Shown: positions 1 to 52,628 of the stretch, piece by piece
Numbering within the stretch: the first letter of the stretch is position 1
Layout of the letters: every line of letters begins with the position of its first letter
Assembly (NCBI GenBank): GCA_022763385.1
Contig: JALEGQ010000105.1
Coordinates: forward strand, 1-52,628
Length of the DNA stretch: 52,628 bases
Source of the DNA: a bacterium
GTDB taxonomy: Bacteria > Bdellovibrionota_C > UBA2361 > RFPC01
Reading direction: 5' to 3'
Translations under genes and position numbers: made by a program
The notes under the pieces: model-generated
What the model was told of the DNA's origin: nothing
The model's database searches: none
Seen by the model: only the letters and a program-made list of their open reading frames with translations

Positions 1-179
1 CCATCATGAAGGGCGTCCCCGCAAAGCACACCGTCAGGATCTGTTAGTGCGGCACCTCGCGAAACCCCACCCCTACCGAGCCCACCCCTTTTCCCACCAG
101 CCACCTGACCTACACCCTCTCCCCGGAAGGCCTCCACCCCACCCCCCAAAAAGCCGCCAGCAACACCTAACCCCCCGTA

Positions 180-270
180 GGTGCCACGCACCATTGAATC
201 AGGAGAGGGAGGTGAAAGGAGGGAGTCTTCCTCAGTTATCGGTGATCTAACCCCTCTGGTGCGTGGCACC
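180..270. repeat. REP-like inverted pair: GGTGCCACGCACC (180-192) and its reverse complement GGTGCGTGGCACC (258-270), 65 nt apart, on the stop side of the RAYT-like gene
   Basis: Direct reading. The core is itself a palindrome with a 5-bp stem and 3-nt loop. The identical 13-mer recurs at 2465, 25161 and 38951, and near-identical copies lie at 1773, 1807 and 38983. Confidence 0.8.
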
Positions 271-440
271 ATTGGAGGAGGAATGGAATAGAAGGAGTGG
301 AAGGGGAGAGGTGAGAGTATTTTCCTCTCCCATTCGCAAGAAGAACCTTCTAAGGGAGGATTTGGCGGTATTTAGGGCAAGGGGAACCGTCTCGTAGCGG
401 GAAGCGAGCGGTTGGAGGGGAGTTGAGTAGGTGCCGAGCC

Positions 441-1610
441 TCAGAGATGAATAGCGACCTGCTTGGCGAGGTAGTTACAAGTGTTTGGAGGGGGAGGCTT
501 TATGGCACCAGGGGGCCACTTGACGGAGAAATCCCCGAGCTTCCACCGCTCGTAGCAGTAGGTGCACCGCTCACAGAAGAGGTCGTAGAGCTTTTTGAGC
601 TTCTCGCGGAGTTCCTTATGGACAGAGTGCACAACGAGACGTGGTGAGGGGGCGGGGATGTAGGAGAGGTCAATGGGCTTGAGGCAGAGTTGCTCTCTTC
701 CAATAACCAGCGGAGTTGGGGAGTCCAGAGAGATCTCAAGCAGCCGTTTTTTCTTCTTTAACTCTTCTTGAGCATGAGGTGAGAGCGGCGAGAGCTGAGA
801 GGCTGTTGCCTTGTCCTGCTCCGCCTGCTCAACCTCCTGCCTCATGCGCCGAAGCTTGTGCTCTCTTTTGTGTGCAGCCTCCTGCTCGAGCTCAGTGATC
901 TTTTGCAGGATGTCACCGTTTACCTCGTTTATCCCTTCCTGAGAGTCAATGCCGAAGGCCTTCATCCATCCGTTTGGTTGAACAGAGAGGGTGTGTACGA
1001 GGGAGGAGTGCCGAGAGGCTCTTTCTTTCCACCGGTCAGCCAGTGCTTCTCCCTGCTCCTCTGAGATGGAGCCAGCTGGGAGCTGAGAGAGGAATCTGGT
1101 GCGAATCCACGGAGTCTGAGAGGAGAACTCGGCGAGGAGCGGGGAGTTTGATTCCATCGCTGAGGAGAAGTGCTCCCATGAAGAGAACCCGGGATAGAGA
1201 GAGATGTCGTCAACATAGTCAGCACGAGCTGGGTTGGCGTAGAAGTATGCGATGGAGTGCTTTGCGGTGTCGATATCGTGAATAGGGAGGAGGGAGGCGG
1301 CGTTTCCCTTCCAGAGTGAGAGTGAGGACTGTCCGGTGAGCTTCTTAATGATCTCAGTGAGCTGCTTCTGAACTTCACCGTAGAAGCGGTGGCACTTTTC
1401 AGCATCGAGCGCGGTGAAGATCAAATGGAGGTGGTTTGGCATCCAGATGAAGTGGTGGATGATGATCTTCTTATCACGTTGAGCCCGCGCCATGACGCTC
1501 ATGAGGAGCGCGTTCATGTATTGGGTAGGGACAAATGGGAGTCCAAACTTTGTACGAATACAGAGTTCATACACCTGGCCTGCAAAAATCTCTCTTCGTG
1601 GTCTTCCCAT
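441..1610 (-). CDS. REP-associated tyrosine transposase (RAYT)-like HUH/Y1 transposase with a ~200-aa C-terminal extension
   Basis: 389-aa ORF with ATG and GGAGG 8 nt upstream. It carries the HUH motif NHLHLIF, the Tyr motif IAYFYANPARADYV (Y-x3-NP) and an N-terminal GQVYELCIRTKFG. No IS ends or tnpB are present, and REP-like repeats flank it on both sides. Confidence 0.7.
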   Translation of the reverse strand: MGRPRREIFAGQVYELCIRTKFGLPFVPTQYMNALLMSVMARAQRDKKIIIHHFIWMPNHLHLIFTALDAEKCHRFYGEVQKQLTEIIKKLTGQSSLSLWKGNAASLLPIHDIDTAKHSIAYFYANPARADYVDDISLYPGFSSWEHFSSAMESNSPLLAEFSSQTPWIRTRFLSQLPAGSISEEQGEALADRWKERASRHSSLVHTLSVQPNGWMKAFGIDSQEGINEVNGDILQKITELEQEAAHKREHKLRRMRQEVEQAEQDKATASQLSPLSPHAQEELKKKKRLLEISLDSPTPLVIGREQLCLKPIDLSYIPAPSPRLVVHSVHKELREKLKKLYDLFCERCTYCYERWKLGDFSVKWPPGAIKPPPPNTCNYLAKQVAIHL

Positions 1611-1762
1611 GACAAATACCTCCGTGTCGTGATTGGTGTGGAAGTGTGCTCACGCAATTTGTGTTCACATACTCAATCGTACAGAACCGGAAAAAGTTTC
1701 CTGATTTGTGGAAAAAGTTAGGGGAGGTTGGCGTGGAGGATGGTAGGTGATTGTTTTTTCTT

Positions 1763-1830
1763 GGGATCTGGCAGTGCCACGCACCAAGAGGGATCTGGGA
1801 TCTGGCAGTGCCACGCACCAAGAGGGATCA
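1763..1830. repeat. Two head-to-tail 34-bp units (1763-1796, 1797-1830), each containing a REP-like core AGTGCCACGCACC (1773-1785, 1807-1819)
   Basis: Direct reading: the unit gggatctggcagtgccacgcaccaagagggatct occurs twice, with the last base of the second copy differing. It lies between the RAYT start and the next gene. Confidence 0.8.
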
Positions 1831-1865
1831 GGGAGTTGACACCGGAGAGTTGAGGACAGGAGGTG

Positions 1866-2372
1866 TTAGTTGGAGTGGTGTTCCTTCCATTTCTCCATGA
1901 GGGAGAGGAGTTGTTCGGCTGATCTTCCGTAGGTGTCAGGGAGACCGATGTCCCATCCAGAGAGGGCTGAGGAGATTCCGGTTCGGAAGTTTGATGATTT
2001 TGAATGTGAGTTGAGTTTGATGCAGACGACTTTCATTCCCTGGCTGGGAGAGTGAATGCCGAACTCGGCTACATCTTCCCAGGTGATGGTTCTTTCTCGA
2101 AAAATTGAGCAAAAGGTGAAGCCAGTCGAAGAGAGCTCGAGAAAGCAGCCATTTGGGAGTAGCTGGAGGAGGCAGATGAGTGAGCCCACGGCAAAGAAAG
2201 CCGCGCCAATCAGGGCTGCTGCTCCGTTCATCCACGCCATTACGAGACAAAACACCGTAAATCCAAGACAGAGAGCAAGGAGAATTCCCCACTTGAAGGG
2301 ACTCGGCCTGAGAACAAGTGTGTTGTCGGGGTCTTCGGCGGCGGTGCCTTTTGAGATCTTTGTTTCTGACAT
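1866..2372 (-). CDS. Small membrane protein (two predicted TM helices plus a PH-like soluble domain), function unknown
   Basis: 168-aa ORF with hydrophobic stretches WGILLALCLGFTVFCLVMAW and LIGAAFFAVGSLICLL. It resembles STM3941/bacterial PH-domain membrane proteins, from memory only. REP copies flank it. Confidence 0.55.
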   Translation of the reverse strand: MSETKISKGTAAEDPDNTLVLRPSPFKWGILLALCLGFTVFCLVMAWMNGAAALIGAAFFAVGSLICLLQLLPNGCFLELSSTGFTFCSIFRERTITWEDVAEFGIHSPSQGMKVVCIKLNSHSKSSNFRTGISSALSGWDIGLPDTYGRSAEQLLSLMEKWKEHHSN

Positions 2373-2448
2373 GAGGGCGATGGTAATGCTTTGGTGATGG
2401 TGGTGTCAAAAGTGAGGAGAGGGATGGAGTGGGATGAAGTGTTTGGAA

Positions 2449-3822
2449 TTATTGGGTTTTTGAGGGTGCCACGCACCGGGGGAGGAGGTGGATGTGGAAG
2501 ATGTGGCGGGCGAGGAGGGTGATGAGGATCGCTTCGAGGAGGAAGGTGGTGGAGGTGGCGATGGCGGCACCGAGGGCTCCGAGAATTGGAATGAGGATGA
2601 GGTTGAAAAGGATGTTGCTGAAAAGAAGGGTGAGAATGAGAAGGGAGTGCATGCCGGGTCGGTTCCCCTGGAGAAGGAGGCCGGTGAAGGGGGTGATGAA
2701 GGAATTCATGAAGACTCCTCCGAGAAGTACGGCGAAGTAGAGGAAAGATCTCTCCAGTGCTCCTCCTGAATGGATAAGATAGAGGAGTACGGGATATCCA
2801 AGGAGGCCGAGGATTGAGCACCCTACCATAAGGGGCAGCATCATCTTTCGTACTTTTTCAGCAAAGGCTTCGATTTCAGTGGTTTCTTTCTTTGAAAAGG
2901 ATTCACCGAGAATTGGGTCGACGTTCCAACGCACCACGGAGGGAATCTGTTTTATTCCTTCGGCAAGGGTTGCCGCAAAGCTGTATATCCCAACAACGCT
3001 ATCTGTTGAGAAGGCGCCGAGCATGAGAATGTCTACTTTAGTGTTGAGTTCGGTGAGAATTCCACTTGCGGCTCCTCGATAGGCAAAGGTGAGGTGCTCT
3101 TCGAGAAGAGCGCCAGTCTGAATAAGCTTCCATTGGGAGAGGGGGAGAATGGCAGTTGCCACGTACCAGAGCAGGCCGAGGCAGAGAATAAGTTCTGCGA
3201 TGGGAAGAGCCAAGGCGATCTCTGCCGGAGATATAAGCATAAAAAGTCCGATCGAGACCCAAAGGAGGATGTTCAGGTAACGAGCCGCCTGGAATATTGC
3301 GTATGCCCGCATATGTCGGCTTCCGTTTACGACGGAGAGCAAGACTTTGTTTATTCCGTAGAAGAAGAGCCCAGGGGATATGTACCGAATGCCACGTCCA
3401 ACGTCCTCCGAATTGAGAAGGTGGCCGATCTGTGGAGCGACGAGGTACGCGATTCCAGATATAGCAATTCCCCATACGGTAACGAGGAGGAGTGCACTTG
3501 AGATGACTCTTCCTTGCTGAGGGGGATCGTCCTTGGCATACGATATCTTCTGTAAGGTCGAGAACTGTAGCCCACCAACTGCAAGCTGAGAGGCGATAAG
3601 ATAGAAGGCGAAGATCTGATTGAAGACCCCGAGATAGCGAAGCCCCCCGAACGATGCGAGAAGGATGTTCAGGAGGATCCCACTTGAGGCAAGTATGCCG
3701 AGACTGCCAAGGTTCCACAGGATGTCGTTGCTGAACTTCTGTTGCCCAACGTGGGCTCCGATCAGCTTATAAAATGTTTTCTGCAACATTGGTCGAACTA
3801 CTTTCCTCTCCTCGTCTGCCAA
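2449..3822 (-). CDS. MOP-superfamily polysaccharide flippase (Wzx-like)
   Basis: 457-aa highly hydrophobic multi-TM ORF typical of polysaccharide biosynthesis/export proteins. The longest start is TTG at 3822. An ATG at 3789, preceded by GGAGAGGAAAG, is an alternative. Confidence 0.8.
   Translation of the reverse strand: MADEERKVVRPMLQKTFYKLIGAHVGQQKFSNDILWNLGSLGILASSGILLNILLASFGGLRYLGVFNQIFAFYLIASQLAVGGLQFSTLQKISYAKDDPPQQGRVISSALLLVTVWGIAISGIAYLVAPQIGHLLNSEDVGRGIRYISPGLFFYGINKVLLSVVNGSRHMRAYAIFQAARYLNILLWVSIGLFMLISPAEIALALPIAELILCLGLLWYVATAILPLSQWKLIQTGALLEEHLTFAYRGAASGILTELNTKVDILMLGAFSTDSVVGIYSFAATLAEGIKQIPSVVRWNVDPILGESFSKKETTEIEAFAEKVRKMMLPLMVGCSILGLLGYPVLLYLIHSGGALERSFLYFAVLLGGVFMNSFITPFTGLLLQGNRPGMHSLLILTLLFSNILFNLILIPILGALGAAIATSTTFLLEAILITLLARHIFHIHLLPRCVAPSKTQ
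2465..2477. repeat. Solitary REP-like core GGTGCCACGCACC
   Basis: Exact 13-mer overlapping the last codons of the flippase ORF. Confidence 0.7.
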
Positions 3823-4375
3823 CGACCCGACACGGTACTCCTACGGCGATCGAGTAGGGAGGGATATCTTTGGTCACAACGGCCCCACTTCCAATGACCG
3901 AGCCTTTCCCAATTCTTACTCCTTTGGTGATCTGCACCCCAGACCCTATCCAGACATCATCCTCAACAACGATCGGGGCAACTTCAAACCCTTGGTCAGC
4001 AATGAGAGTGTTCGGGTCCTGAAATCCGTGGTCCGCTGTGTTGAGGCAGACATATGGTGCTATCCGGACTCCGTGGCCGAGTTGAATTCCCCCGGTTCCG
4101 TCGAGGAGTACTCCAAGATTCAGCGAGCACCGCTCCCCGATCTCGATTCGCCACGGAAAGATTACGGTGACACGCTCTGCAACGTAGGGGGAGGCGGTCT
4201 TACATCCAAAGAGCTTCAGTACCCAGTAGCGGGGATAGTTGAAGAAGGGGATGCTGATATTCTTAAACAGGCCGTACCCGGTGAAGTAGAGGGCGTGCAA
4301 GAGGCAGCTTGCGAGAGAGGTCATCTCTCGATTCGATATATGCTTGGTCTCCATCGCTTCCACGATAGCTTTCAA
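3767..4375 (-). CDS. Left-handed beta-helix (hexapeptide-repeat) sugar O-acetyltransferase, WcaF/WbbJ-like
   Basis: Hexapeptide repeats (VWIGSGVQITKGVRIGKGSVIGSGAVV). The start is uncertain: TTG at 4375, or ATG at 4354 or 4324. Confidence 0.8.
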   Translation of the reverse strand: MKAIVEAMETKHISNREMTSLASCLLHALYFTGYGLFKNISIPFFNYPRYWVLKLFGCKTASPYVAERVTVIFPWRIEIGERCSLNLGVLLDGTGGIQLGHGVRIAPYVCLNTADHGFQDPNTLIADQGFEVAPIVVEDDVWIGSGVQITKGVRIGKGSVIGSGAVVTKDIPPYSIAVGVPCRVVGRRGEESSSTNVAENIL

Positions 4376-4487
4376 CCCATCGAAATTCCAGGGGGCTTCC
4401 TCTCTCTTGGCGATTTGACGTCGAGTGGGTGTTCTTCATAGTATGCCTGGCGGATATGACGGGTCTTCTGGGATTAAAAGGGGCGGT

Positions 4488-5447
4488 ATGTACAGAGAGT
4501 GCTCGGTAGGGATTATTGTTCCTGCCTACAACGAAGAGCGGTTGATTGAGCGGACTCTGACGACGATGCCAGATTATGTCGATACCATCGTGGTGATTAA
4601 CGATTGTAGCCGCGATCGCACCCTCGAGATTATTCAGAAACTCCAACAGAGCGATTCACGAATCGTTCTGATCGATCACCCTGAGAACCGCGGTCTGGGC
4701 CAGAGCTTAATCGATGGATATGTCAGGTGTCGCGAGCTTGGCCTCGATGCCGTTGGCGTTATGGCGGGGGATGCTCAGATGAATCCTGCGGATCTCCCTG
4801 CGCTTCTCGATCCTATCGTGGAGGACCGAGCCGACTATACGAAGGGGAATAGACTCCTTCGTGAAGAGGTCTATAACCGAATGCCGAAGTACCGGTTCTT
4901 CGGAAATTCTGCTCTGACCTTGCTCACAAAATTTGCGACCGGATACTGGAGGGTGATTGATCCTCAGTGTGGTTATACGGTGATCGGAAAGAGGGCTCTT
5001 GCTACGATCCCCATTGAGTCCATGATTAAGGGATACGGATATAACGCAGATATTCTCAACATGCTGAACCTGAATAGTTTTCGAGTCGCTGATGTTGAGG
5101 TTGAGCCGGTATATGGAGAGGAGGTGAGCGGTATTAAGCTTTCGAGCTATGTTCCGCGGGTATCAAAGCTGCTGGTGAAACTTTTCTTGAAGCGTCTGCT
5201 GAAAAAGTATCTTGTACGAGAGTTTCATCCACTTGTCTTTCTCTATCTCTTTAGCTTCGTGCTTCTGGTACTCGTGGGAATTCCCTATACGATACGATTC
5301 CTCTTCTACTTCGGATCCACCGGCGTCGTTGATACCACGATGTTGATCTTTCTGTTAAATAACTTTTCAACCGGATTCTTCGCCCTTTTCTTCGGGATGT
5401 GGATGGATATGGAGGATAACCGGAGGCTTATCGGGCTGCGAGCCTGA
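4488..5447 (+). CDS. GT2 polyprenyl-phosphate glycosyltransferase (GtrB/ArnC/DPM1-like) with C-terminal TM helices
   Basis: IIVPAYNEE...VINDCSRD...GDAQM motifs and a hydrophobic C-terminus. The ATG at 4488 follows AAAGGGG, while the longest ORF starts at GTG 4425. Confidence 0.8.
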   Translation: MYRECSVGIIVPAYNEERLIERTLTTMPDYVDTIVVINDCSRDRTLEIIQKLQQSDSRIVLIDHPENRGLGQSLIDGYVRCRELGLDAVGVMAGDAQMNPADLPALLDPIVEDRADYTKGNRLLREEVYNRMPKYRFFGNSALTLLTKFATGYWRVIDPQCGYTVIGKRALATIPIESMIKGYGYNADILNMLNLNSFRVADVEVEPVYGEEVSGIKLSSYVPRVSKLLVKLFLKRLLKKYLVREFHPLVFLYLFSFVLLVLVGIPYTIRFLFYFGSTGVVDTTMLIFLLNNFSTGFFALFFGMWMDMEDNRRLIGLRA

Positions 5448-5454
5448 GAGCGCT

Positions 5455-7551
5455 TTATGCGGCGCAAAAGAGCGGTTTCATCTCGTTAATGCGCCGGATC
5501 GCGTGTTCGAAATCAACACCGATAAGGGCACAGTATTCGCGGATAGTGTCCCAGCGAGGGAGGTTTTCTCTGGTAATGAACTCGATTCCCTCTTCTCTTG
5601 AGATCTGTCCCTCTCGTATCTGGTTGCTTCGAAAGGTGTCATTTTCGGTGAATCCAGCAACGTTAAAGTAAATGTAGTTGTAAAAGCTTGCGGTTCCGTC
5701 ACCTATTCGCCAGGTGCTAGTGGTGTCTGAGGCGACTTCCCAGTCGTAGGTGTTGTTGAGCACACCCATAATCTCATTTTCTTCCCACTCTATGTATTGA
5801 AAGAGGAAGAAGTAATCGTGCGGAATGACGTAGTACGAACAGTAGGCAGCAAAGGTGTCGATGAGAGAGCTATTCCAATATCCCGGATTCGTCAGAAACC
5901 GTTTGCCGTAGTAGCCGGCTAGCTTTAGCTTGTCGAGGGATCGGAGCGTGATGGTGTTCTCTGTTCCAAAGAGTGGGGGGATGCCGGTAAAGCCCGTTTT
6001 AAAACTCGTCGTTTCGAGAAGGTTCTCGCAGAAGACGATCTTCTCTACTCCAGTCTCCTTCGCGAGGCGGTTGGCGTGGTAGTAGAAGTGTTTGTCTCCC
6101 GCCATAAAGAGCGGAATCATGCCGAGATCCGGTTTATTGAGCCACGCAGAGACATTCTTCCGGATATTTTCTCGCTTCCACTTAATATCTGCTGATACGA
6201 GGATATGCTCTACGCCAAGTTGTCCGCAGATGCGCGAGATGTTTCTCCGAGCGAGATCGGTAACCATTCCCCAGTCGTAGGTGTACGCAATCGGATTTAA
6301 TCCGAGCACTTCCTTGGCATAGTGTAAGCCATAGGTGCTATCACGTCCTCCACTGAGAGCAATACAACAGTCTGGTTCTCCGTTGTTCTTGCGGAAGGTT
6401 GCGACGTACTTTCCGAGCGCCTCTTCTCCCTTCAGCTGAATCTTCTGATAGTTTTCACAGTACGAGCACACTCCTGATGTGTTAAAGGTGATAAACGGCA
6501 TGGTTTCGGGCAGAACACATCGGGTGCACCGGCGAAGTTTTTGCACCGCTGTCGCTCTTTCTTCAACGTGTTGTTCAAATGACTGCGGAACTGGAGGCAG
6601 TACTCCGCGTTGAGGAGTGGAAGGGGGAGACTTTCGAGTGTTCTCTTGCGCGCCGTTGAAGAGGTCGCGGATCGTACGTCCGTTTGCGGATCTTTCAATT
6701 TCAAATTGTGCAGGAGATTGATGAAGCCGGTGCTGTTCTGGTGGAAGTTTCTTCGGATCGATGGAGAAGAAATAGTGATGGGGTGAGTCAAGGTCTATTA
6801 AGCATCCTTCTCCCGGTTGCACTCTTCGAATGGTTGGAAAGGCTTCATAGAGTCTTCTTCCTTCCTTCGACCGGAGAAAGTTCTTTAGTATGCTCTCTTC
6901 AGAAGCAAAAACAATTCGGGTGCTGTTTGGATCGATGGCAGCATAGAGCGAGCCGTTGTTTGTCGCGAGTAAAACTACGTTGAACTCTCGGAAAAGAGTC
7001 GCAATCGAGGCCGCTCCTTGTATTTCTTGAAAGGTGCGTCGCGTCGCTTCTTCAAGAGAGTTTCCTTCTTGATAGTGTTTTTCAATGAGAGCGAGAAGGA
7101 CTTCCGAGTCAACTTCCGAGCTTTTGGAGAGTTCCGGATGCTCGCTCCAGAGTGTCTCATCATTAACAATAATGCCGTTGTGAATACCGACGGTGTTCGA
7201 CGCAATTACCGGTTGATTGTTTTCGTGTACCGCTTGGGCTCCGTTCGTGACGAGACGACTGTGTCCAATCAGGGCGTATGATAGGCCCTCAGCGGATTTG
7301 CTGGTGCTTCCATTCGAAGAGAAGGCTGAGATGTGATCACGAAAGAAGTGGGAAAACTCCCGCTGTTTAATGAGGGTGCTTGCCGGATACGGTCTTTTCA
7401 GCACGCCAATCTCTTTTGGAGAAGAGATCGCAAGGCCGGATGCTTCACGTCCCCGGGATTCCGAAAGGAGGAGCAACCTCCGTACGGAGTCCTGAATGTG
7501 CTGAGGATCTATTGATGAATCTCGTTCTATGATTCCAAAGATTCCACACAT
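5455..7551 (-). CDS. Fusion protein: N-terminal class-II (Ntn) glutamine amidotransferase plus C-terminal N-acetyl-sugar amidotransferase (WbpG/WbuX/PseA-like PP-loop enzyme)
   Basis: The protein starts MCGIFGI (catalytic Cys2). The C-terminal half has CTRCVLPETMPFITFNTSGVCSYC and the PP-loop ALSGGRDS. Confidence 0.8.
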   Translation of the reverse strand: MCGIFGIIERDSSIDPQHIQDSVRRLLLLSESRGREASGLAISSPKEIGVLKRPYPASTLIKQREFSHFFRDHISAFSSNGSTSKSAEGLSYALIGHSRLVTNGAQAVHENNQPVIASNTVGIHNGIIVNDETLWSEHPELSKSSEVDSEVLLALIEKHYQEGNSLEEATRRTFQEIQGAASIATLFREFNVVLLATNNGSLYAAIDPNSTRIVFASEESILKNFLRSKEGRRLYEAFPTIRRVQPGEGCLIDLDSPHHYFFSIDPKKLPPEQHRLHQSPAQFEIERSANGRTIRDLFNGAQENTRKSPPSTPQRGVLPPVPQSFEQHVEERATAVQKLRRCTRCVLPETMPFITFNTSGVCSYCENYQKIQLKGEEALGKYVATFRKNNGEPDCCIALSGGRDSTYGLHYAKEVLGLNPIAYTYDWGMVTDLARRNISRICGQLGVEHILVSADIKWKRENIRKNVSAWLNKPDLGMIPLFMAGDKHFYYHANRLAKETGVEKIVFCENLLETTSFKTGFTGIPPLFGTENTITLRSLDKLKLAGYYGKRFLTNPGYWNSSLIDTFAAYCSYYVIPHDYFFLFQYIEWEENEIMGVLNNTYDWEVASDTTSTWRIGDGTASFYNYIYFNVAGFTENDTFRSNQIREGQISREEGIEFITRENLPRWDTIREYCALIGVDFEHAIRRINEMKPLFCAA

Positions 7552-7573
7552 AGCCCCTCGAAGCCTCTTCTAT

Positions 7574-8554
7574 TCAGCTATTTGCTGCTTTTTGGTTGAG
7601 AAAATAGTCTCGAGACCAGTCGATGGTGTATTTGAGTCCTGCCTCAAAATCAGTGAGGAAGTTCATCTTCAGATCTCGCTTGATCTTTGAATTATCGATA
7701 TCAAAGACTTTGATGTCTCCTGGAAGCCAGTCCCCGTACTGAATCTCCGGCTCGGCGATGTCGAGCTGTTGCGCCACGAGCTGCGCAAGCTCATTGATCG
7801 TAACCTTAATGCCTGAGGCACAGTTGTATACCTGTCCTTTGGTCCCTTCAGTAGTTGCTGCGGCGATATTTGCCTGAACAACATCTTCGACATAGGTGAA
7901 AGAGCGTTCCTGTGTCCCATCACCGAAGATAGTGATCGGCTGTCCGTGAAGGAATCGTCGAGCAAAGATAGAGACCACTCCGCCCACATCACTCGATTCC
8001 TGACGGGGACCGTAGATGTGAAAATAGCGAAGCATCGTGGTGTCGAGGTCGTAGAGATGGCTAAACGCGCGAGCATACTTTTCCCCGGCGAGCTTCGACA
8101 CGCCATAGTAGGAAGTCGGATCGAGAGGATGCTTTTCATCTTGAGGAAAGTACTGCGCCTCCCCGTAAACCGACCCGGTGGAAGCATGTACGAATTTCTT
8201 TACTCCGGTATCGCGGGAGAGCTCAAGAAGGTTGAAGGTGCCGCCAGCGTTTATTTCGAGGTCCCTTCGCGGATTATTGATGCAGATCGTCTTCTTAGAA
8301 GCCGCCTGATGAAAGACAACATCGACCCCTTGAAAAAGCTTAGTGAGGGCAGGAAGGTCCGTGATGTCACACTTCTCTTCTTGAAAGTTGTCGTAGCTTT
8401 TCAGATGAGCAAGGTTCTCATGTTTTCCGGCGAAGTAGTCATCAACACTTACCGTCTCGACGCCCATTTTGACGAGCTTTTCGACGAGGTGGCTTCCAAT
8501 AAAACCTGCCCCTCCGGTAACAAGGGCCTTCTGAAACGGAAAGTTCTTCTCCAT
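7574..8554 (-). CDS. NAD-dependent sugar-nucleotide epimerase/dehydratase (extended SDR)
   Basis: VTGGAGFIGSHLV Rossmann motif and YGVSK catalytic motif. The ATG at 8554 is preceded by AAGGAAG. The 51-codon upstream extension in the ORF track has no homology-like features. Confidence 0.85.
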   Translation of the reverse strand: MEKNFPFQKALVTGGAGFIGSHLVEKLVKMGVETVSVDDYFAGKHENLAHLKSYDNFQEEKCDITDLPALTKLFQGVDVVFHQAASKKTICINNPRRDLEINAGGTFNLLELSRDTGVKKFVHASTGSVYGEAQYFPQDEKHPLDPTSYYGVSKLAGEKYARAFSHLYDLDTTMLRYFHIYGPRQESSDVGGVVSIFARRFLHGQPITIFGDGTQERSFTYVEDVVQANIAAATTEGTKGQVYNCASGIKVTINELAQLVAQQLDIAEPEIQYGDWLPGDIKVFDIDNSKIKRDLKMNFLTDFEAGLKYTIDWSRDYFLNQKAANS

Positions 8555-8624
8555 GGTGCTTCCTTTTTGCGCGACGTACAACGGGGTGCATACTATCAGC
8601 TCAGGTGGTGAGCAGCAATAACGG

Positions 8625-10325
8625 TCACATCGTTCCCGGAGCGCATTTCCACTGTTTGGGAAGCGTTTTTCGAATCCCTCGAAAGAACTGCTTCTTCCGT
8701 CCAACACCAGGAACCGGGGTGATCAGCTGGAGGAGCGCATCGCGACTCTCTTCTGGGTGCAGCGAGTTCGTTGGGCGTACTGTCTGGAGTAGCTCTCGGT
8801 TGTTCTCGAGGAGTGCGCTCAGGCGGGTGCGAGAGGTTGATACCTGAAGAGAGCACTCCAGGATCTGTTCAGGTGGGATGCCTTCTATGTGGGGAAAGAG
8901 CTGGAGGGTTCTTCCGAAGCGGTACGGTCGAATGACGATGTACTGCCCTCCGTGCTCAGGAATGGGTGTGGAGAGGGGCAGTTCATACCCATTCAGGCGG
9001 AGGAGAGGTCCCATGCGACGTTCGTAGTATTGTGAGAGAAAGATCGGTATGTCCGGGAAAGAATCGTTCGCCACGTGGAGAGCCTTTACAAATGCTCGGA
9101 CCTCTCGAGATCGGTAAACAGAGCCGGCATACTCTTCCATCGTTGATGCTCGAGCGATTCCGGCACCGATGATCGCTGCGCAAATACCAACGGTCACTCG
9201 GTGGCGCCAACTGTTTTGCAGGCCGTCCCCCGTCTCGCGAAAGAGAAGCGAAAGAGCGCTGCTCAGAAGGTGAGCAACGACGATGCTGCACGGGACAACT
9301 AGAGGGGCGTAGTAGCGATCTTGGATGGAGGGAGGAAGATAGGTGGAAAAGCTGGTGGTTCCGAAGGTGAAATAGAGGAAGAGCCACAGCGCGGTCAGCC
9401 AGAGGAGCCACGACCGGCGAGGAAGAAGCGGATAGAGGAGAAAAGAGATCCCGACCACATACAACGGTATTTCACCGACAAATCGAACGGTCCTTCCATA
9501 CCAGTACTCAAATCGTTCCCAGGGATAGAGTCCTTGTCTGAGCGTGCGTTGTTGAAGTGCCGCGATATTTTCCGGTTCTCCGACTACATCAAGTCTCCAG
9601 AGCCAGTCCCCTGAGAGTGTATAGATGAGGAGGAGTTCGCCAAGAAAACAGAAGGCAATTCCCGCTGAATAGAGGCAGAAAAGGAAGATCTGCTCAGATC
9701 TCCTGGAGCCAGCGCTGAAGGCGAAGAGTGCACCAACTGGGGCAAGGATAAGCCCACTCTCTTTTGTGAAATATGCAAGCCCATTGCAGAGGGCAGCGAG
9801 AAAGAGAAAGAGATTCCTTCGGGCCGGAGAGAGCTCCCGTTGGAGCCCGAGCGTGAGGCTAAGAAACCAGCAGGCGATCCAGAATGTTTGGGTGGTGTCT
9901 GGAAGGAGGGTTCCAGAGTAGAGGTAGATGAGGGGGGAGACCGCAACACCGCTCGCACTGATCAATCCGGTACTTTCTCCTCCAATTCTTCTGCCGAGGA
10001 GAAAAGTGATAAAGATGATGAGCGGATGGTAGAAGGCGCTAAAGCAGATGGTGAGAAAACTGCTTCCAAAGAGGGTATGGACCAGTGCTCCGGGGAGGAT
10101 GAGGGGATAGCGGAGTGCTCCGAGGGTGACCTCGAGCGGTTCTCCCTGTGCCAGGTGGAGGATTGAAGAGAGATAGGTGACGTCATCGCTCGCATAGTAT
10201 CCGCTCGCACAGTAGAGCGAGAGGAGGAGGCTGACTCCCATGGGTATCAGGACGAGTGGAATACGGAGGGCAGCGGTGTGCTCAACGTTACTTCGGGGCA
10301 CCGCTCCCGTTGGGTGTGATGTCAT
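8625..10325 (-). CDS. GT-C fold membrane glycosyltransferase (ArnT/PMT, GT39/GT83-like) with a C-terminal soluble domain
   Basis: 566 aa and more than 10 TM helices. An acidic first loop (YYASDDVTY) and a YFTKESG motif are typical of polyprenyl-P-sugar-dependent GT-C enzymes. Confidence 0.7.
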   Translation of the reverse strand: MTSHPTGAVPRSNVEHTAALRIPLVLIPMGVSLLLSLYCASGYYASDDVTYLSSILHLAQGEPLEVTLGALRYPLILPGALVHTLFGSSFLTICFSAFYHPLIIFITFLLGRRIGGESTGLISASGVAVSPLIYLYSGTLLPDTTQTFWIACWFLSLTLGLQRELSPARRNLFLFLAALCNGLAYFTKESGLILAPVGALFAFSAGSRRSEQIFLFCLYSAGIAFCFLGELLLIYTLSGDWLWRLDVVGEPENIAALQQRTLRQGLYPWERFEYWYGRTVRFVGEIPLYVVGISFLLYPLLPRRSWLLWLTALWLFLYFTFGTTSFSTYLPPSIQDRYYAPLVVPCSIVVAHLLSSALSLLFRETGDGLQNSWRHRVTVGICAAIIGAGIARASTMEEYAGSVYRSREVRAFVKALHVANDSFPDIPIFLSQYYERRMGPLLRLNGYELPLSTPIPEHGGQYIVIRPYRFGRTLQLFPHIEGIPPEQILECSLQVSTSRTRLSALLENNRELLQTVRPTNSLHPEESRDALLQLITPVPGVGRKKQFFRGIRKTLPKQWKCAPGTM

Positions 10326-10522
10326 GTCTCTTTCTTCCCTTTCACTGAGCGAAACCGGCCAGAGTATAGCGCTCTCCCGAGCAGCTGCAAATGGCCCACT
10401 CTTAGCGCTGACTTCGACCTATCTCATTCTTCGAAAGCACGTGAATGCTTACTTCCGTCGAATATCTCGACTTCAAAGAGGAGCCCTGATACAGTTTTTC
10501 GGCAATTCCGAGGCATAGTGTC

Positions 10523-13066
10523 ATGGCTGCTGAAGCAACGAAATCATTCCTGTCACCTCTTGAGGAGAATCAGGAGCTGCAGACGAAGGTCGCTTTTCTC
10601 ACGAGTGAACTGAAGGCCGCTCAGGCCGAGATTCGGCGCCAGGAAAAGGAGTACTCTCGTTTGGAGCAGTTGCTCGGCCGTGCTCGGTTGTGGCACGGAA
10701 AATCGGTCGTTGCTCGGGCAGATGCCTATAAGGAACTCGTTGCGCTGAAGATTCCGTTTATCAAGACTCAAGAGCAGCTTCACGCTATTCAACATTCCAA
10801 GGCGTATCAGCTCGCTCTTTTTTTGAGAGAGGTGAAAGACCGAGAGGAGTTAAGCGCGTTGCCGAAGCGCTTTTTTCGTCTTGTAGCATATCTTTTCTCC
10901 CCATCTCGTGGGGACAGTGAAGATGGCCTCTCGAACACCCTCGTGGCGCCTTCAGCCAGTGAAATTCAGGCCCGTCTTGAGGTCGCTGAATTGGAGCACG
11001 GAGCAGAAGGTGTTCATGATCTCGCAGAAAGGCTTATTTCACAGTACCCGGAAAGCCGTTTCCCCCGGGTGGAAGAGCGAGTGTGTCGCAGCTCTTTTGA
11101 TATTCTGAAGGCGGCAGAACAGGTTCAAGAGGCGCTTCCTTATGCACGACGAGCCCTCCAACTCTATCCCGAGAATGAGAAGTTGGTGCGAGCCCTGGTT
11201 GAGATCAGTGAGAAGACGCTCCGTGATAGGGACTTTGTTACTACACACGAGATCGCAGTAACGCTTCGTGATGGATTGCAGCTTCAGAGAGAACTGCCGA
11301 CCCTTGCAGAGTATCTCGCCTTTAGCCGTGACGGGATCTGCGTTCCTCCCTTTCAGTTTGATCAGGAGGGAGAGCTCTACTCGCCTCCGCTCTTTGGTCT
11401 CACGAGAAACGAACTCGTTGAAACCTATGAAGGCGAAGGTGCTGCAGCGGTTGAAGCGTTGATCGGTCGCGTCTTTGGGGATGGAAGGTTATCAGAGCAA
11501 CAGATACAGGTGCTGGCGCTCCGGTCACTGATGAATGCTTCTCTTGAGACCGGGTTTCGATATGGCAGTGAGATTCCAACAGAGGAGCACACCGTTACCT
11601 TTGCTAAACTTCTTTCAGATATCGCTTTGAAACTCGGGAAGCTCTCTGTTTCGCTTGAAGTGCTGGCGCCGGTGGGAGGGAGTGAAGAGTTCCCCTATCG
11701 GTACGAGATGATGGAGGGGCAGCTACAACTCTTGCGGGAAGGGTATGCCGGAGGAGGTGCTTCGGTCGCGTATGAGCCGGAGCGGGGATCTGGGAGTACA
11801 AAAGAGGGACGAATCCTCTACTTCCTGCACAACTCCCTTCCCTACTCTTCCGGAGGATATGCTACCCGTACCCACGGTCTCCTTTCGGCGGTGACGGCTC
11901 ATGGGCGTGATATTCGTGGGATTACCCGGTGGGGGTTTCCGCTCGATCGACTGAAGGGCAAGAGAGATGAAGCGCGGCGGAGCTTCCCGCCGGAAACAGT
12001 AGTTGGTGACGTTCCATATCTCTGTATGGCCGGCCACGAAGGTCGGCACGGATCCATTCCCCTTCCTGATTACCTTACCCTGTATGAGCAACGTGCACTG
12101 CTCCGTATCTTCGAACAGCGGCCAGTGCTGCTGCATGCTGCCTCAAATTTCATGAATGGCGTAGTAGCGAACTCACTCGCTCGGCGACTCCAAATCCCTT
12201 CAGTCTATGAAGTGCGGGGATTGTGGGAGGTGACCCGGATGTCTCGACAGCCGGAGTGGAAAGACTCAGAGCACTTCTCACTGCAGGTAAAGATGGAGAC
12301 TCAGGCTGCCGCTGATGCAACGGCCGTGATAGCGATTACCACGGCCCTCAAGGATGAAATGGTCGCGCGAGGGATTCCGAGGGAGAAGATAACGGTTATC
12401 CCTAATGGAGTAGATACCACGCGTTTCGTGCCACTGTATCGGGATGAGGCGTTTGCTGAGCAACTTGGTTGTCGGGGAAAGACGGTCATCGGATATATCG
12501 GTTCGGTGGTCGACTATGAGGGCCTTGAGCTCCTGATCGAAGCGGCTTCACTTCTCCAAAGTGAGAAAGACGCCTTTCGGGTACTCGTGGTGGGTGATGG
12601 AGATGCCCTGCCAGCTGTGAAAGCGAAGGCAGAGGAGCTTGGCCTCGGCGATACGGTAATCTTTACCGGACGGGTTCCGCATGAGGAGGTGGAACAGTAC
12701 TATCGCTTGACGGATGTGCTCGCCTATCCGAGGAGAGGGCTCCCCGTGTGTGAAATGGTATCACCGATGAAACCGTTCGAAGCGATGGCGATGCAGAAAG
12801 CAGTTCTCTCGTCGGATGTTGCTGCGCTCGCTGAGATTGTACAGGATGGAGTGACTGGCCTCCTCCACCGCAAAGATGATGTCGAGCACCTTGCATCCCA
12901 ACTGAGGGTCTTGATTCACTCTCCGGAGCGATGCCAGCAGCTCGGCGAAGCGGCTCGGGAGTGGGTGGTCGAGTACCGAGACTGGAAGACCCTGGGAGGA
13001 GAGTTGGAGGCGTTGTATGAGAGGACTCTCAAGTCTTTTTTCCTCAAAGAGAGTGCTGAGCGGTAG
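10523..13066 (+). CDS. Long GT4-family glycosyltransferase with a ~430-aa N-terminal coiled-coil/helical region
   Basis: The N-terminus is a heptad-like coil (LQTKVAFLTSELKAAQAEIRRQEKEYSRLEQ). The C-terminal half has GT4 motifs (YEVRGLWEVT, GRVPHEEV, PFEAMAMQKAVLSSDV). Confidence 0.8.
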   Translation: MAAEATKSFLSPLEENQELQTKVAFLTSELKAAQAEIRRQEKEYSRLEQLLGRARLWHGKSVVARADAYKELVALKIPFIKTQEQLHAIQHSKAYQLALFLREVKDREELSALPKRFFRLVAYLFSPSRGDSEDGLSNTLVAPSASEIQARLEVAELEHGAEGVHDLAERLISQYPESRFPRVEERVCRSSFDILKAAEQVQEALPYARRALQLYPENEKLVRALVEISEKTLRDRDFVTTHEIAVTLRDGLQLQRELPTLAEYLAFSRDGICVPPFQFDQEGELYSPPLFGLTRNELVETYEGEGAAAVEALIGRVFGDGRLSEQQIQVLALRSLMNASLETGFRYGSEIPTEEHTVTFAKLLSDIALKLGKLSVSLEVLAPVGGSEEFPYRYEMMEGQLQLLREGYAGGGASVAYEPERGSGSTKEGRILYFLHNSLPYSSGGYATRTHGLLSAVTAHGRDIRGITRWGFPLDRLKGKRDEARRSFPPETVVGDVPYLCMAGHEGRHGSIPLPDYLTLYEQRALLRIFEQRPVLLHAASNFMNGVVANSLARRLQIPSVYEVRGLWEVTRMSRQPEWKDSEHFSLQVKMETQAAADATAVIAITTALKDEMVARGIPREKITVIPNGVDTTRFVPLYRDEAFAEQLGCRGKTVIGYIGSVVDYEGLELLIEAASLLQSEKDAFRVLVVGDGDALPAVKAKAEELGLGDTVIFTGRVPHEEVEQYYRLTDVLAYPRRGLPVCEMVSPMKPFEAMAMQKAVLSSDVAALAEIVQDGVTGLLHRKDDVEHLASQLRVLIHSPERCQQLGEAAREWVVEYRDWKTLGGELEALYERTLKSFFLKESAER

Positions 13067-13080
13067 AGACGGGAGAGGTA

Positions 13081-14199
13081 ATGGTTTTAGAAGGCACACG
13101 TAATCCAGGTCAACCGATCGCCATCGTGGCTGGAGCCCGACCAAACTTCATGAAGATCGCGCCGCTTGTTCGGGCTTTCCGGGAGCGGAGTATCCCCTAT
13201 GAGCTCATTCATACGGGGCAACACTACGACAAGAAGATGAGCGAAATCTTCTTCGAAGAGCTCGATATTCCGAAGCCAGATATTTCGCTCGGGGTAGGGT
13301 CGGGATCCCAGGCCGAGCAAACTGGTCGGACCATGATCGCTTTCGAGGAACATGCTCTTCAGAAGAGCTATTCCTGGGTAGTCGTGGTGGGTGATGTGAA
13401 CTCTACTGTTGCGTGCTCACTTGTGGCGGCAAAGCTTGGTATTCCCGTGGCTCACCTTGAGGCGGGACTTCGTTCTCACGATTGGCTGATGCCAGAAGAG
13501 GTGAATCGAGTGGTCACCGATCGACTTTCGACCCTGCTCCTAACACCATCACAGGATGGCGACGAAAATCTTCGAGCAGAGGGAGTCCCGGAGGAGCGGA
13601 TATCTTTTGTTGGGAATATCATGATCGATACCCTCCTCCGACTCTTGCCGAAAGCGGAAGAGAGAACGATCGTCCGAGACCTCTCACTCGAATCGAGGGG
13701 GTACTGTGTGGGAACATTCCACCGCCCCTCAAACGTGGACGGTGAGGAGAAGCTACAGGAGTTGTGCGCTCTCTGGGAGAAGGTTACGGAGTGCATCCCG
13801 CTGGTGTTGCCCCTTCATCCACGTACTCGAAATTCGTTGGAGCGCTTCGACCTGATGAGTCGGTGCGAAGATATGCCGGGACTCCACCTTCTCGAGCCGC
13901 TCGGATATCTCGACTTTCTTGCGCTGAATCGAGAGGCGAGAGTGGTGCTCACCGATTCTGGTGGAATTCAGGAAGAGACTACCGTTCTCGGTGTTCCGTG
14001 CCTTACCTACCGAGAGAATACCGAGCGACCGGTCACGATCACTCATGGAACGAATCAGTTAGTTGGCTCGGACCCGAAGCGGGCTCTTGAAGCGCTTCAC
14101 CAGGTGCTGAAGAGCGATCTTCCACAACTCTCTCCACCACCCCTGTGGGATGGCAAGGCTGGTGAGCGCATTGCCGAGCTCTTTTCTTCACGGATGTGA
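13081..14199 (+). CDS. wecB: UDP-N-acetylglucosamine 2-epimerase (non-hydrolysing)
   Basis: ARPNFMKIAPL...HTGQHYD...VVGDVNST...DSGGIQEE motifs, with GGAGAGG upstream of the ATG. Confidence 0.85.
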   Translation: MVLEGTRNPGQPIAIVAGARPNFMKIAPLVRAFRERSIPYELIHTGQHYDKKMSEIFFEELDIPKPDISLGVGSGSQAEQTGRTMIAFEEHALQKSYSWVVVVGDVNSTVACSLVAAKLGIPVAHLEAGLRSHDWLMPEEVNRVVTDRLSTLLLTPSQDGDENLRAEGVPEERISFVGNIMIDTLLRLLPKAEERTIVRDLSLESRGYCVGTFHRPSNVDGEEKLQELCALWEKVTECIPLVLPLHPRTRNSLERFDLMSRCEDMPGLHLLEPLGYLDFLALNREARVVLTDSGGIQEETTVLGVPCLTYRENTERPVTITHGTNQLVGSDPKRALEALHQVLKSDLPQLSPPPLWDGKAGERIAELFSSRM

Positions 14200-16089
14200 A
14201 GAAAAGCGAAAGGTCTGTTCAGCGTATTCCCATGCAGCATGGTATGACGTGACTCGCGTGTTCCAGAGAAGATCTGTTCGCTGAATGTATGGACGTTCTG
14301 GTCGAAGCTCTGAAGCGATCTTTTTCATCTCTGCTGCCATGTGCTCCGGTGTCGTTTTCTCGATCCAATAGGCCTGCGGGAACTCACCGGCGACCTCACG
14401 GAAGATCTCTCGGTTGGTAAGGAGCAGGGGTTTTCCGTAACAGAGCATCTCATAGAGCTTCATGGGGGGGACCGCATCCATCCCGGGGAGGGGCTCTCGG
14501 AGGAGGAAGAGCGCGTGTACGTCACCCATGACGGAGGGGACCTCGTGGGGGGGGACCGGTTCAATGAAGGCGACTCGCTTCTCGAGGTGGAGTTCCTCGG
14601 TGATCCGGAGAAGGTGTTCCCGTTCTTCTCCATCTCCACAGAGGCGGAGAGAGAACGTCTCTGGAAGCAGCGGAAGAGCTCGTATCGCGTCCGCAAGACC
14701 TTCATAACGAGAGAAAGAGCCGAAGTATCCGAATATCGTTCCTCTGCCGCACGCTGGAGCAGGAGCCTGATCGATCGTACGGAGGTACTCTTTGCTCACT
14801 CCATTTTTGACGAGAAAGATCTTCTCGGCATCAATACCTCGAGAAACAAGGTGTTGTTTCATCGTCTCCGAGAGGGTGGTGACGGCATGCGCTTGGTGCA
14901 ATAAGCGATCTTCTAGCGCACGAAAGAATCGGTAGCGTTCAGAATCTGTTTGGATCTCTCCCTTCGCAACCTGCGAGTCCTCCCAGATCCCCCGCATCTC
15001 ATAGAGCCACGGGATTCCGAAGGAGTCTGAGAGCGCAGCAGCAACGAATGCCTGCTTGAAATTTGAAACGGCGTGCAGCAGTGAGGGGCGAAAGTCACGG
15101 AGAGCAGCACGCCCTCCCTCTGCATAAGCTCGAAAAAACTGATCGAGTGGAATATTTCGGTAGTTTTTTGGTAGGCGATCATCACTCGCCGAGTAGAGTG
15201 AGCCAGCTTCTTGTTCTGCCGAGATCCCTGGTCGGACCACGCCGTGTACGGGAGTGCCTTCTTCCGTGAGGGCACGGAAGAGCTCATCGGTTCGAATGGT
15301 GTACCCGCTCTGTTGCTCTGAGAGAATATTCTCAAGAAGGAAGAGCACTCTCCGAGACGACGGTGGTGGCGAGCTCTCGTGCTCTATCGAGAGCGTAAAG
15401 TTCCCATGGTATACCGCAAGCTCTGATTCCACGATCCTCAGGAGGTTCTCTGTTTCTTGAGTGCGGAGCTCCGGAGAGAGAGAGACGAGCAGCCGCTCTG
15501 CAGAGCTGTACTCACCGATATTTCGTAAAGTCTTTGCGAACTCGAAGGTGAGAGAGGGGGGAATAGCATCAGGAGGCATGGCTTTTAGGCCTGCCCAAAG
15601 TTCGGGAAAGTGTGTTCGGATCAGGCGCAGCAACAATCCGCCCTCCCGCTGGGTGAGGGAGGGGAGCGCATGTTTTAAGAGGGAGTGAGCGCTCTCAGCC
15701 CTCTTCTTCTGCTCAGAGGGCTTTTGACGCTCTGAGCGGAGGGTGCTGACAAAGAGAGTAAGGAGTTCCTGCCGGGGTGGCGGGAAGTGGCATTCCTCGA
15801 AGAGTACGGTCAGTCCTCGACCTCCTGGAAGGACGGCAGCAAACTCTTCCAAGAGTTGGATACGCTTCGGAAAGGCTTCTCGATCGGGAAGGGAGAGGGT
15901 CGGAAAAAGTCTTCGGTAGAGAGCAAGGAGAATGAGTTTTTCTCCTCCCTTCTCGGCTTCTGCTGGAGAAAGCTGCTTCAGGACGCCGTAGGAGAGTGGG
16001 GAGGTGATCAGGCATGAACGGAGAGTTTTGAGCGCTCTCGAAAGGGGGAGTAAAGAGAGAAGCGGCACCGGGAGTGCTATCGGTTTCAC
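14188..16089 (-). CDS. Long GT4-family glycosyltransferase, paralogue of 10523-13066, with a ~280-aa N-terminal helical region
   Basis: Shares LLHAVSNF / YEMRGIWE / KNGV motifs with the 847-aa protein. Its GTG start overlaps the upstream stop (GTGA). Confidence 0.75.
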   Translation of the reverse strand: MKPIALPVPLLSLLPLSRALKTLRSCLITSPLSYGVLKQLSPAEAEKGGEKLILLALYRRLFPTLSLPDREAFPKRIQLLEEFAAVLPGGRGLTVLFEECHFPPPRQELLTLFVSTLRSERQKPSEQKKRAESAHSLLKHALPSLTQREGGLLLRLIRTHFPELWAGLKAMPPDAIPPSLTFEFAKTLRNIGEYSSAERLLVSLSPELRTQETENLLRIVESELAVYHGNFTLSIEHESSPPPSSRRVLFLLENILSEQQSGYTIRTDELFRALTEEGTPVHGVVRPGISAEQEAGSLYSASDDRLPKNYRNIPLDQFFRAYAEGGRAALRDFRPSLLHAVSNFKQAFVAAALSDSFGIPWLYEMRGIWEDSQVAKGEIQTDSERYRFFRALEDRLLHQAHAVTTLSETMKQHLVSRGIDAEKIFLVKNGVSKEYLRTIDQAPAPACGRGTIFGYFGSFSRYEGLADAIRALPLLPETFSLRLCGDGEEREHLLRITEELHLEKRVAFIEPVPPHEVPSVMGDVHALFLLREPLPGMDAVPPMKLYEMLCYGKPLLLTNREIFREVAGEFPQAYWIEKTTPEHMAAEMKKIASELRPERPYIQRTDLLWNTRVTSYHAAWEYAEQTFRFSSHP

Positions 16090-17711
16090 GATGGCCCTGC
16101 ACGAGATGATTCTGTACGGGATAGCTCTTCACCAGACTCTGCTGACCCCCCTTCAGCGGAGCGAGAGGACCCACCTTCAGCGGAGCGAGAGGACAGAGCG
16201 AGGGATCTTCTTCTCTCTTCTGTTGCGGTAACCATCTGCGAAAGCATCCCCTGAACGCTTGGGGTCATCTTGGCTTCAATATATATCTGATACGAGAAAA
16301 AGCTCTTCCAGATAGCGATACAGGTGCGACTTGTTGAGAGGAGAAGTCGAGAAAAGGGATTCCTCCCGAGAACAAGGGGGTACGGTGCTGGTATTCCGTG
16401 AACCTTATCGACGACATATCCACTCTCTTCGAGAAGGAGTTGAAGGTTCCGGAAGGTAAAGAGCCGTCGGTGTCCGATATCCAGAATGCCCCGGGGCCCG
16501 TAATTAAACTGTCCGATGAGGTGAGCAAATCTGAGGAGAAAATATCCGATGTTTCCGGTAGTGATAATTACCCGAGGGGTGTGGTGACCGAAAGATTCGC
16601 GCAATCGATCGAGAAAATCCTCTGGGTTCTCGAGGTGTTCGAGGATATCAAGCAGAAGAATGACATCATACCGGTCGGCAGGGAGCGGGTCTTCCCGCTT
16701 GAGGGCGTTGAGATCGTGTCGCAGAAATGAGGAAACCTCTGCTGCGACCTCCGGTTGAGGATCTCTATCAACTGCGGTGACCTCACACCCACTCCGTTGG
16801 AGCTCTCTGGCAACTACCCCTTCGCCGCAGCCGAGGTCGAGCACCCGTGTCCCCCGTACTTCGCTTTCTTTTACGGAATCTGCTGCGAGTGAGTGAGAAG
16901 AGATAAAATCAAGTTTAGCTTCATACGGGTGCTTCCGAAAATTGACCCCCACATCAAACTTTCGCTGATAAAAGAGCCCGAGGTTCTGAATCTTACTGAA
17001 AAGGGTTGCTTTTACGACATCCCACGCATACTTCATTCCGTCGACGTGGCAGATTTCATCTCCGTAATAGGTCGGAATTGGAATTTCATGAATTCTGAAG
17101 GACTTCTGGAGAAACTGGATGATAATCTCGGTATCAAAGTGGAAGTCAGAGGTGTTGTTCTCAAAGGGAACCTCAGAGAGGGCTCGAACCGAGTATGCTC
17201 GAAAGCCGCTATGAAACTCGGAGAGATCCGCGTTCAGCCACCAGTTCTGAAATGTCGAGAGGATTCTATTTCCGACGTACTTGTAGAGCGGCATGCCTCC
17301 TTTTAATGCTTCTCCAGACTTCATCATCCGAGAGCCGAAGACCGCATCCGCCTCACCGCGAAGAATGGGGCTGGTGATCTCATCGATGAGCTCTGGTGGG
17401 TACTGCCCGTCTCCGTGCAGGAGAACAACCGCGTCAAACCCCTTTTCGATAGCGTAGCGATATCCGAGCTTTTGATTTCCTCCATACCCCTGATTGATGG
17501 GGGTGCGAAGGACGGTAAGTTCGATCCCCTCAGGAAGTTTTTCGTAACTCAGCCCAACTTCAAAGGTTTCATCCTTTGAGGAGTCATCGATCACGAGAAT
17601 TCCGTTCTCCGGAGTAAGAAGCTCACGAGGAATGCGATCGAGCACCCAGTTGAGTGTTTTCTCGGCGTTGTAGGCAACGATAAAGATGAGGATACGGCCC
17701 TGCTTCTTCAT
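16086..17711 (-). CDS. Fusion protein: GT2 glycosyltransferase plus class-I SAM-dependent methyltransferase
   Basis: The N-terminus reads IFIVAYNAEK...VIDDSSKD...HGDGQY. The middle has VLDLGCGEGV (SAM motif I). The C-terminal tail is low complexity. Confidence 0.8.
   Translation of the reverse strand: MKKQGRILIFIVAYNAEKTLNWVLDRIPRELLTPENGILVIDDSSKDETFEVGLSYEKLPEGIELTVLRTPINQGYGGNQKLGYRYAIEKGFDAVVLLHGDGQYPPELIDEITSPILRGEADAVFGSRMMKSGEALKGGMPLYKYVGNRILSTFQNWWLNADLSEFHSGFRAYSVRALSEVPFENNTSDFHFDTEIIIQFLQKSFRIHEIPIPTYYGDEICHVDGMKYAWDVVKATLFSKIQNLGLFYQRKFDVGVNFRKHPYEAKLDFISSHSLAADSVKESEVRGTRVLDLGCGEGVVARELQRSGCEVTAVDRDPQPEVAAEVSSFLRHDLNALKREDPLPADRYDVILLLDILEHLENPEDFLDRLRESFGHHTPRVIITTGNIGYFLLRFAHLIGQFNYGPRGILDIGHRRLFTFRNLQLLLEESGYVVDKVHGIPAPYPLVLGRNPFSRLLLSTSRTCIAIWKSFFSYQIYIEAKMTPSVQGMLSQMVTATEERRRSLALSSRSAEGGSSRSAEGGSAESGEELSRTESSRAGPS
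16150..16197. repeat. Tandem 24-nt duplication inside the 3' tail of the GT2-methyltransferase gene (encodes SSRSAEGG twice)
   Basis: ccttcagcggagcgagaggac occurs at 16150-16170 and again at 16174-16194. Confidence 0.8.
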
Positions 17712-17806
17712 TCCCGAAGTGTACCTCTATTTTCTGGGGAGGTGAATGCCTACCCCCTTGTTATCGCAGAGTTTTTTATATGAACCGAGAAAAATATCAG
17801 AAATGA

Positions 17807-17837
17807 GGAAACTTTTTCTCGTTGTAATCGATAGAGA
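17807..17837 (+). promoter_or_regulatory. Putative sigma-28-type promoter P1: GGAAACTTTTT-N11-CGATAGAGA, upstream of the sigma-factor gene
   Basis: GAAACTTT-N11-atCGATAG compares with the classical TAAAGTTT-N11-GCCGATAA. An element with identical spacing lies at 20963-20993. Confidence 0.45.
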
Positions 17838-17886
17838 GAGTGGAAAAACGGTTCTGAGAGCCTGCGCCAAGAAATAATGCACTGGG

Positions 17887-18654
17887 ATGAGGAGTATGCC
17901 ACCGAAACGAAAGGAAACAAGTGAGCTCTATGAGCGGTACCTCGATGACCCCATGGGCTATATTTCGAAAATCACCTCGCAGTTGATGCGGCGACTGGGG
18001 GTCTCCCCAAAGCTCTTTGATGAGTATCTGGCGGCAGCCTACATCGGACTCGTTGATGCTGCTGAGCGCTATGATCCAACGAGTAATGCCGCCTTTGTCA
18101 CCTATGCCTACTATCGAATTCGAGGTGCGATTATCGATAGCATTCGGCGGGATGCCGGGGTGAACAAGCTCGACTATGCCGCCTTGCGAGCGCTGAAGGC
18201 TTCGGATTGTATCGCGAGTGACCTGTGCTCCGTGTTGCCAAAGATCTCAGGTCGAGATGTTGATGCTCGGCTTGCACTTGTCCTCGAGCGTGCGGCGAAA
18301 GGAGGGTACCTCTTTCGATTGGCATACTCCGAAGTGGAGGCCGATATTGTTCGAGATGCACGCCACGCCTCCATTGAGGAGCGACTGGAAGTACTTCGCC
18401 GCAAAGAAGAGCTGCACCGTGCGATCTCGACCCTGGAAGACCGAGAGCGAATTGTGATCAGGGCCTACTACTTTGAGGATCTGACCTTTGAAGAGATCGC
18501 TACCAAGCGTTTGCGGGTCAGCCGCTCATGGATCTCGCGAATACACAGCAGCGCTCTCGAGAAACTCGCATACTACTACGAAGCATGCGAAGAGCCGAGA
18601 GTTCCGTATCGGAGACAGAAGACAGGAAAACCGTATGCAGTGGAGGAGGCATGA
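17887..18654 (+). CDS. Sigma-70-family RNA polymerase sigma factor, FliA/WhiG (sigma-28) group
   Basis: Region 2 (AAYIGLVDAAERYDP...FVTYAYYRIRGAIIDSIRR) and region 4 HTH (LTFEEIATKRLRVSRSWISRIHSSALEKL). The stop overlaps the next start (ATGA). Confidence 0.8.
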   Translation: MRSMPPKRKETSELYERYLDDPMGYISKITSQLMRRLGVSPKLFDEYLAAAYIGLVDAAERYDPTSNAAFVTYAYYRIRGAIIDSIRRDAGVNKLDYAALRALKASDCIASDLCSVLPKISGRDVDARLALVLERAAKGGYLFRLAYSEVEADIVRDARHASIEERLEVLRRKEELHRAISTLEDRERIVIRAYYFEDLTFEEIATKRLRVSRSWISRIHSSALEKLAYYYEACEEPRVPYRRQKTGKPYAVEEA

Positions 18655-19727
18655 CTAGGAGAAAAGGAAATGAAAGGAGAAGGCAGATCGTCTTCCGTAT
18701 CTGTCGGCAGATTACCGTCTGTATCTTGCTCCTGCTTTTATTGGGATGTCAGGAGCAAATTCTTCACGATCTCTCTGAGACGGAGGGTAATCGGCTTATC
18801 ACGAAGCTCCACGACATCGGGATCGTCGCAGAGAAAAAGATTCAAGCGGATGGAACCTGGGCACTCGCTGTTCAGAAGGATGATGTTCTGAAGGCCTTAT
18901 CCGCGCTCTCTGACGCAAGGGTCTTCCGTCGTGCTGGAGGAGACTATCGAGAGCGAGGAGATTCCATGCTTCCGAGTCGAGATGCTCAGCGCTTCCAGTT
19001 TGAACGAGCGGTAGCTCAAGAAATTGAGCTTACCCTCTCGGCCCTAGGAGGAGTGTTGGAGTCACGAGTGCACCTGCATCTTCCTCCCAGTGACCCACTG
19101 TTCGGTCGAAAGCTCGCCGACAATTTTTCTACAAGTGCGAGTGTCCTCCTCATTACCGAAGAGAGTTTTGTGGAAGATGTGGAGCAGATTAAAGAGCTCG
19201 TGAGTGCTGCTGCTGGAGTCAACCGGGAGAAGGTATCGATCCTTGTTTCCGGAAGTCGAGTTGAAGCATTACGAAAAGGATCAGCATCAGAGAAGCCACA
19301 GCTGCTCGCCGCTACCGTGCGCCGAAATCATATAAGTGAAGAGCAGATTGAAGAATCGGAAACCCCGGTAGGGGAGGTGGAGCAGCCTCATCATCAGTCG
19401 GAAGAGGAAGGCGAGGCTGCACGTGCTTCATTCGCAGTAGAGAGCGAGCTTTTGAAGGAGAGCAAGCTCTCTCCAGAATTGTCTCTTGAATCGAAAGGAA
19501 GGGTATCACCAATCCGAGGGAATGACGGAGATGCGGAGGCCTCTGTATCGAGCTCATCCCATCTCTGGTGGGGGATCCTTGCATTTGTCCTTCTATTGCT
19601 TGGTGCTGGAGCATGTCTCGTAGCCCGGAGAGTTCCTCTTCGTTTTCCCACTCGGAAGATAGGCGAAAGTTCTTCCTTTGAGAAACATCTTCAAAATATC
19701 ACCTTGAACGGAGAACATCGACGATGA
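18651..19727 (+). CDS. sctJ: T3SS inner-membrane ring lipoprotein SctJ (YscJ/EscJ/PrgK family) with a long acidic linker and a C-terminal TM helix
   Basis: Lipobox LLLLGC, then LSETEGNRLITKL, SRVHLHLP, SASVLLI and KVSILVS. These resemble YscJ blocks from memory. The start is the ATG at 18651 within the longer track ORF. Confidence 0.75.
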   Translation: MTRRKGNERRRQIVFRICRQITVCILLLLLLGCQEQILHDLSETEGNRLITKLHDIGIVAEKKIQADGTWALAVQKDDVLKALSALSDARVFRRAGGDYRERGDSMLPSRDAQRFQFERAVAQEIELTLSALGGVLESRVHLHLPPSDPLFGRKLADNFSTSASVLLITEESFVEDVEQIKELVSAAAGVNREKVSILVSGSRVEALRKGSASEKPQLLAATVRRNHISEEQIEESETPVGEVEQPHHQSEEEGEAARASFAVESELLKESKLSPELSLESKGRVSPIRGNDGDAEASVSSSSHLWWGILAFVLLLLGAGACLVARRVPLRFPTRKIGESSSFEKHLQNITLNGEHRR

Positions 19728-20014
19728 GTAGAGCAAAAGAGCAGAGAGGAGCGCATGGGAACGGGGTCCACAAGGGGGTGATGAGTGTGCTCTCTGGAAT
19801 CTCCGGGCATCCGGTGATGGCGTGCGCTGTCAGTGAAGAGTTTCTTAGTGAGCAGCCTTTTCCGCGTGAGATACTCTCCGAAGAGCTTCGACGAGAATTC
19901 AGTCTCTACCATCGATGGCTCGCACAGTTTCCCCTCCGCGAAGCGAAAGAGATCGCCTTCTCTGAGGTTTTGGGAATGACATCCCTCCACGCCTCCGAAG
20001 GACAGCGGGGGTAA
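19724..20014 (+). CDS. Hypothetical 96-aa protein in the T3SS-like operon
   Basis: ATGA overlap with the sctJ stop. No recognisable motifs. Confidence 0.45.
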   Translation: MSRAKEQRGAHGNGVHKGVMSVLSGISGHPVMACAVSEEFLSEQPFPREILSEELRREFSLYHRWLAQFPLREAKEIAFSEVLGMTSLHASEGQRG

Positions 20015-20018
20015 TGCC

Positions 20019-20963
20019 ATGGAGCTTTCACTTCCGGATTACGCTGATCGTCAGGCTCAAACAGAGCTCTTTGTCGATCTCTCTGATCTCTTTGATCGGC
20101 TTAAAATTCCCTTTTCCCCCGAGAACGTTCGCCCCGCTCTCTCTGACGAAGGAGGAGATCAAGAATACACGGCCTTTCATATATCTCTTTCAGGAGATGG
20201 TGTTGGTGAAATAAGAAGTCCTTCGTTCCTCTTTCTGCTCCCCTCGGCAGTAGAGAGTCGATCTCTTATGCCGAAGGAAGTTCGAGAGTTCCTTCAGTTC
20301 TTTGCTCGGCCGGAGTGCTCTACCATTACGGTGCAGAAGATCATTCCGCACTACCAGATCGGGGAAGAAGAGCTCCTTGATATTCGGGTAAATGACAAGA
20401 GCAGAGCGTGCCACTTCCTGCTTGCTTATGACGCTTCGTCCTCTTCCGAGGCGCACTCCTCCCTGAAGCAGAGCCTGGAGCTTCGATACAAGGAAGAGAG
20501 TGAAACGCGATTACGGTTTATTTCAACCTCATTTTTTCTTCCAATTCAGCAGATTTTCAGGGGGCTTGCGGTATCGGTACCGTCCTCTTTCGTCTTCGCT
20601 GAAGTGGGAGAAGAGTCGCAGTTCTGTTCAATTCTGCGGATGGAGGAAGAAGGACGTATGTATATGGAGGTACGAGCGATGAGCGAGCAAAGCATCGAAG
20701 GAGAGACAGGAGAAGAAAAGCCACAAGCAGAGCAGGGAGAGGGCTCATTACCCGCAGAGATCCGGATAGAGGGGATATCGATGAATTTTCTTCACTATCT
20801 CGCCTTGGAGGAGGGGGATGAGTTGGAACTTCCCGCTGCTGGATCACTTCCAGCATCGCTTCTGATCGGAGGAGTAGTGGTTGCAGCGGGAGAGATCTCT
20901 CCCACTGAAGAGGGACTCTCATTCGGCGTTGGCGAAAAAACTGAGAAAAATTTTGTTCTTTAG
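20019..20963 (+). CDS. sctQ: SctQ-like protein with a C-terminal SpoA (FliN/YscQ) domain
   Basis: The C-terminal ~80 aa (IRIEGISMNFLHYLALEEGDELELPAAGSLPASLLIGGVVVAAGEI) fit the SpoA pattern. The N-terminal 220 aa are unassignable. Confidence 0.55.
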   Translation: MELSLPDYADRQAQTELFVDLSDLFDRLKIPFSPENVRPALSDEGGDQEYTAFHISLSGDGVGEIRSPSFLFLLPSAVESRSLMPKEVREFLQFFARPECSTITVQKIIPHYQIGEEELLDIRVNDKSRACHFLLAYDASSSSEAHSSLKQSLELRYKEESETRLRFISTSFFLPIQQIFRGLAVSVPSSFVFAEVGEESQFCSILRMEEEGRMYMEVRAMSEQSIEGETGEEKPQAEQGEGSLPAEIRIEGISMNFLHYLALEEGDELELPAAGSLPASLLIGGVVVAAGEISPTEEGLSFGVGEKTEKNFVL

Positions 20964-20993
20964 GAAACTTTTTTTTTCTTGGGACGATAGAGA
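20963..20993 (+). promoter_or_regulatory. Putative sigma-28-type promoter P2: GGAAACTTTTT-N11-CGATAGAGA, upstream of the needle-like ORF and sctV
   Basis: Same 11-nt and 9-nt blocks at the same spacing as P1. The spacer contains a T9 run (20969-20977). Confidence 0.45.
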
Positions 20994-21058
20994 AGAGAGA
21001 AAAGAATCTGAAGAGTATTTCTTCGGAGTTACAGAGAAACAGGTGTAAGGAGATAGAG

Positions 21059-21397
21059 ATGACAGACAAAGTTTCATCAAAGGTACAGAATTTTTTCCTG
21101 CAAGGGAGTTCACAGGCCAAAAGCCAGGGGATGGTGCGGATTCCACCGGAGCCAGGAAGTTCTCTCGGAGAGGGCTTTAGCTCTCTGCTGTCGAGAGTCG
21201 GAGGAGTAGTCGGAGGAGTAGTCGGTGCTGCCACTACTTCGGGAATACCGAGTGGTCTTGATGGAAACTATCTGACCCTTATTAATCGTCAGATCGAGAT
21301 GCAGGAGCAGATGCAACTCGTCTCAATCACCTCGAATACAGAGAAATCTCGTCATGAATCAAAGATGGCGGCGATTCGGAATGTAAGGGTCGGATAG
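21059..21397 (+). CDS. Small T3SS-associated protein, possibly needle or inner-rod-like (SctF/SctI)
   Basis: 112 aa with AAGGAG upstream. The N-terminus is Gly/Ser-rich, and the C-terminal helix LTLINRQIEMQEQMQLVSITSNTEKSRHESKMAAIRN resembles the C-terminal pattern of YscI/YscF-type proteins, from memory. Confidence 0.4.
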   Translation: MTDKVSSKVQNFFLQGSSQAKSQGMVRIPPEPGSSLGEGFSSLLSRVGGVVGGVVGAATTSGIPSGLDGNYLTLINRQIEMQEQMQLVSITSNTEKSRHESKMAAIRNVRVG

Positions 21398-21440
21398 TTT
21401 ACGCCGTAAGGCGAGTATTTGTTCTTTAAGGAGGAGAAGA

Positions 21441-23327
21441 GTGAAGGAGATTATACTACCAGTTGGGCTTGTCGCCGTCATTGGATGCATGCTCCTTCCT
21501 CTTCCCTCATTTGCGGTGGATTGTCTCCTCGTGGTGAACCTGATCTTCTCGGTTCTCCTCGTGGTGAGCACCCTGTACCTTTCGGAGCCGGTAAAGCTCT
21601 CAAGTCTTCCCACGATTCTGCTTCTTGCGACGCTGTATCGATTGGCGCTGAATATTTCAACGACTAGGCGGATTCTTGGCGTTGGGGATGCCGGAGAGAT
21701 GATTGAGATGTTCGGATCTCTGCTGATGCAGGGAGAGATGTTCGTTGGTTTGGTCGTTTTTCTCGTGCTCACTTTGGTACAGTTTATCGTGATTGCGAAG
21801 GGCTCCGAACGAGTTGCTGAGGTCTCAGCTCGGTTTACCCTTGACGCGCTCCCTGGAAAGCAGATGTCTATCGATGCAGATGTGCGTTCCGGTTTGCTTG
21901 GGGTAGAGGAAGCCAAGAAGAAGCGGGATGAACTGCAGATTGAGTCACGATTCTATGGGGCGCTTGATGGAGCGATGAAGTTCGTAAAAGGGGACGCCAT
22001 CGCCGGAATCATCATCACCGGAGTGAATATTCTTGGGGGGTTAGCGGTTGGGCTTGCGGTCAAGGGGATGTCTCTTGATGTCGCTCTCCAGAAGTATACC
22101 CTTTTGACCCTTGGCGATGGACTTCTCTCGCAAGTTCCAGCCTTGCTCAACTCACTTGCTGCTGGATTGGTGGTTACGCGAGTGGCATCGAGCGAAAGCT
22201 CCTCCTTGGCAAATGAAGTGCTTGACCAGTTAGTGAGCATCCGACCAGCTCTCCTGCTTTCTGGATTCGTTGCTCTTCTCCTCGCATTTGTGGGGGTTGC
22301 AACGGTTCCATTTCTCCTGATTGGCGGAACCTTCTTCTTCCTCGGTTTTCTCTCGCCTCCGGGTGGCGCAGAGTCTGATCTCTCAGAGGAAAAGATCTTT
22401 AACCCAAAGATACCGTCATTGGTGAAGATTGAGCTCCCGGTAGGGAGTAATATCCGAAGTGAACCGCCTGCAGCTATACAGAAGGCTTTTGCAGAGGTGC
22501 TACAGAAGTTCTATGACGGGGATGGCCTTCTCTTCACCCCTCCTGAGCTCGTTCTTTCGGAGGAACTTACGGACGCATTTCAGCTCTCGTTTCGAGGATT
22601 GCCGAGTGAGCAGCGCCACCTGTGGAGTGATGCTGCCCTGGAAGCACCAGAGCAGGCTCTGAAGGAGGTGTGTAGTGCGTATGAAGCACTCCTGGATTCT
22701 TACCGAGTAGAGTGCATCGACGATATTTTCACCCGGAGGCTCCTCGATAATCTCGAGGAACAAGCCCCGGAGCTCGTAACAAATACGATACCCGGCGTAA
22801 TCTCACTCACTCAACTGACGAGAATACTCCGAGTGCTGGTGGCTGATGGGATCTCGATTCGAAATATTGACCTGATCTTGCAGGCTGTCGCTGAAAATGC
22901 CGTTCGTGCTGGCGAGGAAAATTTTCTTCTCGAAGAAGTGCGGATTGCGCTGAAGCATACTATCTCTGCACAGGTAAGTACTACACCGGAAGGGGGGGAA
23001 GGAGCAACCGTTGCGGTCATTCGGATTGATCCGATGCTGGATATGTGGCTTGCCGAGTGCTCCCAGAATCAATCAGCGCTTACACCAGAATTTCTCCTTA
23101 AGCTTGAGCGAGATTTCTCTTCAGTGGAGGAGGAGAACGTCACACCGATCGTCATCACTTCTCGAGGATCGCGAGCACTGCTTCAGCGGTGTCTTCAGAT
23201 GAGAGGTGTTGCCCTTCGAGTGGTGGCAGAGGAAGAGCTTCTTCCACGCGTTACGCAGCTCCAAAAGGGGTACGTCAAACTCAGCGAAGAAGAAGCAACG
23301 ACGTTGTACGGCAAACTCGCTGCATAA
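21441..23327 (+). CDS. sctV: T3SS export-gate protein SctV (YscV/LcrD/InvA family; FlhA superfamily)
   Basis: GTG start after AAGGAGGAG. GSERVAEVSARFTLDALPGKQMSIDAD and DGAMKFVKGDAIAG match injectisome SctV signatures rather than flagellar FlhA (GAGRIAEVGARF, DGASKFVRGDAIAG), from memory. Confidence 0.85.
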   Translation: MKEIILPVGLVAVIGCMLLPLPSFAVDCLLVVNLIFSVLLVVSTLYLSEPVKLSSLPTILLLATLYRLALNISTTRRILGVGDAGEMIEMFGSLLMQGEMFVGLVVFLVLTLVQFIVIAKGSERVAEVSARFTLDALPGKQMSIDADVRSGLLGVEEAKKKRDELQIESRFYGALDGAMKFVKGDAIAGIIITGVNILGGLAVGLAVKGMSLDVALQKYTLLTLGDGLLSQVPALLNSLAAGLVVTRVASSESSSLANEVLDQLVSIRPALLLSGFVALLLAFVGVATVPFLLIGGTFFFLGFLSPPGGAESDLSEEKIFNPKIPSLVKIELPVGSNIRSEPPAAIQKAFAEVLQKFYDGDGLLFTPPELVLSEELTDAFQLSFRGLPSEQRHLWSDAALEAPEQALKEVCSAYEALLDSYRVECIDDIFTRRLLDNLEEQAPELVTNTIPGVISLTQLTRILRVLVADGISIRNIDLILQAVAENAVRAGEENFLLEEVRIALKHTISAQVSTTPEGGEGATVAVIRIDPMLDMWLAECSQNQSALTPEFLLKLERDFSSVEEENVTPIVITSRGSRALLQRCLQMRGVALRVVAEEELLPRVTQLQKGYVKLSEEEATTLYGKLAA

Positions 23328-23341
23328 GAGGAGGAGGGAAC

Positions 23342-23929
23342 GTGATTCGAAGCATAACATTAATGGGAACAAGAGCTCTTTCCATTCTCGTGCTGTCCTT
23401 TTTGGTGAGCTGTGGTGTCTCGCAGCATCTGCCTCCATCAGTGGAAGAGGTGCGTCAGGCGCAAGCACTGATTGATCAGGGCACCTTGTATCTCCGCCAA
23501 GGAGCCTTAGCAGAGGCGAGGGGATCATTTGAAGTCTCATACGACACTCATATCTCCGCAGCGGCGCTTGATGGGCTCGGTTGTGTCGCGTTTCTTGAGG
23601 GAGAGATCGAGCAGGCGCGTGACTACTTTCTTGCGGCGTACCGTTTTGATCCGTCTTATGCGCAGAGCCTCTCAAATCTTGCCCTGCTCTACGACTATAT
23701 AGGGGAATCTGAGGCAGCACTTGAAGTGTATACTCGTGCTTTTCAGATTCAGCCAGGAGGAAGTCTTGCCCTCCGGAATAATCTGGGAGCCCTGTTTGGC
23801 GAACTTGGTCATTCAGAGCAGGCAAAAAATGAGCTTTTTCGTTCATATGCGATGCATCCGAACGCAATTACTGCTAAAAATTTACGACAGGTAGGAGCAA
23901 AGGTATGGCAAAAAAAAGAGACTCGCTGA
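23342..23929 (+). CDS. TPR-repeat lipoprotein
   Basis: GTG at 23342 after AGGAGGAGGG, a signal peptide with lipobox FLVSC, and TPR-like repeats (AYRFDPSYAQSLSNLALLYDYIGESEAALEVY). Confidence 0.65.
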   Translation: MIRSITLMGTRALSILVLSFLVSCGVSQHLPPSVEEVRQAQALIDQGTLYLRQGALAEARGSFEVSYDTHISAAALDGLGCVAFLEGEIEQARDYFLAAYRFDPSYAQSLSNLALLYDYIGESEAALEVYTRAFQIQPGGSLALRNNLGALFGELGHSEQAKNELFRSYAMHPNAITAKNLRQVGAKVWQKKETR

Positions 23930-24258
23930 AGAGAGTTCAGGAAGACGATTCGAGGGGGCCCTCTCGGGTTGATCGTGAGAAGGTCATCGGTTCCGTTGGA
24001 GTTCCCGAAACACCGACTGGCTTTCAGCACCGCATGGCAGAGACCACGGCCTATTGGCTCGATGCAGTTACCCAGCTTCGAGGAGAATCCTTCCCAGATA
24101 TTGAAAGCGCCATCGATCGCATCGTAGAGATTGTAGTCGAAAAGATGAAGTCCCTTGACGGTGGAAGTGAGATGAAGGCCTTTATGAAAGAGTCTCTCTG
24201 GGACAGTCCAGAAGTGGTCGAGGTACTTGTCGAGACCCTTGATATTAAAGAAACGTAG
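23905..24258 (+). CDS. Hypothetical acidic 117-aa protein (chaperone-sized)
   Basis: The ORF overlaps the preceding gene by 25 nt. The C-terminal half is acidic. No motifs were recognised. Confidence 0.45.
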   Translation: MAKKRDSLKRVQEDDSRGPSRVDREKVIGSVGVPETPTGFQHRMAETTAYWLDAVTQLRGESFPDIESAIDRIVEIVVEKMKSLDGGSEMKAFMKESLWDSPEVVEVLVETLDIKET

Positions 24259-24308
24259 TTATTTAACCAACACCACCTCAAGCCATGGGGAACTCTCCCT
24301 ATCAGTTT

Positions 24309-24393
24309 ACCCCAGCGTTGCATAAAAATTTGTTCGTAGAGCCACAAGAGCAGCAAAGCAGTCTACGGGCCAATTTTTATGCAACGCTGGGGT
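24309..24393. terminator. 85-nt hairpin (22-bp perfect outer stem, ~9-bp inner stem, 21-nt apical loop) followed by T5. It may be a bidirectional terminator between convergent genes, or a structured RNA or MITE-like element.
   Basis: 24309-24330 (accccagcgttgcataaaaatt) is the exact reverse complement of 24372-24393. The inner stem pairs 24335-24340 with 24362-24367. Confidence 0.4.
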
Positions 24394-24395
24394 TT

Positions 24396-25064
24396 TTACT
24401 CACTCGATCGGTGAATTCTGAACGAGAGAGAGCTGGGAAGAAGAGTGATTTCAGCGGAGGCAACCTCTTCTTTCCCTCCCTTAGTCAGGAGTTGTTTTTC
24501 TCCCTCGTCTTCTCTCTGAATGAGGAGCTCTCCATTTGTGCTCGTGATTTCGGTGCTGTTTGAGAGCTGCTTCACCATGGCATGTTGCTTCTCGACCCCG
24601 TTAAATCTGAGAGGGAAGAGGTCACGTTCCGAAGAACCGAGCGAAAAGTGTATTCCCTCAAAGAGGGGGATCTCTTTTGAAGTATTTCCGAGTTTTAAGC
24701 TGAGCAGTGCAGTAGGGGAGACGGATTGTTGGGAGAGAAGCTCTTCAGGATCGGTGATCTCCGATTGAGAAAGAACCTGAGCAGCACTTGGTGTTGGAGC
24801 GAGTCGAAAGGAATAATCTCCGAACTGAACCTGCAGGCCCGGCGTAATCGCCATCACATTTCCCTGCGAGTCTTTTTCCCCCTCTCGAACGAGGTAGTAG
24901 TCCTGTTCCACTGAGAGGATAGAGAACCACCGGTCGACGATATTCTCAGTCGAAAAGAGCCCATCCCGATCGAGTCCAAAAGAGCTATACAGCTCCCGAA
25001 CAACAATGGTTCGCGGCGCTCGACCTGGGCATTCAATACAAAGGTATACAGACATAGCCCCCAT
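24396..25064 (-). CDS. FHA-domain protein (one clear FHA domain in the C-terminal half, one degenerate N-terminal copy), no TM segment
   Basis: FSLGSSERDLFPLRFNGVEKQHAMVKQLSNSTEITSTNGELLI fits the FHA pattern G-x...S/E-x-x-H...S-x-NG. The longest ORF start (GTG at 25172) lies inside a REP copy, so the ATG at 25064 or 25055 is preferred. Confidence 0.6.
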   Translation of the reverse strand: MGAMSVYLCIECPGRAPRTIVVRELYSSFGLDRDGLFSTENIVDRWFSILSVEQDYYLVREGEKDSQGNVMAITPGLQVQFGDYSFRLAPTPSAAQVLSQSEITDPEELLSQQSVSPTALLSLKLGNTSKEIPLFEGIHFSLGSSERDLFPLRFNGVEKQHAMVKQLSNSTEITSTNGELLIQREDEGEKQLLTKGGKEEVASAEITLLPSSLSFRIHRSSE

Positions 25065-25160
25065 AGTAGAGGATATCGAAAGTGTCCGGAAGCCGTGCCC
25101 GCTGGATGAGGCACTGTTCGCAAGGTGGCTGTAACCCATTGATTTTACGTGAGATTTGAT

Positions 25161-25173
25161 GGTGCCACGCACC
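25161..25173. repeat. Solitary REP-like core GGTGCCACGCACC in the divergent intergenic region
   Basis: Exact 13-mer. Confidence 0.7.
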
Positions 25174-25213
25174 GGGCGGGAGACAGATGGTGGGTGATGG
25201 TTTTAGGTGGTGA

Positions 25214-25240
25214 TAAATCGCTACAGTTTCCCTCCGATCC
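25214..25240 (+). promoter_or_regulatory. Weak sigma-28-like element TAAA-N15-tCCGATcc upstream of the 332-aa ORF
   Basis: Spacing fits TAAA-N15-GCCGATAA. Only the TAAA and CCGAT cores match. It does not share the P1/P2 motif. Confidence 0.25.
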
Positions 25241-25307
25241 GGCCGTATACCTCCTGTGATACGGATGTGTTCTTCTCAACGGTGAGAAGTGAAATAAGGA
25301 TATTTCG

Positions 25308-26306
25308 ATGAGCACGATAGGATTGCAGGCAGGTTTCCAGGGATTTCAACGACCACAGGGTGGTTTTGGACAGAGGGCGGTGATTGCAGGACGAGAGGAG
25401 AATTCTCTCGTGAGCGCTCTTAACATCAATCGAGCGAGCCCGCTTGATGCTCGTGCCGGGGTAAGTGCTCCCCGTGATGCGGTGTCCGTACAGATTTCAG
25501 CTCGAACGGCGGCTTCTGAGCCGAAGAATTATACCAATGTTGGAAAGCTTGAGCCGAGTGCTCCGAATGTGAGGGCTCAACAGCCACGGGGTGGTGATGC
25601 GGCCCGTGGGGGTGATGTCGGCCGACCTGATGCATTCAGTGGAACATTTAAGGGGGATACTCTCTTCCTTGACCAGGGTGCCGCACTACAGTTTAGAGAC
25701 AACGGTGAGGTCTCGGCCTATCTTGCGGGGCCTGACGGTGGGGTTGTTCGCGGATCTGGTACGATTAATGAGGACGGAGAACTCTCGCTTACTTTTGAGA
25801 ATGGCCAGAGCTTCACTTCCCGTTTGGAGCGAAATGGGGATTCAGCGACTCTTTCAGATATTCGGTACGAGGGACAGGCGCCCGTGATCTCTGGATTGTC
25901 TGATGGGAAGAACGCCGTTTTTGATGGTATCTCACTTGAGGCAACCGGTGATGGAACCTTTGATGTGACGATTGAGTCTCCGAATGGACAGACCATCCGA
26001 GGAAGCCTAGTCCAGACTGAAGATGGACAATTCATCGCTCAGCTAGATAACGGCCAGACGTATGGAGGAACCCTTTCCTTTGCAGATGGAAAGGCGACTC
26101 TCACGAATCTTGAACTCCTGAAGAATGATGCTCCCGGTCAGGGTGAAGCCGGTGCTGTCGCTCAGCCACAGGTGAGTCGTGAGCCGGTTGCTCCGCGTGA
26201 GCCGTCGGTAGCGGCATACTCTCCGCAGGGAGCCGCAGTGCTTTCTCGCGAGGTGGCGCTTTCTGAAGCACTCTCTCCCACCGGAAGTCTCAATATCGCC
26301 GCCTAA
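25308..26306 (+). CDS. Hypothetical Gly/Ser/Thr-rich repeat protein without a signal peptide (candidate secreted substrate)
   Basis: 332 aa with AAGGA upstream. Internal repeats occur, such as GTINEDGELSLTFENGQSFTSRLE and SPNGQTIRGSLVQTEDGQFIAQLDNGQTYGGTLSF. There is no hydrophobic N-terminus. Confidence 0.6.
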   Translation: MSTIGLQAGFQGFQRPQGGFGQRAVIAGREENSLVSALNINRASPLDARAGVSAPRDAVSVQISARTAASEPKNYTNVGKLEPSAPNVRAQQPRGGDAARGGDVGRPDAFSGTFKGDTLFLDQGAALQFRDNGEVSAYLAGPDGGVVRGSGTINEDGELSLTFENGQSFTSRLERNGDSATLSDIRYEGQAPVISGLSDGKNAVFDGISLEATGDGTFDVTIESPNGQTIRGSLVQTEDGQFIAQLDNGQTYGGTLSFADGKATLTNLELLKNDAPGQGEAGAVAQPQVSREPVAPREPSVAAYSPQGAAVLSREVALSEALSPTGSLNIAA

Positions 26307-26316
26307 TCCAAAGGCG

Positions 26317-26349
26317 TCTTGGGTGCCTCCTGCAGGGAGACACCCAAGA
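26317..26349 (+). terminator. Stem-loop 11 nt after the stop of the 332-aa ORF (9 bp plus 4 bp stem, 5-nt loop), lacking a U-tract
   Basis: tcttgggtg (26317-26325) pairs with cacccaaga (26341-26349). An inner ctcc/ggag pair adds to the stem. Confidence 0.35.
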
Positions 26350-26484
26350 AAATGTTCTCGTCAAGAATTTGACGAATTCTCCTCTCTTTCCCCCAAAAAT
26401 TTGAGCACAAGTCTTGCAACTCCTTCCGTGAGTATTCAGCACAGGAATGTGCTGTAGCCCGCTGTTATTGGAAGATTGTGTAAT

Positions 26485-29400
26485 ATGTCTCGATACTTAC
26501 TCATTCATAGAGACCAACCCATCCGTCCTCTGGAGGTGAATGCGGGTGCCGAAATGGCGACACTCCATCTCGCCCGCTTTCTCGCCAAGGGAGGTGATGA
26601 AGTGGTGGTTGCTGGGCAGATTGGTGTGTCAGATCTCCAGCATGAGGGAGTTGAGTTCTGGGATATTGGAGAGGAGTACGACTGTAGGATGGCGATTGAC
26701 CGGATGTCAGAGAGGGGAGCATATCACCTTCTCTCTGCGGGCCGAGTTCATCCATTTCTTCTGGTTCAAGACGATCCTCACTGTCTGACTCGCCTCTTAA
26801 TTAGCCACGATCGAGCGGTTACCGATACGGGCATGAATCCGAAGCCCCTTCTTCACTATGTTGATCGAATCATCACGGTTTCAGATGCTCAACGATTACT
26901 CTTCCTCGATGCGCAGGTAGATCCCGCTCGGGTGAAGACTATTCGCAATGGCGTTGATCACGAGCTCTTCCCAGCGTATGGCCCAGACGAAAGAGATTGG
27001 AATAAAATTGTTTTTGTCGGCGCACTCGTCCAGGATAAGGGCCTTGATCTCCTTCTTATTGCATTTACAGAGCTGAAGGCTCAGTTCCCGGAACTGACTC
27101 TCGATGTCTATGGAAGTGCAGAGCTCTGGGACCGCGAACCAATCTACGATACTGAGAGGCTTCAGGCAGATATTCCCGGTCTCACCTTTTATGGCTCTCG
27201 CCCTCAAGCTGAAGTTGCCCGGGCCTTTCAGACTGCAGGAATGTGTGTCGTTCCCTCGATTTGGTTTGATCCGTTTCCACTGGTGGCCATTGAAGCTCAG
27301 GTATCAGGGTGTCCAGTCGTGACCTTTGACGTTGGAGGGCTCGGTGAGGGAGTTCGTCACGGCGAAACGGGGCTCGTGCTCCCAGAGGTGGGTGAAGAAG
27401 AGCTTCAGCGAGCGCTTCGTGAGTTGCTCTCTGATCCAAATCAACTGAGGTCGTTCTCTCACCGTGCCCTTGAGCTCCAAAGAAAGACCTTTTCTTGGGA
27501 GAATGTCGTCAGTGAAATCAAAGATGTTCAACGAGAAGTCGAGCGAGAAAGGCGATCTTCCGAGAGGAGCACTCCGCTTCGCATCGGAGTGATGAGCACG
27601 TGGAATCAGCAATGCGGTTTAGCTACCTTTACGGAAGAACTCTTCTCTCAGCTTTCCGAAAGCTATCCCAACAGTGAGATCCGAGTCTTCTCCGAATATG
27701 ATACCGGAGAGTTTGCAGCCCAGAATATTCTTGATGATGAAAAGAGCGTATTTCCTGTATCGCGGTGTTGGAGCTGGAAAGAGAAACGGTGGAGTAATCT
27801 TCTCGCTGCACTTCAGCAAGAATCGATTGATGTGCTCTATGTCAATGCGCACAATCCGAAACAGCTCTCAGATGCAAATTTTTCAGAAGTGATCAGCTAT
27901 CTCAAGCAACGGGATATTCGGATAGTCCTCCAGCTCCATACGGTATTTACCTTAAGAGTTGATGCACGCGAAATTCTTCAGCAGTGTGATGAGATAGTTA
28001 TTCCTCTAGAGGAGATGAAGATTGAAGTATCTTCGTATGGCATCGAGTCAGAAAGGATTCGAGTTATTCCACACGGGATAAAGAATGTTCCTTCCCTTTC
28101 TGATGAGGAAAGGGGAGAGGTCCACAGTCAGCTCGGACTTCCGCAGGAGCTCCCGATCATCAGCTCGAGTGGATATATTCACCCTCACAAGGGACTGAGA
28201 GAAGTGCTCGAGGCGGTAAAGGTGTTGAAGGATGATGGATTACGTGTTCATGCTTGTATTGCGGGCAAGGTGAGTTCTGAGGATAAAGAAGCCCAAGAAT
28301 ACGCCAAGAAATTGAGAAGACTCGTTCTCTGTCTCCACATTGAAGATCAGGTTACCTTTATTGATCGATTTTTGTCAGATAAGGAGTTGCTCGGTCTTCA
28401 GCAGATCTCTGATGTCGTTGTTCTCAATTACTCGTCGGATCACTACGAGTGTTCTGGAGCTTGTTCTCGTGCGCTCGGTACAGGAGCAAATGTCATTACC
28501 TCTATGGCTCCGGCATTCACCGGATTCGGCACATCGGTATGGCATACAAATCCTGGATTCTCAATTCCACTCGCCATTCGGGAGTTGCTGACCAATGAAC
28601 AGGTTAAGCAAAATATTGCTGAGGCTCGAAAGTCTTACTGTCAGGACAACTCTTGGAAGTCCGTTGTCCCTTCTTACTACGAAGCTCTGATGTCATTGCG
28701 AGCACAAGATCGTTCCCTTCAGACAGAGTCTCATCCGCTTGATACAGATTTTACAACAACAAAGGAGCACGCCGTGTCCTCTTCACAACATCAGAAAGAT
28801 CGGTCTGGGTCAGGACTACGTATCTTGATACAGAATCGGAAGAATATGTACACCCAACGTGGTGGTGACACCATTGTCGTCGATCGACTTTTGGAGGGAC
28901 TCCAAAAGAGGGGTGTTGATGTGCACCTCGATCTTGAGGGGACGGCAGATCTCTCTCAGTTTGATCTGTTGCATATCATAAATTTCGCCCTTCCTCAGAT
29001 GGTGGAGTATTATGGAAGAAGAGCAGAAGCAGCGGGCATTCCTTTTGTGGTAACGACGCTCTGTGAGGACGTTCCACGGTTTCACCATCAGTCACAGTAC
29101 TTAGCAGAGCTGCTGACTCAGTATGTTCGAGAAGGTCAAGATCGGACATGGCTGGAGCAACAACTCGGTGAACATCGAAAGGTCTCTCCTTCTGAGGCCT
29201 TCCCGAATGGCTGGAGTGCAGCTCACGCAGCGGCACTCCTCGTGAACGGGGAAGGTGAGAAGAAGGTAATTGAGCGGACGTATCCCGGTCATGCTCCGAT
29301 CTCTATTGTTCCTGTTGGCCATGAGGTTTCTGATAGAGCCGATCCCCAACTCTTTCGTGAGGCGTACGGGGTAGAGGACTTCATCTTCTGTGTGGGGCGG

Positions 29401-31362
29401 TTTGAGTCACGAAAGAATCAATTGATGCTCCAGTCAGCGCTTGAGGATGTGGATCTCCCAGTGGTATATGCATCAGGAGGGTTCTCGTACCAACCAGAGT
29501 ACGCTGAAGCGGTTCGTACATTTCAGCGAAAGGGGAAGACTATCGTTCTTGATAGGGTAGAGCCGGAGATGCTGGCAAGTGCGTATGCGGCAGCGAAGGT
29601 GCACGCCCTTCCGAGTTGGTATGAACTTCCTGGCCTGGTTTCTCTGGAAGGAGGAATTCTTGGTTGTAATGTTGTTGCGGTAGACTCTGGGACTACGAAG
29701 GATTATCTCGGTGAGTATGGTTTCTACTGTGAGCCGGATAATATTTCATCCATTCGAAATGCTGTCCTTGCAGCCTACTATGCGCCGTATCGATCAGAGT
29801 TTGCCTCGCATCTTCAGCAGTTCACTTGGGATAGTGCTGCTGAGAGCACTCTTGCTGTGTATCGTGATGTACTCGGAGTTTCTCCGGAGATTGAGGTGCC
29901 AGCCTCATCCGAACTCTCTCATGAGCCTTTCGAAGAGTTGGCAAAGAAGGGATACGAGGCCGCACAGCGCAAGGAGCTTGAAGAGGCTCATCGATATCTT
30001 GCTGCTGCGGAAGAGAGCAATCCTCGTGCTATCCGAGTGCTCTGCAATCGAGCGGCTGTCTTTCTTGCGGAGGAGCGTGTTGAGAAGGCAAAGGAGTACT
30101 TTCAGCGGGCGCGAAATGTTGATCCGAGCGACAACAAGGCGCATACCGGATATGCGATGTGTCTCATGATGGAGGAGAAGAAGGAGCTTGCTCACGGAGA
30201 GTTTCTTCAGATTCTCGAAAGAGACCCCACTGATATGATCGCGATCCTACAACTTTTAGATTGTTCGTACTCTCTTGAGCGATATGAGGCACTTGAAGAG
30301 GTCTTGAAAAAGGTCATTACGTTGCAGCCAGAGAATTTTGATATGAGATTCTGTCTTGCGGGTTGCCTCGTTCGTGAGAATAAGCTTGAAGAAGCGCGTT
30401 CTCATCTTGAAGTTCTCCTTGCCGAGCGTCCTCAGCATGGAGGAAGTCTTGAGCTTCAAGAAGCAATAAGACAGTTGCAGGAGAAGGCAGCTTCTTCCCC
30501 AGCACCTCAGGAAGATTCGTACTCAAAGCAAGATGGGGCGATTGATGGAGCTCTTGCCAGGTTTGTTGAGGAAGGTGAGAAGAGTACTGAAGTGAACGGA
30601 AATCCACCCCGTGTTCGTGATGCGGTTGAGACGACTCAGGTGCCAGTGCCTTCACAGCCCTTTGATAGTATCGACTTTCGTATCGGGGAGTTGGAGGAGC
30701 TAAAGCACCGCAAGGATCTCGATGAAGCGCTGGAGGGGGCCGATCAGCTTCTTGCGCGCGCAGAGCTCAGCGAACGCCAACGAACTTCTGTTGAGCTTCT
30801 TCGTGGAGAAGTACAGGCACTTCTCGGAAATCGCGATGAGGCGAAAGAGATATTTCACGCACATCATGCTCATAATCCGAAATGTCCCCGGGCACTTTGT
30901 GGCCTTGCTGCAATTGCGGCGAGCTATAATGAGCTTGATGAATCCCGAAAGCTCTTTGAAGAAGCGCTGCGACACGCACCAGAGTATGATAAGGCCTTAG
31001 CAGGTTTAGGATTCTGTGACCTGTTCAGTAAGCAGTATCCTACGGCATGGGGGCACTACAACGCTGCGCTTGATTCTAATCCAGAAAATCTGAGTGCACT
31101 CTTTGGGTGCATTCAGCTGTCATATATCCTTGAGCGGCTGCCAGATCTTCAGCGGAGACTTGAGACCTATTTGGATATGCATCCAGCCGATCTTGATATG
31201 GTATACGCCTATGCGGGCTGCCTCTATGCGCAGAGAAGTCTTGATGAGGCACTCTCTGAGGTGCAGAAGATCCTGATCTTTAAGCCAGAAGACTCTCGGG
31301 CTCAGGAGCTCAAGGGAATGATTGAAGAGCAGTTTCAACAGGGCTCTCTTACGGCATCGTAG
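26485..31362 (+). CDS. Giant multidomain glycosyltransferase: three GT4 modules followed by a ~480-aa TPR region
   Basis: GT4 module starts are NAGAEMATLHLARFL (~26.5 kb), LRIGVMSTWNQQCGLATF (~27.58 kb) and LRILIQNRKNMYTQRGGD (~28.82 kb). TPR repeats run from ~29.93 kb to the stop. The ATG at 26485 is preferred over the TTG at 26476. Confidence 0.8.
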   Translation: MSRYLLIHRDQPIRPLEVNAGAEMATLHLARFLAKGGDEVVVAGQIGVSDLQHEGVEFWDIGEEYDCRMAIDRMSERGAYHLLSAGRVHPFLLVQDDPHCLTRLLISHDRAVTDTGMNPKPLLHYVDRIITVSDAQRLLFLDAQVDPARVKTIRNGVDHELFPAYGPDERDWNKIVFVGALVQDKGLDLLLIAFTELKAQFPELTLDVYGSAELWDREPIYDTERLQADIPGLTFYGSRPQAEVARAFQTAGMCVVPSIWFDPFPLVAIEAQVSGCPVVTFDVGGLGEGVRHGETGLVLPEVGEEELQRALRELLSDPNQLRSFSHRALELQRKTFSWENVVSEIKDVQREVERERRSSERSTPLRIGVMSTWNQQCGLATFTEELFSQLSESYPNSEIRVFSEYDTGEFAAQNILDDEKSVFPVSRCWSWKEKRWSNLLAALQQESIDVLYVNAHNPKQLSDANFSEVISYLKQRDIRIVLQLHTVFTLRVDAREILQQCDEIVIPLEEMKIEVSSYGIESERIRVIPHGIKNVPSLSDEERGEVHSQLGLPQELPIISSSGYIHPHKGLREVLEAVKVLKDDGLRVHACIAGKVSSEDKEAQEYAKKLRRLVLCLHIEDQVTFIDRFLSDKELLGLQQISDVVVLNYSSDHYECSGACSRALGTGANVITSMAPAFTGFGTSVWHTNPGFSIPLAIRELLTNEQVKQNIAEARKSYCQDNSWKSVVPSYYEALMSLRAQDRSLQTESHPLDTDFTTTKEHAVSSSQHQKDRSGSGLRILIQNRKNMYTQRGGDTIVVDRLLEGLQKRGVDVHLDLEGTADLSQFDLLHIINFALPQMVEYYGRRAEAAGIPFVVTTLCEDVPRFHHQSQYLAELLTQYVREGQDRTWLEQQLGEHRKVSPSEAFPNGWSAAHAAALLVNGEGEKKVIERTYPGHAPISIVPVGHEVSDRADPQLFREAYGVEDFIFCVGRFESRKNQLMLQSALEDVDLPVVYASGGFSYQPEYAEAVRTFQRKGKTIVLDRVEPEMLASAYAAAKVHALPSWYELPGLVSLEGGILGCNVVAVDSGTTKDYLGEYGFYCEPDNISSIRNAVLAAYYAPYRSEFASHLQQFTWDSAAESTLAVYRDVLGVSPEIEVPASSELSHEPFEELAKKGYEAAQRKELEEAHRYLAAAEESNPRAIRVLCNRAAVFLAEERVEKAKEYFQRARNVDPSDNKAHTGYAMCLMMEEKKELAHGEFLQILERDPTDMIAILQLLDCSYSLERYEALEEVLKKVITLQPENFDMRFCLAGCLVRENKLEEARSHLEVLLAERPQHGGSLELQEAIRQLQEKAASSPAPQEDSYSKQDGAIDGALARFVEEGEKSTEVNGNPPRVRDAVETTQVPVPSQPFDSIDFRIGELEELKHRKDLDEALEGADQLLARAELSERQRTSVELLRGEVQALLGNRDEAKEIFHAHHAHNPKCPRALCGLAAIAASYNELDESRKLFEEALRHAPEYDKALAGLGFCDLFSKQYPTAWGHYNAALDSNPENLSALFGCIQLSYILERLPDLQRRLETYLDMHPADLDMVYAYAGCLYAQRSLDEALSEVQKILIFKPEDSRAQELKGMIEEQFQQGSLTAS

Positions 31363-31404
31363 GTGGCGAGAACTCCTTTAAGGGCTATTTGGTAGCGAGA
31401 TGTT

Positions 31405-32724
31405 ATGTTTATTCTTCTCCTCAATCAGTGTTGGTTTGCAGAGGAACTACGGGCAAAGGGGCATGAGGTCGTCTCTGTCGGATTTCAGAAGGGACTCGAT
31501 GTTACCTTGTCTATGCCCTTTCAACATATCGATTCGATAGTTACTGAGCATCTTGGTGGGAGGGTTCCTGATGTAATCGTAGTGCTTGATGAAAGCTCTC
31601 CGATACATCTTGTCGGACTTTCCGAAAGTCGTATCCCACTACTCTTTTTCTCAGTGGATGCTCACCATCACTATCAACTTCACGGTGATATCGCCAAGGC
31701 GATGGATTGGACGCTGGTTGCCCAAAAGAATCTCATTTCACCCATCAACGAGAGAGGGGGAGTAGAAGCTGAGTGGATGCCGCTCTGGGCAAGCCGTTAT
31801 GTTGAGCCTCAAGAGGAGAAAGAGTTTGGCGCTGTATTTGTTGGTTCGTTAAATCGAGAGCTCAATCCAGACCGCGTTCAATTCTTTGAAGCCCTACAAG
31901 CTCGCATAGATTTGCTGTGCAAAACGGGATCATGGTGGGACATATTTCCTCGAAGTGAGATCGTTATTAACCAGACGGTTAAGCGCGATCTGAACTTTCG
32001 AGTATTTGAAGCGATGATGTCAGGGGCGTTGCTTATTACAGAGAGGACCTCAAACGGACTTCTTTCTCTCTTCACCGATGGAGAGCACTTGGTGACCTAT
32101 GAGAAGGGAGATGTTGAAGAGGCAGCAGAGAAGATCAGCTACTACCTTCAGCATAAAGAGGAGGCTCGTCGGATAGCGGCTGCGGGAAGAGAGCGTATTC
32201 TTCAGGAACATCTCCCCGTTCATCGGGCCAATAGGATTGAAGAGCTCTGCAGATCCCTTCGGCAACGTCCTGAAAAGCCGCAAAAGCATGTCGGATGGCT
32301 CTCGAATTACAATGCTCTCAGCACTCGCTTGAATAATATCGATCTCCAACTCGCCAAACATGCAAATGTCTTTGCTATGCAATCGGCCGAGAGGGTTGTC
32401 CTCAATAAGGAGCCGTTAAACGAAGATATGACCTTTTTGCTTGTCTATGCGTGTTGTTCCTTTGACCGATTTCATCAGACGAGCTCGGGGCGAGAGCTTC
32501 TTCAACAGGCACTCTGTCAGTATCCAAATAGCGCTCTGATTCGACTTGCTATCATTCGATCGTTTCTGAACGATGGACAGGTGAACAAAGCAAGGAGGCT
32601 GGCTGAAGAGGTCGGGGATCCAGAGAAGCTCTATCAGAGTGCTGAAACAGTCATTACGGAGCTTCTCGATATCGACTCAAAGCCAGTCGGCCTGCTCGCG
32701 GATAAGGCGCTTCCTTCGGGCTAA
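31405..32724 (+). CDS. CgeB-like glycosyltransferase-family protein (DUF3880 / Glyco_trans_1_2-like)
   Basis: FVGSLNRELNPDRVQFFE...NFRVFEAMMSGALLITE...ARRIAAAGRERILQEH resembles CgeB/YkvP-type proteins, from memory. Confidence 0.6.
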   Translation: MFILLLNQCWFAEELRAKGHEVVSVGFQKGLDVTLSMPFQHIDSIVTEHLGGRVPDVIVVLDESSPIHLVGLSESRIPLLFFSVDAHHHYQLHGDIAKAMDWTLVAQKNLISPINERGGVEAEWMPLWASRYVEPQEEKEFGAVFVGSLNRELNPDRVQFFEALQARIDLLCKTGSWWDIFPRSEIVINQTVKRDLNFRVFEAMMSGALLITERTSNGLLSLFTDGEHLVTYEKGDVEEAAEKISYYLQHKEEARRIAAAGRERILQEHLPVHRANRIEELCRSLRQRPEKPQKHVGWLSNYNALSTRLNNIDLQLAKHANVFAMQSAERVVLNKEPLNEDMTFLLVYACCSFDRFHQTSSGRELLQQALCQYPNSALIRLAIIRSFLNDGQVNKARRLAEEVGDPEKLYQSAETVITELLDIDSKPVGLLADKALPSG

Positions 32725-33413
32725 GGAGAGCAGGGCCGGTAGCTGACTTCTTCAGTTATCTCGTTCCAGAATGGGCCGCAGGGTTCCTCTGACTCCAGAA
32801 AGTTCTTTCGGAGTTGAGGATCGAGTGACACCGCACTATTAAGCTGTTCGATTCCCTCATCAATCTTTCCCAGCTCGAGCAAAAGCATGCCGTAACTTAC
32901 GCGAGCAGACGAATAGTTCGGGTTCAGTGAAACTGAGATGTTGAGATCCTCGAGGGCCCCGAGGCGGTCTCCGAGCTTTTGTTTTACGAGCGCCCTGTCT
33001 CGATAGGCAGCGACATCTCCCTCGTTGAGCTTCAGTGCTCGGTCAAAGTCACCGAGAGCCCCCTGCAAATTTCCGGATTGAGCAAGGGCCAATCCTCTGT
33101 TGTAGTAGGCGTTGCCGTTATTGGGATCAAGCTGGAGGCAGTGAGAAAAGTCTGATATGGCGTCATCATAGTACCGAAGAGAGAGCTCGGTAACGCCGTG
33201 AAGGAAGTAGGCTTCGGAGTTGTTTGGATCGGCCTTTATTGCAAGTCGAAAGGCCTCACGGGCCTTCCAGAGATTATCTTCGGCTGCAAACCCTTTTCCG
33301 GACCGAATGTAGTCTTCGGCGTTATGTTCCGGAGCGAACTGAGATATGAGGGATGGAGCAAGGTAAATTACTGGAATTACAAGTATGAGGAGGAAGATGG
33401 CATTTCGCTTCAT
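32721..33413 (-). CDS. Secreted or membrane-anchored TPR-repeat protein
   Basis: An N-terminal hydrophobic helix (AIFLLILVIPVIYLAP) followed by at least 5 canonical TPRs (AYYNRGLALAQSGNLQGALGDFDRALKLNE). Confidence 0.75.
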   Translation of the reverse strand: MKRNAIFLLILVIPVIYLAPSLISQFAPEHNAEDYIRSGKGFAAEDNLWKAREAFRLAIKADPNNSEAYFLHGVTELSLRYYDDAISDFSHCLQLDPNNGNAYYNRGLALAQSGNLQGALGDFDRALKLNEGDVAAYRDRALVKQKLGDRLGALEDLNISVSLNPNYSSARVSYGMLLLELGKIDEGIEQLNSAVSLDPQLRKNFLESEEPCGPFWNEITEEVSYRPCSP

Positions 33414-33496
33414 GCTAGAAGTATCGGCCTGATTTCAGGTTCGCAAAAGTATCTTTCCTCGTGAGAGGCTGAAAAATTCGCTTTTGGGAGAGGGTG

Positions 33497-33892
33497 ATGG
33501 GAACGAAAAAGAGATCAAAGATTTCGCTAGAAGAGGCGCTGTGCCGCTTTCTTTCGCAGCTCGATAGTCAGGTTGCTCGTGATATGCAGCGCTCTCCTGA
33601 GCGAGAAGAGCTCGAAGGAGTGCAGAAGTGGGAGCCGTATCGAAAGCGGGTCGAACGGGTAACGGCGCTCGTGCTGGAGGGGTTTGGAGAGGCCGAGGTG
33701 AACCTTGATTCGTTGCTGATATCGGCTGAGGCTTTTATGCGGGCTCTTCGAATTTTGACCGAAGAGCTTGGAGAAGATGGGCTTGGGACGGTGCGGAGTG
33801 GGTATGTCCGTGAGATCTGTAAAGCGGTAGAGAGAGACCTCCTTCTGACAAAGGAGACTCTGATTGGATGTGGAGACGAGATCCTCAATTAG
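33497..33892 (+). CDS. Hypothetical 131-aa protein
   Basis: ORF with GGGAGAGGG upstream. No motifs were recognised. Confidence 0.45.
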   Translation: MGTKKRSKISLEEALCRFLSQLDSQVARDMQRSPEREELEGVQKWEPYRKRVERVTALVLEGFGEAEVNLDSLLISAEAFMRALRILTEELGEDGLGTVRSGYVREICKAVERDLLLTKETLIGCGDEILN

Positions 33893-34713
33893 CTGGTTGT
33901 CAGCAGAGCAGTCCTAGCTCTTGTGCTCATCTGTTCAACAACAAGCACAACAACGAATATACAAAGAATAATAGTCGAGGCTTGTCCGTACTGAAGAGTA
34001 TCCATGGCAACCTTGAGCTCGACCCCGATTCCACCAGCACCGACGAGTCCGAGAACGACAGATGAGCGGACCGCTTTCTCAAGTGAAAAGAGAACGGTGT
34101 TGATAAAGCTTGGTGTGCAGGTCGGAAAGATGTAGGTGGCGAGAATAGCACACCTGCCCGCTCCTAAGGTCTCAAGGGCTTCTTCTGGGCTGTGGTCGAT
34201 CTCTTCGATAGATTCTGCGAAAAATCTTCCGCAAAATCCGAGGGTATCAATGGCGATGGTAAGCACACCGGCAAAGGATCCGATTCCCACGGTGACAACA
34301 AAAAAGAGGGCCCAAACAAGGTCGGGAACCGTTCGAGCAAGAGAAACAGATGCCCGAGAGATAGCATACAACGCGGTATGAGGAGAGGTTGTGCGTGCCG
34401 CAAGCACTGCCAGGGGAAGAGCGAACAGAACGCCAATACAGGTTCCTGCAATCGCCATATAAAGAGTATCGAGCAGCAAAGCGCCGATATTCGAGATGCG
34501 AGAGAGATCCGGAGGGAGCATCTCGAAGAGGACCTCCTTCATATAGGGAATTCCCTCTCGAAAAGAAGAGAAAGAGATCTCAGCTCCATGAAGTGAGAGT
34601 GAGATGAGCGCAAAAAGTGCGATGATTCCAAAGGTCCTTCCCATTCCAGGAAATCGAAATCGAGGGGGGAGGGAGAGTTCTGCTTGTGGTGATAGTGCTG
34701 GATCGTTACTCAT
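33889..34713 (-). CDS. phnE: Phosphonate ABC transporter permease
   Basis: The multi-TM protein includes EALETLGAGR of the EAA loop. The ATG at 34713 overlaps the phnC stop (ATGAGTAA). Confidence 0.75.
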   Translation of the reverse strand: MSNDPALSPQAELSLPPRFRFPGMGRTFGIIALFALISLSLHGAEISFSSFREGIPYMKEVLFEMLPPDLSRISNIGALLLDTLYMAIAGTCIGVLFALPLAVLAARTTSPHTALYAISRASVSLARTVPDLVWALFFVVTVGIGSFAGVLTIAIDTLGFCGRFFAESIEEIDHSPEEALETLGAGRCAILATYIFPTCTPSFINTVLFSLEKAVRSSVVLGLVGAGGIGVELKVAMDTLQYGQASTIILCIFVVVLVVEQMSTRARTALLTTS

Positions 34714-35476
34714 AGAAACTCCGCAGTTCCTCAAGAGAGGTCTGGTCTGAACGCTTATCAAATATGATTCGTCCCGAGGAGAGTCCGACGATGCGGTCAG
34801 CGTAGTTCAGCGCATGCTCCAGATGGTGAGTGGAGAAAAGGAGCGACAAGTTGTCTGTTTGCGAGAGTTCTCCGAGGAGTCGCATAACATTTTCGCCTGA
34901 TTCCGGATCGAGGCTTGCTACTGGCTCATCTGCAATGATGAGCTCTGGGCGCTGCATAAGTGCTCGCGCGATCGCAACTCGCTGAGACTGTCCTCCGGAG
35001 AGGTGACGGGTCTGCTTGAGTGCGTGGTTTGCAAGCCCAACCTTCTCGAGGCAGGCGAGGGCTTCTTCTCTGATCGGTTGAGGAGCGAGCGAGTGAAACC
35101 ATGCTCGTCCAAACGATGTACGGCCAAGGGCACCGTGGACGGTATTCGTGAGGGCACTGAGTCGAGGAACAAGCAAGTGTTTCTGAAAGACGAATCCAAT
35201 GTGTGCGCGAAGGAGTTTTAACTCTTTTCTGGAGAGGTGTTGAAGCTCCTTTCCCAGAACATGAATCTCTCCACCAGTAGGTGCCGTAATTCTTGGAATG
35301 AGGCGAAGCAGGGTGCTCTTTCCAGATCCGTTGGAGCCAAGTAACGCTGTTCTCTCACCACGGTTGAGGGTGAGAGTCACCCCTTTAAGGATCTCCGTTT
35401 CTCCATAGCTTTTTCGGACTTCAGAGAAGATAAGAGGAGGTGGAGTCCGTATGGTGGTGGAAGAGGGAGCGTTCAT
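34706..35476 (-). CDS. phnC: Phosphonate ABC transporter ATP-binding protein
   Basis: Walker A GSNGSGKST, signature LSGGQSQR, Walker B LIIADEP, in a phnD-phnC-phnE arrangement. Confidence 0.8.
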   Translation of the reverse strand: MNAPSSTTIRTPPPLIFSEVRKSYGETEILKGVTLTLNRGERTALLGSNGSGKSTLLRLIPRITAPTGGEIHVLGKELQHLSRKELKLLRAHIGFVFQKHLLVPRLSALTNTVHGALGRTSFGRAWFHSLAPQPIREEALACLEKVGLANHALKQTRHLSGGQSQRVAIARALMQRPELIIADEPVASLDPESGENVMRLLGELSQTDNLSLLFSTHHLEHALNYADRIVGLSSGRIIFDKRSDQTSLEELRSFYE

Positions 35477-35494
35477 CAGTATTGTGACTCTCTT

Positions 35495-36442
35495 CTATGA
35501 ATGAGATTTTGCTAGATTGTGCAGTCCAGCAGTACGGAATAGCTGTCGGATATAATCGTAATCGTTATCCGATATATCGGTGATGAACTTCATCTCACTA
35601 TACTTTGCGTTCCTTTTTCCAACGAGCATCGCTGAGAGGAGCTGATCTCCGTGCTCTAAGAAGGCTCGGCGGAGAGCTTCACCAACATCTTCCGGAACGT
35701 GCTCACCAACAATAAAGAGATCTTCAGGGAGTTCTGGCCCAACCGCAACTACCGTGAAATCCTCTCGTTTTACCTTCTCATCCTCGTCGACAAACTGTTC
35801 GAACCTGGCCCGGTTAAAGCCGAGGGCTGAAACTTGACCTCGTTGCAGCGCTTTCCAGGCAACATATTTGTTGAGGTTCACCGCACGAATATCTCGCTTT
35901 ATATCGATATTCTCGTCGGCGAGAAGTTGAAGTGGCGCAAGGTGATAGGACGTAGAGCCAAAATCTCCGAACCCAACTCGCTTCTGCTTAAGATCGGTGA
36001 GCTTGGTAATCCCAGAGTCCTTCTTTGCGATAATGGCTCCCTGATAGTTCGGTCGGTGGAGGCCAACAATTGGGCGTACTCGGGTGCGAGAGGTGATAGC
36101 GACATACTCAGCGGGGCCAGTCAGTGCGATATCGAGCCGTTTTGCTCGAAGAGATTCCACAACGACGGTTCTTCCCGTTACTGGAAAGAGCTGAAAGGTA
36201 TATCCAGTAGTCTCGTTCAGTACATCTTGAAAGGCGTGAAACTCTCGCTGGAGCTCTTCAAGGCCAACAATATCAGTCACCGCAAAACGGTATACTCGTT
36301 TCTCGGCAGAGACTGGCTCAGCCTGCGTTATCCGTCCAGAGAAGAGAGCGAAGAAAAGAATGCCGATGAGCGCGATGAATGATGCCATTCTCAGCGAGGT
36401 CGGGAGATAGTCCGGTCTTCGATGGTGTCCTCTCTCGGTCAT
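35495..36442 (-). CDS. phnD: Phosphonate/phosphite ABC transporter substrate-binding protein
   Basis: Signal-anchor MASFIALIGILFFALF and PhnD-like blocks (YRFAVT, LTGPAEYV, GFGDFGSTSYHLAP). The ATG at 36442 follows GGGAGAG. Confidence 0.7.
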   Translation of the reverse strand: MTERGHHRRPDYLPTSLRMASFIALIGILFFALFSGRITQAEPVSAEKRVYRFAVTDIVGLEELQREFHAFQDVLNETTGYTFQLFPVTGRTVVVESLRAKRLDIALTGPAEYVAITSRTRVRPIVGLHRPNYQGAIIAKKDSGITKLTDLKQKRVGFGDFGSTSYHLAPLQLLADENIDIKRDIRAVNLNKYVAWKALQRGQVSALGFNRARFEQFVDEDEKVKREDFTVVAVGPELPEDLFIVGEHVPEDVGEALRRAFLEHGDQLLSAMLVGKRNAKYSEMKFITDISDNDYDYIRQLFRTAGLHNLAKSHS

Positions 36443-36657
36443 TGTTTTCTCTCCCAGTCTGTGGCAACCCCCTAAAAGATGTACTGATTCTGGATTCAAT
36501 GCAACAAACTCCGAAAAGGAGTGCATATCATGCGGCGGCAATCTGCGAGGACCATTTTTCTCTCATTTTTTTATCCTTTGAGTATAGTCAGGTGGAGAGT
36601 TTTGATAGGCTGGGTCGTCGGCTGGCGTTCGTCAGTAACGAGCTCTTCGGGGATAGG

Positions 36658-37938
36658 ATGATAGAGGTATATTTTCCATCATTGCATACAGGAGAGGGGA
36701 TAGACCTCTTTTCGAAGCGAGAGATGTCGGTCACCGTTTCCTCAGAAGGGAATCCTCGCGGTGCCGAATCTCCGCAAATGAATGGACCTCTCCGGGAGAA
36801 CGTTGAGAATCTCTCTCCTTTTCGCCGTATCTCACCTGGAGCAGATGTCATCAAGGTATCTGAATATCTGGAGTGTTTGCGGAAGGAGACAGCACTCCGG
36901 TTAATGTCTCCGCAGTGGTCAAATTTCGAACCGAATCGGGTGAGTCTGCGGCTGCATGAAGAGTGGGCAGATCACGTCCGAGAGGCGGAGTCCATAGGAG
37001 ATTCACTGTGCCGATTTATTGCTGGAAAAGCTCGGTCGGAGAAAGGGAAGGCTGGTGCAGCCGCGAAGCAGCTCCGTACGGAGATCGTCCTTCCGAACCA
37101 CTATTCGAAGGAGATCTCCACTGATTCTCATCTCCTGAGTACCTCGCTTCTTACCCTGTCGGATCTCTTCTCAAATGCTCCGATGGAGGATTGGAAAAGC
37201 TCGCACCAAATGTGTGTTCCGCTTCGGGAGCACCCCTTCCTTGGGCTGGAGTTTCAGGCCCGTGGTCCATCAGCGGATCGGGAGCTCTTTCGCCAGCAGG
37301 TTGCCGCCGCCTCCTTTTTTCGGCCAAAGTTTATCCGTATAGTCCAACTCTCAAGCGTTATAGAGGGATTATTTTGCAATTCATCTACCTACAACGTGAA
37401 GCGCACAGAGCTTCTTGCTCGCCTCCTTGATGCCCTCGGTGCACTTGGTTATGAGCCGGTTGCGCTCTACCCAAGAGCTATCATCTTTGCGGTCAAAACA
37501 GCGGTTGACCTCAGCGACTTAGGCGTTCCGAAGATGATATTTGGTGTAGGGGTTGGAGCACGTTCTCAGCGAACCGATTTCTCGTCCCGTATCGTGACCT
37601 CGAAGAATCTGAACCACTATCTCCCGTATCGAGAATCGATTCAGTCTCGGTGGCAGGAGCGTGAGACCGTCAAGAAGGCAGCATTTGTTCCATATCTGCA
37701 CGAAGCCATCGAGAAAGAGCTCGTTGAAGGACGGGGAATCTCCTATGACAGTCTTCATGACCGGTATGGTATAAACCTAGAAGAGGTACACCCTGGGCTT
37801 TCAGAGGTGTTAAAGGAAGAAGGGCTTTTGAAGGAAGACGCCAATCGCCTTCAGCTCACACCAGAAGCGGAAGGCAAGGTAGAGGATGTGATTCGAAATT
37901 TCTTCGTGAGTGAACAGGATATCAAGCGAATCGCTTGA
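36658..37938 (+). CDS. HemN/HemW-like protein lacking the radical-SAM CxxxCxxC motif (possible pseudo-enzyme). The start is uncertain, and the ORF is open back to 36379.
   Basis: The C-terminus (LKEEGLLKEDANRLQLTPEAEGKVEDVIRNFF) resembles the HemN_C domain. The N-terminal IEVYFPSLHTGEG sits where YIHIPFCxxxCxYC would be. Confidence 0.4.
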   Translation: MIEVYFPSLHTGEGIDLFSKREMSVTVSSEGNPRGAESPQMNGPLRENVENLSPFRRISPGADVIKVSEYLECLRKETALRLMSPQWSNFEPNRVSLRLHEEWADHVREAESIGDSLCRFIAGKARSEKGKAGAAAKQLRTEIVLPNHYSKEISTDSHLLSTSLLTLSDLFSNAPMEDWKSSHQMCVPLREHPFLGLEFQARGPSADRELFRQQVAAASFFRPKFIRIVQLSSVIEGLFCNSSTYNVKRTELLARLLDALGALGYEPVALYPRAIIFAVKTAVDLSDLGVPKMIFGVGVGARSQRTDFSSRIVTSKNLNHYLPYRESIQSRWQERETVKKAAFVPYLHEAIEKELVEGRGISYDSLHDRYGINLEEVHPGLSEVLKEEGLLKEDANRLQLTPEAEGKVEDVIRNFFVSEQDIKRIA

Positions 37939-37946
37939 GTGATCGC

Positions 37947-38297
37947 TCAGAACACTTCTTCACCTTCCGGCGCGACGATCTGTGTCACCCGGATGCCGAA
38001 CATCTCGTTGACAATTACCGCCTCACCTCTCGCTACGAGCTTTCCGTTTACCCGAACATCAAGTGGCTCCTCGCTGAGTTTGTCAATCTCAATGACGGAT
38101 CCTCTCTTGAGGCTCAGCAGTTTCTGAATCGGGAGATCCGTTCTTCCGAGTTCTACCGCGATCTCAAGGGCAACATCGTTGATAAATTCGATCGCCGTTT
38201 CTTTGGACTCTTCTCCTGATGAGGGGCTGTCAGTCTCTGATCCACTTGGTGGAGGAGAGGGCTTTGTGCTTGTCTCTTGGGTCTGTGCTTCCGCCAT
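37947..38297 (-). CDS. fliN: Flagellar motor switch protein FliN (SpoA family)
   Basis: 116 aa, including LEIAVELGRTDLPIQKLLSLKRGSVIEIDKLSEEPLDVRVNGKLVARGEAVIVNEMFGIRVTQI. Confidence 0.8.
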   Translation of the reverse strand: MAEAQTQETSTKPSPPPSGSETDSPSSGEESKETAIEFINDVALEIAVELGRTDLPIQKLLSLKRGSVIEIDKLSEEPLDVRVNGKLVARGEAVIVNEMFGIRVTQIVAPEGEEVF

Positions 38298-38397
38298 TGA
38301 TGAAGGTATCCTTGTAGTCAGATCTCACCTATTACGATGCCGTTCCGCGAGAGAGGGACGCAGGGGGAGTCCAAAGTTTGAGAGCAGGAGGGGGGCT

Positions 38398-38919
38398 ATG
38401 AGCAGAGAAGCAGCAGAGGTAAGCCGAGTAACTTCTCAGATTCTTTTTATCTGTCTCGGTAATATCTGCCGCTCTCCTCTCGCCGAAGGAATCTGTGAGG
38501 CAAAGCTCAGAGAACGGGGGCTTTCAGACTCCTATTCAGTTGATTCTTGTGGAACTGGAAGCTGGCATGTTGGGTCGCCCCCGCATGAGGAGAGCCAGCG
38601 AGTTGCTCGGGAACGGGGAATTGACATCTCAGGACAGAGTTCTCGGCAACTCGTGAGGAACGACCGAGAGCAATTCGACCTCTTTATCGTCATGGATCAG
38701 AAGAATCTCAACGATACTAGGCAGTTACTCGGTAAAGAGACCCGTATCCACCTCCTCCGCGAGTTCGATCCGGAACCACACTCCATGGATGTCCCTGATC
38801 CGTATTATTCTGACCCAGACAGCCCGGGAGACGACGGCTTTGAGCAGGTGTACGCCATCATCGACCGCTCGCTCGACGGACTCCTCGACCTCCTCGAACA
38901 AGAAAACACCTCGAAATAA
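38398..38919 (+). CDS. Low-molecular-weight protein-tyrosine phosphatase
   Basis: P-loop ILFICLGNICRSPLAEG and DPYY near the C-terminus. The ATG at 38398 follows GCAGGAGGGG. Confidence 0.85.
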   Translation: MSREAAEVSRVTSQILFICLGNICRSPLAEGICEAKLRERGLSDSYSVDSCGTGSWHVGSPPHEESQRVARERGIDISGQSSRQLVRNDREQFDLFIVMDQKNLNDTRQLLGKETRIHLLREFDPEPHSMDVPDPYYSDPDSPGDDGFEQVYAIIDRSLDGLLDLLEQENTSK

Positions 38920-38950
38920 CCCCCTAATTGGTACCCGGTACCAACCGGAA

Positions 38951-38995
38951 GGTGCCACGCACCGACGAGCGGGCTCTCGAATGGTGCGTGGCAGT
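38951..38995. repeat. REP-like inverted pair (GGTGCCACGCACC at 38951-38963; GGTGCGTGGCAGT at 38983-38995), forming an 11-bp stem with a 19-nt loop
   Basis: Direct reading. It lies 32 nt after the phosphatase stop and upstream of the GT4 start. Confidence 0.75.
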
Positions 38996-39079
38996 GTTGG
39001 ATTTTGTGTTATTTCGGGGGGTTATGAGGGGGAATACGGCTCTCGAACCGGGGGGGAGTTTTGCTTCATCGAAATCGGC

Positions 39080-40690
39080 ATGGCGAACTTTTCGGCGCAT
39101 TCGAGGGGAACCCTCCTGCTGTTTTTTAATGATTGGCCGGTGCGTCCGGCGGGGGCGAACTGTGGAGGGGGAGAGACGGCGACGATCTCGCTGGCGGAGG
39201 CGTTTGCTCGGCTCGGATTTCGAGTGGTGGCGTGCGCCTCTCTGCCGGATGGTGAGGTGACGCATAATGGGGTGGAGTACTGGAATTTTGGTCGGGGGTA
39301 CGAGCTTCACTCTCTCAGGTCCCGAATCGCTCAGCTTGGCCCTTTTTCGGCATTCGCAGCGACCCTCGCGCATCCTTTTCTTCTGCTTGCTGAGGAGCCG
39401 AACTGTCGGCGGAAGATTCTCGTCAATCACTCGCCGGGGGTGAATCCGAGTGGTCTTGAGAGTCGCACCGTGATGCATCTCGTGGATCATTTTGTCTGCG
39501 TTTCTGAGGCGCAGAAGAAGGTGATCCTCTCGCGAGGAGAGGTTCCAGAAGAGCGAATTTCGATTGTTCGCAATGGGTTTGATCCAGAGCTGTTCCGTTT
39601 TCAGGGGCCAGAGAAGCGAGACTGGAATCGCTTGCTCTATGCCGGAAGGTTGGAGCCATCGAAGGGGATTCACTTTCTGCTCGGCGCCTTTGTAAATCTG
39701 AAGAACTCTTTCCCAGATCTCGAGCTCCATGTGTTTGGGGATGCGTCGTGTTGGCCATCGCTCCACAAAGAGATCTTTCATCTGCAAGCGAAGAATCCTT
39801 CGATGAAGTTCTACGGAAAGGTGCCTCAGTCTGTGATTGCAGAAGAGCTCCAACGCGCAGGATGCCTGGTCTTTCCTTCTCTCTCATTTGAATCTGCTGG
39901 ACTCTCGGTGTTGGATGCTCAAGCCTCTGGCTGTCCAGTGGTCGCCTCGAATGTCGGTGGAGTCTCTGAGTACCTTCTCCCAGAGTGTGGCGTTTTGGTA
40001 GAGAGTCCATCACCACAGACTCTTGAGGAGTCTCTTCGAGCGCTTTTGAGCGATCGCGAGCGGATGAAAGAGATGTCTCGGAATGGAGAGCGTCTTGCCC
40101 GTTTCCAGACATGGGATTCAGTTGCCCAAAAACTCGTAAAGCTTATCGACGAGGAGGCCGCTCCTCTTCAGATCTCTGTCGCGGAGCCAGAGGGGACTCG
40201 TGAGGAACAGGAAAAGGATCCTCTGGCGGTTCTCGATCAACACGAAGCGCTTTATCGAACCTGGTTCCGGAGCGGATTGAAGTATGAAGAGCTCCTCGAT
40301 GATCACGATCTGATCGCTTCAGGAACGGTGCTTCGTGACGAGCTGCTCTTTGGGCTTATCGCTGAAGAGGACGATCACGCTATCATTCCGTTCTGGCAAG
40401 CGCTCCGATACGATACTCTTGGGGAAAAGGTGCGGGCGAGAGGACTTCTTCAACACTCGCTAGCGCTTGGTGAGGGGAGGGATTGGCAACCGCTATTTCG
40501 ATTGATCTTGTTGGAAGCTGAGCTTGGTGAACTCCCTTCGGCTGGGGGGCATGCACGCCATATGCTTCGGGAGTTTCCTGACTTTCCCCTTCAGGCAGAT
40601 ATCGAACGACTTATTGAGCAAATTGAGGCGGCAGGAATTCCGGCAGAAGAGCTGGAAGATCTCTCGCTGAGAGAAAGGAGAGAGGTGTGA
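39080..40690 (+). CDS. GT4-family glycosyltransferase with a C-terminal helical (TPR-like) extension
   Basis: GRLEPSKGIHFLL and FPSLSFESAGLSVLDAQASGCPVVASNVGG (E-x7-E region). The ATG at 39080 is chosen because the upstream extension spans the REP pair. Confidence 0.75.
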   Translation: MANFSAHSRGTLLLFFNDWPVRPAGANCGGGETATISLAEAFARLGFRVVACASLPDGEVTHNGVEYWNFGRGYELHSLRSRIAQLGPFSAFAATLAHPFLLLAEEPNCRRKILVNHSPGVNPSGLESRTVMHLVDHFVCVSEAQKKVILSRGEVPEERISIVRNGFDPELFRFQGPEKRDWNRLLYAGRLEPSKGIHFLLGAFVNLKNSFPDLELHVFGDASCWPSLHKEIFHLQAKNPSMKFYGKVPQSVIAEELQRAGCLVFPSLSFESAGLSVLDAQASGCPVVASNVGGVSEYLLPECGVLVESPSPQTLEESLRALLSDRERMKEMSRNGERLARFQTWDSVAQKLVKLIDEEAAPLQISVAEPEGTREEQEKDPLAVLDQHEALYRTWFRSGLKYEELLDDHDLIASGTVLRDELLFGLIAEEDDHAIIPFWQALRYDTLGEKVRARGLLQHSLALGEGRDWQPLFRLILLEAELGELPSAGGHARHMLREFPDFPLQADIERLIEQIEAAGIPAEELEDLSLRERREV

Positions 40691-41808
40691 ATTTAAAAAA
40701 CGGCGCTCCGAGAAATCTGGGCTTTCGTCCCCAGGTAGAGGTATCGGCAATTGTTTCGACTTATGCGGCAGAGAAGTATATGGCGGGGTGCCTTGAAGAT
40801 CTCATGGCGCAGTCACTCTACCAGGAAGGCCGATGTGAGATTATCGTCGTTGACTGCAACTCTCCTGAAGACGAGCAACGGATTATTCGTGAGTATCAAG
40901 AACGTCATCCACGGATTACCTCAGTTCGGATTACCGAGCGAGAAACGCTCGCTGGAGCGTGGAATATCGGAGCAAAGTACGCCGAGGGCGAATTTGTCAC
41001 AAATGCGAACACAGATGATCGCCACCATCCGCGGGCTTTTGAGAAGATGGCTCAAGTGCTTCGAGAGAACAAGGACGTCGATCTTGTTTATGGAGATGTC
41101 TTTCAGAGTCTTACTCCAAATGAACCGTTTGAGGAAAATTCTCAAACGGTTCTGTATCGCTATAAGCCATATTTTGCGCCGGAAGTCCTCTTTAACTATC
41201 AGTTTGGTTGTCAGCCGATGTGGCGGGCCTCTCTCCATGATAAGATGGGGTATTTTAATCGGGAATTTAAGGCGGCGAGTGACTATGAGTTTAACTTCCG
41301 CTTTGCTCTGGCAGGGTGTCGGGCGCGACACATTCAAGAGCCTCTCGGTCTCTTTCTTGAGCGCACAGACTCGCTTTCTCAGGGAGATAAGACTTCAACT
41401 GATGAGCAAGGAGCACTTCGAAGTCGTTACGTTACCCCCGAGAATATTCTGGCGCTGTATCGCCATGAAGGATGGAGTGTAGAGACTCCTGATGAACAGC
41501 TACGTGCCTTTCACGATCTTTCGCTTCGCGCGATGGACTTTGAATTCCCGTGGCATCCTCACCGGCGGTATAAAGATCCTGAGGTGAGTCTCGTGGCGGT
41601 GACGGCGGGTCTTCAACTTCAGGAATCTCACCCAGTGCTCCTGAACAATCTTGCGGTGATCTGTCACCTCATCGGAAATATAGAGCAATCACAACAGCTC
41701 TTTCAGCAGCTCCAGTCTGTTCCGGTGCCGGAGCCGGTTCAGAAGAATATTCAGATGCTACAGTCCGGGAACGGTGAAGCTCAGTTCGAGTTGTGTGCGG
41801 CGCTTTGA
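40687..41808 (+). CDS. GT2-family glycosyltransferase
   Basis: VSAIVSTYAAEKY...IIVVDCNSPEDE...NANTDDRHHP. The GTG start overlaps the upstream stop, with GGAGAGAGG upstream. Confidence 0.75.
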   Translation: MNLKNGAPRNLGFRPQVEVSAIVSTYAAEKYMAGCLEDLMAQSLYQEGRCEIIVVDCNSPEDEQRIIREYQERHPRITSVRITERETLAGAWNIGAKYAEGEFVTNANTDDRHHPRAFEKMAQVLRENKDVDLVYGDVFQSLTPNEPFEENSQTVLYRYKPYFAPEVLFNYQFGCQPMWRASLHDKMGYFNREFKAASDYEFNFRFALAGCRARHIQEPLGLFLERTDSLSQGDKTSTDEQGALRSRYVTPENILALYRHEGWSVETPDEQLRAFHDLSLRAMDFEFPWHPHRRYKDPEVSLVAVTAGLQLQESHPVLLNNLAVICHLIGNIEQSQQLFQQLQSVPVPEPVQKNIQMLQSGNGEAQFELCAAL

Positions 41809-43655
41809 TGCTGCGCCTCTCGACGTCTCCGGAAGCGATCTGCAGCAATGGCATTTCGCAGAGAGTGCGGGAGTGGACTTGGTTCTCCTCGGGTCACTGA
41901 AACGAGGTGTTCCGCGAGGAGCGGAATCGAGGTAAAGCCTCGGGAGCCGAATCCCACAAAGAGCTCTGCGCCTTCCTCACCAATTTTCCCCACCATAGGA
42001 AGGCGATCTCGGGTAGAGGTTCGAAAGCCTACTCGAGATGAGGAGAGAGTCTCTGCTGAAAATTCGAGTTCTGGGAGCCACTGTTTCGGCTTTTGGAGAA
42101 GCTCCCTATCTTCTTCGCTCCGAACGGCTTCGTCGAGCGAGCCGTGATCATATGAGGCGCCGATAAGATGTCTCCCTCCGTGTTCGGGTAAGAGGTATCC
42201 GTCATAGCAGAGAACTTCACGAAAGTGTTGAGAAAGCGTCGTGCTCTTTACGTGAGTAACCTGTCCTCGAACAGGTTCGAGTGGGAGATCTGGTGAGCCT
42301 GAAAGTTGAGTTGTTTCATAGGCCGTGGCGAGGAAAAGGGGAGACTCTCTCTGGAGTGCTTCACTCTGATCCTGAGAGAGCGTTCTCTCTGTTCGGAGCG
42401 AGATCTGATCGGCGGCACTCCTCAGGAGAGATTGTACGACAGCACGGGGGGAGATCCATCCACCGGATGGGTAGCAAAAGGCATCAGAGGTCGCTTGAGT
42501 ATGAAGCCGCTCTGATAGTTCGTCTCTTCCGATCCTCCGTCCGATGGCTTCGGGAAGGGCAAGTTCGGGGAGTCGTTCCAGGAGTCCCCGGAGTCGGTCC
42601 GTGGACGGGAAGTGAATAATTCCTGTCTGCTGAAAAAGGGAGTGCTCCCTCAGCTCCTTCAAGAACTGGATGGAAAAGAGGTAGGCAGAGAGGTAGAGAA
42701 AACTCTGGAGACTCGGCTTCCGAGTAATATAGGGGAGGATAACACCACGGGCATTTCCCGAGGCCTTGGTGCACGGCTGGGATTCCCGTTCAATAAGGTC
42801 TACGGCAACCCCCCGAGAAGCAAAGGTTGACGCGAGCACTCCTCCGGCAAATCCGGCGCCCACTACGGTAACTCTCTCGGGGATAACCCCTTGGAGATTT
42901 CGCCGGGAAGAAGGGTGTCGGGGGGAGAAGTTCCCTCGAATCGTTTCTCTCTTTCGTCCTGGACCAGGCACTTTGGTGACGTGACCACCAACTCCTTCGA
43001 GCATTCGCCGAACCCACCCGGCGGCCGAGTAGGTGGCAAAGGTGGTGTCTCCGTGCGAGCACCTCGCGACTGCTTCCATCAGGGGTTCATTCCAGAGGGA
43101 GTCATTCTTGCGAGGGTCAAATCCATCCAAGAACCAGGCGTCTACCTTCGGTTCCATTTCCGCGAGACCAAGCAGGGCATCTCCGAAAAAGAGGTCAAGA
43201 ACGGCGTCATACTCGGGAAGGATAATTCGATGATTTCCTGCAAGGGAGCACGGCCACCGCTTGAGGAGCGCCGTTGACTCTTCTCGGAGCTCAGGGAAGG
43301 TGGTGAGGGCGCGCTCGATTTCGTGTGCGGTAGCGGGATGAGCCTCGGTCGAGAAGTAGAAGAGTTTTCGTCGTGCCCCAGCCCGCTTCTGCGCCAGAAG
43401 AACAAGAAGAAAGTTGAGCCCCACGCCAAACCCAAGTTCTCCAATCTGAAGATATGAGGAGCCGCTTCGGGGAGGAGCGGAGAGTCGCTGAGGGATGTCA
43501 TTGCCCTCAAGAAAGACTGCTCTTGCCTGTTCCAGTCCACCTTCTTGCGGGTAGTACACATCCTGAAACTGTTCAGAGAACGGTGTATTGCCCCCCTTCC
43601 ACGAGAGCTCAGCTTCAGGAACAGAGTACTGGGTGAGTGCGGAAAGGAGCTTCAC
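41781..43655 (-). CDS. mnmC: Bifunctional tRNA mnm5s2U34 methyltransferase / FAD-dependent cmnm5s2U34 oxidoreductase
   Basis: The N-terminus GNTPFSEQFQDVYY...AVFLEGN parallels the E. coli MnmC start, from memory. The FAD motif is VTVVGAGFAGG. The GTG at 43655 follows the upstream stop after a single base, and the longest ORF starts at GTG 43688. Confidence 0.75.
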   Translation of the reverse strand: MKLLSALTQYSVPEAELSWKGGNTPFSEQFQDVYYPQEGGLEQARAVFLEGNDIPQRLSAPPRSGSSYLQIGELGFGVGLNFLLVLLAQKRAGARRKLFYFSTEAHPATAHEIERALTTFPELREESTALLKRWPCSLAGNHRIILPEYDAVLDLFFGDALLGLAEMEPKVDAWFLDGFDPRKNDSLWNEPLMEAVARCSHGDTTFATYSAAGWVRRMLEGVGGHVTKVPGPGRKRETIRGNFSPRHPSSRRNLQGVIPERVTVVGAGFAGGVLASTFASRGVAVDLIERESQPCTKASGNARGVILPYITRKPSLQSFLYLSAYLFSIQFLKELREHSLFQQTGIIHFPSTDRLRGLLERLPELALPEAIGRRIGRDELSERLHTQATSDAFCYPSGGWISPRAVVQSLLRSAADQISLRTERTLSQDQSEALQRESPLFLATAYETTQLSGSPDLPLEPVRGQVTHVKSTTLSQHFREVLCYDGYLLPEHGGRHLIGASYDHGSLDEAVRSEEDRELLQKPKQWLPELEFSAETLSSSRVGFRTSTRDRLPMVGKIGEEGAELFVGFGSRGFTSIPLLAEHLVSVTRGEPSPLPHSLRNAIAADRFRRRREAQHQSAAHNSN

Positions 43656-43656
43656 A

Positions 43657-44655
43657 TCACTCGGTATCAACCGTCTCTGAAGAGGCACTCTCTTCTGCTA
43701 CCTCCTCTTCTTCTTCTGGCGTTTCTTCGATCAAAGAGTTACGAGTGACATCTTTCATCTTCTCTGCTTGAAAGCCAGAGACCTTGAAGAAGTATGGTTC
43801 TCCAGAAACCTGGAGAACGTAGTGTGTTTCCTCCTCTGGCTTTCCGAAGGCGAAGGTCTGTTCCCTTTCGTCGGTAGTCTTCACCGTATACTGAAACGCA
43901 GGAGTTGTTAGGTTATACCCCTCTTCGGCTTCTGTCCCGAGAACGTCCAGATAGCTGACTTTGAGAGCTTCCTGAAAGAGCTTTCCGATCTCGTCTTTCT
44001 TCGGCTGCTCTTGTTCCGTAATTCCTTCAATCACGATGTCACCACTCGCCGGGTCACGGTTGAGGGTAACGTCGGAAAAGACGATCTGTGCTACCTCTTC
44101 TGGTTGGAGCTCCAGGTATGTCCGGTCAATCCAGCTCCGCTCCTTTCCCTGAAGCTCTACGGCGTTATAGGCAAGCGCATAGGAGGTATCTGAGTTGCTC
44201 TTTCGAGCGTATACCTTTTTGAAGGCGGGGGAAGAGCCGAGATAGATCTCTTCAAGCGGTTTTTCCCCTTGGAGGAGAGTAACCCGAGTCTTGAAATTGT
44301 CTTCGCCCACCTCAAACTGCTTCGCCGCCTGCTCGGTTGAACCAGCAGGGTACGGAATTTTGATCGAGAGGAGGTCGCTCTGGAGTGCGTCGACCTTATC
44401 TCGCGCAGCGGGAAAGTTGTAGTAATCCGGGAGGAGCCACTTGCCCTCCTTTTTTGCGAGACGAAGTTCTCGGTTCTCCTCTTCATCACCTTGCTGAACG
44501 GTGATAGTGATGGCGTCCACTTCTTGAAGCGTTACCTCAGAGAGTGGCGTTTCACTCGTAAATACGGCGAGCTCTTCGTCTGAAGAGAATGAGAACAGAG
44601 CGGCAACGATCTGAACGACGAGGAGTATGGAGAGAAGGCGAATAGTACTTTTCAT
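43657..44655 (-). CDS. DUF4340-like periplasmic protein, accessory to the GldG-type ABC system
   Basis: It has a signal-anchor and occupies the last position of the ABC operon. The repeat-like beta-rich sequence is typical of DUF4340, from memory. Confidence 0.55.
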   Translation of the reverse strand: MKSTIRLLSILLVVQIVAALFSFSSDEELAVFTSETPLSEVTLQEVDAITITVQQGDEEENRELRLAKKEGKWLLPDYYNFPAARDKVDALQSDLLSIKIPYPAGSTEQAAKQFEVGEDNFKTRVTLLQGEKPLEEIYLGSSPAFKKVYARKSNSDTSYALAYNAVELQGKERSWIDRTYLELQPEEVAQIVFSDVTLNRDPASGDIVIEGITEQEQPKKDEIGKLFQEALKVSYLDVLGTEAEEGYNLTTPAFQYTVKTTDEREQTFAFGKPEEETHYVLQVSGEPYFFKVSGFQAEKMKDVTRNSLIEETPEEEEEVAEESASSETVDTE

Positions 44656-44672
44656 AGTAGTTACAATCTCCT

Positions 44673-47588
44673 TTACGCAGAAAAAGACTCAACGAGTGAT
44701 CGGTGAGAGGCAGTTCGGCGCTGATTTATAATTCCTGAAGCAATAAAGACGAGGAGCAACAGGAGGAGCGCGGCAACATAATTTCCGTACTCCCATGTCA
44801 ATTGTTGAGCTCGTTCCAGTGGATACAGGGTGCGAGAGAAGTGGCCTCGCCCCCGAATTGAGAGAAGTCCCCGATCTTCAAGCGCCCAATCGGCTGCGTT
44901 CTGGAGGAGCTGAAGTGAGTTCAGGTACCGCGAGGTGCCTCCAGATGCCGATATCTGAAGCGTCTGGTCGGTGAGGAATTCATTCGAAGCAAAGAGGATA
45001 AGTCGCGCCGACTCGGGGCTCTTTTCGATGACGGTGCTGATGGTGTCATCTTGCTCCGGTTCTTCTTCGCCTTCTCCACCCTCTTCTTCTTCGCGAACGA
45101 GGAGCGGAGACTCTTCGCCAGTATAGAGAGATGAGAAGCTTCCTTCCACGACAACGGCGAGGGTGTGGGGCGCTCGTGGTTTTTTCGGCGAGGGAAAGCC
45201 ACTCGGTCCGTATCGTTCAAAGTCAGGAACGACAGAGGTGAGTTCTGCCGTCCAGGACTGTTCCGAGCTTTTTAACAGCTCTGTGAGCGAAAATTCTTGC
45301 GTCTTTTCGTCATCGAGGACAATTGGCGAGGCCCAATTCATCGTCATCTGAGTTATCCCCGAAGTGATCAGGGTGTCCTCATTCATGCCGTCAGCGCGAA
45401 CGTCCACGAAGAGCGGGTAGGGGACCTTCTGGATCTCTTGAACCCGAAATCCAGCGATCTCTCGTTGGACCGGAATGGGATAGCTCTCGTTCTGCGGATC
45501 CAGTACGAGCTCGCTCTCGAAAGAGAGTCCTTTCTCCTTCAACCACTCCTCAAGACCTGATTCACGGTTTTCTACCTGCAGAGCAGTTTGAGTTCGCGTT
45601 ACCTCAAACGGAGAGGTGGCGAGCAAGACGCTGCCTCCCTTCATGAGGAATTGGTCGATGGCAAAGAGCTCTTTTTCTTCGAGTTGCTTTGGGGCGAGGA
45701 CGAAGAGCAGATCAATCTCGTTTTCGATGACGCCATTCTTCGCGTCAACGGTCTCTACCTGATAGTCCTCCTGGAGCTTCGCTTGGAGCACGGAGAAATT
45801 CTTATTCCCCTGGGCGGCTTGTGGATTAAACTGGCTCATCGGATCTACTGCTGGAGCGATAACTCCGATGGTCTTCAAAAATCCGGGAGAGAGCCGCTTG
45901 AGAGCTGCCTCCACCGAGCGCTTGGCCGCCTCGGGGGTGAGCTCTTCCGGAATCGAGACGGGCACTATCCGATCTTCCAACCGCAGCAGTGGCGAAAAGT
46001 AAAACGGCTCCGGAGAGAAGAGGGTTCGGACTGGGGTAATTCCATACTGGTCTCTGAGCTGCACCTGCAGCGCTTCTCCTCCCTCTTCAGGTGCCGTCAT
46101 CTGGATCTGAAACTTCCCATCGGCAAGTATGCTCAGCTCGTTGAGTGACTCATTCAGAGCGGTGAGGTACTGCTGAAGGTTCTCGGGAAGCCGTTCTTTG
46201 TCAGAGATGTACCCGAGAAACTCCACCGGCTTTGGAAGTGAGTCAAAGAGCGCTTCTGTCGTCTGGAATCCGTAGACGACCTTTTTGATAGATCGGGTGA
46301 TATCGTACTCTGGATTTCGGAGGCGTACATCGATCTCAGAGTCGCCAGAGACCTTCACATCAATAAGCTCCTGAAAGTTGATGACCTCATACTTGTCGCC
46401 GTAGAGTACGAGGAGGTCAAAGTAGGAGTTTACCAGCGATACGTCGTACTTGTTCGATATCTGAAACGGTACCGGCTTGATGCCGTACTTCTGATTCGCT
46501 TCTTGCTCGAGTTCGGGGTTCTCTCGCGGGTCAACAAACTCCGCTCTCACCCGGCCATCGCTCACGACTTCGTATTCTCGGAGAAGGTCTCGGATCTGTG
46601 GAACGAGTGGGGCGAGGAGGGGGTGAGTTTTTTCGCTGAAGTAGCCTCGAATGAGGAGCGGCTCGCGGAGCTGTTCTAGGTAGTTCTTTGATGCGCCCGA
46701 AATGGAGTACATCTGATTTTTGGTGAGATCAACCCGTGCCGAGTTGATGTCGTGCAGCCAGAAGTTGGCAATGAGGAAGTTGGCAACGCACAGTGCGGTA
46801 AGGGTTTTCCAAAGAGTCGCCGAGTTCTGTTTCGAAGTTCCCTGGCTTTCACCTCCCGTCCGGCTCTTCTCCCAGCGGAGCCGTTCCAGGGCATAGATGT
46901 TGAGAGAGAGAAAGATTCCAGTGATGCTGAGGTAGTAAAAGAGGTCTCGGAGATCGAGCACTCCTCGGGTGATCGATTCAAATCGAGATCCGCTTCCGAG
47001 GAGCTGAAGGGTGCCGACGAGATCATTCCCGAAGAGCGGAACAAGAAGAGAAGAGCCGAGAAGGTAGAGCACGAGGCAGAGAATTACCGTGGTCATAAGA
47101 CTGACGATCTGATTCTCGTTCCGGGCACTCACAAAGAGCCCTATCGAGATATAGGCGGCAGCCAGACAGATGCTCGCCACGTAGCCCCCAAGGACCGGTC
47201 CCCAATCGAGTAGGCCCATTTGAGCAACGGTAATCGGCAGGGGAAGGGTGAGTGCAAGGGCGATAATCACGAGCGCTAGGCAGGCGCACATCTTTCCGAA
47301 AACGAGCTGTGCGGTAGAAACGGGAAGAGTCATGAGGAACTCAACCGTGCCCGCACGACGCTCCTCACTCCACATTTTCATGGTGAGAGCGCTGACGAGG
47401 AAGATGAGAAGCAGTGGCATCCACTGAAAGAGCGGCCGGACGTCAGCGATATTCCGGGCGAAGAACTGTGATACCCAGAAGAAGAGGAAGAGGTTGATAG
47501 TGAGAAAGCCCCCCAGGAAGAGAAACGCAACAGGTGATGAAAAGTAGCTTGAGAGCTCTTTCTGTGCGATGCGGACTACCTTACTCAT
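44673..47588 (-). CDS. Fusion protein: ABC-2-type permease (GldF-like) plus GldG-like auxiliary domain with a C-terminal TM anchor
   Basis: The first ~240 aa are a 6-TM ABC-2 permease. GldG-type blocks follow (DLTKNQMYSISGASKNYLEQLREPLLIRGYFS...EFVDP). Confidence 0.7.
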   Translation of the reverse strand: MSKVVRIAQKELSSYFSSPVAFLFLGGFLTINLFLFFWVSQFFARNIADVRPLFQWMPLLLIFLVSALTMKMWSEERRAGTVEFLMTLPVSTAQLVFGKMCACLALVIIALALTLPLPITVAQMGLLDWGPVLGGYVASICLAAAYISIGLFVSARNENQIVSLMTTVILCLVLYLLGSSLLVPLFGNDLVGTLQLLGSGSRFESITRGVLDLRDLFYYLSITGIFLSLNIYALERLRWEKSRTGGESQGTSKQNSATLWKTLTALCVANFLIANFWLHDINSARVDLTKNQMYSISGASKNYLEQLREPLLIRGYFSEKTHPLLAPLVPQIRDLLREYEVVSDGRVRAEFVDPRENPELEQEANQKYGIKPVPFQISNKYDVSLVNSYFDLLVLYGDKYEVINFQELIDVKVSGDSEIDVRLRNPEYDITRSIKKVVYGFQTTEALFDSLPKPVEFLGYISDKERLPENLQQYLTALNESLNELSILADGKFQIQMTAPEEGGEALQVQLRDQYGITPVRTLFSPEPFYFSPLLRLEDRIVPVSIPEELTPEAAKRSVEAALKRLSPGFLKTIGVIAPAVDPMSQFNPQAAQGNKNFSVLQAKLQEDYQVETVDAKNGVIENEIDLLFVLAPKQLEEKELFAIDQFLMKGGSVLLATSPFEVTRTQTALQVENRESGLEEWLKEKGLSFESELVLDPQNESYPIPVQREIAGFRVQEIQKVPYPLFVDVRADGMNEDTLITSGITQMTMNWASPIVLDDEKTQEFSLTELLKSSEQSWTAELTSVVPDFERYGPSGFPSPKKPRAPHTLAVVVEGSFSSLYTGEESPLLVREEEEGGEGEEEPEQDDTISTVIEKSPESARLILFASNEFLTDQTLQISASGGTSRYLNSLQLLQNAADWALEDRGLLSIRGRGHFSRTLYPLERAQQLTWEYGNYVAALLLLLLVFIASGIINQRRTASHRSLVESFSA

Positions 47589-47644
47589 GTGTGCTCCTTA
47601 AAATTTTCTGTCTCTATTCACTATGTTTTCGTTCGCCTTCACTG

Positions 47645-48586
47645 CTACAGCGCTGAAACTTCACGGAATACCGTTTCGAGATTTCGTTCTTCTTTGCGAA
47701 AGCCGTAGAGATTCTCTCCCTTCTCGATAAAGGTTTTCGTGATCTCTGCAGGGCTTACCGTTGTGTCATCGCTGAGCGAGAGTTGATAGAGTGCTGGAGA
47801 AGAGACGGAAGAGGATTTTCCCGCTTCTTGAGTGACCTGTCGAATCTCTTTTACCGAAGGAATCCCAGCGAGGGCTGACTGTACCTTTACGAGTGGGGCG
47901 TCGGTCTCGAGGAGGTATTGATTCTTCTCTGAGAGCTCTTCGAGCGAGGCATCGAGCACAAGTTTTCCCTGCGAGATAACGAGCACTCTGTCGCAGACCG
48001 CTTCAACTTCTTGAAGGATATGGGTGGAGAGAATAACGGTCGAGCGTTCGCTGAGTTCGCGGATGAGTGAACGCATCTCCTGAATCTGAGCGGGATCGAG
48101 TCCATTGGTCGGTTCATCGAGGATTAAGATTTCTGGCTCATGGAGCACGGCCTGTGCAACTCCGACTCGTTGGCGATACCCTCGAGAGAGGGTGCTGATG
48201 AGGCTTGTGGCCTTGGGCTCGAGCTGGGTGCGCTGGATAGCCCGCCGTAGTACCTCGTCCTTCTTTGACTCAGGAATGTCTCGGAGCTCGGCGACGTAGG
48301 CGAGATAATCGATGACGGTCATCTCGGGGTAAATTGGAGAGTTCTCTGGGAGGTAGCCAATTTTCTGTTGTACCTCGAGCCGGTGTTGAGCGGTGTCCAG
48401 GGTGTCCACCTGAGCGCTCCCGCTGGAGGGTTCCAGATATCCGGTGAGCATCTTCATGATAGTGGTCTTGCCCGCCCCATTATGGCCGAGCAGGCCGACG
48501 ACACTCCCCCGAGGAATCACAAACGAAACCTGGTCCACAGCGACAAAATCACCGTAATTTCTTGAGAGATTTTGAGCAGTTATCAT
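47645..48586 (-). CDS. ABC transporter ATP-binding protein (GldA-like)
   Basis: Walker A GHNGAGKTT, signature LSRGYRQR, Walker B ILILDEP. The ATG at 48586 gives a canonical N-terminus (MITAQNLSRNYG). Confidence 0.85.
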   Translation of the reverse strand: MITAQNLSRNYGDFVAVDQVSFVIPRGSVVGLLGHNGAGKTTIMKMLTGYLEPSSGSAQVDTLDTAQHRLEVQQKIGYLPENSPIYPEMTVIDYLAYVAELRDIPESKKDEVLRRAIQRTQLEPKATSLISTLSRGYRQRVGVAQAVLHEPEILILDEPTNGLDPAQIQEMRSLIRELSERSTVILSTHILQEVEAVCDRVLVISQGKLVLDASLEELSEKNQYLLETDAPLVKVQSALAGIPSVKEIRQVTQEAGKSSSVSSPALYQLSLSDDTTVSPAEITKTFIEKGENLYGFRKEERNLETVFREVSAL

Positions 48587-48742
48587 AGTATGCGCACCCT
48601 TTCTTGAACTTGACCCGTGCTGACAGTCTCCTCTTATAAGTTCATCAGCCCCCTGATTCAACCTCCTCAGAGAAAATCGTGCAACTCGACCCTCTGCGGT
48701 GCGCGTGTTACCCTCTCGGCTCTCGGGGAGATGGGGAAGGTC

Positions 48743-49591
48743 ATGATTGAACACTTTGGGGCACACGTTTCGGTTGCCGGGGGATTTGAGAACGGGATTA
48801 AGAATGCCGAGGAGCTCGGCGTTACCGCGATCCAGGTCCATCCCTCTCCTCCTCAGCGATGGAACCGCAAGGCCTACCCAGCTGGGTACGAAGATGCCTT
48901 CCTGGAGGCGCAGAAGAACTCCTCCGTGGCGCGGGTTTTCTTCCACGCTATTTATCTCGTCAATCTCGTTACCCCAGATCCAGAGAAACTCGAGAAGGCG
49001 AAGGACTCACTCTGTCACTACCTTGACCTCGCAGACCGGATTAACGGGGCCGGGGTTATCGTGCACGTCGGCAGTCTCAAGGACGAGCCGGATGAGATGA
49101 AGGGGTATCGCCGAGCCGCGGCGGCCATCGATGAGATCTTCTCTCGGACGCCAGGGAAGGCTCGACTGATCCTTGAGGTGGCCGCTGGGGCTGGTCGCGT
49201 CGTGGGCTCTCGCACGAAAGAGCTGAGCACGATCTTCAGCGAGGTAAAAGACACGGAACGGCTCGGCTTTGGCCTCGACACCCAGCATATGTGGGCGAGT
49301 GGCTACGATTTCCAGAACAACCTCGACGATATCATGGAGGAGATCGAACAGGAGTTCACCTTCGACAAGGTGTGGTGCGTACACCTCAATGACAGCAAGA
49401 CCGAACTGGCGAGCAAGAAGGATCGCCATGAGAATATCGGTGAGGGGCTCATTGGCGAGGAGGCCCTGACTGCTTTTCTCTCCCGAGAGGAGCTCGCTCC
49501 CATCCCCGTGATTTTGGAAACGCCAGCGCTCAAGGAGATGGAGACGGCCAAGGCAGAGGTAGATCACCTCCGTGCTCTTCTCCGTCCATAA
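48743..49591 (+). CDS. nfo: Deoxyribonuclease IV (endonuclease IV, AP endonuclease family 2)
   Basis: FGAHVSVAGG...IQVHPSPPQ...VHVGS...VHLNDSK...ILETP metal-ligand blocks. The start may be ATG 48743 or 48731. Confidence 0.85.
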   Translation: MIEHFGAHVSVAGGFENGIKNAEELGVTAIQVHPSPPQRWNRKAYPAGYEDAFLEAQKNSSVARVFFHAIYLVNLVTPDPEKLEKAKDSLCHYLDLADRINGAGVIVHVGSLKDEPDEMKGYRRAAAAIDEIFSRTPGKARLILEVAAGAGRVVGSRTKELSTIFSEVKDTERLGFGLDTQHMWASGYDFQNNLDDIMEEIEQEFTFDKVWCVHLNDSKTELASKKDRHENIGEGLIGEEALTAFLSREELAPIPVILETPALKEMETAKAEVDHLRALLRP

Positions 49592-49748
49592 TCCTCTTGT
49601 CTGTCAAAATCCTGACCATTTTGCGGTCCTGAAGCCGGATTTATTTTCTATCCTATTCATATTGCTCATGTTTTCTGTAAGGCACTTCTGAGCATGCCTC
49701 TTGCAATGGTGTTGCTGAGGAACGTTCACGTGTCACGGAAACGTCATT

Positions 49749-50159
49749 ATGAGCTTTATTAAATCGATCTTTGATAAGAATACGACCGCACTCGAACAGG
49801 CGATGAACCTCTATCACAAGAGGAACAACGCCCTGACGAGCAATCTCGCAAACATCGAAACCCCACAGTATCGGGCAGTTGATCTCGACTTTAAGGCCGA
49901 GCTGAACCGAGCTTTCGAGCCAGAGGCTCGTGGTGCACTGCGAAAGACCGATGACCAACATATGGATCTCGCCCGAGAGGGGAAGGCTCACTTTGTTCCC
50001 GACTACACCGGGATGACGAAGGGGGACGGGAACAACGTTGATCTCGATATTCAGATGGGAAAGCTCACCCATAACTCTGGAAAGTACTCAACGGCTGCGG
50101 CTGTGGTGCGAAAGAAGATGCAGATGCTCCGTTTCGCAATCCAGCAGGCTTCACGATAA
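49749..50159 (+). CDS. flgB: Flagellar basal-body rod protein FlgB
   Basis: NLANIETPQYRAVDLDF motif and its position before flgC. Confidence 0.85.
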   Translation: MSFIKSIFDKNTTALEQAMNLYHKRNNALTSNLANIETPQYRAVDLDFKAELNRAFEPEARGALRKTDDQHMDLAREGKAHFVPDYTGMTKGDGNNVDLDIQMGKLTHNSGKYSTAAAVVRKKMQMLRFAIQQASR

Positions 50160-50171
50160 GGAGAACGGCTC

Positions 50172-50588
50172 ATGTATAAGGCGATTGAAGCACTTTCTTC
50201 AGGACTCAGCGTCGCTCGTATGCGGGTGAATGTACTCGCATCAAATATCGCGAACGCCGAAACCACTCGTACTGATGAAGGGGGTCCATACAAAAAGCGG
50301 ATGGTTGTCCAGGTCGCGCAACCATTCACTGATGTCCTTGATGACGTTACCCTCGCAAAGCCTGAAGTAAAAGCGGTACTCGAGGATACGAAAGCACCGA
50401 AGACCGTCTATCAACCGGGACACCCCGATGCGAACGAAGACGGATACGTCGAATATCCGAATATCAATGTCGTTGCTGAGATGACGGAGTTAATGTCGGC
50501 AAGTCGAGCCTACGAAGCGGCCACCGCAGCGATTCGGACCGCGAAAGAGATGGCAGAGAAGGGAGCAAGCATTGCAGGCAGATTCTAA
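50172..50588 (+). CDS. flgC: Flagellar basal-body rod protein FlgC
   Basis: ASNIANAETTRT...GPYKKR...YPNINVVAEMTELMSASRAYEA. Confidence 0.9.
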   Translation: MYKAIEALSSGLSVARMRVNVLASNIANAETTRTDEGGPYKKRMVVQVAQPFTDVLDDVTLAKPEVKAVLEDTKAPKTVYQPGHPDANEDGYVEYPNINVVAEMTELMSASRAYEAATAAIRTAKEMAEKGASIAGRF

Positions 50589-50612
50589 AGTAAAAGAAGA
50601 AAGAGTGACGTT

Positions 50613-50951
50613 ATGGCGATAGATAAGATACCAACTTCAATACCGACCCTCCGCTCGCTCCAGAGCTATGAGCAGATTCAGAACGCTGGAGAGAGCAATA
50701 AGAGTAGCCAGGTTGGAGACGCGCAAAAAGCGGGAGGATTCGCGAATGTTCTCGGTGATGCACTGAAAGAAGTCGATTCTCTTCAGAAAGACGCAGACAA
50801 CAAGATCGAAGGGATGATCCTCGGGAAGGGCGTAAAAACGCACGAAGCGATGATCGCTCTCGAGAAGGCTGATGTCGCCTTCAAACTCATGAACAATATT
50901 CGAATGCGTATTACTCGAGCCTATGAAGAGGTCATGAGAACGCAGATCTAA
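50613..50951 (+). CDS. fliE: Flagellar hook-basal body complex protein FliE
   Basis: FANVLGDALKEVDSLQKDAD...HEAMIALEKADVAFKLMNNIRMRITRAYEEVMRTQI. Confidence 0.85.
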   Translation: MAIDKIPTSIPTLRSLQSYEQIQNAGESNKSSQVGDAQKAGGFANVLGDALKEVDSLQKDADNKIEGMILGKGVKTHEAMIALEKADVAFKLMNNIRMRITRAYEEVMRTQI

Positions 50952-50996
50952 CGGGCGAGCTGGATAACGAGATATCTGTAAAGAGGGGAGTGAGGA

Positions 50997-52628
50997 GTGG
51001 CTTCAAGTATTGATCCAAGTGCGATTCTCGGTCAGCTAACGGAGAGCTATCTTAAGCTCCCCCTGACCCAGAAGATTCTCTTTCCTGTGCTGATCGTCGC
51101 CTCCATCTCAGGGATTATCTTCGTCTCAAAGTGGGCCAATCAACCTGAATACGTCACCCTCTTTTCTGACCTCGAGCCGGCAGATTCTGCGGCGGTGATC
51201 GAGCGGTTAAAAGACCTCAAGGTGAGCTATCAGGTTGAAGGTGGTGGTTCAATCGTCACGATTTCCCCTCCATCAATGGTCCACGAGCTCCGCATGACCC
51301 TTGCTGGGGAAGGGATCGTTCAGGGTGGTAAGGTTGGTCTTGAGATCTTTGAAGCAACGAATCTTGGGACGACGAGCTTTCAGGAGAAGGTGAAGTTTGT
51401 TCGCGCGATCCAGGGAGAGCTTGAGCGTACGATTGAGTCACTCGACGCCGTTCACGCTGCGCGCGTCCACGTCGCCCAACCGGAGAAGAGTGTCTTTGCG
51501 AACAAGAAAACGCAGGCTACCGCCTCCGTTATGTTACGACTTTCGGGACGATCTCCCCTCGAGAAGCAACAGATTAGCGGGATCGCACATCTCGTTGCTG
51601 GGAGTGTGGAAGGACTCTCCGTTGAGAATGTTACCATTCTTGATGCTAATGGCTCACTTCTCACGACTCCGGAAGATGAAGCTGGCGACCAGCTCCAGAT
51701 GGAAGCGACACGACTTGCCTATCAGCGTGAGATTGAGAAGGGGTATGTTCGTCGCATCGAACAGGTGCTCACAAAGGTGCTCGGTCCCGGGAAAGCGATC
51801 GCTCGGGTAACAGCAGATATGGATTTTACCCAGAGTGAACGAGAGGAAGAGACCTTTGATCCGGGTGGGCAGGTGCTTCGCTCTGAGCGGGTACTTCAAG
51901 AAGGAATTGGTGCTGCGCAACGGGGCGGAATACCCGGTGTCGTTTCCAACATCGCCGATGCTTCTCCAGATACCCTTGAAGGACCGAACGGCGAAACGAA
52001 TGCGCGTTCTGAGGAAGTACGAAACTTTGAGGTCTCACGGGCCGTCTCCCGCACTCGTTCTCCACAGGGGAGTCTTACGAGGATCTCTGTTGCCGTCGTT
52101 GTTGATGGAACGTATGACGTTACCGTTGCAGAAGATGGTACCGAGACAAAGACCTTTCAGAAGCTTCCCGTAGAGACCCTCGAACAGATCGAGAGTGTCG
52201 TGAAGAGTGCGGTTGGGTACGACCCATCACGGGGAGACTCGATCACCGTCGAGAATATCGGTTTCAATGCTCCGGCTGACAACTTTGTTGAGCAGATGGA
52301 CGCGAAAGCAACCCAAGATATGATCTTTAATGCTATCTTTCGCGCTGGGCCGGTTCTCTTTCTCGTGCTCTTTTTCTTCATCATTGTTCGCCCACTTGTT
52401 CGCTTTATCGTCACGCCGACTGAAGCAGAGCTCGATCTCGAGCGGCTCCTTCCAACGGGACTCAAAGAGCTTGAGCAAGAGCTCGATGCCGAACGAAATA
52501 AGCGGGGTGGGCTGCCGCAGTTTGAACAGTCGATTGACCTGGAGCAGCTTGAGGAGCTCATGGCAGAAAACTCACGTATCGTTCAAGAGAACCCGCATCA
52601 AGCGGCTCTCTTGATCCGCTACTGGCTC
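50997..52628 (+). CDS. fliF: Flagellar M-ring protein FliF (3'-partial, runs off the window)
   Basis: My own translation from GTG 50997 (GGGGAGTGAGGA upstream) is open for all 544 codons to the window end. Motifs seen are LFSDLEPADSAAVIERLKDLKVSYQV, RVHVAQPEKSVF and a C-terminal AALLIRYWL. It is absent from the ORF track because no stop lies in the window. Confidence 0.85.
   Translation, partial: MASSIDPSAILGQLTESYLKLPLTQKILFPVLIVASISGIIFVSKWANQPEYVTLFSDLEPADSAAVIERLKDLKVSYQVEGGGSIVTISPPSMVHELRMTLAGEGIVQGGKVGLEIFEATNLGTTSFQEKVKFVRAIQGELERTIESLDAVHAARVHVAQPEKSVFANKKTQATASVMLRLSGRSPLEKQQISGIAHLVAGSVEGLSVENVTILDANGSLLTTPEDEAGDQLQMEATRLAYQREIEKGYVRRIEQVLTKVLGPGKAIARVTADMDFTQSEREEETFDPGGQVLRSERVLQEGIGAAQRGGIPGVVSNIADASPDTLEGPNGETNARSEEVRNFEVSRAVSRTRSPQGSLTRISVAVVVDGTYDVTVAEDGTETKTFQKLPVETLEQIESVVKSAVGYDPSRGDSITVENIGFNAPADNFVEQMDAKATQDMIFNAIFRAGPVLFLVLFFFIIVRPLVRFIVTPTEAELDLERLLPTGLKELEQELDAERNKRGGLPQFEQSIDLEQLEELMAENSRIVQENPHQAALLIRYWL

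Follow-up and report, generated by a model that had tools for sequence, protein, structure and literature searches.

The question raised by this locus is whether a group of T3SS-type genes, set between glycan-synthesis genes in a flagellated bacterium, belongs to an injectisome, to the flagellum, or to an apparatus of another kind. In an initial annotation, the window (the whole analysed stretch of DNA, 52,628 nucleotides) had been read as carrying a partial injectisome-type module, and all of the open reading frames (ORFs) on which that reading was built are present. We find that eight or nine T3SS-related genes form a conserved, self-regulated set in this region (Table 1). In our reading, to which we assign a probability of about 0.5, the region would encode the conserved core of a distinct export module, derived from T3SS and under sigma control, and would belong neither to the flagellum nor to an injectisome; the remaining parts would be encoded elsewhere or borrowed from the flagellum.

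Table 1. Positions of the cassette genes, their frequent FHA companion and the promoter motifs in the window
Feature	Position	Strand	Remarks
Promoter P1, sigma-28-type, GAAACTTT-N13-CGATA	17808..17833	+	exact match, 55 nt 5' of sigma gene
FliA-like (sigma-28-like) sigma factor, 255 aa	17887..18654	+	first cassette gene
SctJ-type inner-membrane ring lipoprotein, 358 aa	18651..19727	+	PF01514; C-terminal TM anchor
small1, 96 aa	19724..20014	+	conserved, family not assigned
SpoA-domain (FliN/SctQ C-terminal-like) cytoplasmic protein, 314 aa	20019..20963	+	weak FliMN_C; PF01052 in orthologues
Promoter P2, sigma-28-type, motif as P1	20964..20989	+	exact match, 71 nt 5' of small2
small2, basic, ~100 aa (112-aa ORF in window), pI about 10	21059..21397	+	always directly 5' of FHIPEP gene
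FHIPEP export-gate protein, third lineage (clade X), 628 aa	21441..23327	+	PF00771, 496 bits
Periplasmic TPR lipoprotein, 188 aa	23363..23929	+	TPR Pfam matches
small3, acidic, ~110 aa (117 in window)	23905..24258	+	last cassette gene
Soluble tandem-FHA protein, 219 aa	24396..25055	-	convergent on small3; frequent, not constant, companion
Third exact promoter copy	1676..1700	-	~65 nt 5' of ORF 441-1610 (-), outside cassette

The gene order of this cassette (FliA-like sigma factor, SctJ-type lipoprotein, small1, SpoA-domain protein, small2, FHIPEP, TPR lipoprotein, small3) recurs in about 25 contigs of uncultured bacteria, labelled mostly as Bdellovibrionota, Oligoflexia or Dadabacteria, so that the synteny in relatives that had been proposed as a check was indeed found. 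The flanks differ among these contigs, and the closest relative, L136, has only the immediate upstream gene in common with the flank of the window. Because the cassette order recurs with unrelated flanks elsewhere, the glycosyltransferase flanks of the window are incidental; glycan-synthesis genes do lie on either side, as had been described, but the position carries no meaning. All eight genes have dN/dS values between 0.04 and 0.35 (small2, the most constrained, 0.04; FHIPEP and TPR lipoprotein, 0.09; sigma factor and small1, 0.11; small3, 0.15; sctJ-type gene, 0.16; SpoA gene, the least constrained, 0.35). The ORFs are real and under purifying selection. That they are functionless leftovers of a degenerating injectisome or flagellar gene cluster, as the loss of most core genes might suggest, is thus very improbable, given that gene order is conserved among relatives whose FHIPEP proteins are 45 to 90% identical, that every cassette gene shows the above constraint, that the promoters are conserved, and that the reading frames are unbroken, overlap at their start and stop codons and have ribosome-binding sites. 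The cassette is therefore a widespread conserved set with its own promoters, not the peculiarity of one genome, and we found no published description of it in the literature.

The gate protein was expected to be of the SctV type on account of two motifs. These motifs are SctV-like, and at 11 signature columns the protein carries the SctV state in 7 and the FlhA state in 3, but the whole protein scores nearly equally on the SctV model (457.7 bits, cutoff 692) and the FlhA model (448.6 bits), staying under both cutoffs. Clade X members, this one included, reach 449 to 484 bits on the FlhA equivalog (TIGR01398, cutoff 772), whereas the controls pass their own models (FlhA from three phyla; myxobacterial SctV, 823 bits). 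In neighbor-joining (NJ) trees, which are distance-based and in which a rapidly evolving offshoot could end up centrally placed through long-branch effects, clade X was monophyletic in 50/50 and 40/40 bootstraps, and myxobacterial SctV grouped with it in 0/40. The SctV/FlhA phylogeny thus placed the protein in a clade of its own, neither inside SctV, as had been anticipated, nor with FlhA, and the label "injectisome-type" has to be dropped. Pairwise identities (clade X to SctV, 35%; clade X to FlhA, 34%; SctV to FlhA, 37%) are in keeping with this placement. In addition, clade X has a gap of ~43 aa that corresponds to E. coli FlhA 438-482 and amounts to deletion of cytoplasmic subdomain SD2, which contributes to chaperone-substrate binding in FlhA and SctV. 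Judged from these comparisons, the cassette FHIPEP is a deep third lineage, approximately equidistant from flagellar and injectisome gates, and as such an undescribed branch within a well-studied family of machines.

The ring lipoprotein, whose start codon probably overlaps the stop codon of the sigma gene (ATGA), carries an LLGC lipobox, a C-terminal TM segment (LWWGILAFVLLLLGAGACLVA) and an acidic insert specific to the window. Its assignment as SctJ-type held up: it matched PF01514 at 46.6 bits and scored 88 bits on TIGR02544 (SctJ) versus 21.5 bits for FliF, and the HMM of its family gave 51 to 99 bits on injectisome SctJ proteins and at most 35 bits on FliF. By these scores, we regard the cassette ring protein as SctJ-like and not FliF-like. 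The SctQ-like character of the SpoA protein is weaker than had been described: the window protein itself matches FliMN_C only at E 0.047, although its orthologues carry PF01052 and the family HMM reaches the C-termini of FliN, FliY and SctQ (at most 33 bits).

For the sigma factor, the earlier assignment to the sigma-28 family was confirmed, with regions 2 and 4 present (Pfam Sigma70_r2, r4) and TIGR02479 (FliA_WhiG) as the best NCBIfam match, at 96.5 bits under a cutoff of 189.6; the window sigma also matches PRK05911. Although the family HMM reaches FliA genes adjoining flhA at E 1e-36, cassette sigmas and flhA-linked FliA separated in 50/50 bootstraps, and on this basis we consider the cassette sigma a separate FliA-like lineage. 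A promoter motif, GAAACTTT-N13-CGAT, precedes both the sigma gene and small2 in most cassettes. It has the spacing of the sigma-28 consensus, TAAAGTTT-N11-GCCGATAA. The P1-type motif lies at an equal position 5' of the sigma gene in L001, L002, L005, L006, L097, L100 and L136-L139, and the motif 5' of small2 was seen in 17 scanned loci plus L136-L139. When 370 kb was scanned, 31 of the 37 matches at 11 or more of 12 positions were directly 5' of cassette genes, nearly all in cassette orientation, and L136-L139 gave the same pattern. Given promoters before the sigma gene and small2, the cassette consists of a sigma-sctJ-small1-spoA unit and a small2-FHIPEP-TPR-small3 unit; these are separable, as L007 carries only the latter. 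The window holds three exact matches (0.41 expected with one mismatch allowed), and through the third, ORF 441-1610 (-) may belong to the regulon while lying outside the cassette. These promoters could be read not by the cassette sigma but by the flagellar FliA of the host.

Genuine flagellar genes coexist with the cassette in the window, as had been noted: flgC, fliE and fliF lie at 50.2-52.6 kb and fliN at 37947-38297 (-), the encoded FliF being canonical with both Pfam domains. We therefore considered whether the FHIPEP and sigma genes are simply this lineage's divergent flhA and fliA. PGAP calls some family members "flagellar biosynthesis protein FlhA", the host is flagellated, the sigma is FliA-like with a sigma-28-type promoter, the L139 cassette has a flagellin-family gene as its direct neighbour, and L101 encodes members of the FliH and FliK Pfam families. 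Against this reading, which we rate as quite unlikely, the gate stays below the FlhA equivalog cutoff that FlhA from three phyla pass and lacks SD2, the cassette sigmas cluster in a clade that excludes flhA-linked FliA, the cassette has its own SctJ-type ring despite the canonical FliF in the window, and in about 16 long loci the clade X gene never adjoins flhB, flhF or fliPQR.

Three small proteins accompany these genes. small1 (pI 6.5 in the window; 69-86 aa and pI 4.2-5.6 in other loci) keeps its cassette position in >10 cassettes and has no match in Pfam, NCBIfam or among known small T3SS proteins. small3 (pI 4.6-5.0; 4.8 for the window protein, which had been correctly described as acidic) has a basic, probably disordered N-terminus, keeps its position in >15 loci and likewise has no match in these three sources. 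small2 has a PEPxS motif, and its C-terminal helix (...SN.EKS.HE..MAAIRNVR) hardly varies among loci; its AlphaFold model is confident only for a helix at residues 69-111, and its family comprises 206 clusters, every one named "hypothetical" and devoid of Pfam domains. The proposal that this 112-aa ORF is needle- or rod-like was not upheld: it has no Pfam or PDB match, and the hhalign comparison (P 0.012 versus 0.079 for a reversed control) is not statistically supported; kinship with SctF or SctI is at most hinted at. A clear small2 homologue does occur in a fuller T3SS locus, L129, together with SctN, a SctQ-like protein, FliO and SctRSTU. The roles proposed below for small1, small2 and small3 are inferred from size, charge, position and conservation rather than homology.

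The TPR lipoprotein, correctly recognised beforehand, has a signal peptide and an LVSC lipobox, as do its orthologues; its best NCBIfam match is PilW (44.7 bits, under cutoff), and hhalign relates it to the TPR gene 3' of sctV in NGR234 (P 1e-5). The FHA protein had been likened to the cytoplasmic part of SctD. An FHA fold was indeed found, but its matches are to generic FHA domains rather than to SctD: while the window sequence itself has no Pfam match, its family profile (86 representatives at E<1e-10, remoter matches being multi-FHA proteins) hits FHA domains in the PDB at E 1.8e-5, and the AlphaFold model (pLDDT 93.8) comprises two beta-sandwiches whose best Foldseek matches are FHA domains. 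This gene, frequently found convergent 3' of the cassette, adjoins it in the window, L001, L004 and L006 and lies 4 kb off in L139; in L136 none follows small3 before the contig stops ~1 kb further. The 332-aa ORF, previously counted as a member of the set, is not conserved in any relative and is not part of the cassette.

As had been observed, the module is T3SS-related yet devoid of most core genes, with SctN, R, S, T, U, C and D not detected in the window. SctR, S, T and U were not found in 47 of 48 clade X loci (385 kb), versus their presence nearby in 40-60 of 88 reference FHIPEP loci; to our knowledge, no T3SS exports protein without the SctRSTU channel. In L101, a FliH (PF02108) and T3SS ATPase pair stands behind a cassette-type promoter, apart from the cassette operons, and a FliK-like T3S4 protein (PF02120) adjoins small3; seen in one locus, these could be chance neighbours. 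The L101 pair would fit a complete, dispersed non-flagellar T3SS (NF-T3SS), with dedicated SctRSTU, N and L, and possibly C and D, encoded elsewhere. So would the SctJ-type ring, the SctV-like signature columns and the precedent of dispersed NF-T3SS loci in Chlamydiales (PMC3459982). We deem this unlikely, since no secretin, SctD, SctW or translocon gene was seen in about 50 loci and the FHIPEP falls outside the SctV clade; it also overlaps our preferred reading, differing only in a full, dedicated injectisome-like set. Of the two options originally offered, dispersed injectisome or reduced or repurposed T3SS-derived apparatus, the latter is the better.

A further alternative takes at face value that SctRSTU and ATPase genes are missing from nearly all loci. 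The SctJ ring, FHIPEP gate and SpoA protein would then form an inner-membrane signalling complex with no protein channel, in which ion conduction or partner binding by FHIPEP sequesters or releases a regulator (small1, small3 or the sigma factor), and whose output is transcription instead of secretion. The built-in sigma factor and its promoters, the tandem-FHA companion, the loss of SD2, and the response regulators, RR-HisKA hybrids and ECF sigma factors that recur just 3' of cassettes are all consistent with such a device. We nonetheless hold it to be rather unlikely, as FHIPEP proteins are known solely as export-gate parts, L101 connects the cassette with a FliK-like specificity-switch protein and a FliH/ATPase pair, small2 is also present where SctRSTU are encoded (L129), and a purely cytoplasmic switch would hardly account for a periplasmic ring and a periplasmic TPR lipoprotein.

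Under the export-module reading, the cassette sigma would read P1- and P2-type promoters, resulting in positive autoregulation. The SctJ-type lipoprotein may form an inner-membrane ring around a nonameric FHIPEP gate without SD2, with the SpoA-domain protein on the cytoplasmic face and the TPR lipoprotein in the periplasm. small2 may be a gate-binding substrate or a rod-like first substrate; the acidic pair small1 and small3 may supply its chaperone, an anti-sigma factor or both. Capture or export of that anti-sigma factor would couple assembly to sigma activity according to FlgM/FliA logic. The tandem-FHA protein would add a phospho-threonine-dependent input. Channel (SctRST/FliPQR), switch (SctU/FlhB) and ATPase would either have genes at other sites, behind promoters of this type, or be provided by the host flagellum.

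Several known systems resemble this arrangement in part. With injectisomes (NF-T3SS: Ysc, Inv-Mxi-Spa, Hrp, Rhc), the cassette has in common the SctJ-type ring lipoprotein, SctV-like signature residues, a TPR gene directly 3' of the gate gene (an arrangement also found in rhizobial Rhc loci) and an FHA-fold protein, this fold being that of the SctD cytoplasmic domain. However, its loci lack SctC, a SctD ring, SctW, SctN, SctRSTU, needle and translocon, its FHIPEP lies outside the SctV clade, and its FHA protein is soluble, tandem and closest to generic FHA domains. The flagellar gate with its FliA/FlgM checkpoint likewise combines an FHIPEP gate, a SpoA-domain protein, a sigma-28-type sigma and the same promoter spacing, and FliPQR/FlhB of the host flagellum may be shared parts. 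In contrast, the cassette gate has no SD2 and stays under the FlhA cutoff, its ring protein is of the SctJ and not the FliF type, and its sigma belongs to a separate clade; we identified no FlgM homologue, and genes for rod, hook or motor are not linked to the cassette.

Chlamydiae possess orphan "flagellar" genes (flhA beside a sigma-28 gene; fliI, fliF) without having a flagellum, and these resemble the cassette as a small T3SS-type set (FHIPEP, ring, ATPase) beside a sigma-28 gene. Clade X aligns over the full length of NCBIfam PRK05910 (584 positions) and canonical FlhA/SctV over the membrane domain only, although clade X totals (233-266 bits) do not exceed those of the canonical proteins (240-294 bits). 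The match of the window sigma to PRK05911 is a further point of resemblance.

The Myxococcales "Myxo" NF-T3SS occurs as short and long loci, including the needle-less T3SS* of Myxococcus xanthus; it is reduced, without secretin, needle or translocon, yet conserved and judged functional (PMC3459982; PMC11509652). It shares with the cassette this reduction, an SctJ-type small ring and occurrence in predatory lineages, and Archangium and a high-GC T3SS locus (L013, L129) each have a small2-like gene with a TPR gene next in order. Unlike the cassette, Myxo loci retain the export apparatus SctRSTUV and the ATPase (PMC3459982). Their SctV also passes the SctV model and stays apart from clade X, as described above. 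We know of no built-in FliA-like sigma in Myxo loci.

Finally, Kaplan et al. 2022 described a hat-like inner-membrane structure that is FlhA-dependent and whose components are not known (PMC9380563). Although the FlhA on which it depends is that of the flagellum (PMC9380563) and the species in which it occurs lack the cassette, it provides a precedent for a non-flagellar, non-injectisome complex with an apparent FHIPEP cytoplasmic ring under a non-FliF periplasmic cap.

Nine genes lie at 17.8-25.1 kb of the window, eight of them on the plus strand, which make up the cassette proper, and one convergent (see the table). Within the cassette, start and stop codons overlap or are tightly spaced, and Shine-Dalgarno sequences precede most genes. 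Judged by their dN/dS ratios against L136, the locus most closely related to the window (ratios that are approximate, with dS near saturation), all eight ORFs, the three small ones included, are constrained genes. Given this constraint, decay of the locus to the few T3SS parts that it holds would be an extremely improbable explanation.

Cassette genes and exact promoter copies in the window (dN/dS is for window versus L136 and approximate)
Feature	Position	Strand	Remarks
Cassette promoter, third exact copy	1676-1700	-	~65 nt upstream of ORF 441-1610
Cassette promoter, exact copy	17808-17832	+	before sigma gene
Sigma factor	17887-18654	+	dN/dS 0.11
SctJ-like lipoprotein	18651-19727	+	start 18651 probable; dN/dS 0.16
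small1, 96 aa	19724-20014	+	dN/dS 0.11
SpoA-like protein, 314 aa	20019-20963	+	dN/dS 0.35
Cassette promoter, exact copy	20964-20988	+	before small2
small2, 112 aa, basic	21059-21397	+	dN/dS 0.04
FHIPEP, 628 aa	21441-23327	+	PF00771; dN/dS 0.09
TPR lipoprotein	23363-23929	+	dN/dS 0.09
small3, 117 aa, acidic	23905-24258	+	dN/dS 0.15
Tandem-FHA protein, 219 aa	24396-25055	-	family profile and AlphaFold model

We compared the window with the DNA around ten FHIPEP homologues and with 39 metagenome loci baited with the small2 family, calling gene order with HMMs built from the cassette proteins. The FHIPEP homologues form a large family of proteins of about 615-630 aa, whose named sources are MAGs labelled Bdellovibrionales, Bdellovibrionota, Oligoflexia, "Deltaproteobacteria," and Candidatus Dadabacteria. 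Cassette carriers include the MAGs GCA_020434495.1, GCA_030431715.1, and GCA_003696425.1 and the bins to which contigs Ga0484947_000143 and Ga0172278_1616 belong. The initial annotation had proposed looking for synteny in relatives, and it is indeed conserved: the order sigma, SctJ-like, small1, SpoA-like, small2, FHIPEP, TPR, small3 was identical in every sufficiently long locus, with about 25 loci carrying at least five cassette genes. One locus (L007) carries the second unit only (small2-FHIPEP-TPR-small3), together with its promoter. In a genome-contig profile scan with the FHIPEP alignment, two further cassettes were among the matches listed, which were mostly canonical FlhA and SctV and provided the references for the tree described below. 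A full-text literature search found no description of the cassette, an absence that is no proof of its being unpublished.

The cassette flanks are unlike between loci (pheST, SUF genes, a tRNA synthetase, two-component genes, and others), with the exception of the closest relative. For that relative, L136 (78% nucleotide identity), synteny with the window is limited to 16186-24251, so outside the cassette the two loci have only the immediately upstream gene in common. The module had been described as embedded between glycosyltransferase blocks; glycan-synthesis genes do lie on both sides in the window, but their position is incidental, because the flanks vary between loci. The flanking glycan block of ~7 kb includes a gene (26476-31362, plus strand) for a 1628-aa protein with three GT4-type glycosyltransferase modules and long C-terminal TPR arrays. 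A 332-aa ORF (25308-26306), previously taken to complete the set, was rejected as a module member since it has a homologue in no other cassette locus.

The window FHIPEP protein matched PF00771 at 496.4 bits (cutoff 29.1) and fell below the cutoffs of both equivalog models, with 448.6 bits on the FlhA model TIGR01398 (cutoff 772.1) and 457.7 bits on the SctV model TIGR01399 (cutoff 692.25). Likewise, three other members of clade X, as we call the lineage of cassette FHIPEP proteins, reached 465-484 bits on TIGR01398, and other members 466-508 bits on TIGR01399, all below cutoff. Control FlhA proteins (E. coli, a deltaproteobacterial MAG, and a Firmicutes MAG) scored 836-949 bits on the former model, and control SctV proteins (YscV, Archangium, Chlamydiales, and Puniceicoccales) 823-1051 bits on the latter. 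The same tie between FlhA and SctV was seen for the window protein with PDB sequences and plasmid-borne genes. The SctV/FlhA phylogeny suggested by the initial annotation was run as a neighbour-joining tree, distance-based rather than maximum-likelihood, of 109 sequences over 589 trimmed columns, comprising 25 clade-X members, 34 SctV (including annotated RhcV, LcrD, MxiA, InvA, and the SctV of N. vulgaris and Pantoea), and 50 FlhA (those annotated from E. coli and Ralstonia among them, along with sequences from monoderm phyla). In this tree, clade X came out as a single clade in 50/50 and 40/40 bootstraps, while the FlhA sequences grouped together in 50/50 and those of SctV in 37/50 and 35/40; by the same distance-based method, a grouping of clade X with myxobacterial SctV appeared in 0/40. 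The gate protein thus falls in neither the FlhA nor the SctV clade. Mean identities were 35% between clade X and SctV, 34% between clade X and FlhA, and 37% between SctV and FlhA.

A further feature sets the clade-X gate apart. All 25 clade-X members aligned have a gap of about 43 residues opposite E. coli FlhA 438-482, and part of the linker is missing as well. In FlhA and SctV, the cytoplasmic domain consists of four subdomains, SD1-SD4; the gap is one that, by Salmonella FlhA numbering and structure, we take to be SD2, which in FlhA contributes to the chaperone-substrate binding site. Of 11 columns that tell SctV and FlhA apart, clade X agrees with SctV in 7 and with FlhA in 3, and so leans slightly to the non-flagellar side. 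On sequence criteria, we therefore assign the window FHIPEP to neither the FlhA nor the SctV family, with a slight non-flagellar lean. The initial annotation had called the 628-aa gate SctV type; both of its signature motifs are in the SctV state, but the protein scores under the TIGR01399 cutoff and lies outside the SctV clade.

The SctJ-like protein, whose probable start codon overlaps the sigma stop as ATGA, has an LLGC lipobox and a C-terminal TM anchor, matches PF01514 at 46.6 bits (cutoff 24.4), and is closer to SctJ than to FliF, scoring 88 bits on the SctJ model TIGR02544 versus 21 bits on FliF. As 88 bits is below the TIGR02544 cutoff of 162, it is a divergent SctJ member. Consistently, with its family HMM the SctJ proteins of injectisome loci reach 51-99 bits and FliF no more than 35, in agreement with the protein's original description as an SctJ-type ring lipoprotein. 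In the window and L136, an acidic, Glu/Ser-rich insert of ~100 aa lies between the ring domain and the C-terminal TM; other cassettes lack it.

Regions 2 and 4 are present in the sigma factor, and of the NCBIfam models FliA/WhiG TIGR02479 scores highest (96.5 bits, below the cutoff of 189.6); the sigma-28-family assignment made at the outset would hold in the looser form of sigma-28-like. Its family HMM recovers FliA genes adjoining flhA (E down to 1e-36), cassette sigmas separate from these flhA-linked FliA in 50/50 bootstraps, and identity is 23% between the two groups and 38% among those FliA. One locus, L004, has a second cassette-type sigma at 14664-15284. The SpoA-like protein, first reported as SctQ-like, matches FliMN_C/PF01052 only faintly (14.1 bits, under the gathering cutoff of 23.8); the identification is suggested by its orthologues in L006 and L137, whose PF01052 matches carry no weak mark (those of the others being weak), and by the family HMM, which matches FliN, FliY, and SctQ C-termini (E 2e-8 for FliN/SctQ). 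A lipoprotein signal marks the TPR protein in nearly all cassettes. In profile comparison, this protein comes closest to TPR genes adjoining sctV in Archangium, Bradyrhizobium, and NGR234, and it also matches the pilotin-type PilW model, below cutoff. Relative to known machines, the sigma and promoter logic of the cassette are flagellar, as would suit divergent genes of an ordinary flagellum, and its ring type and gate motif states are injectisome-like; with clade X outside the FlhA clade, we judge the purely flagellar explanation improbable.

The window does contain genuine flagellar genes, as had been noted: flgC, fliE, and fliF at 50.2-52.6 kb, and fliN. The latter is solitary (37947-38297, minus strand; PF01052, 84 bits), located between HemN-like and low-molecular-weight phosphatase genes and 12 kb from the flgBC-fliE-fliF cluster. 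This stand-alone SpoA protein could serve the flagellum or the cassette machine.

Among the small proteins, small2 is the most constrained cassette gene. It encodes a basic protein (pI about 10) with a PEPxS motif and a near-invariant C-terminal helix, its AlphaFold model contains a single confident helix, and its family comprises 206 clusters, every one named "hypothetical." The C-terminal helix resembles the ends of needle proteins, and weak HMM matches were obtained to ORFs at SctI/SctF positions. The needle/rod-like character claimed for this ORF was nevertheless not borne out: it had no Pfam match and no PDB match with profiles of 7 and 52 sequences, and hhalign was non-significant against three SctF (P 0.012; reversed control, 0.079) and seven SctI (P 0.056). 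A hhalign value of P 3.7e-4 was discarded as circular, since one template had been chosen with the small2 HMM itself; dropping it brought P to 0.012. The likeness to SctF/SctI would thus seem to be positional and C-terminal only, profile similarity not being significant. An inner-rod gene has been reported in reduced myxobacterial loci by Abby and Rocha (PMC3459982), and small2 and that gene are perhaps one family. The other two small proteins, small1 and small3, are acidic in most cassettes (small1 of the window has pI 6.5). None of the three matched YscX, YscY, TyeA, SycN, YscE, YscG, LcrG, LcrR, SctO, Spa15, IpgE, or MxiK/N/M.

For the convergent minus-strand gene, an exhaustive profile search retrieved 86 representatives of its own family followed by multi-FHA proteins, and a word-indexed search with the same alignment returned the query sequences only. 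Family members score 21.7-23.1 bits on PF00498 (cutoff 20.7), the deep family profile matches PDB FHA domains (E 1.8e-5), and the AlphaFold model (pLDDT 93.8) shows two beta-sandwiches whose best Foldseek matches are FHA domains (TM-score to target about 0.75). The model, which has no TM segment or hydrophobic helix, accommodates two FHA-like domains only in its 219 aa, and the product is, as modelled, a soluble tandem-FHA protein. In SctD, an FHA-like domain at the N-terminus is combined with a TM helix and with ring-building domains in the periplasm. We rejected an SctD identity: TM and periplasmic ring domains are absent, Foldseek returns generic FHA domains, and phmmer queries with MxiG and the N. 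vulgaris SctD gave no match. Of the earlier comparison with the cytoplasmic part of SctD, the FHA fold stands and a specific SctD match does not. The gene is adjacent to four cassettes and 4 kb distant in a fifth; in L136 it is absent from the ~1 kb between small3 and the contig end.

Upstream-region alignment across loci revealed an element, GAAACTTT-N13-CGAT(A/T), that stands ahead of both the sigma gene and small2. Its spacing equals that of the sigma-28 consensus, TAAAGTTT-N11-GCCGATAA. The canonical form of that consensus, TAAA-N14-16-GCCGATAA, had no match in the window, and sigma-70 and terminator scans of the window were uninformative. The window holds three exact copies of the cassette element, the expectation in shuffled sequence being 0.41 matches per window with one mismatch allowed. 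Across 370 kb of cassette loci, we found 37 sites that match in at least 11 of the 12 positions, 31 of them directly upstream of cassette genes (small2, 17; sigma, 7; the sigma 3' end just ahead of sctJ, 5; small3, 1; FHIPEP, 1) and nearly all of these oriented with the cassette; L136-L139 show the same pattern. This promoter arrangement is established computationally. The third window copy precedes a 389-aa ORF (441-1610, minus strand) that may belong to the cassette regulon or may owe its promoter match to chance; the ORF has no Pfam match and an HUH-like "MPNHLHLIF" motif at its N-terminus. In L007 (13688-15968), a second promoter copy, its spacer almost unchanged, lies ahead of TadG/TadE-like pseudopilin genes, an arrangement recalling the pairing of the Tad-like Kil system with T3SS* in Myxococcus predation.

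As the initial annotation stated, SctN, SctR/S/T/U, SctC, and a full SctD are absent from the window: phmmer with Shigella and Nitratidesulfovibrio references finds none of SctN, R, S, T, U, C, D, L, O, K, or W there. In no clade-X locus is the cassette accompanied by an adjacent homologue of SctR/S/T/U or FlhB. Among 48 clade-X loci (385 kb) and four added loci, secretin, SctD, and SctW were not found in any, SctR/S/T/U were found in L129 only, and an ATPase in L101 and L129 only. Since the same queries recover SctR/S/T/U or their flagellar homologues near FHIPEP in 40-60 of 88 reference loci, the absence of the channel is real at the level of the locus, the level at which it was judged. By the NF-T3SS/injectisome definition of Abby and Rocha 2012 (PMC3459982), the window locus, with J, Q-like, and V-like genes only and no N, R, S, T, U, or C, falls outside the injectisomes. 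Hence the label of an injectisome-type module holds for the SctJ-type ring and the motif states, but not for that definition or for the gate, which is outside SctV.

Two loci bear on where the missing parts may be encoded. In L101, a cassette-type promoter (10575-10551) precedes fliH-like and T3SS ATPase genes on the strand opposite the cassette, the ATPase scoring 336 bits as SctN versus at most 289 bits as FliI, and a gene for a 570-aa FliK-type protein (PF02120, the specificity-switch domain) is convergent on small3; all three extra T3SS-type genes lie within 5802-10575 (minus strand). In L129 (8441-18776), a high-GC metagenome locus, a clear small2 homologue is followed by a TPR gene, SctN, an SctQ-like gene (830 aa), FliO, and SctR/S/T/U; it shows no cassette FHIPEP, the sequence ending before the FHIPEP position, and it may be a fuller relative of the cassette. 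With channel and ATPase outside the cassette, they would be encoded elsewhere, as L101 hints, or borrowed from the host flagellum, which the host of the window possesses. We give roughly even odds (about 0.5) to the cassette being a self-contained, sigma-controlled T3SS-derived module that depends on one of these two sources. That it is one locus of a full, dispersed, and dedicated injectisome-like system would be compatible with the extra genes of L101, and is decidedly unlikely, secretin, SctD, and SctW having been found in none of the loci searched. A gate-and-ring signalling device without export would suit the missing channel, and the ATPase and specificity-switch genes of L101 less well; we consider it unlikely, though somewhat less so than the dispersed system.

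In the module reading, the SctJ-type ring and the SD2-less FHIPEP gate would sit in the inner membrane; the SpoA-domain protein would lie beneath them, and the TPR lipoprotein would be periplasmic. Under its tight constraint, small2 would act as a partner or as the first substrate. The two small acidic proteins could be chaperones or an anti-sigma factor, with the tandem-FHA protein as an accessory that is often present. The cassette sigma presumably reads the cassette promoter, the parts would assemble as ring, gate, and platform, and a FlgM-like checkpoint may operate.

The usual account of T3SS has two machines, flagellum and injectisome, and to our knowledge the myxobacterial systems are the sole reduced intermediate in it. 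The cassette resembles the myxobacterial NF-T3SS (T3SS*), the closest known reduced system, in that both are without secretin and needle (PMC3459982, PMC11509652); it differs in that T3SS* keeps SctRSTUV and the ATPase (PMC3459982) and has a bona fide SctV. Along its entire length (profile 14-577 of 584), the chlamydial "FlhA-like" model PRK05910 aligns with clade X, and it covers only the membrane domain of canonical FlhA and SctV, and the cassette sigma matches PRK05911, the neighbouring chlamydial sigma-28 model; these matches make a link to the chlamydial flhA/sigma-28 pair possible. Tentatively, and with considerably more doubt than attaches to the module itself, clade X might be a third ancient branch of the T3SS superfamily beside flagellum and injectisome, sister to all SctV (myxobacterial included) if rooted on FlhA. 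It would combine a sigma-28 circuit with an SctJ ring in a minimal gate-ring-platform machine using flagellar FliPQR/FlhB or none, would be widespread in uncultured, probably predatory Bdellovibrionota-like bacteria, and may be the free-living counterpart of the chlamydial pair.

The cassette combines a flagellar-type sigma and promoter, an injectisome-type ring, and a gate outside both clades, with no channel or ATPase genes. Export through a borrowed flagellar core would make it a fresh case of T3SS machines sharing modules; if there is no export, an FHIPEP gate would be used for signalling. Either way, it offers new material on how the injectisome arose from the flagellum. In addition, three unannotated small-protein families gain a genomic context, and the promoter motif defined here can be used for regulon mapping. 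Other genes were observed around small3 and further 3' of the cassette. In L139, a gene (12761-14635, minus strand) whose 624-aa product carries an FG-GAP insert besides the N- and C-terminal domains of flagellin is convergent on small3, with no cassette-type promoter within the 220 nt upstream of it. Recurrent neighbours 3' of the cassette in L001, L006, L137, L138, and L139 are a response regulator and an ECF sigma factor, both on the minus strand, and an RR-HisKA hybrid on the plus strand.
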